A stretch of DNA of 64,000 nt, from contig JBHGNT010000012.1 in assembly GCA_043228905.1 (NCBI GenBank), forward strand, positions 16,182,001 to 16,246,000, read 5' to 3'. The notes under the pieces are model-generated. The model made no database searches. It was given only the letters and a program-made list of their open reading frames with translations, and was not told the origin of the DNA. The DNA is from Azolla caroliniana. Taxonomy: Eukaryota; Plantae; Polypodiophyta. The position numbers were made by a program, and so were the translations under genes. Shown here in pieces: positions 1 to 64,000 of the stretch. Position 1 is the stretch's first letter; every line of letters starts with the position of its first letter.

Positions 1-1401
1 TCATGCACCTTTTTCTCTGATTCTGCCTATGGCCGGTTTTCTTCACGACACCGGTCGGCTTGATCAGTCAATTTATGTTGCAGCCCACGGCCGAACACTT
101 TCAGTGTGCGCAAAGGATATTGCAATATGTCTGCGGCACTAATGACATGGCATTGATGTATCGGGCAGGCGTTGTCGAACAATTAGTTGGCTACACGGAT
201 GCCGATTGGGCCGGAAATGCCCACGATCGTAGATTCACATCCAGATACGCATTCTCTTTGGGAAGTGAGGCGATCATGTGGCGCAATAAGAAGCAGCCGA
301 CAGTAGCGTTGTCGAGCACGGAGGCCAAATATCGAGGGGCAACTATCGCTACATGCAAAGTCATTTGGCTAAAACGGCTATTACAAGATTTGCATGTGGA
401 GGTGTCCGATCCGACGATGATCTATTGTGATAACCTCAGCAGTATCGACCTTGCGAAAAATGTTGTATTCCACGCCCGGACCAAGCACATTGAGGTGCAC
501 TACCATTTTGTCCGCGAGCGTGTTCCCACAGGTTGGTAGATTGCCAACATCTTCACCAAGCCCCTTGGTCTCGACCAGTGGCAGCATTTCTCGGGTGGGT
601 TGGGTTTGCGTCACCTCGACACGCCAAACTTGAGGGGGAGACAGGACAAGAGCGTGTGCGTGAAAGGAGCGGTAGTGACTGCAATGCCAAATCGGATGAA
701 AAATTCGATTTCGGGTCGGCTGAAGAAGCCGAAGAAGAAAACAGGGGCCGTAATTGCAAGGAAGAGCCGAAGACAGCCAAACAAAGGGGAAATACAGCCA
801 AGAAGGGCGTAAAGGCCAAGACCAAAATGTGGTCTGATGTAGTCAAGGTCCTGAAAACAGAAGACGAATTGGAGACAGCCAATTTGGGCAAAACTGGAAT
901 TGAATCGGTGGTTACCGATTCAATCGAAATGTTCGATTCGGACATTACAAATCGACTGAGGGCCAAGCAGAGGAAAGGGCAGCGAAAGAGGCGCCAACAC
1001 TGCGATAGCAAGGGAACTGGGAAGAGCGCAGAATCGAAATGGTCGAGGAGTGCGAGCGAGGCGTGAAGCCAGGAGAGGCCGGAGCGAAGATCTGGAGAAG
1101 CAGATGGAACCTCAAGTTGAGCTTGAGGGGGAGTGTTGAGAGACAAGCTCAACATTGGGTGCGTAGACTAGGTGCGTAAAACCGTACGCACAATATGGCC
1201 GTGGCGGTGTGTAAACCAAGAGGCCGTTAGAACGTTATTCCTCGTAAGTAATAATTTTGGGAGTAAGTGTAGGATGCTCATTTATGAGCAGTCAAGTAAT
1301 AAAAGTACTTGTGTCATCCCAATAGTTAGGGCTCGTATAAAGGGTGCTCACTGAGCACAAAGTGTATATAGAGAATTATTTTTTAATATAGTTTCGTTTC
1401 T

Positions 1402-1463
<62 letters not shown>

Positions 1464-1584
1464 TCTCTATGATTTCTATGTTTTACCGAACTGTCGTACT
1501 TCCAAACCGTGTACTCTGTCTCTTTCTCATACGCTTACGCACACGTATTCTTTTACAAGGAAAAGGTAGCGAATATCTACAACA
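1..1584 (+). mobile_element. 3' part of a Ty1/copia LTR retrotransposon (RT end, RNase H, 3' extension, PPT, 3' LTR); decayed
   Basis: ORF 60-539 has copia RNase H motifs (GYTDADWAG, KKQPTVALSSTEA, IYCDN, HARTKHIEVHYHFVRE). PPT GAGGGGGAG at 1125-1133 is followed directly by TGTTG. Same family as the minus-strand copy at 59345-63127. Confidence 0.93.
1134..1584 (+). repeat. 3' LTR of the copia element
   Basis: Begins TGTTG right after the PPT and ends CAACA (terminal inverted repeat). Contains a TATAA-like site near 1336 and a (CT)n tract at ~1405-1461. Confidence 0.85.
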
Positions 1585-1737
1585 GAGATAAAAGGGGGAA
1601 ACCACAGAGAGAAAGCAAACTCTCACTCACTTGCTCACACTCACTAACTCGCTCTCTCTCTCCCCACGCTACTAAGTGGAAGACCAGTTTTTGGCCTTTT
1701 CACACTTGGCATGTACCGTGGGTACATGTATAACACA
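1585..1737 (-). mobile_element. Fragment of another LTR, interrupted by the copia at 1-1584 and itself interrupting the gypsy protease region
   Basis: On the minus strand it starts TGTGTTATAC exactly where the gypsy frame (..VKVIVKGKEV) loses protease-like character. GA-rich LTR-like text follows (TTCCACTTAG..GAGAGAGAGCGAG). Confidence 0.5.
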
Positions 1738-3420
1738 ATACCTCCTTACCCTTGACAATTACTTTTACGGCTGGATTTTGCTCATCTTGCACCTCCGGTC
1801 CTTCACTTGGTTGGGAAAAATTGATCCATGCTATCGACAGTTTGTCTTTTGTTGCACATGTTGTCCAAGTTTCCCTGAATTGAGGTACCAGATTTAATAA
1901 TCCCCTTAATGACATAGTGATTTGGTAGTCAGTCAAGGCCTGCGAAGTCGGATCTTCTTCAATGGGTTCTTTAGTCATTGGGATTGTTGTTTGGATTGAG
2001 GTTTGCTTATAACTATCAGTTGCATTTCCTGTTGCATCTGATCGGCATTCTCATTGTTGGCTTTTTCAACCCAAATCTTTGTTGTTTTTCTGAACTATTT
2101 TGCTTTACTTCTCATGGTCACCTGTTGTACCATTGTCATGCTTTACAATTGGAGCTTTCCCATGCTCCTTCTCTAGGCATCGATTCGTGTAGTGGCATAA
2201 CTGCCGATTATCGTCCATTCGCCATTGATTATGCTATAACTATTGATTATCGTCCATTCGCCGTTGATTATGCTGCCTTCGATTTTCTCCATAATTTTGG
2301 GATTCGGTGAATCCCCCTTTGTTATTATTAAAGAGTCGGCTATCGTATTAGGGTGAGTCATCGTGCTCATATCTATTTCAATTACCCCTCCCGTAATCGT
2401 CATCCCAATATCTGTCTTTTGCTGGCCAGGGTCTTTCCTCATACCAGGGTCGATCTTTGTCCCTGAAATAGGCTAGTTGCCAAATTCGGTCATCATGCCG
2501 CATTCAATCGTCCTACGGCTCAATTTGTTGTACTGGGGCCGCATCCTTGTTCAAAAGGTTATAATCGCATTGTTCAATTGTATGGGTTCGTGAGTGACAA
2601 ATTGGACAGTGTGTTCATATTGTACATTCGATCGTTGAATGACCCGGATTGAGACATGTTGTGCATTGCACTCCTTGCCAGAATCTTAGGTCTTCCTCCT
2701 TTGGTAAGGCCCGTTGCAGTGATGCCATTGACAACCTATTGCTCGTCTGCGCGCTATCCATTACCTGCACCCAGTCAATAACCTGCTCAATTGTGGTATC
2801 CTTGAAATTGACTACCGCGAAGGTTGTACGGAGAGGTTCTCGGAGCGTTGTTAGAAATGTCTCTTTCAATTCTTCTTCTAGAGGTGGGTGCGCCAATTGC
2901 CTCAGAATTTGGAACCAACTCATGGGGTTCCTGATATGTTGCGTAGAAATGCCTCATCAGTTCTTGCTATGCTATGATCCGCCGATGAAACAATCAGACA
3001 AATTTATCCTTGAGCTATTGGAAAGATGTGAACTCCCCCAAGTCATGTTGCCAATACCAGTTCGCCAATTGACCCTCTAGCGACAATCCGAACTCGACAA
3101 TCTTTGACGCATCTGCGTTGGCTGCTACCAATCGTTGCGATACATGGTTTACCTGCCACGTAGTAAGAATAGCGTGCACATGCACTTCAGCATCGTCCTT
3201 ATTGTTGTATTTGGGATATGGATAAGAAATCGTGTCTTCTTCTTGAATTGTCGTTAACTCGCGATGTGGGTCGCTATCTCGATCTCTTTGATTCTCTGAC
3301 TACTCAACCTCTGAACAACTGTCGCTGGTAGTTTCCAAACTGGGAAGTGTTGCCAAATCATCTTCGGGCGCCTGTTGAGGTTTTTCTAGTAGTTCCGGTA
3401 GTTACTATACCATTATCGTA
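1738..3420 (-). pseudogene. Decayed Ty3/gypsy gag (two Zn knuckles) and pre-protease region
   Basis: Minus-strand frames read YPKYNNKDDAEVHV..W (Retrotrans_gag-like), CTTCLNPGHSTIEC, then HCPICHSRTHTIEQC, and EGPEVQDEQNPAVKVIVKGKEV. Many stops and frameshifts. Confidence 0.8.
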
Positions 3421-3557
3421 GAAATCTCTGGACAAGAGATTTCTACAGACACGATATTACTCGAATAATGCGGCTCCAAGATTTTTTTGTTTATTCAAAT
3501 TTTTTATAGTTGAAAATCCAATACAGTGCATCGTATCCTAAATGTGGTTCCAGACAC

Positions 3558-4127
3558 TATTGAGAAATCGATGCGGAATAGATCACAATAAATGAACTAC
3601 GCACTGAAATACGAATTACAGAAATACACCAGAAAGACAAGATAAACAAATGTACACAAAGATTTATGTGGAAACCCTAAAACGGGAAAAACCACGGGTG
3701 AACAAAATCTTCACTATACAAAGTGGATATACAACACCGAGAGGAATACAACACTCTATCGAGTGTATCAGCCACACGGGGCTCTTCACGTCTGCTGTTA
3801 CTCACACAACTATGGCGCGGCTCACACACGCTCTCTCTCTCTCTCTCGCTCTCCTGCACACTCTCTATTCTTACACTCTATTCCACACAGTTAAAGTTTT
3901 CCCTAGTTACATATATATACTTACGCAACTTTTCTGGCTATTTACATACGTAACCCTCATGGGCCACACACATAGACTATTTACAAATATAATCTCCCGA
4001 GTTGGCTATTTACACTATTCCGGTTTCAGCCGAGGCCGAGGCCAAGTCCCTCATCAACTCGGCTCCACGACAGACGGCTTTCCGGACGGTCGGATCTTCC
4101 TCCCACTGGAGGGACATATTCCCAACA
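3558..4127 (-). mobile_element. Solo LTR (copia, Tnt1/Tork-like) with 5-bp TSD GACAC
   Basis: Minus strand runs TGTTGGGAATATG...TTCTCAATA. GACAC at 3553-3557 and 4128-4132. Carries CCCGTGGTTTTTCCCG..AGGGTTTCCAC, which is also in the LTR at 8006-8668. Confidence 0.9.
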
Positions 4128-4299
4128 GACACAACACAAAGACAAACAAGAAGCATGACTTAGAACCACGATGCATTGCATCGGATTATACTCTATTGTT
4201 GAGAATCGAACTTAACTTCCTATAGGGACAGTGTTCACACTAGTCAATGGACAACTTACTAGGATAGATTTGTAATTAGTAGAACACGTAAGCACGTTC

Positions 4300-7200
4300 A
4301 TGGGATTCGTGAACCAGCTTGCGGCGATCAAGTTCCCGTTGGAGGATGCAATGCAAGCCATCATGCTGATGTGTACATTGCCGGAAAGCTGGGAGAACTT
4401 GGTGGTGACCCTCAGCACCTCCTGCACCGAAGATAACTTGTCCCTACAAACGGTAAAGACAAGCATTTTGAACGAAGAAGCGCGTCGGAGAGATAAAGAA
4501 CCGGCCTCCGATCCGAAGATGCTGCTTACCGAATCGGATCGGGGAAGACAACGGAACCGGAGTCCGCAAAGACGGGAGAAGTCGGGGACCCGGTCGCAGT
4601 CAAGAGGAAGGCCCACATGCTTCCACTGTGGGAAGCCGGGGCACTTCCGAAAGAATTGTTGGCATTACCGAAAAGACAACGGAGCCGACGACACCGATTC
4701 GAAGAAGTCTTCGGAACGGAACGGTGCTTACCGGGGAGCCACGGACCGGAATGGTTCGGATCGGCGAGGGCAGGACCGGAAAGGAACGACGGCACTCGCG
4801 GCAAGTGAAGAGGAGATCATGCTCATCACCGAAGAAGGTGAACTAAACATTGCCGGCGATGAGACTACCTGGGTGGTCGATTCCGGAGCGTCGTTCCACC
4901 TGACCCCGGAAAGAAGATACTTCTCATCCTATACAGCCGGTGAGCATGGCTGCGTTCGGATGGGAAATGAAGGTACGTGCCGGATTGCCGGCATAGGAGA
5001 CGTGTGGTTAACAACCTCGACCGGATGCAAAATGTTGCTGAAGGATGTCCGACACGTTCCGGAGGTTCGATTGAAGCTGATTTCGGCCGGGAGGCTAGAC
5101 GATGAAGGCTACACAGGTAGCATCCGGAACTGCGTAATGAAGTTCAGCAAGGGGAGCCTGATAGTGGCTCGGGCCCGGAAAGTCAACACACTGTACCTTA
5201 TGAATGCCTGGTTGTGTCCGGAGGAGTTGAACGTGGCAGCCGACACTACCGGTGAGCTGTGGCACAAGAGACTGTGCCACATGAGTGAGAAGGGGATGAA
5301 GAGGCTTGCAGAAGACAACCTTATTCCAGTGAAGCATGTGCACCTGGAGAAGTGCACCGATTGCCTAGCCGGTAAGCAGAACCGAACCTCCTTCCACTCA
5401 AGGCCACCGACGAGACGTAGTGCACCATTGGAGTTGGTGCACACTGACGTGTGTCAAGTAGAAACGAAGTCACATGGCGGAGCCCAGTACTTCGTGACAT
5501 TCATTGATGACCACAGCCGGAAGCTGTGGACGGCACCGTTGAAGACAAAGGACCAAGTGTTGTGCGTCTTCAAAGAACTCCACGCGAGAGTGGAAAGGGA
5601 ATCCGGCAAGAAGCTGAAAGCGATACGAGCGGATAACGGAGGGGAATACCAGGGGCAGTTCGAGGAGTACTGTCGCTCGAAGGGAATCCGGCTCGAGTTT
5701 ATTGTGCCGAAGACGCCGGAACTGAACGGGCTGGCCGAGAGGATGAATCGGACCATAATGGAGAGGGTCCGGAGTATGTTGGCGCATGCGAAATTACCCA
5801 AGGGGTTTTGGGCTGAGGCAATGTCGACGGCGACATACGTGATAAACAGATCACCCTCAATACCTTTGGACGGAGACACGCCGCAGAGAGTGTGGACCGG
5901 TAGGGAAGTATCCTACCGGCATCTGAAGGTGTTCGGGTGTCTCGCATATGTGCATGTGGCAAAGGACCGGAGAGGAAAGCTAGATCCAAAGACCCGGCCA
6001 TGCATATTCCTCGGTTACGGCGATGACGAGTTCGGCTACCGAGTATGGGACCCGGTCGACAAAAAGATATTCCGGAGTCGTGATATCATCTTCATGGAGG
6101 ACAAGACACTCGCCGACTGGGAGTCGGAGAAGAAGATGAAGAGCTCCAAGTCGACCGGTGAGGATCAACTCTACGAGGAGCAGTCCCGACCGGCAAGGGA
6201 CCGGTTAGCACTCGAGGATCCGGCCGAAGACGGTGAAGAAACAGAACCAGCCGAGGAAGATGAAACTGATACCGGAACCGGCCCCGATCCCGAAATGGAT
6301 TCGGATGAAGAGGAAACGGAGGAGCCGGTTACCGAAGCTCCAGAACGGAGATATCCTCTAAGAGAGAGAAGGGCCCCCCGGAGATTTCCGGAACCAGAGC
6401 ACGTGCTGCTAACCGACGAGGGGGAACCGGAGAGTTTTGAAGAAGCAAAGCTTGACACCCATAGCCGCAGGTGGTTAAGTGCCATGCAGGAGGAGATGGA
6501 TTCCCTGCATGAGAACCACACATATGAACTTGTGGAGTTGCCGAAAGGAAAGCGGGCACTTCGAAACAAGTGGGTGTTCAAGCTGAAACCGGGAGATGCC
6601 GGAAACCCCCCGAGATACAAAGCCAGGATCGTGGTGAAGGGGTTCCAGCAGAAGAAGGGCGTCGACTTCGACGAGATATTTGCCCCGGTAGTGAAGATGA
6701 CCTCCATCCGGACGGTGCTGAGCATAGCGGCAAGCATGGACCTAGAGGTAGAACAGATGGACGTGAAGACGGCATTCCTTCACGGTGACCTCGAAGAAGA
6801 GATCTACATGCAGCAACCGGAAGGATTCGAGAAGAAAGGGAAGGAGCACCTAGTATGCCGGTTGAAGAAGAGCCTTTACGGACTGAAGCAGGCTCCCCGG
6901 CAATGGTACCGGAAGTTCGACTCTTTCATGACCGACGAAGGGTACCACAAAACGCAGTCCGATCACTGCGTGTTTGTGAAGAAGTTCGAAGGAGGAGACT
7001 TTCTAATACTCCTCCTGTACGTGGACGACATGTTGATCGTCGGACGGGACCAGGTCAAGATACGGATGCTGAAGAAAGCGCTTCACCGAACCTTCTCAAT
7101 GAAGGACCTGGGTCCGGCGAGGCAAATACTAGGGATGCACATCATCCGGGACCGGAAGAAGAAGTAGTTGTGGCTGTCACAGGAGAAGTACGTGACAAAG

Positions 7201-7995
7201 GTGCTTCACCGGTTCAACATGTCGGAAGCAAGACCGGTCGGGTCAACCCTCCCGGCAAACTGCAAGCTGTCCAGCAAGCAAAGCCCCAAGACAAAGGCTG
7301 AGAAGGAGGACATGATGAAAGTACCATATGCCTCTGCCGTCGGAAGCTTGATGTACGCAATGGTGTGTACAAGACCGGACATAGGATATGCAGTCGGAGT
7401 GGTGAGCCGGTACATGGGCAATCCCGGCAAAGAGCACTGGAACGCGGCCAAGTGGATACTCCGATACCTGAAGGGCACGGCAAACGTGTGCCTCCGATTC
7501 GGCTCCGGTAAGCCCGAACTCGACGGCTTTACCGATTCGGATATGTCGGCTGATGCAGATACCAGCCGGTCCACATCAGGGTATGTGATGACGTATGCAG
7601 GGGGAGCTGTTTCATGGCAGTCGAGGCTGCAGAAGACGGTTGCGTTGTCAACCACGGAGGCGGAGTACATGGCGGCTGTTGAAGCCGGCAAGGAAATAAT
7701 ATGGATGAAGGACTTCATTAGAGAGCTCGGTATCCGGCAGGAGGAGTACCGACTCTACTGCGACATTCAGAGTGCCATCCACCTTGCGAAGAATGCGGCC
7801 TATCACTCCCGGACGAAGCACATCCAGCGAAGATATCACTGGATCCGGGAAAGGATAGAAGACCAGGAGTTCGTGCTGACGAAGATCCACACGGACGAGA
7901 ACGGGTCAGATATGCTGACCAAAGTGCTCACACCCGACAAGCTGGAAGCGTGCCGGAAGAGGGTCGGACTGGAAAGACATCCCATGCCGAAGTGA
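4300..7995 (+). pseudogene. Copia gag-pol polyprotein with one in-frame TAG at 7165-7167
   Basis: CFHCGKPGHFRKNC knuckle; WVVDSGASFH protease; LWHKRLCH..CTDC / RADNGGEY / ELNGLAERMNRT integrase; QMDVKTAFLHG, SLYGLKQAPRQW, LLYVDDML RT; GFTDSD..RTKHI RNase H. ORFs 4300-7167 and 7168-7995 are in the same frame. Confidence 0.95.
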
Positions 7996-8005
7996 AGGGG
8001 GAGTT

Positions 8006-8668
8006 TTTTGGGATTACGGTCCCTCCGGATGGGATGGTCAGGTGTCCGGGAATCGGGAATGAAGACCCGAATGAGGAGTACCCGGTATCGGAACCGGATG
8101 ATGAAGACCCGGTTTCGGATCCGGATGATGAAGACCCGGTTTCGGATCCGGATGATGAAGACCCCGGCTACGGAGCCGGATGACGAATGTACCCGGAGAG
8201 AGATCCGGATGCGGGGACATATTTGTGAATATGTTTGCCAAGGGCCCTCGAGGCTATACTTGTAAATAGCCCGAAAGTCATATGTGTATAAATATGACTT
8301 AGGGCAAACAGTTTTGTTGTTGTTGCTAATTTTTCTGTTTTCCACTTAGAGGGAGCGAAGTGAGAGCAACTGAGAGAGAGTGAGAGAGAGAGAGAGAAAG
8401 GAAGAGGTCGACGCCTCTGTGTAATATCGCCGCCTGTGGCGAGGACAGCGAGCTCAAGGTCGTCGCCTTGCAGCTCGCCATTGTACATTCCCTGCGTATA
8501 GTGATAGTTGGAGTCTTGCACTCCCGTGGTTTTTCCCGTCTAGGGTTTTCCACGCTAAACCCTGTGCATTCGAGTCTCTCTCTGTGTTTGCGATTTACTG
8601 CTGCATTGACTCGTGTTTCCTCGGTTGTGGCCGACAGGAGAAGGTTTTGAAAGCGTCAATTTCTAACA
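8006..8668 (+). repeat. 3' LTR with 27-bp tandem repeats in U3
   Basis: Starts TTTTGGG (mutated TGTTGGG) 2 nt after the PPT. GATGAAGACCCGGTTTCGGATCCGGAT repeats at ~8059-8210. TATAAATA near 8287. Confidence 0.85.
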
Positions 8669-9467
8669 CGCCTGTCATTCTTCACATCTATACATTTAGT
8701 ATCTGATGCAGTGCAATGGATTCTTGTTGTAAGTGTTGGATTTGAAACAAAAATCCGATGCATTGCATTAGATTTGAAAAAAATACAAAATTTCCCCTAG
8801 TTTTCTTTTCAATCTTTTCATATAATTGCAAACTCCACAAATAATTTAAAAATGCAAATAAAAAATCAAATATGTGGACTACCAATGGTCCCCTCTTCCA
8901 TGGTAATGCATCTTGGTCCAAAACAAAGTTACAACAGGTTGTTTCTGAAATAAAGTTCTTAACATAACAACAAGCTAAGAACAATTATCTACATTTCAAG
9001 ACAAATCAATAACAGAATGGATTGCATTTAATACTAAGAGACACATTCTATATAAGTAGACATAAATTACACATTGTAAAATTTGTTCAATGGGGTACCA
9101 TTTTCTTAATTTGTAAAATCGTGGTTAATACAATTAAGTTTACATGGAATTCCATTCCTTATCTCCAAATTGGATAAAAGAACATGACAGATGGAATATG
9201 AAACTATTGACTTTCTTGTCATGAAAATAATTAATTGAGAGTTTTGGTATGTTTTAAGAAACCATGTATGCATGTGTCATACCATCATGAAATTGTGCTG
9301 AAATGAGCCATTGTTTAACATCTCCTCTAAAGCAACAAAGAGAACACGACATATTACCTGTTTCAAATGTCCCGGTGTTTTGTTCTTCCCGTCGGGATTC
9401 TGACCGAGTGTGTGGTCTCCTGCAACTAGGCGACATCCATCCTCCTTCTATTCGTTGTCTCTCATAG

Positions 9468-10004
9468 ATCGAACCAAGTGTGCCAAATTGTGTTATACCC
9501 TCTCAATATACACATGTCAATACTTACTCCCTAAGCACCATGATCAAGGTCTTGTGGTCGGAGGGATGGGTAACGCTAACTAGGTTGCACTACTCACGGT
9601 GCACTTTACACAAATGTAGGCACAAGGTAAACTCACACAGAGAATAATTGATCGGTTGTCTAACATACATACTCTGTTCTCGGCCCGAGTCGGCTACAAC
9701 CGGTTGGCTTACACAATACACAATATATGGAAATGAAACTCAAAATAAAGACAAGAGATACTCTAAAACAAGATTTGTATTATATCGATTAATCTTTACA
9801 AACCGACACATTTACAATGTTGTATGCCCCTTTTTATAGGAATCAAGAATCAATTACCATAAGAAAGTAAAAACTAAATCCTTTACTACTCTCTAATTAT
9901 TTACACGCGTTACTTTTCCTACTTTAACTATTGGCCGGCCCCACACCTATTCGGCTCCACCCGTCTCGGTTACAACTCGTGCTTGTCCCTACGACCCTTT
10001 CACA
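9468..10004 (-). mobile_element. 5' LTR (9489-10004) plus PBS of a minus-strand gypsy, probably the element whose gag is at 1738-3420
   Basis: Minus strand TGTGAAAGGG...GTATAACACA with CCTATAAAAAGGGG TATA (plus 9826-9840). After a 3-nt gap comes TGGCACACTTGGTTC, a degenerate PBS. The link to the downstream gag is inferred from orientation. Confidence 0.75.
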
Positions 10005-10817
10005 CTTTAGCTGTCCTTTGTCCATTTCATACTTTGGCCATCCTGCCCCGCCAACAAGAAACAAGACAATGGAGCCAAGAGAGACACAAGATTCTAAACA
10101 AATGTTTTGGTTCATGTAATGATTGTTGTTAACCTTATTCAGATTATATGAAATGAAAGCCCCACTTTTGTACAAGTAAATTTGTACCTCCATTCCCGTT
10201 TATACTTGCTTAGAGACAATCAACTATACATAACTCCTCTCCACTTGGTGCAATACCCCTAGAAATGTGCACTCATTAGGTCACATGGGATGTTAAGCAA
10301 ATATTGTGCAAGGGTTGTACAACTCATGTTTATACCACTGAACAACTCATGTTTATACCAATGCTTTAATTTCTTGTTTGTTAGAATTTAATGAAGTGAT
10401 TAAATAATATCTAAATATAGGTTAAGTCTTGTTTTTCTTCTTTATTTGCCTCTAGTGAAGAGAGGATTACATAGTTCTCCCAAGCAAACCAACTAATCCA
10501 TTATTTTGATTGAGAGGAATTGACAATCTCAATCACTCGACTCACCATCAAGAGAGTGTTATCCCATCTTATCCTTAATAACAATGATCAACAAGAATAC
10601 AAATCATGTCACGGTTAAGTATATGTATGAATAATGTGTTACTTAATAATCATCCAGAAGTTGTGATGCAAGAAACCAAACTTCATCTTTGACCCAAAAA
10701 CTTGTTGGGGCAATTTTTCATTGACCCTCTCGATTATTATCCCTTCCTTCATCATGGGTGAGCTTGATAGGTATAGACAATAAATTGTGTAATCCGCCAC
10801 ACTCTTTCTTGAAATGG

Positions 10818-11150
10818 TTTGAGGTTGGTAAGAATATCCTAATTAAAGCATTGGTGTAACCATAGTTAGTGAAGAGAGACATTGCATTGATGAATGAATG
10901 TATAGATTGTTATATGCAAACTCAACAAGGGGTAAAAACTACATCTAATCATCTTGTTGATAACCAAGGATGCACTGGAGATTTTTCTCGATAATTTCAT
11001 TTATCCTGTTAAATTAATGGTCATTAGCTTGGGGGTAAAATGTTATGATGGCTTGAACTAGGTGGTTTCAAATTTTTGATGTGGATTATAAATTTTGATT
11101 TGACACGGTGTCATCGGACAATGCCTCTAGATTCAAGCCAATTCACGAGT
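10818..11150 (+). pseudogene. Heavily decayed ParB-like domain relic
   Basis: One frame 10818-11078 reads ..LV*P..KRDIALMNECIDCYM..LVDNQG..FKFL. After small indels it reads CGL*ILI*HG-HRTMP*IQA-IHE, reconstructable as FLCGxxxIWDGNHRTMAWIQAI (DGxHR ParB motif). Confidence 0.5.
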
Positions 11151-12599
11151 ATTAGATCTATTATTTTCATGCTTAAGATGGATCTACCATATTCCTTAGT
11201 GAACCATTTTTGTAAACCTATCCATTATAGCGAGTATTGAGTCCTTTCCATTAACTAATAGCAGGTCCATGATAAAGTACACTAAGATAAAAAACTAGAT
11301 ATTAGAGCTTAAACTTTGTACAATTTGAAAGGGCATTAGCTTTGCTCTATTGAGAACCAGGGTAGAATGAGATTTTGAAATCATAGTCAGGTAATGTAAG
11401 GGTTGGAGACAACATAATCCAAATGGGACTAGGAGCATAAGGTTCCAGAATTGATATATGGAACACTAAGTGAAAATGGATAGGAAGAGAGATCAAAACA
11501 AATCATAAGTTCATTGACTTGATTACATATGAACCAAGACTTAGATAGGCTTGTGGTCTTCATGTTACTTTGTAGGAGCCATACAAGATAGGAAAATCAA
11601 ACTTTAAATGTTTATGGTGATGAGTCAAGTTTATGAAGATCTAGATATGTCTTTCATATGGTTTGAGAATCATATGAATGATGAGAACAAGCCATGTGAG
11701 CGAAAATGGAAAGATCTTAGTACTGGAAATCATTGTTAGCATTGCAAATACAAACATTTCTTCTTTGTATCATTTTTGTAGAGATATTTTTCAAATCACA
11801 TGACAATTGGATGCTCCGGATTGTGGATTACATAGAATAAGAAAACATAACATAGGTCTAGAAGAACTACATTGTTAAATTACGTCTCAAGAGGAAATAG
11901 TGAGATCATATATGACTGTAATAGATGCTAGCAAGGAAGGTTTGCATTTTGTGTCAAAGAAGCCTTTCAATTCATAAAGCAAGATTTGGGTATTGAATCT
12001 AAGAGAGTGGAGGCAAGGACTTGATGACATCTACAAGCACTAAGTTTAACCTCCTACGAAACCCTTCTATCTCAATCCAATGAAATGCAACAATTATTTT
12101 GGATTGATTCTACAAACTTTGGGTTGTCCAACCAAATGACTCCTCTTTTTTGCTAGACTTATTGACGTAACACTTCATCTCGTTAGGTAAGGACGCAAAC
12201 CAATTGGATGTTGTAGGGCTACTAAAATGTCTAGATGTAATTGGAGAATTAAGATAGCTTGCTAGTGACACTGACTTGTTTAACTTGAGTTAGGGTCGTT
12301 GAGGACAATTTATTGCTAGTCTCTTGAGCCACCACAATATAAACATAGGCAAGTCCACATGATTGTTGGAGTCCTATTATGTGGAAAATCCCACATGATG
12401 ATTAAGGTTGGCGCACGATGTTTGCTCACTTCCAAAGTTTGATCGTCACTCAATGAGAGGTCACTAGACTTTGTAAAATTCGAAGATGTGTGTTTGAACC
12501 CCATCACTCAAAAAAAATTTAAGTGAAATCTGGTTCTCCCCAAATCTTGAATATTTTTTGTTGTCTCTGAAACTAGAGCTACTGGTGATGGGTGATTCC

Positions 12600-13098
12600 T
12601 TGGGGCTTACACGGAAAGAGCTACTCTACAAGTTCCACGATGAGAAAAGCGTGTTCTTCTAGATGTTAGGAGCCTTATTAAGCACTTTTCCCATGTTAAT
12701 CCATTGCATACAACAAATGGCTTGTTAGGCCTACCAAAGTTTAACAAGAACACAAACTTTTCTCTCATGAAGAGATGTGCAAAGACATCCTCAATGTTGA
12801 GCCCAAGAAATCAACTCATTAGTCACTAAGGTAATCCATTGTTCCCTCTCTAACAACATGGCTTTATACTATATCTTGATGTCTTCTCTATCCATTGCTT
12901 CCTTGAAGGAAGAGGTGTCACAACAATTTGTCATCATAAGGTAGTGTAGAATACATCATCATCTAGTTGCCATATGCTAAAGCTCTTCTTAATCTAAGGT
13001 ACATGCTAAAGTGTCAAAACAGAACCATATTAAAACTACGAGTGCAATGTACCAGTACCCCCAATTTCATATGCCTAATTGTATCCAAGATGGAACGT
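12600..13098 (-). pseudogene. Old decayed copia (3' side of the gypsy insertion site)
   Basis: Minus strand reads HLGYN*AYEIGGTG..L*HVP*IKKS..QLDDD (post-protease copia), then SSFKEAM (start of RT region). Continuous with 20040-20600 once the gypsy and one TSD are removed. Confidence 0.7.
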
Positions 13099-13627
13099 TG
13101 TCGTGGAGAAAACCGGCCATAGGAGGAAACAGGGGAAAAAGACGCAGGAACCGACCCTTACGTGTGGCAGCACTATTCATTACAGTACATAACTAGGTCT
13201 GATTCAGCCGATGTAAATATACTAGGTAGTACACATTAATTGTCTAGGGAATCCAAGCGTATCTCTATCCGATGGGATAAAGGATAAATGCATGTAACCG
13301 GGGGTGTAACGGTCTTCCTCGGCGGCCTATAAAAGGGAGGGGAAAGGACTGATACGGGGATCGCGTATTCTAGAAGGACGAAGTGTTGTCGAACAGGGAA
13401 CCGAACTCTCTCTCCTCTGTCTACCTACCTTCTAATCAGTCTCTGCAGGGTTTCTGTGTCTGTTACTGGCTAGCCGGTTGTAACCGAGAAAGTTTTGTAA
13501 GAAAAACAAGCGTTGTAATTGAGACTCCTTGTGTCTTCTTGTCTGCGTTTTCCCCACTGTGTGGGCAAGTATTTGACTAATCTGTGTACGCATAAACGAT
13601 TCGATCATCCAGTGAGGGTTGCCTGCA

Positions 13628-13698
<71 letters not shown>

Positions 13699-13763
13699 AC
13701 TCCTTGGTTTAGGATCCCCGTGATCCCACCTTATTCCTTACGCGCAAGCGTAGCAACACGAAA
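13099..13763 (+). repeat. 5' LTR of gypsy
   Basis: Direct repeat of 19371-20039, roughly 94-95% identical by eye with mostly C/T and G/A transitions. CCTATAAAAGGG TATA and (CT)n. Confidence 0.95.
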
Positions 13764-13769
13764 TAAATT

Positions 13770-13786
13770 TGGTGAACCTGACGTGA
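13770..13786 (+). other. Primer binding site complementary to plant tRNA-Trp 3' end
   Basis: TGGTGAACCTGACGTGA versus the complement of tRNA-Trp ..TCACGTCGGGTTCACCA (TGGTGAACCCGACGTGA), one C>T mismatch. Confidence 0.8.
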
Positions 13787-13838
13787 AACAAGGCGGCAGA
13801 GGAGTAAGAAGATGAGAGGATCAGAGGTCACTGAAGCC

Positions 13839-16800
13839 ATGGCGGCAGCGGTCGACCGGATAGTGAGTGCTCGCGAGGGCACGGGCACCCTCGATAGAGC
13901 CATCAAAGTGATTGTCGGTATTTGGAAGCCTACTGGGCCGTGATGGTGATGAGGGACATCCCGGAAGAAAGGCGTTTGGTTCGGTTCCCTCGGGTAGCGA
14001 CACCGGGCATCCACGCAGAGGTGCTTGAGGTGCAGGCTAGATGCCGAACCTAGGGAGAATTTGAAGCGCAGCTCCTCAAGCGGTATGGGTTTGATGACAC
14101 GCTTCAGTTGTCAAAGCGAGACTTTATGGATTGGGTAGAGACCCCAGAAAAGGGGAGGAATGCGTCGGCGTTCCTCTGGGAGTTCGAGGAACGCTTCGCA
14201 CGACTTTTGGCGCTAGACAGGACCGTACTGGACACGAGTTGTGTCCTTTTATTCATCAAAGTTATGGACCTGTGGGATCGAGAACAAGTGGGTCTCCTGC
14301 TGGAGACGGCCGACTGGGCCGTGGTAAAGGGGGTCTGCGGCCGTTTCGACAAACGGCGTGAGTGGGTCGACAAGGGCTCGTTGGGGGCAAGAGGGGTTGC
14401 AACAAGAAACCTCGAGGGACCCCCACCGGCACGCAAGGAGGAAAGCCAGGGTTGGCTTGAGACAGGCTCATTTGGCGTCGTCAAGGGCCCGTCCGACGGA
14501 GCGGCTCTTGAGGAGCTGACACAAATGGTGTGTGACTTGCAGATTGCACAGGCCCAAAGAGAAAGCGGAGGGCCGCCACGCGACCGGAAGCCGCCGGGTG
14601 GGCAACGGTGTATATGGTGTGATGTGGCCGGACACAACCGCCGAGACTGTGTGGAGTTTGCCGAGGCACTCAGAAGTAACGTGATATACCTGTGGAACGG
14701 GCGAGTGCACGCTAGTGATACCCGGAGGGCTGTAGAAACGAAGTTCGGACACGACAGAATGAAGAGGTTGGTTGAAGAGGCAACGGCACACCGTGTAGAG
14801 GGTTGTCCACTATTCGGCATTGGTTGGGATCCAGTTCAGTGGAAGCGAAGATAAGAAAGCGACAAAATCTGAGTTCTGGCCGTCGGTGCTAGAAGGCCTC
14901 TCCTGGGTCCGGCTAAGGAGAGAAGAGACAGACTGCATTGAGCAACGGGTCCGAGAGATTACCGGGTGGGACGATCTAGTTGAGGAAAAGACCAGTTTCG
15001 TGGAGGCCGCGTGCCAGAATTACGAGGTTCTTGTAGAAGACAGGCGCACCGGGAAGGCTGGAGGGACCGGACCCTTGCAGCGGTATGAGACCTGGTTCAG
15101 GCTAAAGAAGAGTGAAGTTGGCAAACTAGGGATGCCGGATAAAGTAAAGTCGGTTGGTTACCGGCTAAGCACCGAAATTGAAAGGATGACGGACCTGCGG
15201 AAGGTTCTAGAAGAACGGATCCTCGACAGCAAGGTCGAGCTATCTTTGCGGGAAGTGCTTGGGATTGCGAAGAAGGAATTCCACAATTCCATTGTGGATT
15301 TAGTGAAGCGCAAGTAGCTCTCTACAGAGCCGGAACCGGAGAAGCCGGTGGAGGTGCGGACGGCGCACCTGGAGGATGCGGCCCTAGAAGACGAGTTGGC
15401 GGATAGCCACTACTCGAAGTTACACTGGGCCAGAGCCACCAGGGAAACCCCTGTCCGGATCGGGGAAGTGCAGGAGCTGGTGGTTGCATTGATAGACCAT
15501 GGTTCGGAGATAAACCTGATGTCCATGGACTTCTACAAGAAGGGGAAGTGGCCAATCAACACTAAGCACGGTTGGAAGATATGCGCGGCAACTCGCACTA
15601 TAGAGGAGTTGTACGGGGCATGCCCAAATGTATGCGTGAAGATTGGGGATGTCAAGGTGGATCAACATTTCTTTGTGCAGGAGACGTCCTCGCACCCAGT
15701 GATACTCGGTGAACCGTACATTACGGCGGCACGCATGGAAACAAGGGGTGCTTGATAATGGGTCGGCGTACGCGCGCATAAGAAGCCAAGATGGATGACA
15801 CTCCGTCCAATTCCTGACAGTAAGGCCGAACCATGAGAGGAACCGCGAGACCCTCGGCGGCGATAGCCGAGGGTATTTTTAGGGAGGGCTATCAAGGCGT
15901 GGGGCCGCGATAGTCTAGACACCCCGGAGGAACCCCACACATGTACCATAGGTAGGAATTTTTGGTTCTCCGAGAACGGAGGTTGTACTTTAGCCAGCGT
16001 CAACGGTCGGGAAAAGAAGCGGGCGGAGCAACGACTCAAGATATGCGGAGTCCTCGCCCCCAATGAAGAAATTAGCGGTGCCGTGGAGGCGATCTCTTTT
16101 GACGACACCTTGGGGGAATTATGGAAGGTGTTCAAAGAAGGCCTTAGTGAAGACCGGATGATCTCGGTTAGTTCCTTGGAGATGTACGAAGTCATCACTG
16201 ACTTCGGGAAAGGGGTTGGATCTAATTAGGCGGCTCGCGTGGATACCAAGTACAAGATTGTGGACCGGAAGGTGAGGCCAATCGCGGCACCCTTGTCGGA
16301 GGGCAACAGGGAAAGGATAAAAGGGGGCGCATCGAACCCGAGTCTATGAGATCCAGCCGGCATAGGACACTGATTCACTAACACGATGCTACGGGAGCTC
16401 AAGGTCGATGGGGGTGGGTTTCTACTGCCGGTGGAAGAGGTCCGGTTTCGGAGGATGCTCGGGAGGCATGGGAAAGCCTTCGCATTCTCACCGGAGGAAA
16501 TCGGATGCGTGGACCCAGCAATCATTGAACCGATGGTAATCTTCACGGTACCGCACGTGCCATGGAATCTCAAACCAATTCTGGTACCTAGAGCTCACAT
16601 CCCAAAGCTGACGGAGCTATTGAAGCAGAAGGTGGAGATGGGCATCCTTGAGCCGTCAAGTGCCCCATATTCGGACCGGTGGTTTACCGTGCTAAAGAAG
16701 AACGGCGCTCTGCGCTTCATTTAGGACCTGCAACCGGTCAACAAGGTGACCATTCAGAACGCATGGATAGGACCAACCATTGACGAGTTCGCGGAGGCCT

Positions 16801-19297
16801 TCGCCGGAAGGTCAATCTACTCGATCAGGGATCTTTACTCAGGGTACGACCAGTTCCAACTAGCCAAAGAGAGCCGGTACATCACAACAATGCGAACTCC
16901 TCTCGGCTTAGTATGGATGTGTACCTTGCCACAAGGGGGGACAAACTTGGTGGCACACATGGTAAATGCAATGAACAAGGTGCTGAGGGATTGCATCCCA
17001 TACATCACCATGCCATTCCTAGACAATATCCCAATAAAAGGGTGTTCGATGGAAGAGAAGGACGAGACAGTTGGGACGGATGGATGTCGGAGGCTTGAAA
17101 GGGCAAGGTTCACCTTCTCTAGAGAGAAGTCGGCGTTCGGGAAGTTAGAGATCCTAGAAGTCGGGCACATGTGTGGGCCCTACGGCTGGAAACCGTCTCT
17201 GGCAAAGGTAGAGGCAATCTCCATCATGAAGGAAGAATGCAAGTCGGTAACGGAGGTGCGGAGGTTCCTGGGAGCATGTGTGTTTTATCACATCTGGATT
17301 CCGCATTACGCGCACATAGCAAAGCCACTTTACGGCTTGTTAAAGAAGGGGCGTAAGTTCGAGTGGGGGACGGAGCATGTAGAATCAGTGCGGAGGTTGA
17401 AAGACACACTTGTCATGGCGCCAGCACTCCGGAAAGCGGTTTACGGCAAGAACGTTCCAATCTATGTAACCGTGGACACAAGCCCAACCGGGAAAGGATG
17501 GGTGATCAGTCTGGAAGATGAGGACGGTACGAGATTCCCTATCCGGTTTGGGGCAAAGGTACTTAGCGAGCGATAGTGAGGATACTCCCAGGTTAAGCGC
17601 GAACTCTGGGGTATTGTTTCGGCAATCAAGGCTGACAAAGACTATCTAATTGGGATGGAGGTGATAATTGAGACGGATTGCCTGTCGATCCTCGGTATGG
17701 TTTCCGGATGCACGACTCCAGACCTGGCGATGCTCAGGTGGATCGCTACATAAAGTCCCTGAATCCGGAGATACGACACATATCTGGAAAGTACAACACC
17801 ATGGACGATATGCTTTCGAGAGCGAGGTTTGACAACGAAGACGACATGGTTTCAGAAGACGAAGAGGTCGGTGTGGACTTCTTCGAGTCAACGCACGTGA
17901 CAACAAGGGCAGGGAGCACTCCGGTGCTAAGCGAGTTCAACGAGAGAGAGTATGATGGGGAGTGGCTCCATATTGGAAGATTCCTCAGGACGATGACGTT
18001 GGATACCACGTGGACGAGAGATGAAGCTAACCGGATCCGGAGGAAAGCTTACCGATTCTTCCTGCGGAACAGGAGCATTTGGAGGCACCCAAAGAAATGA
18101 GGCAACGTCCCACTACGTGTAGTAGCAAGGAAAGAGGAGCAGGAGGCGCTGCTTGCGGCGTACCACGAGAGTCCCTGGGCCGGACACCGCGGGACTTGGG
18201 CCACCTTCGAGAAGCTGAAGGAGAAGTATTGGTGGTTGGGGCTATACCAGGATGTGCACCAGTTCGTGACAACGTGTGAAAGCTGCCAGATGCACTCCGC
18301 AATACGGCATCGGGATGAGCTACACCCAACCTACCCGCCAACCGTCCATTTCAAGTGGATGGTGAACTTAGTAACGATGTTGATGGGAGTAGGGCAGATG
18401 CGATACCTAGTGCTGGCGCGGGAGGATTTGACGAACTAGGTGGAGAGTCGCGCACTACAAAACAAGACGATTACGGCAGTCTGCCGGTTCCTGATTAAAG
18501 TAGTATGTCGGTATGGGTGTGTAGGGAAGATCATGGCGAACCAAGGAGAGTTGGACACGCAGGAAGCTAAGGAGTTGTTCCATCGGTTAAGATTCAAGCT
18601 CTCTCTCACTACGGCGTACAATCCAGAGGCGAACGAGAAGGTAGAGCGTAGACACGGGCCAATCGTGAAGGCACTAGTACGAGCATGTGAAGAACAGGTC
18701 GGGAATTGGCCGCGGCTCCTCCCTTACGTGTTGTGGGCGGACCAGACTACGCACAGTTTGGTAACCGGGTTCATGCCAGCACAGCTGATGTATGGGCAAA
18801 AGCCGATTATGCTGGTAGAACGAATGATCTCCTCATGGGAGGCGATAGATTGGAGGGGCGAGATGAGCCGGGAAGAGCTGTTGGCGGCACAGATTCGACA
18901 ACTCGAGTGAAGACCGGAGGACGTGGAACAGGCAAAGGCAAAGTTGCATGCAGCAAGGTAAAGGAACAAAGACAGGTTCGACCGAACACATCAACTGTGG
19001 CCAAAGAAGATCGAAGAAGGCGACTAGGTGTTGGTGTACGACAGCAACCTCGACAACCAGCACAAGGCGACACGCAAATTCGCGAGGAGGTGGTTCAGGC
19101 CCTACGTCGTAACAAGTGCGAACGACAATGGCACCTACCATCTTGCAGAGCTCGATGGGACACGGTTAGCAGTACCGGTAGCCGGGAAGTGGATCAAGGT
19201 GTTCAAAAAGCGGCACGAGGACGAGCCGGACCCGGAGAGTGAGAACGACAATGACGATCAGTTCGGAGCAAACGAAGGATCGGGGAGCGACGAGTAG
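13839..19297 (+). pseudogene. Gypsy gag-protease (to 15882) and RT-RNase H-integrase, many stops and frameshifts
   Basis: CIWCDVAGHNRRDC knuckle; ALIDHGSEINLM protease; KYKIVDRKVRP, LEPSSAPYS, DLYSGYDQ, LPQGGTN, PFLDN RT; VTVDTSPTG RNase H; GH..KYWW..CESCQ and YNPEANEKVERRH integrase. Confidence 0.93.
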
Positions 19298-19370
19298 AGG
19301 CGAGCCCGTTTCTCCGGTAACTATTCCTCTCCGGCGCATACCGGTGGATCCGCGGTTTGGTGGGGGCGGA

Positions 19371-19901
19371 TGTCGTGGAGAAAACCGGCCATAGGAGGAA
19401 ATGGGGGAAAAAGATGCAGGAACGAACCCTTACGCGTGGCAGCACTATTCATTAAGTTGTACATAACTAGGTTTGATTCAGCCGATGTAAATATACTAGG
19501 TAGTACGCATTAATTGTCTAGGGAATCCAAGCATATCTCTGTCCGACAGGACAAAGGATAAATGCATGTAACCGGGGGTGTAATGGTTTTCCTCGGCGTC
19601 CTATAAAAGGGAGGGGAAAGGACTGATACGGGGATCGCGTATTCTAGAAGGATGAAGTGTTGTCGAACTGGGAACCGAGCTCTCTCTCCTCTATGTACCT
19701 ACCTTCTAATCAGTCTTTGCAGGGTTTCTGTGTCTGTTGCTGGCTAGCCGGTTGTAACCGAGAAAGTTTTGTAAGGAAAATTGTCGTTGTAATTGAGACT
19801 CCTTGTGTCTTCTTGTCTGCGTTTTCCCCACTGTGTGGGCATGTATTTGACTAATCTGTGTACGCATAAACGATTCGATCATCCGGTGAGGGCTGCCTGC
19901 A

Positions 19902-19967
<66 letters not shown>

Positions 19968-20039
19968 TTCCTACACTCCTTGGTTTAGGATCCCCGTGAT
20001 CCCGCCTTATTCCTTACGCGCAAACGTAGCAACACGACA
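19371..20039 (+). repeat. 3' LTR of gypsy
   Basis: Direct repeat of 13099-13763, ends CACGACA. Confidence 0.95.
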
Positions 20040-20600
20040 ACATACTATTTGAACCCCTCATATGTAGTAAAGAAACCATTCACGATGATAGGTTATATGA
20101 AAAGAAGCATTGAAATTGAGAATCCAAGTATTTACAAGAGACAACAAGTACATCATTCCAAGTATCGTTGTCATGAGTGACGAAATTCACCTCTTCAATT
20201 TTAACATGGTTGTCCTTAGGTTGATTGTCTTTCATCTCTTCTTGGACTTTCTTCTTTCTTCCATTTGTAGTAGTCATGTTCACAATTATGGCATCTTTAC
20301 CAAGTGATCTACTTAGCTCATGCTATCAGATTTGCCTCTTTATTGTTACATGTCCCTAGTATGCAAAGCACTAGAGGCTTTATTGAATCATTGTTTCACC
20401 GATTCATCTCTTCCATGAATAAAGAACTCTCTATATTAACCCACCGCATTCGAATTTCTCATGGTTGCCCTAAATATATCCCAACGCTCGAGCAAAGTGC
20501 AAAGCAAAAACAGAGCCTTAAACTCATCATCAATGACAAAACAAAATTAAACTCACTCAAGATAGTTAACTTAGTTGTGTCCATTTTCATGGGCAAATGA
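20040..20600 (-). pseudogene. Old decayed copia gag/protease (5' side of the gypsy insertion site)
   Basis: Minus strand TWILNFNASFHITYHREWF, a degraded copia protease WILDSGASFH..HREWF (W at 20124-20126). Confidence 0.75.
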
Positions 20601-22239
20601 ATAAGCTTTTCCAACTAATAACCTTTGCTTGTTGCACTCTTCTAGGCGTGCAATTCCTATACTCTAGTCTAGATAGCATAGCCAAAGTCTAAAATTTTGA
20701 CGTTAAACAAAAAGGAATCAGAGACTGATAGCACAATGGTCAAGCATGCAAGCTCATTCAACTCTTCCGGGCCATCCTAATCCATACTTACAAACTTTGC
20801 CCCTTTGACTTTGATGGGATTTGGTTTCTTTCTTCTGTAACATTGATTTTGCCACATACGAAAGTGTACACCTTCAATCTTCTTGAAGTGCATTGGATGG
20901 ATGTTATCACTGCTATTAGCTATGAATTTTAGTCAAAAGAATATGACCAAAAAATTCAACAAATGTAGCCTGAACCATGTCAACTCCCATCAATGTGTAA
21001 TGGGCAAAACGTGATGGAAAACAACCCCTTACCGATCTCCTACTTGTGTTAGGATGTAGTGAGGTGCATTGGCTATTGTTGCTCCCTGATTATCTCCTAC
21101 CTACAAGAACAAGCATTGGGCCTTCATAAAGTGGAGATGGAGCCAAATAGTTTTTTCCAAGTTACGTTTCGAACCAGCGAACTTCGAGATAGATTAAAAC
21201 ATTTCCATGATAGCCATAAAATACGCTTACATAATATTTTGTTTTTTTATTAGATATATATTAAACTATTAATTTATGACGCAATACTCCACCTATAAAT
21301 ATTTAAATGGCAACAAAATATGATTGTCATAATTAATATAAATGTACACTTCAAAATTTAACCCTCCTTTCGAGAATTTTTTAGCCACATTGCTCTTTTA
21401 TTCTCTCTCATGCATACATACGATGAGAACACCTCACATGCATTAAGGGATAAGAGCATGTTGTCACTTAGCGTTCATGCTTTAGTTTACATTGATTACA
21501 TTTTTAAGATATATATATATATGTTTAATATATCTATTAGTTATCCTAATGTTATTTACATTCTTTCAAGGAAGGTGTTTATTTGAAAATAACATTTAAC
21601 AATAGATAAACTACTCACTTTGGAGCTAGTTTCTCATCGTGTGTCAACGGCAACATGAGAATGCTAAATTGTAGCGAGTTGTGCTAATTGTCACAACCAC
21701 CCGCCCATCTCTTGCACGTGTTCACCAATAGTGAGCTACGATGATAGTCACAACCCCTTACCTATCTTGCCTATCTTGACCTCATGCAGAGATAGAGAGA
21801 TGCATAGTCATTCTTCTATTGTGTCTCCACTTTAGGTTTTAATATATATATGTGAAAATTAAAGTGTGCTAAGAATGTGTTCACACCCCGCCACTAATAA
21901 AAGGCACAATGGCCCTTTATTCCCAAAAGTGCACATGAACATGACCAAATTCCTTCATTGAGTGTACATCACTGCACGCACCTATGGAGCAAACCATGGT
22001 TGCTTTCAAAGATTGTTCATGCCAATGGAGGGTAGAACTAAAAGGAAGCGGCAAAAGAAGCCGAAGAGGATACGAGGATGTGAGGAAAAACTGGAGGGGA
22101 GTTTGAGAATTTGTTCATGAGAAAGCTAGAAGGGACAAAGGAGAAGGGCGACAATCCAAACAAATCCACTTGAGGGGGGCTCTTGCGGGGAGATGAGTGG
22201 AGACAGACCTTGGAGGACAATGGTCTATAAGAGCATACA

Positions 22240-22995
22240 CATGTTGGAGGTTTCTCTTTTTCATCTATGTTGGAATAGGGAGCTGATGGGTAGGGACTTG
22301 TTTCTCTCCTTCGCACGTGTCGGGAGTGCAAGACGATGGGTAGGGACCCGTTTCTCTCCTTCTCTTGTGTCGAGAGAGAGCGAGCAAATGGGTAGGAACT
22401 AGGAATCGGCAACGACTTGGCTCAAGCCTAAATTGATGGCGGTTTGGGCTTGAGCTTCCTTAACCGGTTTGAGCTCAGTTTGGGATTGCTCAAACTGGTT
22501 AGCCTAAACCGGTTTAAAAAGCAATTTGGTTCAAGTTTGGAACCCCCCAAACTGATTTAGGCTTAACCAGTTTGGTTTGTCCAAATTGACAAACCAAAAC
22601 GGCTAAGCCTAAAACCGAACTATTGTCGATTCCTAGGAGGAACTCATTTCTCTCCTTCTCCTATGTCGAGGGAGAGCAAGCCAATGGGTAGGAACCCGTT
22701 TCTCTCTTTTGCATGTGTCGGGACAGAGCAAGTTGATGGACATGGATCTGTTTCTCTTTTTCGTTTGTGTCAGGAGAGAGCAAGCCAATGGGTAGGAACC
22801 TGTTTCTCTCTTTTGCATGTGTCGGGACAGAGCAAGTTGATGGACATGGATCGGTTTCTCTTTTTCATTTGTGTCAGGAGAGAGCAAGTTCATGGATAGG
22901 GATTTGTTTCTCTCTTTTGTTTGTGTGGGGAGAGTGATAAGAACCCTTCTCTCCCCTTGGTTGTGTCGAGAATACAAATCGACGGGTTAGGACCC
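22240..22995. repeat. Degenerate ~55-bp minisatellite (GGTAGGAACCCGTTTCTCTC..GTCGGGAGAGAGCAAG), about 10 units
   Basis: The motif recurs throughout, with a higher-order ~111-bp duplication at ~22680-22900. Interrupted by a MITE. Confidence 0.75.
22400..22635. mobile_element. hAT-type MITE
   Basis: TIRs TAGGAATCGGCAA / TTGTCGATTCCTA. 8-bp TSD GTAGGAAC (22392-22399) / GGAGGAAC (22636-22643). Internal AAACCG/GGTTT motifs. Confidence 0.8.
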
Positions 22996-23095
22996 TTCTC
23001 TCATTCGACTACGGCCCAAGAAAGTTGAAACCAAACTGAACTATTGGATAATTTGTTTTTTAAATACATCAATTAATATAAACATTTAAGTTAAA

Positions 23096-24098
23096 TTAAT
23101 TAAATCAATAAAAAAACATTAATTAAACCAACAAAGGAGAAAAACAACAGTTAACCAAAAACCAATAAACTTTTAAACCAAACCACTTCAACCTATAAAT
23201 CAATAAACTTGAGTTTTAGAACCAAACAGAACTAAAACTAAACTGTTTATTAATAATTCAAACCAAACCAAAACATTAAATTTTAGGGAAAAGTACCAAG
23301 ATACCCTTGGAAGTTCTAAATTTACCAAACTACCTCTATGTCCAAAACATTACACTTTATAAAGTAATTATACACTCACTTCCAAGGGTATCCCGGTACT
23401 TTTCCCTTAATTAAATCAATAAAAAAACATTAATTAAACCAATAAAGGAGAAAAGAAACGGTTAACCAAAAATCAATAAACCTTTAAACCAAACCACTTA
23501 AACCTATAAATCAATAAACTTGAGTTTTAGAACCAAACAGAACTAAAACTGAACCGTTTATTTATAATTCAAACCAAACCAAAACATTAAATTTTAGAGA
23601 AAAGTACCAGGATACCCTTGGAAGTTCCTCTATTTACCAGAATGCCCCTGGAAGTTCCAAATTTACCAAATTACCGCTATGTCCAAAAAATTACACATTG
23701 TAAAGTAATTATACACTCAAATCTACAATCCCTATTTATCAAAGATGGAAGAAATGGACCCGAACTAGTCCTATTTACCAAAGATTTGAGTGTATAATTA
23801 CTTTATAAATTGTAATTTTTTGGACATAGGGGTAGTTTGGTAAATTTGGAACTTCCAGGGGCATTTTGATAAATAGACGAACTTCCAAGGGTATCCTAGT
23901 ACTTTTCCCTTAATTAAATAAAAAAAATATTAATTAAACCAATAAAGGAGAAAAAAAACAGTTAAACCAAAAATCAATAAACCTTTAAGCCAAAACCAAT
24001 TCAACCTATAAATCAATAAACCTGAGTTTTAGAACCAAACCGAACTAAAACCAAACCGTTTATCAATAATTCAAACCAAACCAAAACATTAAATTTTA
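23096..24098. repeat. Three ~190-bp direct repeats separated by two copies of a foldback MITE
   Basis: Units 23096-23285, 23407-23596 and 23910-24098. MITEs 23286-23406 (internally deleted) and 23597-23909, both GRGAAAAGTACC...GTACTTTTCCC. Confidence 0.9.
23597..23909. mobile_element. Foldback (Mutator-like) MITE with ~125-bp TIRs
   Basis: 23597-~23722 is the reverse complement of ~23783-23909, e.g. GTAATTATACACTCAAATCT / AGATTTGAGTGTATAATTAC. Confidence 0.85.
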
Positions 24099-24254
24099 TT
24101 GGAACTCTATAAACCGTTAAAACCTTGGATTAACGGTTCGGTTCGGTTCGGTTTGAGCCCAAACTGGGCTCATAGCTAGCTGCTGCCCAGAGATGGGAAT
24201 GATGAGATAGTGTTAGTGTTGGGGGGGTAAGGAAAGGGTTCAGGGTTTTGAGAG

Positions 24255-27200
24255 ATGTATCAGTCCACATTCTTTCGCAGATCTTCTTCTTCTTCTTCTT
24301 CTTCTTCTTCTTGGATCCTTTCTGCTTCTTCTCTGGGTGACCATGCCTTCTCCTCGGTTCACACAAGTAAGTGTTTCAGTAATTCATCAGAAAAATCAAT
24401 CAATCCATTGGTTGCTTGTTTCATTTCCAAAAAATTTACATTTTTTTCTTTTGTATGCTGAAAGACTCGTCCTTCTGTCCGTGCATTTTTTTTTTTCCTG
24501 TGTCTGCGTGTTTTTTTGTTTTTCGTTTATTTTACTGTTTCTCCACCACGTATCCATGTTTTTGTTGGAATTTTATGTTGAAAATTTGAACTTTCTCCTT
24601 GGCTAATCGAGTGAATCAGGGTTTTAACTTATAGATTTCAGGGCTTTGGTTATCTGTACCGCTGTGTGCTCCATATCAAGTTTTTTAGTGAATTATCTAA
24701 GAAATCTTATCCTTTACTCAAGGCGTTACTTCAGATAACCCATGGTTAGTTATCATTATTTTAACGAGATGCTTTATTGAAAAGGAATCTTCAATTTCGG
24801 GTCGATTGTGTGCATAGCATGAGTTTACATATTATATTTGGATACATCCGAGCAAATGTTTCCAAGATCAGTTACAATTTACCCTGGGGAGGGGGGGGGG
24901 GAGTTAGTTATATTTACAGCAAGGTAACAAAGAAAGGAGTAAAATATCATTCGTTTTGATCTTCTGTTTCATCAACCAGAAACATGTATTTGACTGTAAC
25001 AAGGTTTTGAAACTTAATCTTTTACAAAAGTTTTTTTAATTTTTTTTTTTGATGTTATGTTTGATCAATCAGAATCACATGTTTAATCATCCCAAGAAGC
25101 CATGTTAGTTATCCTACATTAGAGTAAAAATGTTCTAAAACTCAATCCTTCATGACAGCATATCTTTTTGTTTTGGTATTGTATTTGATTTCTCTAGTTT
25201 GATTGTGTGCACAGCATTTTGAAAGGATTTTTCCATTAGATTGAGTGTACTGAAACACATTTTAAAAGGATGGTTTCTATTTCTATCGACTGGTACAGCT
25301 ATGTGAATTTGGTTAACATTGAGACATTGGGAACCATGGAAATCTTCCTGTTTTTAAATGTGATGTTTAAGAAAATGAAAAGCGGTTCTCAAAAAAGGCA
25401 TAAAGAACTCAAATTTTCTAATGACGAAATTGGCTTTGAATCCAAAGCTATAAAGGATTAGCTAAATATATCTGCTAGCATCATTGATTTTGGGAAAAAC
25501 ACTGAAACACTCCTCAAATTTCTTGACAGTCAAACCTGAAAAGAAAGAAAGAAAGGTATGATTTGATCTAGTAGCACATATAATTGAGAATAAAAGGAGA
25601 TGAATTGACTGTGGGCACTTGGGAAAATAACAAAAACATAAGGGCTTATAAGGACATGTGGAGGGATATTGTGGAAATAAAGAGAATATTTCAGAGTTTA
25701 TATTCCATATTGTGTTGTCTTGAATTCAGTATCTGTGTTAATCTATGAGGTAGTGGGCATGGCAGGAAATTTTCTAATATATGATGTTATGTCTTTGTGT
25801 ATTCTAGGAATACCAAAGGTGGTTCTAAAGAAAGGTAAAACCCAGCTTTTCAAGACTGGGAATCCAATGGTGTATAGTGGAGCAGTAGATCGTATAATTG
25901 GTAGACCGCCGCCTGCGTCTGGCGAGGCAGTTTTAGTCACGGATGGAGCATTGCATCCCATAGCTTGGGGTTTATACAATCCTTTTTCTATGTTCAGTGT
26001 TCGGATCATGGAAATGGAGGATGAGGTATCAAGGCAGGTCAAAACATTCCGTTTTTTAATTCATGGAAAAGTTGAACAAAATATAGTCTTATTAGTTTCA
26101 TGGAATTCCCAAAAGAATATCAATTGTGTTTCTTAAAATTCCCGTAAGTACCCCTGATTTTCCAAACTTTCAAAACCCCTCTCACACTACAATTTTTCTT
26201 TCTCTCCCCCTCTATGATTTCTCTTTAAAAGCGTGTGGCATATATGAAGATAAGCAGATATATGGGATTGTAGAGAGAGGATTTATCAATAGATAAACTA
26301 ATATCAAGATAGGTAATGATTAATATCATCCTCAGGTGTCAAATATGACCAATGGAACCAAAGCTGAACATTTTCCAACAGTGTATCTGGAGCTGATTAG
26401 TGACCCTCGATATGGTAGGTATGAACACATAGAGGGTTTATAGATAATAGATGAATAGAGAGATAGATAGAGTTTAGTATCATCCTCAGAAGTTAATATG
26501 ATCGATGGGACCATAGTGAAACATTTGCATGTGGCATGAGTACAGTGTATTAGTGACCCTTGATGCTCAAAATTTCTGTTAATGAATTTGTTGAGTTGAT
26601 TAGCAACTCTATATATTACATGTATGAACATTCATAGATATATAGAAATTGGAGAGAAAGAGGGTTTACAGATGGATAAATAAAGAGATAGATAGAGTTT
26701 AGTATTGTCCTCAGAGATTATTATGACTGATGGAACGAAAGTGAAACATTTGTAGATATATAACTATAGTAGAAAAAGAGAGTTTATAGATAGATGAATA
26801 AAGAGATAAATAGATTTTAGTATCGTCCTCAGAGATCAATGCGACTGATGGGACCAAAGTGAAACATTATCATATGGCATGAGCTCAGTTGATTAGTGAC
26901 CCTTGATGCTCAAAAATTTAACTAATGAAGGTTGTGAGTGCACATTATGGCAAAGGGAAATGTGCCGATAAAGACGAGGGAAATTGTGGAGAGAAATGTT
27001 TTGAGGGTTGGGGGGGAGGGGGCGGATTTGGGTTTTGGAAAATACTCCACGAAAACAAATGGGGATATTTTTCTAAAACAATTCTCAAATCTTCATTGCT
27101 TTCCTATATGATTAGTTTATCAAGGTAAGTGCTATTTTAGACTGAAGTTATGTTTTTCATCAATACATAGGGATTCCTCATGCTTACTAAGCATGGAGAA

Positions 27201-30200
27201 ACTTTTGGAGTCCAGAATTGCTGCTGCAATGGACTTACGAAAACGCTTGAGTCTCCCAGATGTTGATACAGATGTATATCGTCTTGTAAACAGCGAAGGA
27301 GATAGGCAAGTCTTTTTTCATCTTGTCTTCAAAACAATTCTTCTTTTATGATACAGTAGCTCATAAACCATTTGGTTATTTTAATTTCACTTTAAAACAA
27401 TGAGTTAACCATCCAAAGGTATCAATTTTCATTCTCATCTCATTCTCATGCCTTATGTAGATTGTCAGGGCTTATAGTGGACATCTTTGGGGAAAATGCA
27501 GTGGTTGCATCCTCGGCTGCATGGGTTGAGAAGTTTAGAACAACCATTGAAGCAGTACTTAAGCATACAGTTAAATGCAAACATGTATGTTGGAGGCCAT
27601 CACGTGAGATGCTAAAAGAAGAAGGAATAGAGTCAGAGAGTGTTCAAAATGACTCATCCATAGCCGTTGGTACTCTTGATATGGTCGAGGTAACCCTTTC
27701 CCATCAAATCTGCTCAATGAACTATCCGAAGAATCAGTTTATGATTTTAGGAGGCCTGAGTTTGGTATTGTAAAGGCTAAATGTATGGATAAAAAAGAGC
27801 TGACTTAAACAAATGTATGGTGTGAAAATAGGGGATTTTATTTTTATTCACTTTATCTATTTAGCTTAATATTGCATTTCCCTTGTAAGTTTCTGAATAC
27901 TAATTTCATCATTACTTCTAATAATAAAGAAGGGTCATTATGTGCTCTGCTTCATGTCTTCTATTTTCTCGAAGGTAGGTTTTCTGATGTTTGTCTACCA
28001 GGTAGTTGAAAATGGTGTTTGCTACAAAGCATCTTTAGACGGACAGAAAACTGGGTTCTATGCTGATCAAAGGGATAACCGATTTTGGTTGCAATCTGTC
28101 GCAAAAGACAAATCAATTTTGGATTTGTGCTGTTACAGTGGTGGTTTTGCCTTAAATGCAGCTGTTGGTGGAGCGTCTGAAGTAACAGGTAATAAGAGTT
28201 TTGGACTCTGTCTCTATTCTTACCATTTAGACAGTTGTCATAGTTTTCATTTTTTCTTTTGTTTACTTTGAGAGTTTCCTAAGTTGATTTTAACGTCAGT
28301 TCTACATACAGGCATATATTTAAATACATGCATCCATCCATACATGAATGCATCCGTCCATCCATCCATGTATGTATGCATGCATACATATATACATGCA
28401 TGCGTCATTCATACACACATTCATGTGATTGTGTTTGCATGCATGTATGGATGCATACATACAGTATTTTGAGTTAGTTTTTCATCTAGCATACATATAT
28501 ACATGCATGCATGCATACATACATACATCCGTGTATATATGTATGCGGCATTCATACACATTCATGTGATTGTGTTTGCATGCATGTATGGATGCATACA
28601 TACAGTATTTTGAGTTAGTTTTTCATCTAGCATACATATATACATGCATGCATGCATACATACATACATCCGTGTATATATGTATGCGGCATTCATACAC
28701 ATTCATGTGATTGTGTTTGCATGCATGCATGGATGCATACATACAGTATTTTGAGTTAGTTTTTCATCTATGTACATTTTTGTGTATTTGCTTTGTACAT
28801 ATACGCGCACGCACACACACAAGAACAAGAAGGTAAATAGTTTGCGTGGAATATCTAGAATCCTGATATATTAGTCTTGGTAGGGAGTAACTAGACATTC
28901 AGTGTATATATGAATAATGAATAACACATATCTTTGTCAGCAAGAGATCTGGGATCTTCTATAAATGACGGTGCCATGATGTCATCCATCATTCATAAAA
29001 TTATTAGTAGTGTTGAATTTCTATAATACAGAGCATGTAAAAATTGGTTTTTAAAAATTCGCTCTGATGGCAACTTCAATATAGTTTCTATGTTGAAGTT
29101 CAGGATTTATCTGAAATTTGCTATCAATATTTTGGCATCTCGTACACAATTGTTAGCATTAAGTCTTTAAATAAGTTTCTGTTGACAACATTTATCAGGT
29201 GTTGACTCTTCATCACCGGCAATAGAGCTAGCCATTGAAAACATGAAATTGAACAAAGTTAGCTCTAAAATTGTCAGCTTTGTGAAAGGTGATGTAACAG
29301 AGTATATGAAAGAAGCAATCTCACAGGGACGAACATGGGACATTGTAATTTTGGATCCTCCAAAATTAGCTCCGACTAGAAAGGTTAGTTATCACCTTCT
29401 GAGCAATGATTTTTAACAACAATTTCTGTAAGATCTTATTTTCCTTTCTCTTTTAAGTTTTGCATTCATAATTCTCATAATTTTAAATTATTTTATGCAT
29501 GAAGGAAACTCATCCAATTTATAAGGAAACCATGCCCAAACACTATCTTGCAAGGTCTTCTTACCAATGACTATCATAATAACATCGTTGTATTTGACAT
29601 TATATGGCAAGTTCTATAGCATTCTTAATGTATGTAGTGAAACTTTAGTGGGATTTTCTTATAATTTCCTACTATTTCATACTATTTCACTGCTAATTCT
29701 CTAATGATGCCTCACAAGTTTTTACTGCTATACAGAGAATCATAATAGCATAAAATGTTATTTAACATTAGATGATGCCAGGTTCTACAACGTGCTATGG
29801 GCATGTATCGGAACCTAAATACACTTGCGATGAAATGTGTTGAATCCGGGGGTTTGTTGATGACATGTTCATGCTCAGGTGCAATGACGCAAAGTGGGTC
29901 GTTCATGGATGTTCTTCTTGTGAGTCCTTTCCCCTTAAAATCCTCTTCATTTTGGCACGAAATTATTCATCAAATTTCACAATGTTAAGTTCTTTCTCTT
30001 TAAAAATCCACCCTTTTTATAGCATCTATGCAAATTCACTTTCTTGATGTTCTTTGTAAGGCTTCAGTCATAAAAATCTATTCATTCTAGCATTAAATAG
30101 TTCACTTAAATTTCACATGTCTGACTTGCATGTTCTCACACTGGATCTCTCACTCAACAAGTAAAGAACAAACTTCAAGAGATACAGTTGTAGAATAGAT

Positions 30201-31330
30201 GAGTTGGATTAATTCTCCAACTCATTTCTTCTTTTCTTTTTCCATTCTTGAAGAAATTCCTCTCTTTTGTACCCTATTCTATTCTTTTTCCTTTTCTTTT
30301 CAATGGTATTCCATGTGGCACCCACCTCTCCTTTTTGTCTCTTTGAAATTTGGCTCATTTATTTATTATGTTTTCTGAAATTGCTTGTTAAGACTAAAGC
30401 ACATGATGGAGCTCAATATGCACCTGATAGAACTAGTAAAGTTTATTATTATTCTATGTTTCTCATTTTTAATTGATAAAAGGTACACACGTTGGAAGGC
30501 TCTTAATCTCCTGTAACCCACAAAACTCACGCAGATTGTTATATGTCGATACAAAGCCCTTGTCAAGCCCTATAACCCTCAGATGACACATGTTTCCCCA
30601 ACTCGACATCTAGATTTCAAAAGATCCCATCAACCCATGTGTCAATATTTCTAGAAAGAGTATATGGAACATGTGTTTTTGTCCTATTTATATAAGTATA
30701 TGTGCATGGAGCTAGAAGAATTGAACCTTGTTGGGAGACAGTCAATCTGAGTGCAGTTATCTAAGACTATCATTTGAATCATGTCTGCAAATTCACCCAT
30801 TCTTTACATCTAAAATTCATGCATAAACACCACCCAGAAATCCTACCATGAGAATCACAGAACAAAAGAAAACCAAAACGTTCGGAAGTGGTCAAAACAT
30901 GATAAAAACCATATTGGAGCATCTCTCAAACGTACTACACGTAAAGCTCTTCTTGTTATATCGTTTTGTCCTCTGGTATACGTGATGACATTTTTAATTA
31001 CAAGTACTAAGTTGGCATTCTTCACTTCTTAATTCGTTTGGCCAAAGTAACATTAATTATTCGTATAAATTGGCATGCAACACGCAATGTCGTTCTGGTG
31101 AAATCCTGTCCTTAAAGCTATCCAGTTTAGCCCTAAATATGTATGCAAGTGTCCAACCTGTTTACGATAACTTTGGAATAATGTTTTGTCATATATGTTA
31201 GGCATCGGCTTCATCAGCAGGAAAGAAGATAACTCAAGTAAGGTATGGTGGGGCAGCACCTGATCATACAATCAACCCTGCATATCCTGAAGGTGCATAT
31301 TTGACAAATATCGTCCTGAGAGTCATGTGA
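24255..31330 (+). CDS. rlmI: RlmI-like (PUA + SAM-dependent) large-subunit rRNA methyltransferase, 8 exons, 446 aa, Ser-rich putative organellar transit peptide
   Basis: Exons 24255-24366, 25808-26033, 27171-27305, 27461-27689, 28002-28188, 29199-29383, 29782-29919 and 31202-31330 join in frame (1341 nt). Motifs [66 protein letters not shown]. Exon 1 is less certain than the rest. Confidence 0.93.
26330..26925. repeat. Degenerate intronic repeats (3-4 copies)
   Basis: GATAGAGTTTAGTATCRTCCTCAGA..GATGGRACCAAAGTGAAACATT recurs at ~26330, 26462, 26690 and 26812. Confidence 0.7.
28310..28775. repeat. Intronic (ATAC/ATGC)-rich tandem repeat, three ~140-bp units
   Basis: CATTCATGTGATTGTGTTTGCATGCATG..CAGTATTTTGAGTTAGTTTTTCATCTA occurs three times. 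Confidence 0.85.
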
Positions 31331-32372
31331 GGCATTCCTGGCAAAATCATATGATATGATGATAAAAAACCTTCCCAGCGGTGATCAATTTGCAACATTA
31401 TGTGATCCTCAGGGGATGAACATGTAGTGATGATTTCTCGATCTTTATTTCCATACTGGCCTCAGAGATTTGTTTTTCCAATTTGTCCCGAATCATGCAG
31501 CTTGTAAGTATGTTGAATTATTTATGGCATGCTATTGGTTTAAATCAATAGCATTCATCACTAACCTGGGAATGATTTGTGATGTGAAATCAGCTTCTCA
31601 CTAAATTTGATCGATAATTTGTGATTGCTCTCGCATTCAATGAAGAAAAGCTTTGATTAAGTGTCCAACTGATTTTTAAAACATAAAACTATCACTTTCA
31701 AGTTAACCTCTAACTTATCATTACGAAAGATGGTATGAGCTTATCATAGTTTGATTGTAGATAGCTTATTGTTATGTGCATTCAGAGCGTTTATAGACCT
31801 TGGAAATGTGGTTATCAGATTTAATGGAGAGAACGAAGATTATGGTATCATGATGAGAAATCACTCAAAAAGGGAAGTGCATGTTAGCCGATTCATAATG
31901 AATGCCTAATCCTTCTCTATGCATTCATCTGCTAAAGAACTGTATGGGTCCATACAAACAATGCTATATGCCCAAATTTTGTTTGTTTTCTCCATATTTT
32001 GCATATGATTTTATATACCTAAGTCTATGGACATATCATACCAAAAAAGCACTATCGTTTTGGGTGCAAATTTTCCAATGCAAACTGAGTCGTAGATAAA
32101 TAACCCTTCTGCATAAACAAGGCATTGGCATCACCATCTATACATTCACATTTAGAAAAGGAATTTGCATTTATTATGTAGTATAGTTTACATTGAGTTT
32201 TTTTTGGAATCTTTGAAATTAAATGTAGAATGGTTCGAATCCGGTGGTTATTGGATGTCGATAGAAGTGTTTCAATCACTACAAGTCAAAATTTCATATG
32301 GAAATCCCAATCCTTGAGATTGGCAAATCTAAGCATAGTGTGGCAGTGACATATATTCAGAGCAAATGTTTG

Positions 32373-33929
32373 TTAAAATGCAATAGGGCAGTAAGATTTG
32401 GCGAAACCAAGCCGGTTCTTCTTCCTGTCATATTGCACAAAATAATTCTGTTGTATCAAGTTGCCAATCACAGATAACCTTGATGAACTGCCCAACATAC
32501 CAAGACACCTTATCTCTTTAGTAGGATCCAAAAAATAGTTTCTGGGAGGGGGCCTGAAGGTAGCCCCGCCTTTGAATATCATCGAGATCCTTGGAAACTG
32601 GTAAGGAGGTCTAAACCCTGACACATTATAGCATAGCTCAAGTCCAGCAGTAGGGGGTGCTAGAGGGTAATGGATGAGTTTTTGTAGAGTAGACACAATT
32701 CTATTGAATGCTGGTGATGGAAACATCGTTAGCGTTGTACCTGAATCAATAATTGTCCCTCCATTGCCATTTCGATCTATCATCCAAATTGATGGATCTA
32801 TGTCTAGTGATTGAATGCCCACCTTTATGGCCTCAAGTTGGATGTAGTATAAAGTATCCAACACTGGGTTTTGCAGAAAAGGTGTGAATCGAAGACGGGA
32901 TGTTAGGTTCTTTCTAGGATCTTCACCCAACACGAGTGCACTCCGAAGTTTCCTACTAAAAAAGCTAGTGAAGCAATAAGAGAATTTGCCTCCAAACATG
33001 AACCCAACTTGTGTGGAGAATGAGATGGGACCTTGACCGAGGCCTAGGACACCCCCTCCTCGTGCTATGTTACTTCCCGTGTTATTAGTACCACATCCCA
33101 AAGCCACGTTTTCTATCATCACTCTCTTCTTTGCGGGAGCGCGGGCGGTTTGCAAAGTGACGGTGTCGTACCCGTAAAAGCCGTTTGTCTCGGACAAATC
33201 GCTATATCCATATGCATATGTGCAGCTCGAAGGGGAGCTATGATCGCAGCTAGCATTGGCGGGGGGCGGGACGTAGTTACATTCTCGATCTTGGCACGAT
33301 ATAGGCGTAAATGTGGAGGAATTCTTCACATAGAAGACTTGGGTGGGTGTGGGGGCAGTCGATTGGTAGGTTCTAGAGGCGGAGCACCGTGCCCAGAAGA
33401 GGTCGCTCCCGGTGTCGACAATGAAGACGAGTCGCTTGGGCGGGGTGCCGATCTCGAGCTCAACGAAATAGTTTCCAGCATTTCCCGGGAATGCCGAGCC
33501 CGGAATTACTTTCCCTTGGACAATGTAGTTCTCGGAGTGCCGGCCAATAGGTGGTGATGGTGGTGGCGATGCGGGACTTGGTGCTTCTTGTTGCAAGGAC
33601 TCGAAGCCGGGGTTGTAATTCGTTCCACGGATTAGTGGGGAAGATCCGGCCGAGGCTCCCCGAGGAGGGGTTTTGGAAGCCAAAAGCCTCTTCACCCTCA
33701 TCTCATCCATGGTGACCAAATCATTAATCAAACTTACCTTCATGCCCACATTTTGTGGTTTGGGCAAAGCAGCTACTGGAGATGGATGATAGGAATAGCC
33801 CAAAGCACAACATAGTAGTAGTAATGCAAGCATGCTTAGGAGATTAAAGTTGATGTGGAAGGCATGAGGAGGGCATTGAAGGCTAATGATTGTGGGTCTT
33901 CTTCCTCTTCTCAGATGGTGATCCATCAT
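32373..33929 (-). CDS. Secreted A1-family aspartic protease (nepenthesin/CDR1-like), intronless
   Basis: GNYFVELEIGTPP, IVDTGSDLFW, Cys-rich insert, GCG, GVLGLGQGPISF, KFSYC, IIDSGTTLT, VIGNLIQQN. Hydrophobic signal MLALLLLCCALG (alternative start 33833). Confidence 0.95.
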   Translation of the reverse strand: MMDHHLRRGRRPTIISLQCPPHAFHINFNLLSMLALLLLCCALGYSYHPSPVAALPKPQNVGMKVSLINDLVTMDEMRVKRLLASKTPPRGASAGSSPLIRGTNYNPGFESLQQEAPSPASPPPSPPIGRHSENYIVQGKVIPGSAFPGNAGNYFVELEIGTPPKRLVFIVDTGSDLFWARCSASRTYQSTAPTPTQVFYVKNSSTFTPISCQDRECNYVPPPANASCDHSSPSSCTYAYGYSDLSETNGFYGYDTVTLQTARAPAKKRVMIENVALGCGTNNTGSNIARGGGVLGLGQGPISFSTQVGFMFGGKFSYCFTSFFSRKLRSALVLGEDPRKNLTSRLRFTPFLQNPVLDTLYYIQLEAIKVGIQSLDIDPSIWMIDRNGNGGTIIDSGTTLTMFPSPAFNRIVSTLQKLIHYPLAPPTAGLELCYNVSGFRPPYQFPRISMIFKGGATFRPPPRNYFLDPTKEIRCLGMLGSSSRLSVIGNLIQQNYFVQYDRKKNRLGFAKSYCPIAF

Positions 33930-34251
33930 CACATGGGAGGATAGAGAGATCTGAAGGGGATAAGGGTAGGGTGGGGTTGGGGGGGGGGGAGGAGGAGGAG
34001 GAAAAAAATGGGCTAAAGCTTTTGTGTATGCTCATTGGGAAGGAAAATGAAGGAAAGAAGATAATGCAATAATAAAAAAGTAGAATAAAAATGATTGATC
34101 CATGAGTAGGAAAAAGCTTTGGTTCACATTTTTGTTTTACTTTGAAGTAAAACTTGTTAGAACTCTAGTCTCAAGTTTCTTTTTTGTTTTTGATTGGATG
34201 TATCTGTCATGAGAAAATACCCCCCTCACGAGTCACTGGATGTACATGTCA

Positions 34252-34547
34252 TGAGAAAATACCCCCCAGGAAGCCACCCAAACAAGACCACATGTCCACA
34301 TCACCACCATAGCCACAATAGCTAGCCATCAGGACGTCATGCACACCCACGTCCTATTCATAATGTGAAAGGTGTGATGGTGTGCATGTGCCATGCCTGC
34401 GCGAGAAAATACCCCCAGGAAACCACCCAAACAAGACCACATGTCCACATCACCACTATAGCCACAATAGCTAGCCATCAGGACATCATGCACACCCACA
34501 CCCTATTCATAGTGTGAAAGGTGTGATGGTGCACATGTGCCATGCCA
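34252..34547. repeat. ~150-bp tandem duplication upstream of the protease gene
   Basis: GAGAAAATACCCCCAGGAA..GTGCCATGCC at ~34252-34397 and ~34402-34547. A partial third start at 34211. Confidence 0.85.
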
Positions 34548-36491
34548 GCGGGAAGCCTGGCCCTAAACACTTTTCTAGATGTTCGTGTCATAGTTGGGCT
34601 GGCTCGCAAATGACAGACATGTCCTATGCCTTGGACTTTGGACTTGGACATTGGACATTGGACTTGGACTTGAAATTGAACTTGGCCTTATCGTGATTAG
34701 GCTTTAGAAACCTTCGACAAGAATTGCCAACGAAGATACAACATGTAAGTCTGCCTTCTTCATGCACCATTGGATCCACCAAGTCCTTACCATTAATGCC
34801 GAGTAACTTATTACACTTGTTGACTAATGCCCTTTTTTCTCATCGTTGCCCTTCTCCTTCTTGGAAACCAACCAACTCGTTGATCCCAAACCATCTTTCT
34901 TTTAATTTTAATTTTATTGATTGATCAGTTTCGTTTTTTCTTTTGTTTCTTTCTTTCAACATGCTTACTGCTACTATTCCCATTCTCCTTGTAATGTGTG
35001 CGTGTGCGCGTGAACTTTTGCATTTTGCACAGCTAGATAAAGCCACTCAATGGGGAAGGGCTTATTGTCTTCTTGGAAAACTTTGCTTGCTTCGGTAAAT
35101 GTCGAAGAAGAAAAAACCTCGACAAGGGCCTTTTGAATGGACAATCATGGTTAACTACTTTTAATTCGTATAATATGTAGGTCATGACAAAAGTGGAAAC
35201 GTTTCTCGACGTGTCTAGGTATTATCATGCCAAGCATGTTATAGCCCTTCACCTCTCTCTCATTGGGCTTTCGAGTTCATTTTTCAATACATTGTTCCAG
35301 ACATTCTGATAGAGTATAGCCTTTTAGTCTTTATTGTAACACTCACCAAAAGCTTGACCATGCATATCACCTCTTGTTGTGCCCACTTTAATGCCTGAGT
35401 CGAATCGAGTCTAATGTGCTAATTACAATCATGACTAAAAAGCGTGAATGCCATAATTCAAAGAAACCAAATCTCAACATTCTAATCTTGCTTCTAATTA
35501 GAATAGCCTAATTGACTAATTAAGGTGTGGTCAAAATTAGGCTAACATACTAGCCTTGCTTAGTTGGTTATTATGCTAATTATGTTTATTCTCTAAATAA
35601 ATTTTTTTGCTTATTGATTTTTTTCATTATATGCTTAATCTTAATTCTTGTGTGATTAGGTGCATCTACTTTGACTAGGGTAATTTTGAAATCAAAATCT
35701 CGAGATATTTTAATATTTCTCACTCACACCCAAGCACCCTATGGTGACTTTCCTGTAAAGCACAAATAATAGGTATTAGGGACCAAAAAGTTGTTTCCGT
35801 GTTACAAAAGGCCAACCTCGGAAATTGAATTAGCCCATTCATCTATGTAAAATTCGAGCATTTTTCTTGTTACTAAAGCATCAACGAGAATCTTACAAAA
35901 AACAAATTGGGCTTAGGAAATCCTCGAAAAATACCTGAATACGTTTGGAGAATTTGTGCCCTAGGAAAACTTTTGTCAATAATGTGCTTTTTTGTGTTGA
36001 ATCATAGCTTATGTTGACTCATAAGGTTGGCTCCTTGGATTTTGCACCATCACAATAACATTTTAATGTACAATCATGAATGGTTTGGCCTCTGGATATG
36101 AATTTATGCAGCTCAAAAGTTGTACATAGTATTATGTAAATAGGACACGCTAAAGGGAAATGCCAATTAAGATGCTCTACTGTGAACCATCCATGCCCAA
36201 GTGCATGTACAAAAAGCTTCAAGGGGTGTGAGCTTCTTTAAGTTGTGCATTTAGAGCAAAGCTTTGTAGAGAGAGTGTGTGAAAGAGAACTCGTGTACAT
36301 GATATTGTACCCACACAATTGTAGATAGTTGAGTTGCCATATTTGGCATTGTGTTTTGAATTTGACTATTCTTTCATCATATCTTTGAGTGGTGTTAACT
36401 GTAGTGGTCTCGTCATTGTTTCATTCTTTCCTACGGTCATGGTGGAGAATCTTACAAGGTTACTGAAACTTCAACAAAATATGGAAAGCAA

Positions 36492-37118
36492 ATTTGTTTT
36501 TGTTTTTGTTTTTTTTACAATAAAAGAATATACTCCATTAGTTAAAATATACACAACTTAGATCCCTTTATTGGGTAGGCCTTTCCTAAACTATCCTATC
36601 ATTCATGAGTGATCTCACTTATTTATCTTACACTTTCACATGGGTCTCTAGCCAACCTTTCATACACATCACCTTCATTCAATATCCCCCATGACATCTC
36701 GTTCACACACCTCTTTCAACTAATGGGAGGGGAGAACAACCATCGGGCGTCGTATATCCATTCCATTTGTTGTGGCCATCGGTGTAGTACACCAACGTTT
36801 TCTGAAATTCAGCCTCATTAATTCCGAAACATCATTAGTACCATCAATCCGCTCATATTGAGCTCTTGGTGTAGTTAGTAGTGTGTGCCATATTAGCGTA
36901 ATCGATTCAGCTAGAGGGCGTTTGTTTGCTAAAAATAGCCCGGTACACCTTGTCGTCCATATGCACCATATGGTAATGGGTGCAACCAGCGTCCATAGAT
37001 CTCCAAATTTTTGCTTCTGTGCAATAACTGCAGGTACCCTATTGTCAGTGAAGGCAACGGTTGTATGGAGAAAGGCATTACGTTTGCTTTGCCATGCCTC
37101 TAGTTCGTTCACCCTCAA
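36492..37118 (-). mobile_element. Short 3' fragment of an L1/Tx1-like LINE with A-rich tail
   Basis: ORF 36720-37118 (IWCIWTTRC..LF..IWHTL..QY..F...W) resembles the C-terminus of the LINE ORF at 50856-52931. T-rich tract at 36492-36517. No TSD found. Confidence 0.75.
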
Positions 37119-38479
37119 CTAGGGACATGCTTGTTGGAACTGTCTTTAGGATGATGTGGCAAAATACGATAGCACATGCAAAGCTATGTACAATGTTTGT
37201 TTGAAATCTTATCACTTTTGTGGAATTTTGACAATTACATAGCATAATCAATACTTGTATTTCAACTATCGTGGATGTTACAGTGGAATCATTCATGTAC
37301 GTAAGTAAGTCTTTCACATAATTTTCAAATTTGTCTTATATTTTATTGATTACCATTATGTGTTCTTAATATTCCCCCTTGCAAGCATTGTGAAAGCCAT
37401 CACCTCAACCAATAAAAGGATATGTTGGAAGTCTTAGGTCCTATTGAAATGAGGACTAACCTAAACTATTCATGTATTCACGTGAGAACTAACCTGATAA
37501 GTTCACCTACTTGATCAGACATGGATAAGATTTATGAAGGGGTTTTATATAGTAATAGTAAGGTAAAAACTTCAAGATATCCAAGCATTTTGTTTTATTT
37601 TCCAAGTTTTGAAGGCATACAAATACCTTTTCAAATGCATAACTCTCCCATAAAAAAAGTCCCTATGCCAACTCATCACTACCATCCATTCTGAACATAA
37701 GTAGTGTACACAATCAACAATCATTCGGTTAGGTTGACAAATCAATCTTGAACCTCTCAAAAAAAACTATGTTGTTTGAATCAACCTATGCAAAGGAAGG
37801 AATACTTTGTATTCACACAAAGTGAATGATCATTGGGAATTGTGGACATACTCGCTATAATATCCCACTAACCCTGAAAACATTTGTAAAACTTATGAAG
37901 TATGTGGAGAGCGTCACTGCATAAATGCATAGGTCTTTGTTGGATTCATTTGAATAATACAAGTGTGGACACAATATGAACAAAATACAAAGTGACCTCT
38001 TAGAAAAATAACCTTTTTGGAAACTTTTGCATGTAGTGCATGGTTGATTGGCCAAACATGATATTTTTAAGATGCTTCAAATGGGATTCCAATGTTTTGA
38101 TTAAACAATCAAATTACTATAATTGAATAACCTCATTGTGCAAATTTGTTATAGCCAAAAGGCTCATTATACCAAATGTGTAGCCAAAAGGGTTATAACT
38201 AAAAGGCTCACATTGTTACCGCCATGCAACACTAGAACAAACTACAAGGACCACGACACAATTGTGGAGGCAGGATGGTTCTGAAAACTTTCAAATGTCA
38301 ATGTTGTTAGGAAGTTGGTGACTAAAAATTTCAATACATGAAATAATAGCGAAAATGAGGTCAAGGGCGGAACAAAGATAATGACAACAAAACAATGACC
38401 ATGAGAGCTTATAATCGTGACACATTACCTAGGCATTATACATTGGTGGCATGTAAGTGAGTACATATTGAGAAGGCCA

Positions 38480-39520
38480 CAATAGGCTATATGTGATGAA
38501 GATAATTAGAGGCACCTAGGGGATATGTTTGTTTCACAACAAAATGTCTTCTAGAAAGTAGACAACCCTGCCTACCTAGTTGATATGATTGTAAGCCAAT
38601 ATTAAACAAACCACGCATAACATGATCTAAATCTCCTCACGACCATCCAAATGTGGGCATCTTCTTCCCTTCCCTACATTATGCCAAATGAGGGATATAT
38701 ATTGATAATGTTCATAGAATGTACTAATGTCATGTTGGGACTACCTTGGTCCTTGCACATGGATACCAAGCACCAATATAGTAAAAGGGCCTCACAATCT
38801 ATTGGTTTAGGGGTAAATTACAATCTTTGCGTACAAAATCATGTTGCGTTCACTCCTTTAAACCTTAGGAAAATGTATTTGTTGGTTTCGATATTTCATT
38901 ATATCATAAATAAGACCCATTTCACCCTCCACAATATTTCTCAACTTTATTGTCTATGTACAACAAGATGTGTAAGAGACTCGAGTATAATAACAATTCT
39001 CTTAAGTTGTGAGAAGCGGACTTGCCTGAAAAATGCAAATACTTTCTCTAGTTTATCAGCCATAAAGCCCTCCCAATTGGTACATGGCTACAACGGAGAG
39101 GCCAAGATGGTGCCTGTAAGAATTGCAACTACGATGCAGAAACGATTGAACATTGCTTGTGGTCTTGTACGTATGCAAATATGATTTGTGAAAGAATTAT
39201 ATGCATTCTGGCGGCTGGCGGCATGGAAGGCTCAATTTCATTTGGTTATGCTATATGGTGGTCTCCACAAAAGAATGCATGGATGTGTGGTGCACAAGAC
39301 TTCTCCTTAGCCCTTAAAGTGCATAGAACCCATTGGACATGGACAACGTTGGATGTAAGCAAATTTGGGGATCACAAAATTTGCAGAAAGCATGGTCCAT
39401 TGTGGCATCAATCGGTATGTGGAACATTTGGAAATATAGATGTTTCAAATGGTACTAAGGGGAAACACACACAATTGTAGATGCCATCACAACTATATGG
39501 ACTGATCTAGTGGTATCCTT
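38480..39520 (-). pseudogene. Possible heavily decayed MULE-like transposase
   Basis: Broken frames give SCDGIYNC, FCKFC, RCPC, AFFCGDHH (CxGxxxC..CxxC..C..GxHxH-like Zn module) and later W..LDHVM. Many stops. Confidence 0.35.
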
Positions 39521-40282
39521 GCATGCACAATTCGAAAACCTACATGGAGATTCAAAGTCTCAAGGGTTGGCATGAGCACAATTTATCTCACTCTCAGAAA
39601 ACACACCATTGGTGGACTTCATGTCAGGACATCCAAAATGGTGCTTCTAGCCCCTTCACTGGCTCTGCCCCCTTTGGCCAGCAAATCACCCATATTGCTT
39701 TCAGTGATATCAATGTCTAACTGCATTGAAAAGCTTGCTAGTTGTCTTGAGGCTTGCAGAAAAATAACAGGTTTTGTCAGGGAAACGTTTGCTATGATGG
39801 GGACAATGATTGCCCCACCTTTTTTTATCTAAGGTGTCACACAACGATAGCTAAATATATATGAAAATGACATGTAAAAATAGTTGAGTATCTATGGATA
39901 CTTAGAATGTACATAGACTGATTTGTATATACGATTCGCCTAACTAATGGGAAACAGTTTTTTCTTGAGAAAATTTAGTATAAAGAGCATTTGTAACATA
40001 ACTTATTGTTTCCTTGTATTATGTACAAAAAATAATTTTGAGTCGAATTTCTTTCGGAGTCATTTCTGAGCTTCGAACATGCAAACTTGGAGGGGTTCGT
40101 GACCTTACAATCCACAATTAGACATTATCATCTATTCAAAGACGAGACCACCACCGCAAAAACAAAAGCTCCATGTCGTGATTCATACACAAACCTGACT
40201 TCTTATGTACATATCGTCATATCTTCCTTTGTATGTTTGTGGAAACATAAACAAATAAACATGTGCACCTTGTCACACTGGA

Positions 40283-40520
40283 CACATACTATGCATGTAT
40301 ATCTATATGGATGCATATATATACTACATTTGACAATTTCTAGATGGTGAGTACAACATGTTGATGTATTTAGTAGGCTAACTTACTTCTATTCTTAAGT
40401 TCACATACTATGCATGTATATCTATATGGATGCATATATATACTACATTTGACAATTTCTAGATGGTGAGTACAACATGTTGATGTATTTAGTAGGCTAA
40501 CTTACTTCTATTCTTAAGTT
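40283..40520. repeat. Perfect 119-bp tandem duplication
   Basis: 40283-40401 equals 40402-40520. Confidence 0.93.
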
Positions 40521-42826
40521 CCCACATGTAAACATGCTAAAAACTCTTTATAAGTTTAGATGAAATCATGCACATTAACATTTTTGTTGCTAAAAAAAAG
40601 TGGTATTCACATTCCATAAGACAATGACTAAATGAGAAGGTTCCACTTTAAAGTGAGATGCTAATAAATTTGATAAAAACTTCTATGTGAACATTGGGAA
40701 TAGGTGGTGAGAAGACACATATGTGGCATTAAACTATATTTAAGTATTTCTACTACAATTTAGTCAACCTTGATAGTAGTATCCTATATATGGTGAGTGT
40801 GACTAACTCATGTTTTAAAGATCTCCCATGTTCATTAGAATTTGTTATCCAACAACTAAGATTTTTTGTTGGGCTTTTATTGGGATACATGGACATACAA
40901 CTAACTTGATTGAACACCTTGCATATCAATCGGTCACTACAAATATAACTTGAAATATATTTTTGGTGTTGTGTGTTGTATCACATAACTTTTTTTATAG
41001 TCTCACTCAACAAATTTTTCTTCATTATAAGTGCACCTAGTCAATCAATTTTTAAAATGAGGAGCAAGCTATTGAGGGAGACTATGAAAGGAGCAACACA
41101 TAACACCCAACATATATTTCGGCAATGTAGTAAACATTGAGCATCCCAAAGTATCTAGTATAATGGTAAGTATCTCAACCTCATAAGGCGAACAGACCAA
41201 TATTGGGATAAATCAATAGATATAACTTTTATTAATTTTGAAATCGAGGGATGAATTGATGGACATGCTTGCTATATAAAGTATAAGTTGCATTGGATCC
41301 GAAATTGTTGTGTACTTCAATGACATTTCGGTTCTTCTTTTTAAAGTTCCAATGAGGTTTTTCGAACTTCCTGAAAATAACAACGATATATTGGTAATTC
41401 TCCCTTAGATATATGTCATGTTCCTTGTCAATAAGTTTTTTCTTATGAGAAAATCAATCCTACTTGAAACTCTAAGTGATGTTGGTATTATTGTCATGTT
41501 TTCCTTCGATAAAGAGCTAGTGAGATATCACTAGCAAAGCTTATGGACATTATACAATTTTTCTAGGAAAAGAATAGATTATTGTTTTGGTTATCTTGGC
41601 AAATACTATGTTAATAACTCGACATCGAAACAAGAACCAAGATATGGACATCAAAACCTAAACATAATGTGAGCCGATTTAATATAGACAGTAGAAAATA
41701 TGTATTCTGAAAATTCCAATCGTACCTTGTAATGACAAAGGAATTGTATAGAAACCATCTTGGTTAAGATATTAACATCAAAACCTAAACATAATGTGAG
41801 CCATTTAATATGGAATGAAGAAAATGTGTATTCTGAAAATTCCAGTTGTAACTTGTAAAGACAAAAAGGAATTGTATAGGAACAATTTTGGTTAACTTTG
41901 GTTTCTCAAAAAGAAGTCGGGATCCAAAAGTATAAATACACAAACACAAAATTTAGAAGTCTAAACTAAATCAAGAGCTATAAATGCATACATTAAGATG
42001 CAAATGTAGGATGCATTTTCCCCACTCTAATCTTCTATGATTATTCTCTACCAAAGCATTATATAAAAATATCAATGAAACAAGGAATCTTGTAAAAGTT
42101 TTTATTGAATTGTCTTTAGTAGGGTCACATGTTCTTGGTTACTATGGCATGTACTATTGTTGAAGAAATAATCACCATAGGCATTGACAATTAATCTTTA
42201 CCTTCTCAAAACAAACCAACTAATTAACATATACACACCTCAATATCTCAAAGGCCATCTCCACTTTACCCTCTAATCTTATTTTTTTAGAAATATTTCA
42301 CTTGGAATCTATCCAAATAACCAATAGTTTTTCCCAAACATTTGAATAGGGTATCTTAGTGAAAGAAGTGCATTTCATTTCTTATTCTTTGCTTTGGTGA
42401 GTGAAGATCTCTATAATTGATGTGAATTGTTTTCAAGTCTCCACAACATTGTGCACAATGCAATGAAAGCCATGTTTCTCTCTTGGAAGATTCATCTAGG
42501 TTAGAAACACGCCCATTAAGTGTATTGATCATAAGATCCATTGTAAAAGGCCAAAGCTTCAAGTACTTGTAAGCTTGCTTTTCCACCAAAACCTTCTTTC
42601 TATTGTCACCAAGCTATATTTTCTATGTGCAATATTCAATCCTTCGAAGCATCTCAAAACTCTATAAAACATTCTAAGATAATGCCATCCCAATTAAGAG
42701 CTTTGCCTTCTAATCCCTTAATATTATAGACGTTTCCCATTGATTATGGATTGAGCTGCCTAAATATAAATACTTGTATAAAACCAAGTTTCCATCTCAT
42801 GGCATGAAACCACCAATGAATAGGAG

Positions 42827-43595
42827 CAGGGCAAAAATTTGACAGGTGTCATGCCCGTCAAAGGCCCTTTTGCCCGTCAAAAACATACACTTAATAAAAA
42901 TGCCCGTCAAGTGACATACAAAGTTTCAATTTCTATTTTCATGTGAAAAGCCCCTAAAAATTATACATGTCAAATGACATGTTAAAATTCTATTTTCCAT
43001 GTCATATATATTATATATATGACACATATTATCATATAAATATATGTATATAGTCTTCTTTATAACACGCTTAAAATAATATCATCATCATATAATAATG
43101 ACATATATTTTCAAACCTTTATTCTTTACTAATAGTATTACTTTAAATTTGATTGAAATTTTAAACAATAACCTTTATTAAACACTCTAAGAGTGTAAAC
43201 TCTAGGTTTGATTTTAATGTTTTACGTTTTAAGTCAAACCTTAATTTTTTACTAACCTTTTTTTTTCGATACAATAACATTTTTTAACAAAACAATAGCC
43301 ACGTTTTTTCCAAAAATAACCTCTGTTTTTTTCCAAAAAAATAACCTTTTCTTCATACTTAATAGTAAAAACATTAACACGATATTTATTTTATGTATTT
43401 CATTTTCTTTGTGAGGTAGTTATATTAATTTGTGTAATGATATCTATAACGATGTAACATTATATAGAGCTTTTCATTTTAAAAAATTGTATATCAAATG
43501 ACATGTTAGTTTTTGTAATCTTATGGCATATGACATACATCTTTAAAAAATGCCCGTCAAAAAACTTTGATACTAACCTATCAAATTTAGGCCTG
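42827..43595. mobile_element. Non-autonomous hAT element
   Basis: Perfect 8-bp TSD AATAGGAG (42819-42826 and 43596-43603). TIRs CAGGGCAAAAATTTGACAGG / CCTATCAAATTTAGGCCTG. Subterminal TGCCCGTCAA repeats. Confidence 0.92.
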
Positions 43596-46079
43596 AATAG
43601 GAGCATAAAACAAGAGACCCAGAGGACATAAGATCCCAAGAACAAGAGACCCTATCCCTTATCCCAATAACGAGGAACCATTGGATTGAGATACAATGTA
43701 GAATCATTTTGTGGATAAACTGTGAATAATGGTGAAATTCAAGAACAATATGTTACACCAAGACTCAAATTTAAATACACGAGAAGCAACAATTCTAGGT
43801 GCGAAGATGCAAAAATGAGCTAGTGGGAGAATACAAAGTTCCTTGGTTAGCAGTTTTCATGAATTGAACATTAATTATTAAGACTTATTTCTATCTGGGA
43901 ACTTTTATTGTTGTTGTTAAAGACAACTTATGGGTTTCGTTGAAAAGAAGAAGTATAAGAACATGGGAAACAAAGAACAACAAATATCTTGCACATTTAT
44001 TTTGATGCATTTATGATATCGATGTGTAAACCTGGGTTTATAATTATATGAAGTCCAAATGAGGAATAACTAACGTTGAGAGTGTGCATGGGGAATGGAG
44101 ATAACATGTTTACATGAAGGGGACATGCGTGAGATTTTGTCCTCATTCACGATAACATGTTATTTTCATCTTTTGAGGCAACTATCAACGTGATAAACAA
44201 TCATGAACGTGGCACAAAAGATAGATGATAATATTTTATAAAATGTTTAATATATGAGCCACAATTTTTATTCACATGATTTAATACATACAAATGTAGA
44301 TGTAAAGAACTAATAAGGGCTTTATATGTAATGCTTCATTAGCATGATGTTGTGATGATATTTTTCTTTTCTTTTCAAAATGAAGCTACTTTCCCATTAG
44401 TTAGGAAGGATTATTACATAGAGAGTCTACAAGGAGACTTATACACACATCGGGGAGTCTTCCTCCGATCAAGTAAAAGAAGATGAGCCTACTTACAATG
44501 CCTTGCGGCCTAACTTAATGTAAGAAGCTACCTATATCCAAGGCGATGTTGTGATGAAATTACAAAGAGGGGATAAGAGTTCACACATGTCACACTCCTA
44601 GCTTGCACAAAAACCAAGCTATCGTTTGCGATCTCAACTTCTACATTAAGAGCTATGAACGTATAATAATTTGTAAATACTCACAAGAGAAATTTAACAA
44701 TAAAAAATACTCAATTAGTAAAGATACAAAAAGAAGTGTGAATATTGGACCGTTGACATATGTTACAATATATAATCTACTCTGAGCAAACATCAACTTA
44801 AGAAATTTAAATGCCCCATTAATATATCTTTCCAACTATGCCTGATCATCTTTGACATGATATGAAGAAACATAACTGAATATACAATCTTTGTGAATAA
44901 TCATATACATAACCAACATGATAGTATTGCACTACGCCTAAGATAAGCCCATTCAGCTTGTCTACACATGGTTGTAATCATAGTACGCAATATACTCGAA
45001 TGCATTGGCAAACATTCTTTTTCATACGAATGCAAACGAATTCATATGTTATCAAAACGTTCTTATGTTTTTTTTTTATTTTACCTTAACTTTCTTACCT
45101 TATAAAAAAAATTTACCTTATAATAAATAATGAATACAAAAGTATGGTAGTTACCATACGTTGAGGGTGTTTACTATACTCGAATGGATTGAAACATTCT
45201 CGAATGCGAATGCACATGTGGTACGTATGGTTTATACTATGGGTGTAATAACATTTGCAGTGCCAATGTTGTCATCATAGTTATAGAGTTGCAAATTAAG
45301 CTTATGATTACTTTATGACACTATTTTTTGCATTCACTCTAACATATGCCAAATAATGTTATCATACATTAGAATTGTTTATTTATCTAATACTCCCTTC
45401 ATCTTGTCATGAAAGTCATTGCCAATGCATCATATATAGTTGCGAAGAGTTTCTCCATTAACACAATTGAATAGTGCATGCATGGAACATTGGTGTAAAT
45501 GAACACATTGGACAATCTTTAGGAGTGTTGTATCAATCATCCTTTTTTTGTTAATCCAATGCTTTTCAACATTAATAACACCCATCAAAACAAACAAGAA
45601 AGGCACACACTTGATGGTTTAATCAATTTAAAATATTGTGAGAAAAACAATTAGGGTCAAGCAACCTCCCTCAATATGGAGTTCGAGGTTGAATCTCAAA
45701 AGGAATTCTTCTGCCCACAAGCACATAGTGTATTGTGGGTTTGCTACCATTGAACCTACCTAAAGAAGGCCTCATAAAATTAAATACAATGAGGTTCTAC
45801 TAACAATTAATGAAGAGAAATGAATTCTTTGGCCCTCAAGACATGTTTGCTTATATAGGGGGCTATTGAAATAAGGCATTATAAAATGAAATACAATGAA
45901 CTTCTCCAAGACATGTTTGCTTATTTGGGGCTACATTTAATGAAGTGTGGAGATACATTGCTAATTAGTATCCTCTTACACTTGTCTAGTGGAATGCACA
46001 TTTTGAAACCTGTATACTGATACAACAATTGTGAGGATTTCTTGCAAAAGACTTCGTTACCAATGCTATAAGCCTAGCA

Positions 46080-47500
46080 TTAATGGAAAATTAATTTTTC
46101 AAGGCCATCGAGATTAAGCATGCCATTCTCTATGAGAGATTCCAAAATTCCATGCAACGCTGATCTGCAAAATGTAGGACGTTTTGAGTGTAGAACTCTA
46201 ACAATAATAAAATTAAACTTTTGATTCACATGTTCATTATTTTCTTTTAATATGAATCCTACTTTGATAAACATAATAGGCATCCAGCTTTTGTTACTAT
46301 GCGACTAACACTTTCGGTAGGAAACATAATACTTAAAATGCCTTTTGCAGAAGTAAAAATCATAAACAACAACACTATTTGAGTGCAAGCAATAACACAA
46401 GATAATAAAGACTTGTTTTTGAAATTTAAATAAAGTTGAGTGAGAGAGACAAGAGTGTTGATAATGCACACTTATTAAACTTAATGGTTTTGTAGTTAGG
46501 TGCAACATATGTAGTGTATATAACATGAGAAGTGTGAGCATCTACATTTTTCCTGTGTCATGATACACGAAGAAACCGATTGATGCATCATGAAATATGT
46601 GCTTCGCATCCCATCTTCCAAATCATTTTTTCATATCTTGCATCTAACTAGAACATGAAGATTTATGGTGTCATTTGGATTTTTATGCTTGCCTCGCATA
46701 CAACTCTAGAAGTAGAATAGAATTTTCATTGTCTACAAGGATGGCTAATTTTCACCCAGGGAACCAAATGAAAATATCATCTTGTTTGCAACTCCTTCCT
46801 AAGAAAGGATGTTACAACTTTGTAGTAAAAACTCTCTATATGAAAATAATGCACGCACATATGTGCTAAATCATCTTCGTCGGATTTGGGAATAACAATT
46901 AAGTTATCATGTTTGTCTAATACATCATCATACTTCTTGTGAATTACCTTATACGTTGAGGAATGGGAGAAGTAAGTGACATTAATCCTCTACTATGTTT
47001 TCAATGCATACCTTGCATATCTTCACACTAGTGTGATGATGCCTTGATCCAACCTGAACACTTAACTTGTTTGAGCAAGTTCAGAGAAGTAAGGCTCTTT
47101 GAGAGGCAAGGCTCGGGGGGTTAGCAAGATGGGGTTAGACACGTTGTAGTGTTTTTACCTTGTATTGGGGCCAACATTGGGGGTTAACATTTGTAATGTA
47201 ATATACCAATTTTGACATTTTAGCATCTTGTCGCTTCATACTTACTACCTCTATTAATCTATCCTTGATTGATTCTATACTTCATAGAATAACTTTTGGA
47301 TTTTGGATTTTTCCAATACACTAAGTGAGATCCCCACACTTCCACTCCATAAAATAACGCTTGCATCACCATAGCATTGAATAACATCAATCTCATTTTC
47401 CATCCTCTATTGGTTGCAGTTTCTCAAACATATAATAGCTATTCCAACGTGCTTAATGTCTAGACTCATAGCATACACTCCACTTATTTGATGATGGGAT
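46080..47500 (-). pseudogene. Decayed hAT transposase
   Basis: LDI..RWNSYYMFE (RWNS at 47438-47449) and SAKGILSIMFPTESVSRIVTKAG (hAT dimerisation-like) in the expected order. Confidence 0.6.
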
Positions 47501-48239
47501 ATTAATACCAAGATATTTGGAGCTTTGCACCGCTTGTATTGGTTCTCCCTTGTATGTAAAAGTGGGCTAATGTCTTCATTCTATTGTCTTTATTGCTATC
47601 ATTATTGTTTTGTCCACGCTAACAATTAGCACCCTTGGTGTATACTTCTTAGACCCAGGTACACTTTTACATTCCCAAATTTTTACTCCATATTTCCCAC
47701 ATTCACTTTTCTTAAACGTATGTTTTATTCTCCTCCTCGAACATCTGAAATATTTTTTTGGTAATTCTCTTACGTCATTTCTTTTACATTTTAATCCTTC
47801 ACACTTTTACTTCAAGATTCCTCCGTGTTTAAATTTTGCACCTCCAACCTTCTTTAGCTATGTACTAGAGAGTTTATATTTTGGCACAAAATTGATTAAC
47901 ATTAACCATCTTGGCTAAGAGATCACATTATGAGGTGTAATCTCTCATTCGGTCTCAAAGGCTATTTTGGCCTCTTAAAAGACATTAACATATCTTTCTT
48001 TCTTTCTTTCTCTCTTTCTCCCTCATTAACTTGATGGTGTAATAAGAAGTGCTCATTATCAACTCTCACTCGAATAACTCTCTCTAAGTTTCAGAAACAG
48101 ATCTTTATTATCTTGTGCTATTACTGTTAAAAAACTTACTCTTATTCAAATAGTGTTGCATGCTTATGGTTTGTACTTTTTAGCAAGGTATGTCCAAGCC
48201 AGTAATGATAAGTAAAAGGGGTATGAAACCAAGTAATTC

Positions 48240-50683
48240 TTACATGTTGCAAGTGCTTGCGAGAATCCGATGCAGAATGGTAGAAAGTTTCTTTACTCTG
48301 CGCGCAGCAAGGACACTTTTGTTGAGATCATCTTGACAAGAATGAAAGCAAAGTGAAAATGAATAGGCAAAACAAACCTTTGAGTCATTTCAGCATCAGT
48401 GTCGGTATTTTGCTTGTTGATGGTAACTGATAGTGTATCATTGATAGATTTTATACAAAGGCCAAGTTCATTCATGTCGATATCCTTGAGAAGTAACTCT
48501 ACATCTTTAGAGGAAACACTTTTATTCTTCATATTTCTGTACAGTGATGCCCTTTGTTGTTGATGTGGTGGTCTCCCCGGTAGCACCTGACCTATAATGG
48601 GATCATTGAATTCAGCATCGTTAACAATCCATCCATCAGAAATGCTCATTTCAAGAACACTTTCCATCCACTCTTGAAACAAGGCCTCGTGCCTATGAGA
48701 TTCATCAATCTTCTCTCGCATTATTTTGTCCGATTGAAACGAATTGAAATGACTTATCAAAGCATCCGGGTGTTGAAGGAGAGATACCTCATATTGAGTA
48801 AGAGTTCTGTTATGCAAACCTACTTTACTCTTGATTTGCACATTCTTCAACTCCCGGACCAATTTCGCCTTCGATAGCTTCAAAGAGTGTAAACTCTTCA
48901 CGCAATGTTTTACTTTACCATACATTATTAGTGCTTGTTGAGCTCTAGCCAATGTTCGCTTCTTCACATCTTCTACACTATCTAACGATTGAAGAACCTT
49001 GTTGACAAAAGCTCGCACATCACCCTCAGCTTCTCGACCAAGCTTTATAATTTCGCTTGAGGTAGAAACATCTCTTGGATATGGAGGTAATGGAGCTTTC
49101 AACAACGATTGCATGAGTGGTCCGATGCGACGAAGAAGAATTGTTTCGAACAAATCAAAATACCATAGGAACCACGCTATGGCTAGAAGCAATGGTCTAC
49201 TTTGTAATGCATCCTTTGTGAGAGAAAAGATGGGTGCATATTGGGGATATCCCCAGCAATGCATATAAAACTTCACAAATTCAAGTTTCTGTGCGATTAG
49301 CTCAGCATCATCATTGAAGCTTCCCTCATTCAGTTCACATTCTAGTGGACTATTTTTATCCAATAAATTAGACTTCGACAGAAGAGCTCGAGAGCTCGAG
49401 GGTTGATTCTGACGGACATTTGTAACATGAACAGGCTCATCATCACACATCCGATCAGAATTAGGCTTTCCATGAGCATTACCCTTTCTATGAGATTGCT
49501 TTTGTACATCTGAATAAAGCTTTCTTGTAACATTACCATTTTGTCCTGATGAATTTTGTTGTGAGGTATGGAAAAATCCATCAGAATGAGGGTTTTTATG
49601 AACATGACAGGTTTTTCTTGATGGATTTTTTCCTGCATTATGACAAGTTCGATCAGAATTAGGGTTCACATTAACATTAACGTTTTTTCCTGATGGGTTT
49701 TTTTCTAAGCTACCACCAAACTTAGGTTTTCTCTTAACATTATTGCTTCCTGATGGAATTTGTTGTAGGGTATGACGAAACAATCCACTAAAATTAGGAT
49801 TTCTATAAATGACATTCAAGCCTTTCTTGAAAGGAAATTTCCGTAGAGTAAGGAATATTTCATCGGAATCGGGATTTCTATTAACACTTGTATTTTCTCT
49901 ATGGAAAAGTTGTTCAGAAGTAGGGTTTCTATGAACTCGGAGGTTTTTGCACTTGCCATCTTTGACATTTAACTGATGAAGATTTTGATGAAATCCATAT
50001 TGAACATTAGGGCCTCTCTCTTTGGCATTATGGTATCTCTCTTTGGCATTATGGTATCTTTCTTTCACATTAGGGTTTTCCTCTTCAACACTGGAGTTTC
50101 CCTCCGTAGAAATAAGGTTTCTACATGACCCATTCTGAGATTCTTCTTCTTCTTCACCTTCACACATAAGCTTCTTGAAGCTTCTAATTCCATCATCGCG
50201 TGCATGAAAAGCCAAATCAGAAGGAACAAGAAGACTTACTTGCTCATCCTTCTTCTGTTTGTTCCTGTTGGGATCAGCTCCAACGGCAGAGCTTTTGGAG
50301 ACGGAGGAAGCAATGAGATGATGGAGAACGTGAAGAAGGGCAGGCGAACATCGTGGATCGTTGAACTTGGACCTTCTGATATGCTCTGGAGACAAAGGTA
50401 GCACGAACCCTAGTTTTGATACTGACACGAACCCAGAATCCGGTGCTAACCCTAATCCCAATTCTGATCTTGATGCAGATTCTCGCCCTGACCCTGACCC
50501 TAAATCTGATCCTGATCGTGATGCTGATCCTGATCGAAGCCCTAATTCGGATCCCGATCCCGATCCCGAACCTGAACCCAACCCTAACCCTAACCCTAAC
50601 CCTAACCCTAACCCTAATTCTTGAAGGAGGCCACAGACATGTTCGACACTGCCACGAACGTTCTTGCGATTACTCTCTTCCAT
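48240..50683 (-). CDS. TEDC1: Tubulin epsilon and delta complex protein 1-like (DUF4509/DUF4510), 2 exons, 787 aa
   Basis: LSPEHIRRSKFN..ALLHVL, FVKFYMHCWGYP, SRPLLLAIAWFL, LPPYP and HEALFQEWMESVL resemble TEDC1 motifs. Exon 1 50683-48378, 80-bp GT-AG intron, exon 2 48297-48240 (RVKKLSTILHRILASTCNM*), phases match. Confidence 0.8.
50582..50617 (-). repeat. (TTAGGG)6 telomere-type hexamer inside the TEDC1-like CDS
   Basis: CCCTAA x6 on plus, encoding (LG)n. Degenerate hexamers continue to ~50420. Confidence 0.9.
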
Positions 50684-50790
50684 TTTTTCTCTCTCTTCTT
50701 CTTTTTCCTCTCTCTAGAGCCTCACCAAATACAAATATTTATTTATTTTTATTTTCTTAGAGGCAGAGAGTAGGAAATGTAGTGCCTACA

Positions 50791-52990
50791 CCATATCCAC
50801 ATTTTGTAAGGCTTCGGGGGCACTGGTTAATTGGAACAAGTCCTTTGCATTTTGGGTGGGGGATGTAGAGCCTCCTCTATGGAGTCCACACCCGCAATTT
50901 CGATGGATACCATCAGGTTGTCCAGTTCGATACTTAGGGTGTACGATAGGTATTGATCTTTCAATGGAAAATCAAGTGGCACCCCTCCTATTGTCACTGC
51001 GGAAAAAGTTGTTGTTATGGAGTTCAGCCAAGCTATCTTTTGCTGGTCGGATTGTAGTGGCTAATCAGGTTTTATTGGCTTCAACATGGTATGTTTTGTC
51101 ATGTTGGATATTCTCCAAGTCATGTATTCTGAAAATACGTAGATTGGTTCGTAACTTCTTGTGGTCCGGTAAAACAGAAGGCAATGCTCGGTCCAAAGTG
51201 AAATGGGATGTTATTACCTTACCTCGCTCTAAAGGAGGATTAGGTATTATTGATCCAGTGGACCAATCCAGAGCATTGTTAAGTAAGTTGCTCGTTAGAG
51301 GATTTATGCCGGGGCAAGAGATATGGAAAGTATTATTGCTTGACCGTTGCTCAGATTGCTTTCCTCGCTTAGGTGCTCCCTGGTCGAAGGATGTGAATTG
51401 GATATTTAGGGAAAATTTCCGAGTACCTTCAGCCACTAGATGGGAAGACAAATTTATTAGGACATTATTTGCAGCATGGAAACAAGTACTACCTGGTTTG
51501 CTTCGCAATAAACCGAACCCCAAACATTATCTTGAGTATCTCAGACAAAAGATAGTTTGGAACCCGTTGTTTACAACATCAGATGGTTTTGTGTTGGGTT
51601 CTAGACAATGGTTATCGTGGGGAAAAATGACAGAAGGTCCCGCGAAAACAGTTCAGACTTGGAAAGAATTTTTATCGCGATCGTTGGAAGAACAAAAAGA
51701 AATCTTACGTAATATGCATGGCGGACATATAATGTACCAACAAATTCAAGAAGCTATGAGTAGACAACCCATACCACCCAATAACACTAACCATAGATGG
51801 ATTGGGGTTTTTTCAAGATTGGAAGTACTCTTGGCTGTTAAGGGTTATTCAAATGATAAGACATACCGGTTGTTTGAGGTGGATGAAACAAATCAATTGT
51901 CTCAGTCCGGGGAAATGGTGATAGATTACCCCTATGCCATTGAGCACAAGATAAGGATAATTGGATATGCCGATCGTAAATGGTATATTGATCCAATGAT
52001 AGAGGAAATAAGGACACATTGGAAGTTGTGGGTGTTAGCTAAAAGACCGGTATTCAGATTAGATTGGGACCCAATTGACTATCATTGGACAGATCCTTAC
52101 ACGGGTAACAAGTTCAATTTCTTCCAATATTCTGTACAGTTGGGAAGACATGTACTTTCAGATACACGTGATGTGGTACCAGCTGCATCTCAATATTGGA
52201 ATCAACAAGGTATTACTCCCCAATTCCTTGCAAAATTCTGGGCTATCTTATGGGCAAGAAAACAACAACACAAAATATTACATGTACAGTGGTTAGTTGT
52301 ACACAAGGCGTTGCCGGTTGGCACATGGTTGCATAGGATGGGAGTGTCTTCATGTTGTACTCGATGTCATTTACAAACGGAAACTCAAAAACATTGTTTA
52401 TGGGAATGCATTGATTCTCAACAGATATGGCAACGGCTCCTTAGAATTTTCGCTAATTATTTTCCCCCGTTGGTTCTCACTTGGGGCATGGTCGTTTGGA
52501 CATCACTTGCCCGTGATGTGTTTCATTATGGCATCGAATCTATGGACCATGGGTTTTACACTAAAAATGGAAGTGTTCGTACATTATCAATGATGTCATT
52601 ACAGTTTTCAGGAGTAAGGAAGGAAGTTCAGCCAATATGGGAGATATTGAGTAGTACCACTGTCTATCACATTTGGAAAGCTCGGTGTTCTCTCGTTTTC
52701 CATAATCTGAAAACACCACCTGCTGAAGTGATTTCTAATATTTGGTTAGAGATAGTTCATGCTTTGAAGGGTCAATGGGATGGTATAGTGGGAGATTCTG
52801 ATGCTAAAATTGCTCAACGGCATGAGTTTCTTATTATCTGGACAGCTACTCCATTTGTGACATCCAGGTACACTACTCCTTATTGGCATTTTCAGCCACC
52901 GAAATGGTTGTTTCCCCCGCCGATTACATAGAGGTTTAAAATCTTGTAATTTGTTTATACTAATGACAGGATATCTTCTTTAAAAAAAAA
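50791..52990 (+). mobile_element. 5'-truncated L1/Tx1-like LINE with poly(A) and 16-bp TSD
   Basis: TSD AAATGTAGTGCCTACA at 50775-50790 and 52991-53006. Poly(A) from 52982. ORF uninterrupted. Confidence 0.96.
50856..52931 (+). CDS. C-terminal part of LINE ORF2 (RT thumb to zf-RVT), open but N-truncated
   Basis: FCKASGALVNWNKS upstream in frame; RYLG, LSFAGRIVVANQVL, RNFLWSG, W..ITLPRSKGGLGI, CTRCHLQTETQKHCLWEC, HIWKARC. Confidence 0.92.
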   Translation: MGDVEPPLWSPHPQFRWIPSGCPVRYLGCTIGIDLSMENQVAPLLLSLRKKLLLWSSAKLSFAGRIVVANQVLLASTWYVLSCWIFSKSCILKIRRLVRNFLWSGKTEGNARSKVKWDVITLPRSKGGLGIIDPVDQSRALLSKLLVRGFMPGQEIWKVLLLDRCSDCFPRLGAPWSKDVNWIFRENFRVPSATRWEDKFIRTLFAAWKQVLPGLLRNKPNPKHYLEYLRQKIVWNPLFTTSDGFVLGSRQWLSWGKMTEGPAKTVQTWKEFLSRSLEEQKEILRNMHGGHIMYQQIQEAMSRQPIPPNNTNHRWIGVFSRLEVLLAVKGYSNDKTYRLFEVDETNQLSQSGEMVIDYPYAIEHKIRIIGYADRKWYIDPMIEEIRTHWKLWVLAKRPVFRLDWDPIDYHWTDPYTGNKFNFFQYSVQLGRHVLSDTRDVVPAASQYWNQQGITPQFLAKFWAILWARKQQHKILHVQWLVVHKALPVGTWLHRMGVSSCCTRCHLQTETQKHCLWECIDSQQIWQRLLRIFANYFPPLVLTWGMVVWTSLARDVFHYGIESMDHGFYTKNGSVRTLSMMSLQFSGVRKEVQPIWEILSSTTVYHIWKARCSLVFHNLKTPPAEVISNIWLEIVHALKGQWDGIVGDSDAKIAQRHEFLIIWTATPFVTSRYTTPYWHFQPPKWLFPPPIT

Positions 52991-53009
52991 AAATGTAGTG
53001 CCTACATAA

Positions 53010-53250
53010 TATACATACATACATACATAGCATAAATAACATACATACATACATTACATATGCATACATAGCATAAATAACATACATACATACATTACAT
53101 ATGCATACATAGCATAAATAACATACATACATACATTACATATGCATACATAGCATAAATAACATACATACATACATTACATATGCATACATAACATACA
53201 TTACATATGCATACATAACATACATTACATATGCATACATAACATACAAT
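53010..53250. repeat. (ATAC)-derived minisatellite: 41-bp unit x~4, then 25-bp units
   Basis: TAGCATAAATAACATACATACATACATTACATATGCATACA repeated. Confidence 0.9.
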
Positions 53251-55749
53251 ATGCTCACTTTTATTTGCTACCAAATAATAAAGAGACGCTTGTAGAGGAA
53301 TTCATGGTCACGTTTTCAAGTGGCGCGCGTGCGATCGATCTGCACCGTTAGATCTCTATCCACCAAAAAGCGTGCGCCTAAAACCTAGCTCGGCTCTGAC
53401 GAGCCTCTGTCACATCTAAACCCAGCTCCGACCATCTAATCCATCACATCTAACCTGGCCTTGACAAGCCTCTGTACAAGCTTTTCTGTCACACCTGAAC
53501 CTAACTCGGGTACTTGAACCTAACATGGTACCTGAATCTAACCTGGGTACATGCACCTAACCCGGTTGAAATTTTTGAAGAGGCGATTGTTTAAAAAAAA
53601 AGATAAGCTTACCCAAAAATATTGAAAATGTTTTCAAAAATGAAATTTCAAAGTTTCACACATAAAAACTCACCAAAACTTTCGTCCAACATTGAATTTA
53701 AACAAAATGTCAACAATTTTGGCCACCGATTGGGCTATACATGTTCAGAGATCGAAATCTCGGAGTAGTACATATACATACAAACTCCAGATACTACAAA
53801 CCTAAAAAACACATGATGTAATGTAATAAAAAACTTAAAGATCAAGGCTCTTGTTCAAAGGATGGTAAGATACACCCACAAATTTTGTAGCAATTTGCAT
53901 TAGAGTCTCTTTCAGTAGTCAATGTCAAACCATCATAATGCAAACACTGAACCTTCTTAGTCTCACATATAGGCAACCGCCTCTTAGCACGACGAGCACC
54001 TCCCTATAGTCTGCCGGTGTGTGTTTTGGTCGTGTTTGGGGAGCTGCCAATAAGTTTTTTTGAATTCCGACTCAAATAGAAATTGGAATTTATCCGCTAA
54101 CCCACATGAATCATCCATGATCGCGATTTCTAAATGAGAGCACTGTGTTAACGAGAGCAATATGGTAAGGTGAGTAATATGATAATGTGGAGCAATATGA
54201 TTGATGTGGTGGTTCAAATTCATGTGATTTTGGTAGCTTTGATTGTGTTAATTACTTCTGTATCTACAATGTAATTGTCCGATGGAGGTGGTTGTTTTAT
54301 AATCGTTGAAACAAAATCATTGCGCGTAGTTGGATCGAAACGTAACTATCCCCGAGTTAGGTGTAGACATACATTACTTTCTCGGGTTGGGGAAATGGTT
54401 ACATTAAACTTGCCCCGGGTTAGGTGCACACATACAATTATTTCCTGGGTTAGGTGAATGGTTACATTAAACTAGCCTCGGGGTTTGGTGTAGACATGCA
54501 TTACTTTGTTGGGTTAGGTGACAATATACAACAGATCATCGAGATTTATCAACATCAACATATAATCTTGTTTGCACAAAAAAAAGCAACACGTCATAAT
54601 GATGTTTATGGCTTAATATACACGAAAAAGCTACAATATCTACAAGAATTTATCAAAAAAGTCTTGGTTTGTATTGTAACATGTTCACGTTCACAAGTCG
54701 AAGGATCATGCATTCCTCTTCTAGATTCCTTTTATAATCTTGTGATTTCAAGTAATTTTCCGAAACTTGATACACTAGTATCACATGTTTTAAAAAACAT
54801 ATAATATTTGCTGATTTTTTGAGATTTAACAAGTGTCAAAATGATCATTTCTAAAATTGGATAGTTTTTCGATAAATGTTTAAACATTTACGGTCTACAG
54901 ATACGAAATGTAGTTTAACTTCAAGCAAATCACAAGGGTTAACTGAAACAAAGCACAAGTTAAGATTGTTAGATATAATCAATGATCAGCCTGAAGTTGT
55001 AAATCTATCCCCATATGTGCTCTTAGAGTGCACATTTTGTGATAACGCTCCAAATGAGGAGTGGCTAGTGTGCAACTCGACCATATGGGTTGATAAGGTG
55101 TTAATCTAGGAAACCGTAGATGTGTAGGACACTATGTATTTAGGAAAGAGCGAAATAGGTAATAGGATTGGCTAATCAAGTCAACTAGAATATTTTGTGG
55201 GCAAGTTACGATGTACTTAGTCTTGAAGTATGTGCCATTGACTTCAAGATAAATACTATCTAGCACTGGCCTATATCTAGGGAATTGGGTCATATTAAAT
55301 GACAAGTCAGTTGACAGAAAAGGAATATCTCCACTACTATCAACTGACTTGCACATTTAATGTTATACTCAGACCAAACATAGAATATAATCCACTTTCT
55401 TATTGAGTGGCTGGATTGATCATCAGTCCCCACTAATTTTGTAGTGAGCTGCTCCATATCCTATCTAAGCTCTAAGGTGTGAGCACATGGGTAAACTACC
55501 ATTGTGAGCTACTCCAATATGTAATAGAAGTTTGTTTTCATATATCCATCTCTGTAATTGTAACTCTATATACCTATCTAATTGATTCTCAATATTTCTA
55601 ACAAGATTAATGGTATCACCATCTTGAGGAGATGTCGGTTCCAGAAGTGGAAGTGACATCTATTGTTAGTGAAAATGTTTTACATATAAGAGGTAACACT
55701 TTAATCCTTAGTGTCATCAACATTTATAAATTTAGTGCTAATCAACATC

Positions 55750-55890
55750 CATAAATTCACAACTCCAAAAATATAGACAATATTCATAAACAGTTTTGAT
55801 AAATTCACAACACCAAAAATGTAGACAATATTCATAAACAGTTTTGATAAATTCACAACACCAAAAATGTAGACAATATTCATAAACAGA
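55750..55890. repeat. 48-bp tandem repeat x3
   Basis: ATAAATTCACAACACCAAAAATGTAGACAATATTCATAAACAGTTTTG. Confidence 0.9.
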
Positions 55891-57027
55891 CAAAACTGTT
55901 AAACCTAGATGTGAACCATCATTGGAACATATGACATTGTTATTAAGGTATCCACATTATTCTCCTCTTCTTCCTTTTGTGAAATCTCCTCCACAATTTG
56001 TGTAGTAGTATCTACTCCACATATGATGGCAACGGTAAGGTCCTCTAATAGCTCGTCGTCAACATCAAGTAGCTCCCAAGGTTCACTACCTAATGGAGGA
56101 ATAGGTTCATGAGATGCAGGTTGAAAACGTTCAGTATTTGCAATATGCTTGACCCTACTTCTTCGTCCTAATCTAGGCGTTCCCATAAGGGATTAATCCT
56201 CATGTTAATGAAGCTCACTTGCTCATCATCCTTTTCTAGTGCAACAATATTTCTGAATAGTTTCAATGCAAATGCAGATGTAGTACCTATTGACAATTTA
56301 AAATGAAGATTGTTTTAGCTAAACATAAACTATATTGATTTCTAAAGGCGTAGCAAATAAAGTTATAATAATTTACTCGAGCTGGAGAACAAACGATGTC
56401 GTAAAGATTTTCGGAACGGTGTGAAAATTGAATGGAAAGTATAAAATCGAGTGTGGTTCTTCACACACAACATAAAAAAATAATAGTGAAGATACTATTT
56501 TATACTAGTTTAATATCTTGGTACAAAAAGATGGAGTTCTTCAAGAGCTTTCGAATACACTTTACCACATAAGAAACAGACAACTAAGTGGCAAGTTATG
56601 TGGGTATACAATTTGCGAAGAAGAAGAGAAAAAACAAAGCTACGATATATCCCACATAGACAGGACAAATAAGGATCCCAGATTATATAAGCAGAGCCAA
56701 AATCTATTACTTTGTGTTTATGAGTGGATCATAGAATGTTCAAGGTGACTTGAGCTAAACTAATCAAATGAATTGGTGTGGCCTAACTACTTGTAAAGGT
56801 TTTGGCCGAGCGGACGGAGCCGACGAGGCTGCAACCGGTGATTGAGATCGGGACCGGATGGCGACAAACAGGATCGGATCGGGATTGGATTGAATCGGTT
56901 GGGACAAACAGGACCAGACAAACGGATCAGTCGGTTGATCGTGGTGCATGGTGTTTTGAAGATTTTCGGTGTAAATACAAGACCAAAAGCCTAGTAGTAT
57001 TTTGTGTTTTAAAAGGGATATGAGCAA

Positions 57028-57080
57028 GGCTTGAACCTTACACCTCCAAAATAGGAAGCAATATACGTACCACTAAGCCA
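57028..57080 (-). promoter_or_regulatory. Pol III A-box/B-box pair (SINE- or transposon-derived)
   Basis: TGGCTTAGTGG (57080-57070) and GGTTCAAGCC (57037-57028), 32 nt apart. No full cloverleaf. Confidence 0.5.
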
Positions 57081-57160
57081 AGTCATTTCCTTAAAAGTTA
57101 TATTTTTATCATTATACTTTTACTTGTAAATTCTTATAGATGAGAGCTTAGATGATGACA

Positions 57161-57461
57161 TGTCTTGCACCTCACATGCACCATATACATGGGGGCAACT
57201 ATAAAAGAGTGGGGGAATCAAGCAAATGAAACTAATGAAAAATTTGGGAAAAATAAGAAACTTGTAATCCTATTGTTGATGTATCTTCTCTCTTAAATCT
57301 AAAGTTAAAAGTTCAATCTTTATCTCAATCTCTCTCTCTCTCTCTCAATCTATTTTAAATCCTATCTTGCTAAAAGCTAGTGCAAACTTCGAATCCTTTC
57401 GGTCCAAGACCCCAGCGGTTCTGCCCCACGATCCGCATGTAGTGACGATTTTTTCACGACA
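57161..57461 (+). mobile_element. Probable solo LTR related to the 13099-20039 gypsy
   Basis: TGTCTTG...CACGACA ends, CTATAAAAGAGTGGGGG TATA and (CT)n. TSD imperfect (ACAT overlaps the first T). Confidence 0.6.
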
Positions 57462-57515
57462 ACATACTATCCAATCTCCTTCGTTGGAGAAAATTTCAAA
57501 TGACAAATATCAATA

Positions 57516-57905
57516 CTAGTTAGAATGTATTGATGGGCAAATCAAAATTCTCCATGTAAGATAAATATCTATCCCATGGCAACAAGATCTCAAGGCTTGT
57601 GCTATAGAGTATCCTTGATCCATGCTATGGAATACGACAATTCTCCATAAGGATGTAGTCTTCAACTGTATGTCAAAATCTGTCATAAAATCTTTCACCA
57701 TCTTCTCAAGTTTTTTGAACCTAAATGGTTCATCATCGTATGTCGATCCAACCATACAAAATTCGTATGGTATGTCAACAATAAGTAATATGTATTCCTT
57801 CATTGGCAATATGTGTATCATCTCAACCACATCACCATAGTAGACATTATAGTATAAATATTGGGTGATATCCTTTGCTGAGATATCAAGCTCAACTAGG
57901 TTTAG
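57516..57905 (-). pseudogene. N-terminal (catalytic) half of a beta-class N4C/N6A DNA methyltransferase-like domain
   Basis: 129 open codons: ..VYYGDVVEMIHILPMKEYILLIVDIPYEFCMVGSTYDDEPF..WRIVVFHSMDQ..LTW. Matches the N6_N4_Mtase pattern IYxGDxxExxxxLPxxSxDLIxxDPPY (DIPY at 57765-57776). Confidence 0.7.
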
Positions 57906-58178
57906 CTATTTAGTCAACCATGTAACTTAGTAGTTACATAATTAGAATCTAGTTACAAGTGTTGACGTTAAAGCCTTAAATAGGATTTTGTACTTGAGTG
58001 GGATACGTTCTAGATCCTCCACTACCAAGTTCATTGAATATAGAACTTACATCCTTGTACCTATATTCTCCTCACACATGTGCACCCTTGGACATGAGAT
58101 GTATATATATCACATAGTGGGTATCATTGTATTTTGATGCTTATTAATATAGAGAACGGTCTTTAGATACACTCTTGT

Positions 58179-58874
58179 TTGTTACTGGGAGCCGTCCGAG
58201 CACAGCCCAGCATGGATGAGACACGCATCAGAATACTGATCGAGAAACAACGTCAACACCTCACCAAAAAGGTCGAGGAAACATTAAGTCGCGCAGGAGA
58301 AGAATGGGCAGCCCAAGCTGCCGAATTGCATATTTTACGTGCCGACGCCGAGAACCAACGGAAGGAGGGCCGCGGCTTTTACAAAATGGACGAAGCCAGC
58401 ATACAAAACCTCTATGCAGATTTAACCGAGGATTACCAGTCATTGGCGAAATCTCACACCGCGGCAATCGAGCAAATGCTGGAGGACTTCAATGACGATC
58501 AGATGCTGTTTTGCCTGGAAGCAGAAGCCCTCGAACGAGAACGACTCGCAACCATCCCAACCAACCCTCCAACGGCCACAGAGCAGAAGGAAGAACCTCC
58601 CAGCGAGGAGATCACGGACACGGCACAGAAGGAACTCGCCCCGGCCAACAAACCTCTCTAGGACGCCCACACGGTACCAGATCCAGTCGAAGCGGAGGTC
58701 AGCCCCCTCGAACCCACACCACCACCAGATGAATCGGTCGCACCTGAGGCGGACGCTCGAGAGGATATGACACCCCCGAACCAAACTCAACCCCCCGCAC
58801 CGACAGTCCAACCAGACCACCCTGCCACCACCCCGGACCCCGAAAACATCCTCGACATCTTAGAAGAGGAATGA
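58179..58874 (+). CDS. Orphan retroelement accessory ORF (helical/coiled-coil, then Pro/Glu-rich), one internal TAG at 58659-58661
   Basis: GC-rich frame open for ~230 codons apart from one stop (ATG at 58212). Ends ENILDILEEE* about 100 bp before an LTR. Confidence 0.6.
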
Positions 58875-58953
58875 AACGAGGATCACGCCTAAAAGGCAAT
58901 TTTTGTAATGTTGTTAGTATTTTGTAAGTCATGGGTTCAACGGACAAGGTCCT

Positions 58954-59344
58954 GTCCCACGGGCGTGCCAGGTGTTGTCCAGAGGACAGAAATGTAAATT
59001 AGGAAATTAGCAAACGGCGGTAGTGTAACCGAGTAGGAAAGAACGCCAGTGAGCGTCGAGTCCGAGTATCACGGGCCACCGACGGCTCGGCTGTGTATTA
59101 GGGGAAACTTTATTTAAACAAGGTCGAGTACCTCAGAGGGGGGAGAGAAAAAGTATAGGTGGAAGCACTAGCAAAGTCCATCGTAATTAGATACTATTGT
59201 AAGGTCACCAGTCGTAGGTCGCGCTCTGTAACCCTTTTGCTGTCACATTAATACATATCTGTTATTGTGCCCATCTTGCTCCATGAGTCTGTGTTTTCTC
59301 TCGTGTTTCTGAATTAAGCGCCGTCCACGCCTATCAAGATCTCA
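58954..59344. mobile_element. LTR (58973-59344) with adjacent tRNA-Arg-type PBS sequence on the minus strand (58954-58970)
   Basis: TGTTG...TCTCA ends. GTCCCACGGGCGTGCCA lies 2 nt from the LTR. The right end interrupts the copia about 20 bp before where its PPT is expected. Confidence 0.7.
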
Positions 59345-62300
59345 CTAGTGTTCCATCTCGGATCCTCGGCCTGAAGCTTCTTTGCGAGTAGTTCATAGGT
59401 GGCTTGAGTGTTCTTTGCGTCCGTGGTTACGAGCTGGATAAATTGCTCGTAATGCTTGGTGAGCTCTTCGGTAGCTTTCTCCCATTCTTTTTGACACGCG
59501 GCCCGGACTTGTCCTTTCGGTCGGCTTGTCTGCTCGTGCAGCCTTTCTCAGCTCCATTGTTGTTGTGGTGTTGGTGCCTCTTCCGTTGCCCTTTCCTCTG
59601 CTTGGCCTTTAGTTGATTCGGCGTCTCTGAATTGAACATTCGAACTGAATCAGATGTCTCCGATTTGTTTCCGCTCTTGCCCGAATTGGCTTTCTCCAAT
59701 CTGTCTTCTGTCTTCAGGCCCTTAACCACATCAGACCAAGTCTTGGTCTTGGCCTTCACACCCTTCTTGGCTTCAACTTCCCCTTGTTTGGCTGACTCCG
59801 GCTTTTCCCTTCGGTTGATGCCCTTGTTTCCGCCTTTGGCTTCTTCAGCCGACTCGAAATCGAATTCTTCATCCGACTTGGCTTCAAGGTCACTTCTGCT
59901 TCTTTCCTGCTCCCTTTCCTGGTCTTTTCTCCTCCTCAAGTTTGGCATGTCGAGGTGCCGCAAGCCAAGCGCACCCAAGAATTGTCGTAACTTGTCAAGA
60001 CCAAGGGGCTTGGTGAAGATGTCGGTAGTCTGCCAATCTGTCGGAACATACGCTAGTTCGACTTCACCGGAGAGGACACACTCGCGGACAAAATGGTAGT
60101 GCACCTCCATGTGCTTGGTTTGGGTGTGGAAAAACAGGTTTTTTGCAAGTTGGATGTTGATGAGGTTGTCGCAGTAGATCGTCGTCGGAGCAGACACCTC
60201 CACCTACAGATCCTTGAGTAGCCTCTTGAACCAAATGGCTTCACATGTCGCGATAGCTGCTCCTCAATATTCAGCCTCTGTGCTCAACAATGCAACTGTC
60301 GGCTGCTTCTTGCTACTCCATGCGATTACGGCGCTCCCAAGCGAGAAAGAGAACCCAGATGTGGATCTACGAACCGCGGCATTTCCGGCCCAATCAGGAT
60401 CCGAGTAGCTGACGAGCTGTGCTGCAATACGGGTCTGATATAGCAATGCCTTATCGTTAATTCCGTGGACATAATGCAATATCCTTTACGCGTATTGAAG
60501 GTGTTCGGCCGTGGGTTGCGACATAAATTGACTGATCAGGCCGAGGGGGTAACTAAGATCCGGCCAAGTGATCGTCAAATAAATTAGGCTTCCGACAATT
60601 TGTCAGAACCGTGTCAGGTCACACGCCTTTCTCAAATCTCGGCGAAGCTTGATGTTTCTGTCCAGAGGAGTTGAGATGGACTTACAATCGGCCATCCCAA
60701 ACTTGAAGAGCATACTCAAAACGTAATGTCGTTGGCTGATTAGTATGCCTTCGGGGGTGCGGATCACTTCGATCCCTAGGAAGTAATGAAGGCCCTCTAG
60801 GTCCTTCATGTCGAATGATGCCGTGAGCTAGGACTTTATGCGACCGATTTCTTCTAGGACAGCGTCGTTGATGACTAAATCATCAACATAGAGTAAAATA
60901 CTAACCGGTTCACGTCGACCTTGCCGGATGAACAATGAGGAGTCTGATTTGGACATCCCAAGCCCCTTCCGATGCAGTCGTTGTGTGATCTTCGTGTTCC
61001 ACGCGTGCGAGGCTTGTTTTAGTCCGTAGAGAGACTTCTTTAGTCGGCATACCGCCGAGGTGCTCTTTCCAGACGGAAATCCGGGGGTTTGTACCATGTG
61101 TACATGTTCCTCAAGTTCTCCTTGAAGGAACTCATTCTTTACATCTATCTAATGTAAATGCCACCCCTTTGCTGCGGCTACTGCAAGCAGGACACGGACG
61201 GTTGTCATCTTCGCGATAGGCGCAAAGCTCTCATCGTAGTCAATGTCGTGTTGTTGTGCGTAACCCTTCGCCACTAACCGGGCCTTGTAGTGGTTGACAG
61301 AGCCGTCGGTGTTGTACTTGACATTATACACCGACCTGCATCCAATCGGCTTTACACCCTTCAGAGCGTCAACCAGGTCCTAGGTTTCATTTTTCGCTAA
61401 TGCGTGCATCTCTTCCTCCATTGTGGCACGCCAAGTTGCATCCTTCGCCGCTTCTACGTAGCTCTGCAGCTCATGCACTTCCGCCACTCGCGTCATGTAC
61501 GCATAATGTTGCGCCATGTACTCATTGAATGAAAACCGCACCATGGGTAGATCGGCGTAATTGCTCATTAGCCGATTTTGAGGCCCTCTTGGCCGACGCG
61601 GACTTTGTTTCCGAAGGTCCGTCTTCGTTCTTCTCTAAGTCAAATTTGCTTTGATCTAACTCGTCTTTATCAGTGCCGTACTCCGGCATCTTCTTCTTTC
61701 CCTTCCATGTAGCTCTCCGGCTCACGCACTTCCGCCACTCGCATCATGTACGCATAATGTTGCGCCATGTACTCATTGAATGCAAACCGCACCATGGTAG
61801 ATCGACGTAATTGCTCATTAGCTGATTTTGAGGCCCTCTTGGCCGACGCGGACTTTGTTTCCGAAGGTCCGTCTTCGTTCTTCTCTAAGTCAGATTTGCT
61901 TTGATCTAACTCGTCTTTATCAGTGCCGTACTCCGACATCTTCTTCTTTCCCTTCTCTTCACGCATAAGCCGTCTCCTCGACCTCCGGCACGGGGATTGC
62001 ACGACCGAGTTTCCACCACTCGCCGGCTCTGCGTCTAACTGGTCATGCCGACTAAGTCGCTCATTCAGCCCACTTAGCCTGAATGAGATCGGACACTCTT
62101 CAGGAGCTCCGATGTCTCCTTCGTCCCGAGGCATTTCAGCCTCGCTAACCTCTTCGTTAGAGATTGGGATGGAGTCGTCAAGGGTTGGGGGTGAAGGTAA
62201 GTACCACGACGTGGACTCTTCAAACACAACATCACGACTTACGTGAGCTTGTTTGATTTAGGGGTTATAACACTTCTGTTCGTCTGAGTAGCCAACCAAG

Positions 62301-63127
62301 ATACACTCCTCGACTTTGGCGTCCAGCTTCCTCCATTTCTCCTTCGGCACATGCACATACACGATGCTACCGAAAACCCTCAAGTGTGCTAAGTTCGGCT
62401 TCTTCTTCAAGTACAACTCATGTGGCGACACTCCTCCATTGGCAAATGCCCGATTCTGGAGGTAGACAACGGTTTTGATCACCTCGGCCCAATAGAACAT
62501 CAGCAGATGCTTCTCTTCAAGCATTGCCCTTGCTGCCTCCTCTATCGTCTGATTCTTCCTCTCGGCCACGCCGTTCTGCTGCAGCATGTATCTACATGAG
62601 AATTCATGTCGAATTCCCTCCTTCTGTAGATAACTCGAGAACTGGTCGGAGAAGTACTCCTTCCCACCATCGAACCTTAGGCACTTGATCTTTCGCCCAG
62701 TTTCCCTTTCCTCAAGGTTTTTCACCTTCATGAAACATGCGAAGACTTCGCTCTTTTTCATGATCAAGTACGCCCAATGTGCCGCGTAAAGTCATCGATG
62801 AAGGTTACGAAGTAACGGCTTCCTCCGATGCTCACGTTCTGTGCCAGTCCACATAAATCCGAATGGATCACATCGAGTGGATGTCGACTCCGGTTACGCT
62901 TGTTGGGGAATGGAAGTCGGTGTTGCTTCCCGAGATGGTAGGCTTCACAGACTGCATTTCACGAAGACGTGGAAAGTTAACATGGCCGGACTGCTTATGC
63001 CATAGGTCGATGTCCGACTCGACCTTCTGTCCTTTCGCAAATAGGGCGGTTCCGACTTCATTGGTGTTGAGGAAGAACATCCTCCCTTCTCTACACCCTT
63101 GTGCAATGACTTTGCCCTCTTCTTCGA
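59345..63127 (-). mobile_element. Decayed Ty1/copia internal region (IN-RT-RH plus 3' extension), same family as 1-1584
   Basis: [79 protein letters not shown]. The extension shares KAKTKxWSDVVK and KGQRKR with 533-1066. Confidence 0.93.
61451..61955. repeat. ~252-bp tandem duplication in the copia IN-RT linker
   Basis: GKKKMxEYGTDKDELDQSK..EYMAQHYAYM occurs twice, with a junction at CTTC microhomology. Confidence 0.9.
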
Positions 63128-64000
63128 TGTTATTATAGATCTAAGTACTAAAGTAAGCTTAAGATAAGGATAAACAAATGATAGATAGAAAGGAGAAAGA
63201 GAAAGAAGGGTGCCGATCCACCCGACCACCCCCGAGCGAAGGGATCGAGACGGACTCGAGCCTCGATCGGCGTCCCATACCACCGCTGTAGCGTCGAGTC
63301 GTACCTGGTGCTGGCGCGCTCGCTACAAGAGTTGACCCACCACAAGAGCAGAGTCTCGATGTAGTCCAAAAGATCAAATGAGGGTAGCTAGGCCACTTAT
63401 TTATAGCGATACCCAAGGCCCCCAGGCAAGTTCACACTTGACCTAATGGGTTGTCTCAATCCCGAGGATTAAAAGTAATCCTCCCCTTCTTTACACTCTC
63501 GTTTAACCCTCACACTTATCCACGTGTATAGAATACTACGGTGAATTCTCACCACGGGATATTAAATGGTCATGCCCGTAACATACTCCCCCTCTTTAAA
63601 ACATTGCACTCTTGCAATGGAAAGTTAGGGAAATTAGTTCTGAGAGTTTCGTGTTCCCATGTGGCATCTTTTATTGATTTATCCATCCATTTTATTTTAA
63701 ATTCTCGGATTTCTTTAGTACGTAATTTTTTTGTTTTAACATCGAGAATTCTTTCTAGTAGATGTGGTTTAGAAGATAATTCTTCAGAAGTAACCAGAGT
63801 TTCAGTTGTAACTATATTGTCGCCAGAACCTAGAAGTTCTTTTAGACGACTCACATGGAAGACTGGATGAATTCCAACACCATCGGGAAGAGCAAGACGA
63901 TAGGCTGATGACCCAATGCGTTTGAGGACTGTAAAAGGTCCACAAAACCGTGGGGCTAACTTAGCGAAGTTACCCGTAGACAATGTCTTAGAATTGTGAG
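63128..64000 (-). mobile_element. 3' end of a chromovirus (Ty3/gypsy): integrase C-terminus with chromodomain, PPT, 3' LTR 63128-63583
   Basis: KLAPRFCGPF, AYRLALP, IHPVFHVSRLK, ERILD..FKIKW..DATWE. PPT AAAGAGGGGGAG is followed by TA and TGTTACG...ATAACA. Inserted in the copia pre-integrase region. Confidence 0.93.

What the first reader, a model, noticed from the sequence alone, without database searches (positions are those of the whole stretch)
57516..57905. Bacterial-style N4C/N6A DNA methyltransferase exon hidden in plant intergenic DNA
Seen: an AT-rich minus-strand frame of 129 codons (it extends upstream of the listed ORF start) reads VYYGDVVEMIHILPMKEYILLIVDIPY..WRIVVFHS..W. It has AG acceptors at its 5' side and a GTAAGT donor near 58050, so it looks spliced. 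Established: this is the N-terminal signature of beta-class amino-methyltransferases (PF01555, catalytic DPPY/SPPY motif IV before the SAM-binding motif I). Such enzymes are rare in plants, whose canonical DNA methylases are C5. Inference: a relic of an intron-containing, probably transposon-borne 4mC/6mA writer, truncated by LTR insertions on both sides. I could not find the FxGxG half in the window.
Basis: partly seen in the sequence, partly recalled or inferred. Interest (0 to 1): 0.85.

Follow-up and report, generated by a model that had tools for sequence, protein, structure and literature searches.

The report
Plant transposon's bacterial-type DNA methyltransferase relic
This is a broken copy of a many-copy plant jumping gene whose intact relatives carry, beside their transposase, a conserved gene for a bacterial-type DNA-methylating enzyme and an array of short palindromes, so the element likely puts a chemical mark on its own DNA, a design already described in algae.

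Summary
The exon is real and is the catalytic (DIPY) half of a beta-class amino-methyltransferase gene, though alone it hits neither Pfam nor PDB. The copy is dead and 5'-truncated and ends in a terminal inverted repeat (TIR) at 54678. Intact relatives (80 metagenome loci) are 6-8 kb TIR transposons with a Sola1-like DUF7869 transposase head-to-head with a spliced gene: ParB-like domain (weak support) plus methyltransferase. dN/dS is about 0.03 between families, and phased CGATRC-N3-GYATCG palindromes are kept even in non-autonomous copies. Homologues occur in Chara, Riccia, Diphasiastrum and Ginkgo. Likely mechanism: the protein binds the palindromes and methylates the element, more likely 6mA than 4mC; untested. 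The same architecture is published for Ectocarpus Sola1-1_Ec32, and a similar one for red-algal Plavaka. I found no paper on it in land plants, and this scan has already noted it several times elsewhere in this genome.

The parts
57568..57876 (-). Remnant of the motif-IV (DIPY) exon of the methyltransferase gene. 5' end cut off, a 5-codon and a 1-codon insertion, splice donor lost
57765..57776 (-). DIPY, the catalytic motif IV variant; aligns with DPPY of CcrM and RsrI (weak-scoring stretch)
57465..57499 (-). Remnant of the next exon (EIFSNEGDWIV, run-up to motif I). The KTNVN..NPYQKP part is deleted, as in subfamily loci L028, L039, L051, L078-L080
56394..57464 (.). 1,071-nt insertion with inverted TGTCGT..ACGACA ends (solo-LTR-like, high copy) that splits motif I; no clear target duplication
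56377..56393 (-). Rest of motif I, LFSSSS (DLFSGTG in intact copies), followed by a GT donor
56287..56376 (-). GT..AG intron at the same position as in intact copies
55931..56286 (-). Last exon (GTTSAFALKLFRNIVALEKDD.., end of motif I and motif II region, acidic tail), with an in-frame stop near 56169 and a frameshift near 56153
54968..55602 (.). Second insertion with TG..CA ends and an ATCT duplication (solo-LTR-like) in the element's 3' non-coding part
54678..54712 (-). Right terminal inverted repeat of the transposon (29 of 35 nt match the subfamily-A TIR; ends ..ATGTT)
57877..58186 (.). Unrelated high-copy repeat that cuts off the 5' part of the element and holds the GTAAGT at 58050 (not part of the gene; upper boundary approximate)
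9060..9379 (+). Right end of a second element of another subfamily (TIR 34 of 37 nt match to the L044 TIR)

Best explanation
The stretch is a dead, 5'-truncated copy of a Sola1-like cut-and-paste transposon whose intact relatives carry a conserved, spliced second gene for a bacterial-type beta-class DNA amino-methyltransferase fused to a likely ParB-like domain, which is predicted to bind the element's own palindrome array and would methylate the element's DNA, more likely at adenine. Shown: the element's anatomy (TIRs, head-to-head DUF7869 transposase, five coding exons, motif order IV then I), purifying selection on the methyltransferase, the conserved palindrome array, and the decay of the window copy. 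Inferred: ParB fold of the N-terminal domain, binding of the palindromes, catalytic activity, 6mA rather than 4mC (about 65:25, about 10 inactive), and the purpose: keeping the element transcribed or mobile against host 5mC silencing, as VANC does for VANDAL by another chemistry. The window copy itself makes no enzyme.
For: Family profile A3 hits beta-class 6mA enzymes: CcrM E 1.1e-8, RsrI 3.8e-8, MboIIA 3.1e-7, DpnA 1.1e-6. PF01555 is above cut-off in 3 of 5 longer homologues that match it, and in the L044 motif-I exon. Of 80 loci, DIPY in 64 (12 unreadable), NPYQKP in 50, DLFSGTG in 37. 7 of 9 loci with 4.2 kb or more upstream hold the opposite-strand DUF7869 ORF (E 1.7e-52), 5 without a break; its VLYVQLDNTARENKNSTV matches Sola1 HMM consensus nodes 81-97 by eye. 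TIRs flank both genes: L044 36 of 37, L040 32 of 34. NG86 dN/dS of the catalytic exons has median 0.033 (max 0.11) in the 14 unsaturated of 105 pairs from 15 chosen loci, against 0.3-0.7 for the window versus its own decayed subfamily. CGATRC-N3-GYATCG occurs 92 times in the loci against 0-1 in 20 shuffles, upstream of the ParB-like region in 14 of 18 loci that reach that far, and is kept in non-autonomous L028, L039, L078-L080. Spacings cluster near whole helical turns. ParB or Noc structures take 8 of the top 10 Foldseek ranks. The same design is published for Sola1-1_Ec32.
Against: No activity, methylome or expression data. Motif IV lacks the first proline (DIPY); Ginkgo and some others read DIPH. 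ParB support is below significance: Foldseek best E 0.57 on a model with pLDDT 58, VIA best Z 4.0 to an unrelated design, PHROG ParB E 0.099, no phage tblastn match. The ParB GxxR arginine (recalled) is not evident in GGSHS. The search patterns included PY, so its conservation is partly selected. All 80 loci come from one series of assemblies, many are collapsed repeats, and they are not independent. The palindromes could be transposase or host-factor sites. A 4-bp target duplication was exact in only 1 of 5 both-ended loci. A preprint states that streptophytes lack abundant genomic 6mA.
Confidence: 0.6

Rival explanations
1. Same element, but the enzyme writes 4mC on the CG inside the CGAT/TCGA palindromes and so blocks host 5mC maintenance there.
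For: Every palindrome holds two CG sites; TCGA is a target of bacterial N4C enzymes close to rotifer N4CMT; beta-class enzymes include both chemistries; plant 4mC exists in Marchantia sperm.
Against: Motif IV starts with D, not S; known eukaryotic 4mC writers have SPPY. Solved N4C enzymes score E 0.03 to 1.4, against 1e-8 for 6mA enzymes.
Confidence: 0.2
2. The protein is a DNA-binding transposition helper. The ParB-like part loads at the palindromes and bridges or compacts the element for the transposase; the methyltransferase fold is weak or inactive and only binds or flips bases.
For: Non-canonical DIPY, and DIPH in some homologues. The ParB-like exon is as constrained as the catalytic exons (median dN/dS 0.043, 7 pairs). 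The array is phased and kept in non-autonomous copies. Retrotransposon DAMs gave no 6mA in E. coli.
Against: D and PY of motif IV, NPYQKP and DLFSGTG are kept across families whose synonymous sites are saturated, and largely in Chara, Riccia and Ginkgo homologues.
Confidence: 0.13
3. A host gene (for example a gamete methyltransferase like Marchantia DN4MT1) captured Pack-MULE-style and carried without benefit to the element.
For: The gene has spliceosomal introns; homologues are annotated as ordinary proteins in Ginkgo, Chara and Riccia, whose genomic context I did not see.
Against: Three subfamilies with saturated synonymous sites keep the same gene, orientation and palindromes under dN/dS of about 0.03. 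Captured passengers are expected to decay, as the window's own subfamily does. DN4MT1 has TSPPY.
Confidence: 0.05

Closest known systems
Sola1-1_Ec32 of Ectocarpus (PMC12477816, passages read)
   Same: Sola1 transposon with an opposite-strand accessory gene for a ParB-like plus N4C/N6A methyltransferase protein (1,104 aa; here about 1,000 aa from the exon lengths); self-modification proposed there.
   Different: Brown alga, 21.5 kb, against 6-8 kb elements in a land plant. The passages read mention no palindrome array or selection test. Sequence homology to that protein was not tested here.
Red-algal Plavaka accessory genes PAG2/PAG3 (bioRxiv 10.1101/2025.02.11.637652, passages)
   Same: DNA transposon with a PF01555 methylase, a ParB-like protein (HHpred best hit 7BNR, also among my Foldseek top ranks) and tandem inverted repeats proposed as self-targets.
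   Different: EnSpm/Plavaka transposase. The methylase is fused to SET and ParB to a 2OG oxygenase, in separate genes; here ParB-like and methylase are one gene.
Sola1 of ferns and mosses, e.g. Cibotium barometz cluster_4009 (PMC12973397 Table S2, 4 rows read)
   Same: The TIR listed in that row matches the L044 TIR at 16 of the first 19 nt (compared by eye); 4-bp TSD, 19 autonomous copies.
   Different: The table lists only the Sola1 domain; no methyltransferase is noted in the rows or passages read.
Beta-class 6mA methyltransferases CcrM, M.RsrI, M.MboIIA, DpnA (PF01555)
   Same: Motif order IV, then target region, then P.QKP and DxFxGxGT.
   Different: DIPY for DPPY; long N-terminal fusion; introns; transposon-borne.
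Marchantia DN4MT1a/b and bdelloid N4CMT
   Same: Bacterial-type amino-methyltransferases in multicellular eukaryotes.
   Different: Host genes with SPPY that write 4mC; no ParB-like domain reported, not transposon passengers.
VANDAL/VANC (PMC5735166, abstract and outline) and DAM-carrying retrotransposons (10.64898/2026.05.21.726589, part 1 of 5 and passages)
   Same: Element-encoded chromatin factor acting on the element's own repeats (VANC); prokaryote-like adenine methylase carried by a TE (DAM).
   Different: VANC removes 5mC and its targets differ between related elements, whereas this palindrome is shared across subfamilies. DAM elements are retrotransposons with an NPP motif, and DAM-LTRs are reported absent from Streptophyta.

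Membership tests
Beta-class amino-MTase (PF01555) | Catalytic motif IV before SAM-binding motif I | tested here: met
   DIPY exon, then NPYQKP..DLFSGTG, then GTT..ALEKD in intact loci; same order in the window
Beta-class amino-MTase (PF01555) | Profile match above the curated cut-off | tested here: met
   Ginkgo P0078 65.7 bits, P0100 30.5, Chara P0102 27.3, L044 exon 38.1 against cut-off 26.7; P0093 and P0117 below; window pieces no hit
Beta-class amino-MTase (PF01555) | Canonical (D/N/S)PP(Y/F) motif | tested here: not met
   DIPY in 64 of 80 loci; no DPPY or SPPY among the sequences displayed
Beta-class amino-MTase (PF01555) | SAM-dependent methylation of DNA | not testable with these tools
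   needs an enzyme assay or modification-aware reads
Eukaryotic 4mC writers (DN4MT1, N4CMT) | SPPY motif and closeness to N4C enzymes | tested here: not met
   DIPY; N4C structures E>=0.03; motif
Sola1 transposon | Sola1-type DDD transposase | tested here: met
   DUF7869 E 1.7e-52, Atlas 0.95 to DUF7869 clusters; LDNTARENKNS matches the Sola1 HMM consensus sDncagqNkns by eye, unlike the Sola2 sequences seen; nodes 57-66 (gRgsneias) match poorly; the HMM itself was not run
Sola1 transposon | Terminal inverted repeats around the genes | tested here: met
   L044 36/37, L040 32/34, L080 31/34, weaker in L038 and L064; right TIR in the window
Sola1 transposon | 4-bp target site duplication | tested here: inconclusive
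   exact in 1 of 5 both-ended loci, 3 of 4 letters in one more, none in 3; the contigs are often collapsed repeats
ParB family domain | ParB/Srx fold followed by a helical DNA-binding part | tested here: inconclusive
   8 of the top 10 Foldseek ranks are ParB/Noc but E>=0.57; VIA Z 3.6 or less for KorB, SopB, Spo0J, ParB; PHROG E 0.099
ParB family domain | Binds a parS-like palindrome, CTP-dependent clamp | not testable with these tools
   a candidate palindrome array exists; binding untested
Sola1-1_Ec32-type ParB-MTase transposons | Accessory ParB-like + N4/N6 MTase gene opposite the Sola1 transposase | tested here: met
   against the description (ParB part only weakly supported)
Sola1-1_Ec32-type ParB-MTase transposons | Common descent with the algal protein | not tested

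The most novel reading that the evidence does not exclude
Streptophyte Sola1 elements (homologous proteins from Chara and liverworts to lycophytes, likely ferns, and Ginkgo) run an ancient, self-addressed methylation system: a ParB-type clamp loads at a phased CGATRC-N3-GYATCG array, spreads, and writes 6mA over the element. This would be the first dedicated DNA 6mA writer of land plants, lineages said to lack abundant 6mA, and a programmable locus-marking tool.
Probability: 0.35. Interest if true: 0.8.

Novelty: new member of a known kind. Interest (0 to 1): 0.55.

Why it matters
If active, it gives a concrete and testable source of 6mA (or 4mC) in land plants, where such marks are disputed, with a named enzyme, a named target motif and many intact copies. 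It would extend transposon anti-silencing from removing host marks (VANC) to writing a foreign one. It also warns that PF01555 'genes' in plant annotations (Ginkgo, Chara, Riccia) may be transposon passengers rather than host epigenetic writers. The copy in this window is only a fossil.

Tried and rejected
Direct Pfam and PDB searches with the window peptide or the last-exon piece: no significant hit; the exon-only profile A1 also found nothing in PDB. 'Longer' homologue searches found none: 66 candidates; one search covered only 1174-3350 aa, so full-length proteins of about 1,000 aa were never searched by that tool. No whole genome is held, so copy number, empty sites and the missing 5' half could not be checked. 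No RNA holder was listed, which says nothing about expression. No relative of the transposase in viral contigs, and none of the methyltransferase in GTDB genomes by exact-peptide patterns. Phage tblastn gave only 23-31% identity methylases; the two translated read DPPY and DLPY, so no donor clade was identified and no tree was built. Single-sequence folding of the N-terminal domain failed (pLDDT 36). The transposase was not folded and has no PDB sequence hit. The window has no transposase, ParB-like exon or left TIR. The exact palindrome at 4169-4183 lies next to a copia-type ORF with no blast link to the element and was set aside. The splice reading with the donor at 58050 was rejected. A first TCGA-only reading of the arrays was replaced by the 15-bp motif, because L044 and L046 lack a TCGA excess. 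Bao et al. 2009 (Sola) is not held and Iyer 2011 was not read; either, or Repbase entries, may already mention a methylase in plant Sola1. bioRxiv supplements were closed.

Full report
Observation. The frame and the quoted peptide are there. Alone it has no significant Pfam or PDB match. A trimmed 104-aa query, however, found 57 of 57 candidates at 56-83% identity, and 65 relatives in the HMMER library. Longer relatives are named Ginkgo Gb_37443, Chara GBG86584.1, Riccia KAL3677677.1 and Diphasiastrum KAJ7514498.1. PF01555 passes its cut-off in the Ginkgo and Chara proteins and in P0100, falls below it in Riccia and P0117, and is absent from the Diphasiastrum protein, which holds only the DIPY stretch behind a P450. 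The window sequence (LTR-type and LINE-type ORFs, spliced plant-like genes) and these relatives point to a plant; a seed-free plant such as a fern is my inference.

The missing half is in the window. Three frames show GTTSAFALKLFRNIVALEKDD at 56287, which aligns to Ginkgo residues 547-580 (18 of 34 identical). EIFSNEGDWIV sits at 57497-57465. Loci L028, L039, L051 and L078-L080 run from about 57465 straight into 56393, and contigs of 3 of 4 host-like runs join the same two points. So a 1,071-nt insertion with TGTCGT..ACGACA ends splits motif I. The same subfamily has lost most of the NPYQKP exon. In the window, DLFSGTG has decayed to LFSSSS, the donor after the DIPY exon is lost, and the last exon has a stop and a frameshift. 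Homology ends at 57876. Beyond it lies a different high-copy repeat, which holds the GTAAGT at 58050 and recurs in unrelated positions of L039 and L030. The copy is dead.

The element. One metagenome scan gave 96 relatives, of which the best 80 were kept; all come from one series of assemblies. Intact copies have five coding exons, about 1,000 aa in all, and probably a short 5' exon. Of the 9 loci with 4.2 kb or more upstream of the DIPY exon, 7 carry an opposite-strand ORF of about 890 aa, 5 of them unbroken. L006 has none and L080 only a scrap. The ORF is DUF7869 (E 1.7e-52; Atlas). It has DGMD, LDNTARENKN and GHTHDHIDQ motifs, and the second agrees by eye with the Sola1 HMM consensus in the supplement of PMC5751038 (parts 58 and 59 read). 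TIRs beginning AACA enclose both genes in L044 (36 of 37), L040, L038 and L064, giving 6.0-7.8 kb; L080 is a 3.5-kb non-autonomous form. The window holds the right TIR at 54678-54712 (29 of 35) and the right end of a second subfamily at 9379. A 4-bp duplication was exact in only 1 of 5 both-ended loci. A published fern Sola1 with similar termini has a 4-bp TSD (PMC12973397 Table S2).

The enzyme. A profile of the family hits CcrM, RsrI, MboIIA and DpnA at E 1e-8 to 1e-6, and a solved N4C enzyme at 0.033. Its DIPY aligns to their DPPY, though that stretch scores weakly. Among the 80 loci, DIPY occurs in 64, NPYQKP in 50 and DLFSGTG in 37; most of the rest are cut short or decayed, and PY was part of the search pattern. 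Among 15 chosen loci, 14 of 105 pairs had unsaturated dS. Their dN/dS for the three catalytic exons has median 0.033; for the N-terminal region it is 0.043 (7 pairs). The window against its own subfamily gives 0.3-0.7. The gene is therefore kept by selection in living families and decays in the non-autonomous one. The N-terminal region looks ParB-like, but not at a significant level. An 18-sequence model (pLDDT 58) returns ParB or Noc in 8 of the top 10 Foldseek ranks at E 0.57 or worse. VIA gives Z up to 3.6 for ParB relatives, below an unrelated top hit. The Atlas points to DUF3723 and unnamed eukaryotic clusters.

A cis signal. Between the two genes, in what I infer to be the first intron, all three subfamilies carry CGATRC-N3-GYATCG palindromes. 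There are 92 matches in 315 kb of loci against 0-1 in 20 shuffles, and CGAT-N7-ATCG occurs 99 times against at most 5 for other spacers. The motif lies upstream of the ParB-like region in 14 of 18 loci that reach that far (one further match, in L006, is inside the gene). It is retained in non-autonomous copies of the window's own subfamily. The 58 spacings under 130 nt cluster at 31-32, 39-42, 49-52, 62-63, 72-73, 81-85 and 102-105 nt, near whole helical turns; related copies are not independent counts. I ran the spacing count after seeing an earlier scan note that called the arrays phased. The window copy lacks this part.

Mechanism. Most likely, the accessory protein binds the array as a dimer through its N-terminal part and methylates the element in cis, and non-autonomous copies in trans, which would keep them transcribed or mobile against 5mC silencing. 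Anatomy, selection and array are shown; binding, activity, base and purpose are inferred. D in motif IV and the PDB ranking favour 6mA over 4mC. The rivals are a 4mC writer, a non-catalytic transposition helper, and a captured host gene.

What is known. The Ectocarpus paper (PMC12477816, passages) describes Sola1-1_Ec32 with an opposite-strand ParB-like plus N4/N6 methyltransferase gene and proposes self-modification. The Bostrychia preprint (passages) describes Plavaka elements with a PF01555 gene, a ParB-like gene and inverted-repeat arrays. Both leads came through earlier scan notes or the search they prompted. The 2026 DAM preprint (part 1 of 5 and passages) covers retrotransposons and reports DAM-LTRs absent from Streptophyta. 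Iyer 2016 (passages) lists ParB-HTH-fused chlorophyte-type Dams, a different group. Also read, in passages: PMC8885841, the Marchantia preprint, PMC12344493, PMC3627910 (plus one supplement and a supplement search), PMC9033089, PMC9477723 and PMC10741241; VANC in abstract and outline only. Ten searches showed no paper on this gene in land-plant transposons. The original Sola paper was not held and may bear on this. The scan has noted the same family in at least eight other pieces of this genome; those are unreviewed AI notes and not support.

Verdict. A real relic of a transposon-borne beta-class amino-methyltransferase: a land-plant member of a design already described in algae, with an added, testable target motif. 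Interest 0.55.

Noticed in passing
window 9060-9379 (+): Right end with TIR of a second subfamily (L044 type) of the same transposon, next to a copia-type element; no left end found.
   Followed up: partly
window 4169-4183: One exact CGATRC-N3-GYATCG match just upstream of a copia-type pol ORF; no blast link to the element, likely chance (0.2 expected with one mismatch).
   Followed up: partly
window 25681-28271 (+): Exons of a spliced host gene that read like a PUA-domain, RlmI-type SAM methyltransferase ([22 protein letters not shown]; label recalled, not searched); unrelated to the finding.
   Followed up: no
window 32373-34031 (-): Intronless 552-codon ORF that reads like a plant aspartic protease (DTGS/DSGT motifs; label recalled).
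   Followed up: no
window 48293-52931: LINE-type 3' ORF with zf-RVT (50718-52931 +) back to back with an 806-codon minus-strand ORF that overlaps a proline-rich tandem repeat; the second ORF was not examined.
   Followed up: no
window 13099-20037 (+): LTR pair (TGTCGTGG..) around a decayed gypsy-type internal region; its ends resemble those of the 1.07-kb insertion in the methyltransferase gene, though blast did not link them.
   Followed up: partly
L007 3280-5883: A subfamily-B element with its own palindrome array is inserted in reverse into a subfamily-A element's methyltransferase gene.
   Followed up: no
P0102 (Chara GBG86584.1) and P0080 (Diphasiastrum KAJ7514498.1): The Chara model holds two ParB-like/methyltransferase units in tandem; the Diphasiastrum model fuses the DIPY exon to a P450. 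Both are likely gene-model merges over transposon copies.
   Followed up: no
PMC12973397 Table S2 rows 3204-3205: The representative sequences of the moss and fern Sola rows seem swapped relative to their TIR columns (the AACA.. start stands in the moss row), so the host of that AACAC-ended family should be checked.
   Followed up: no
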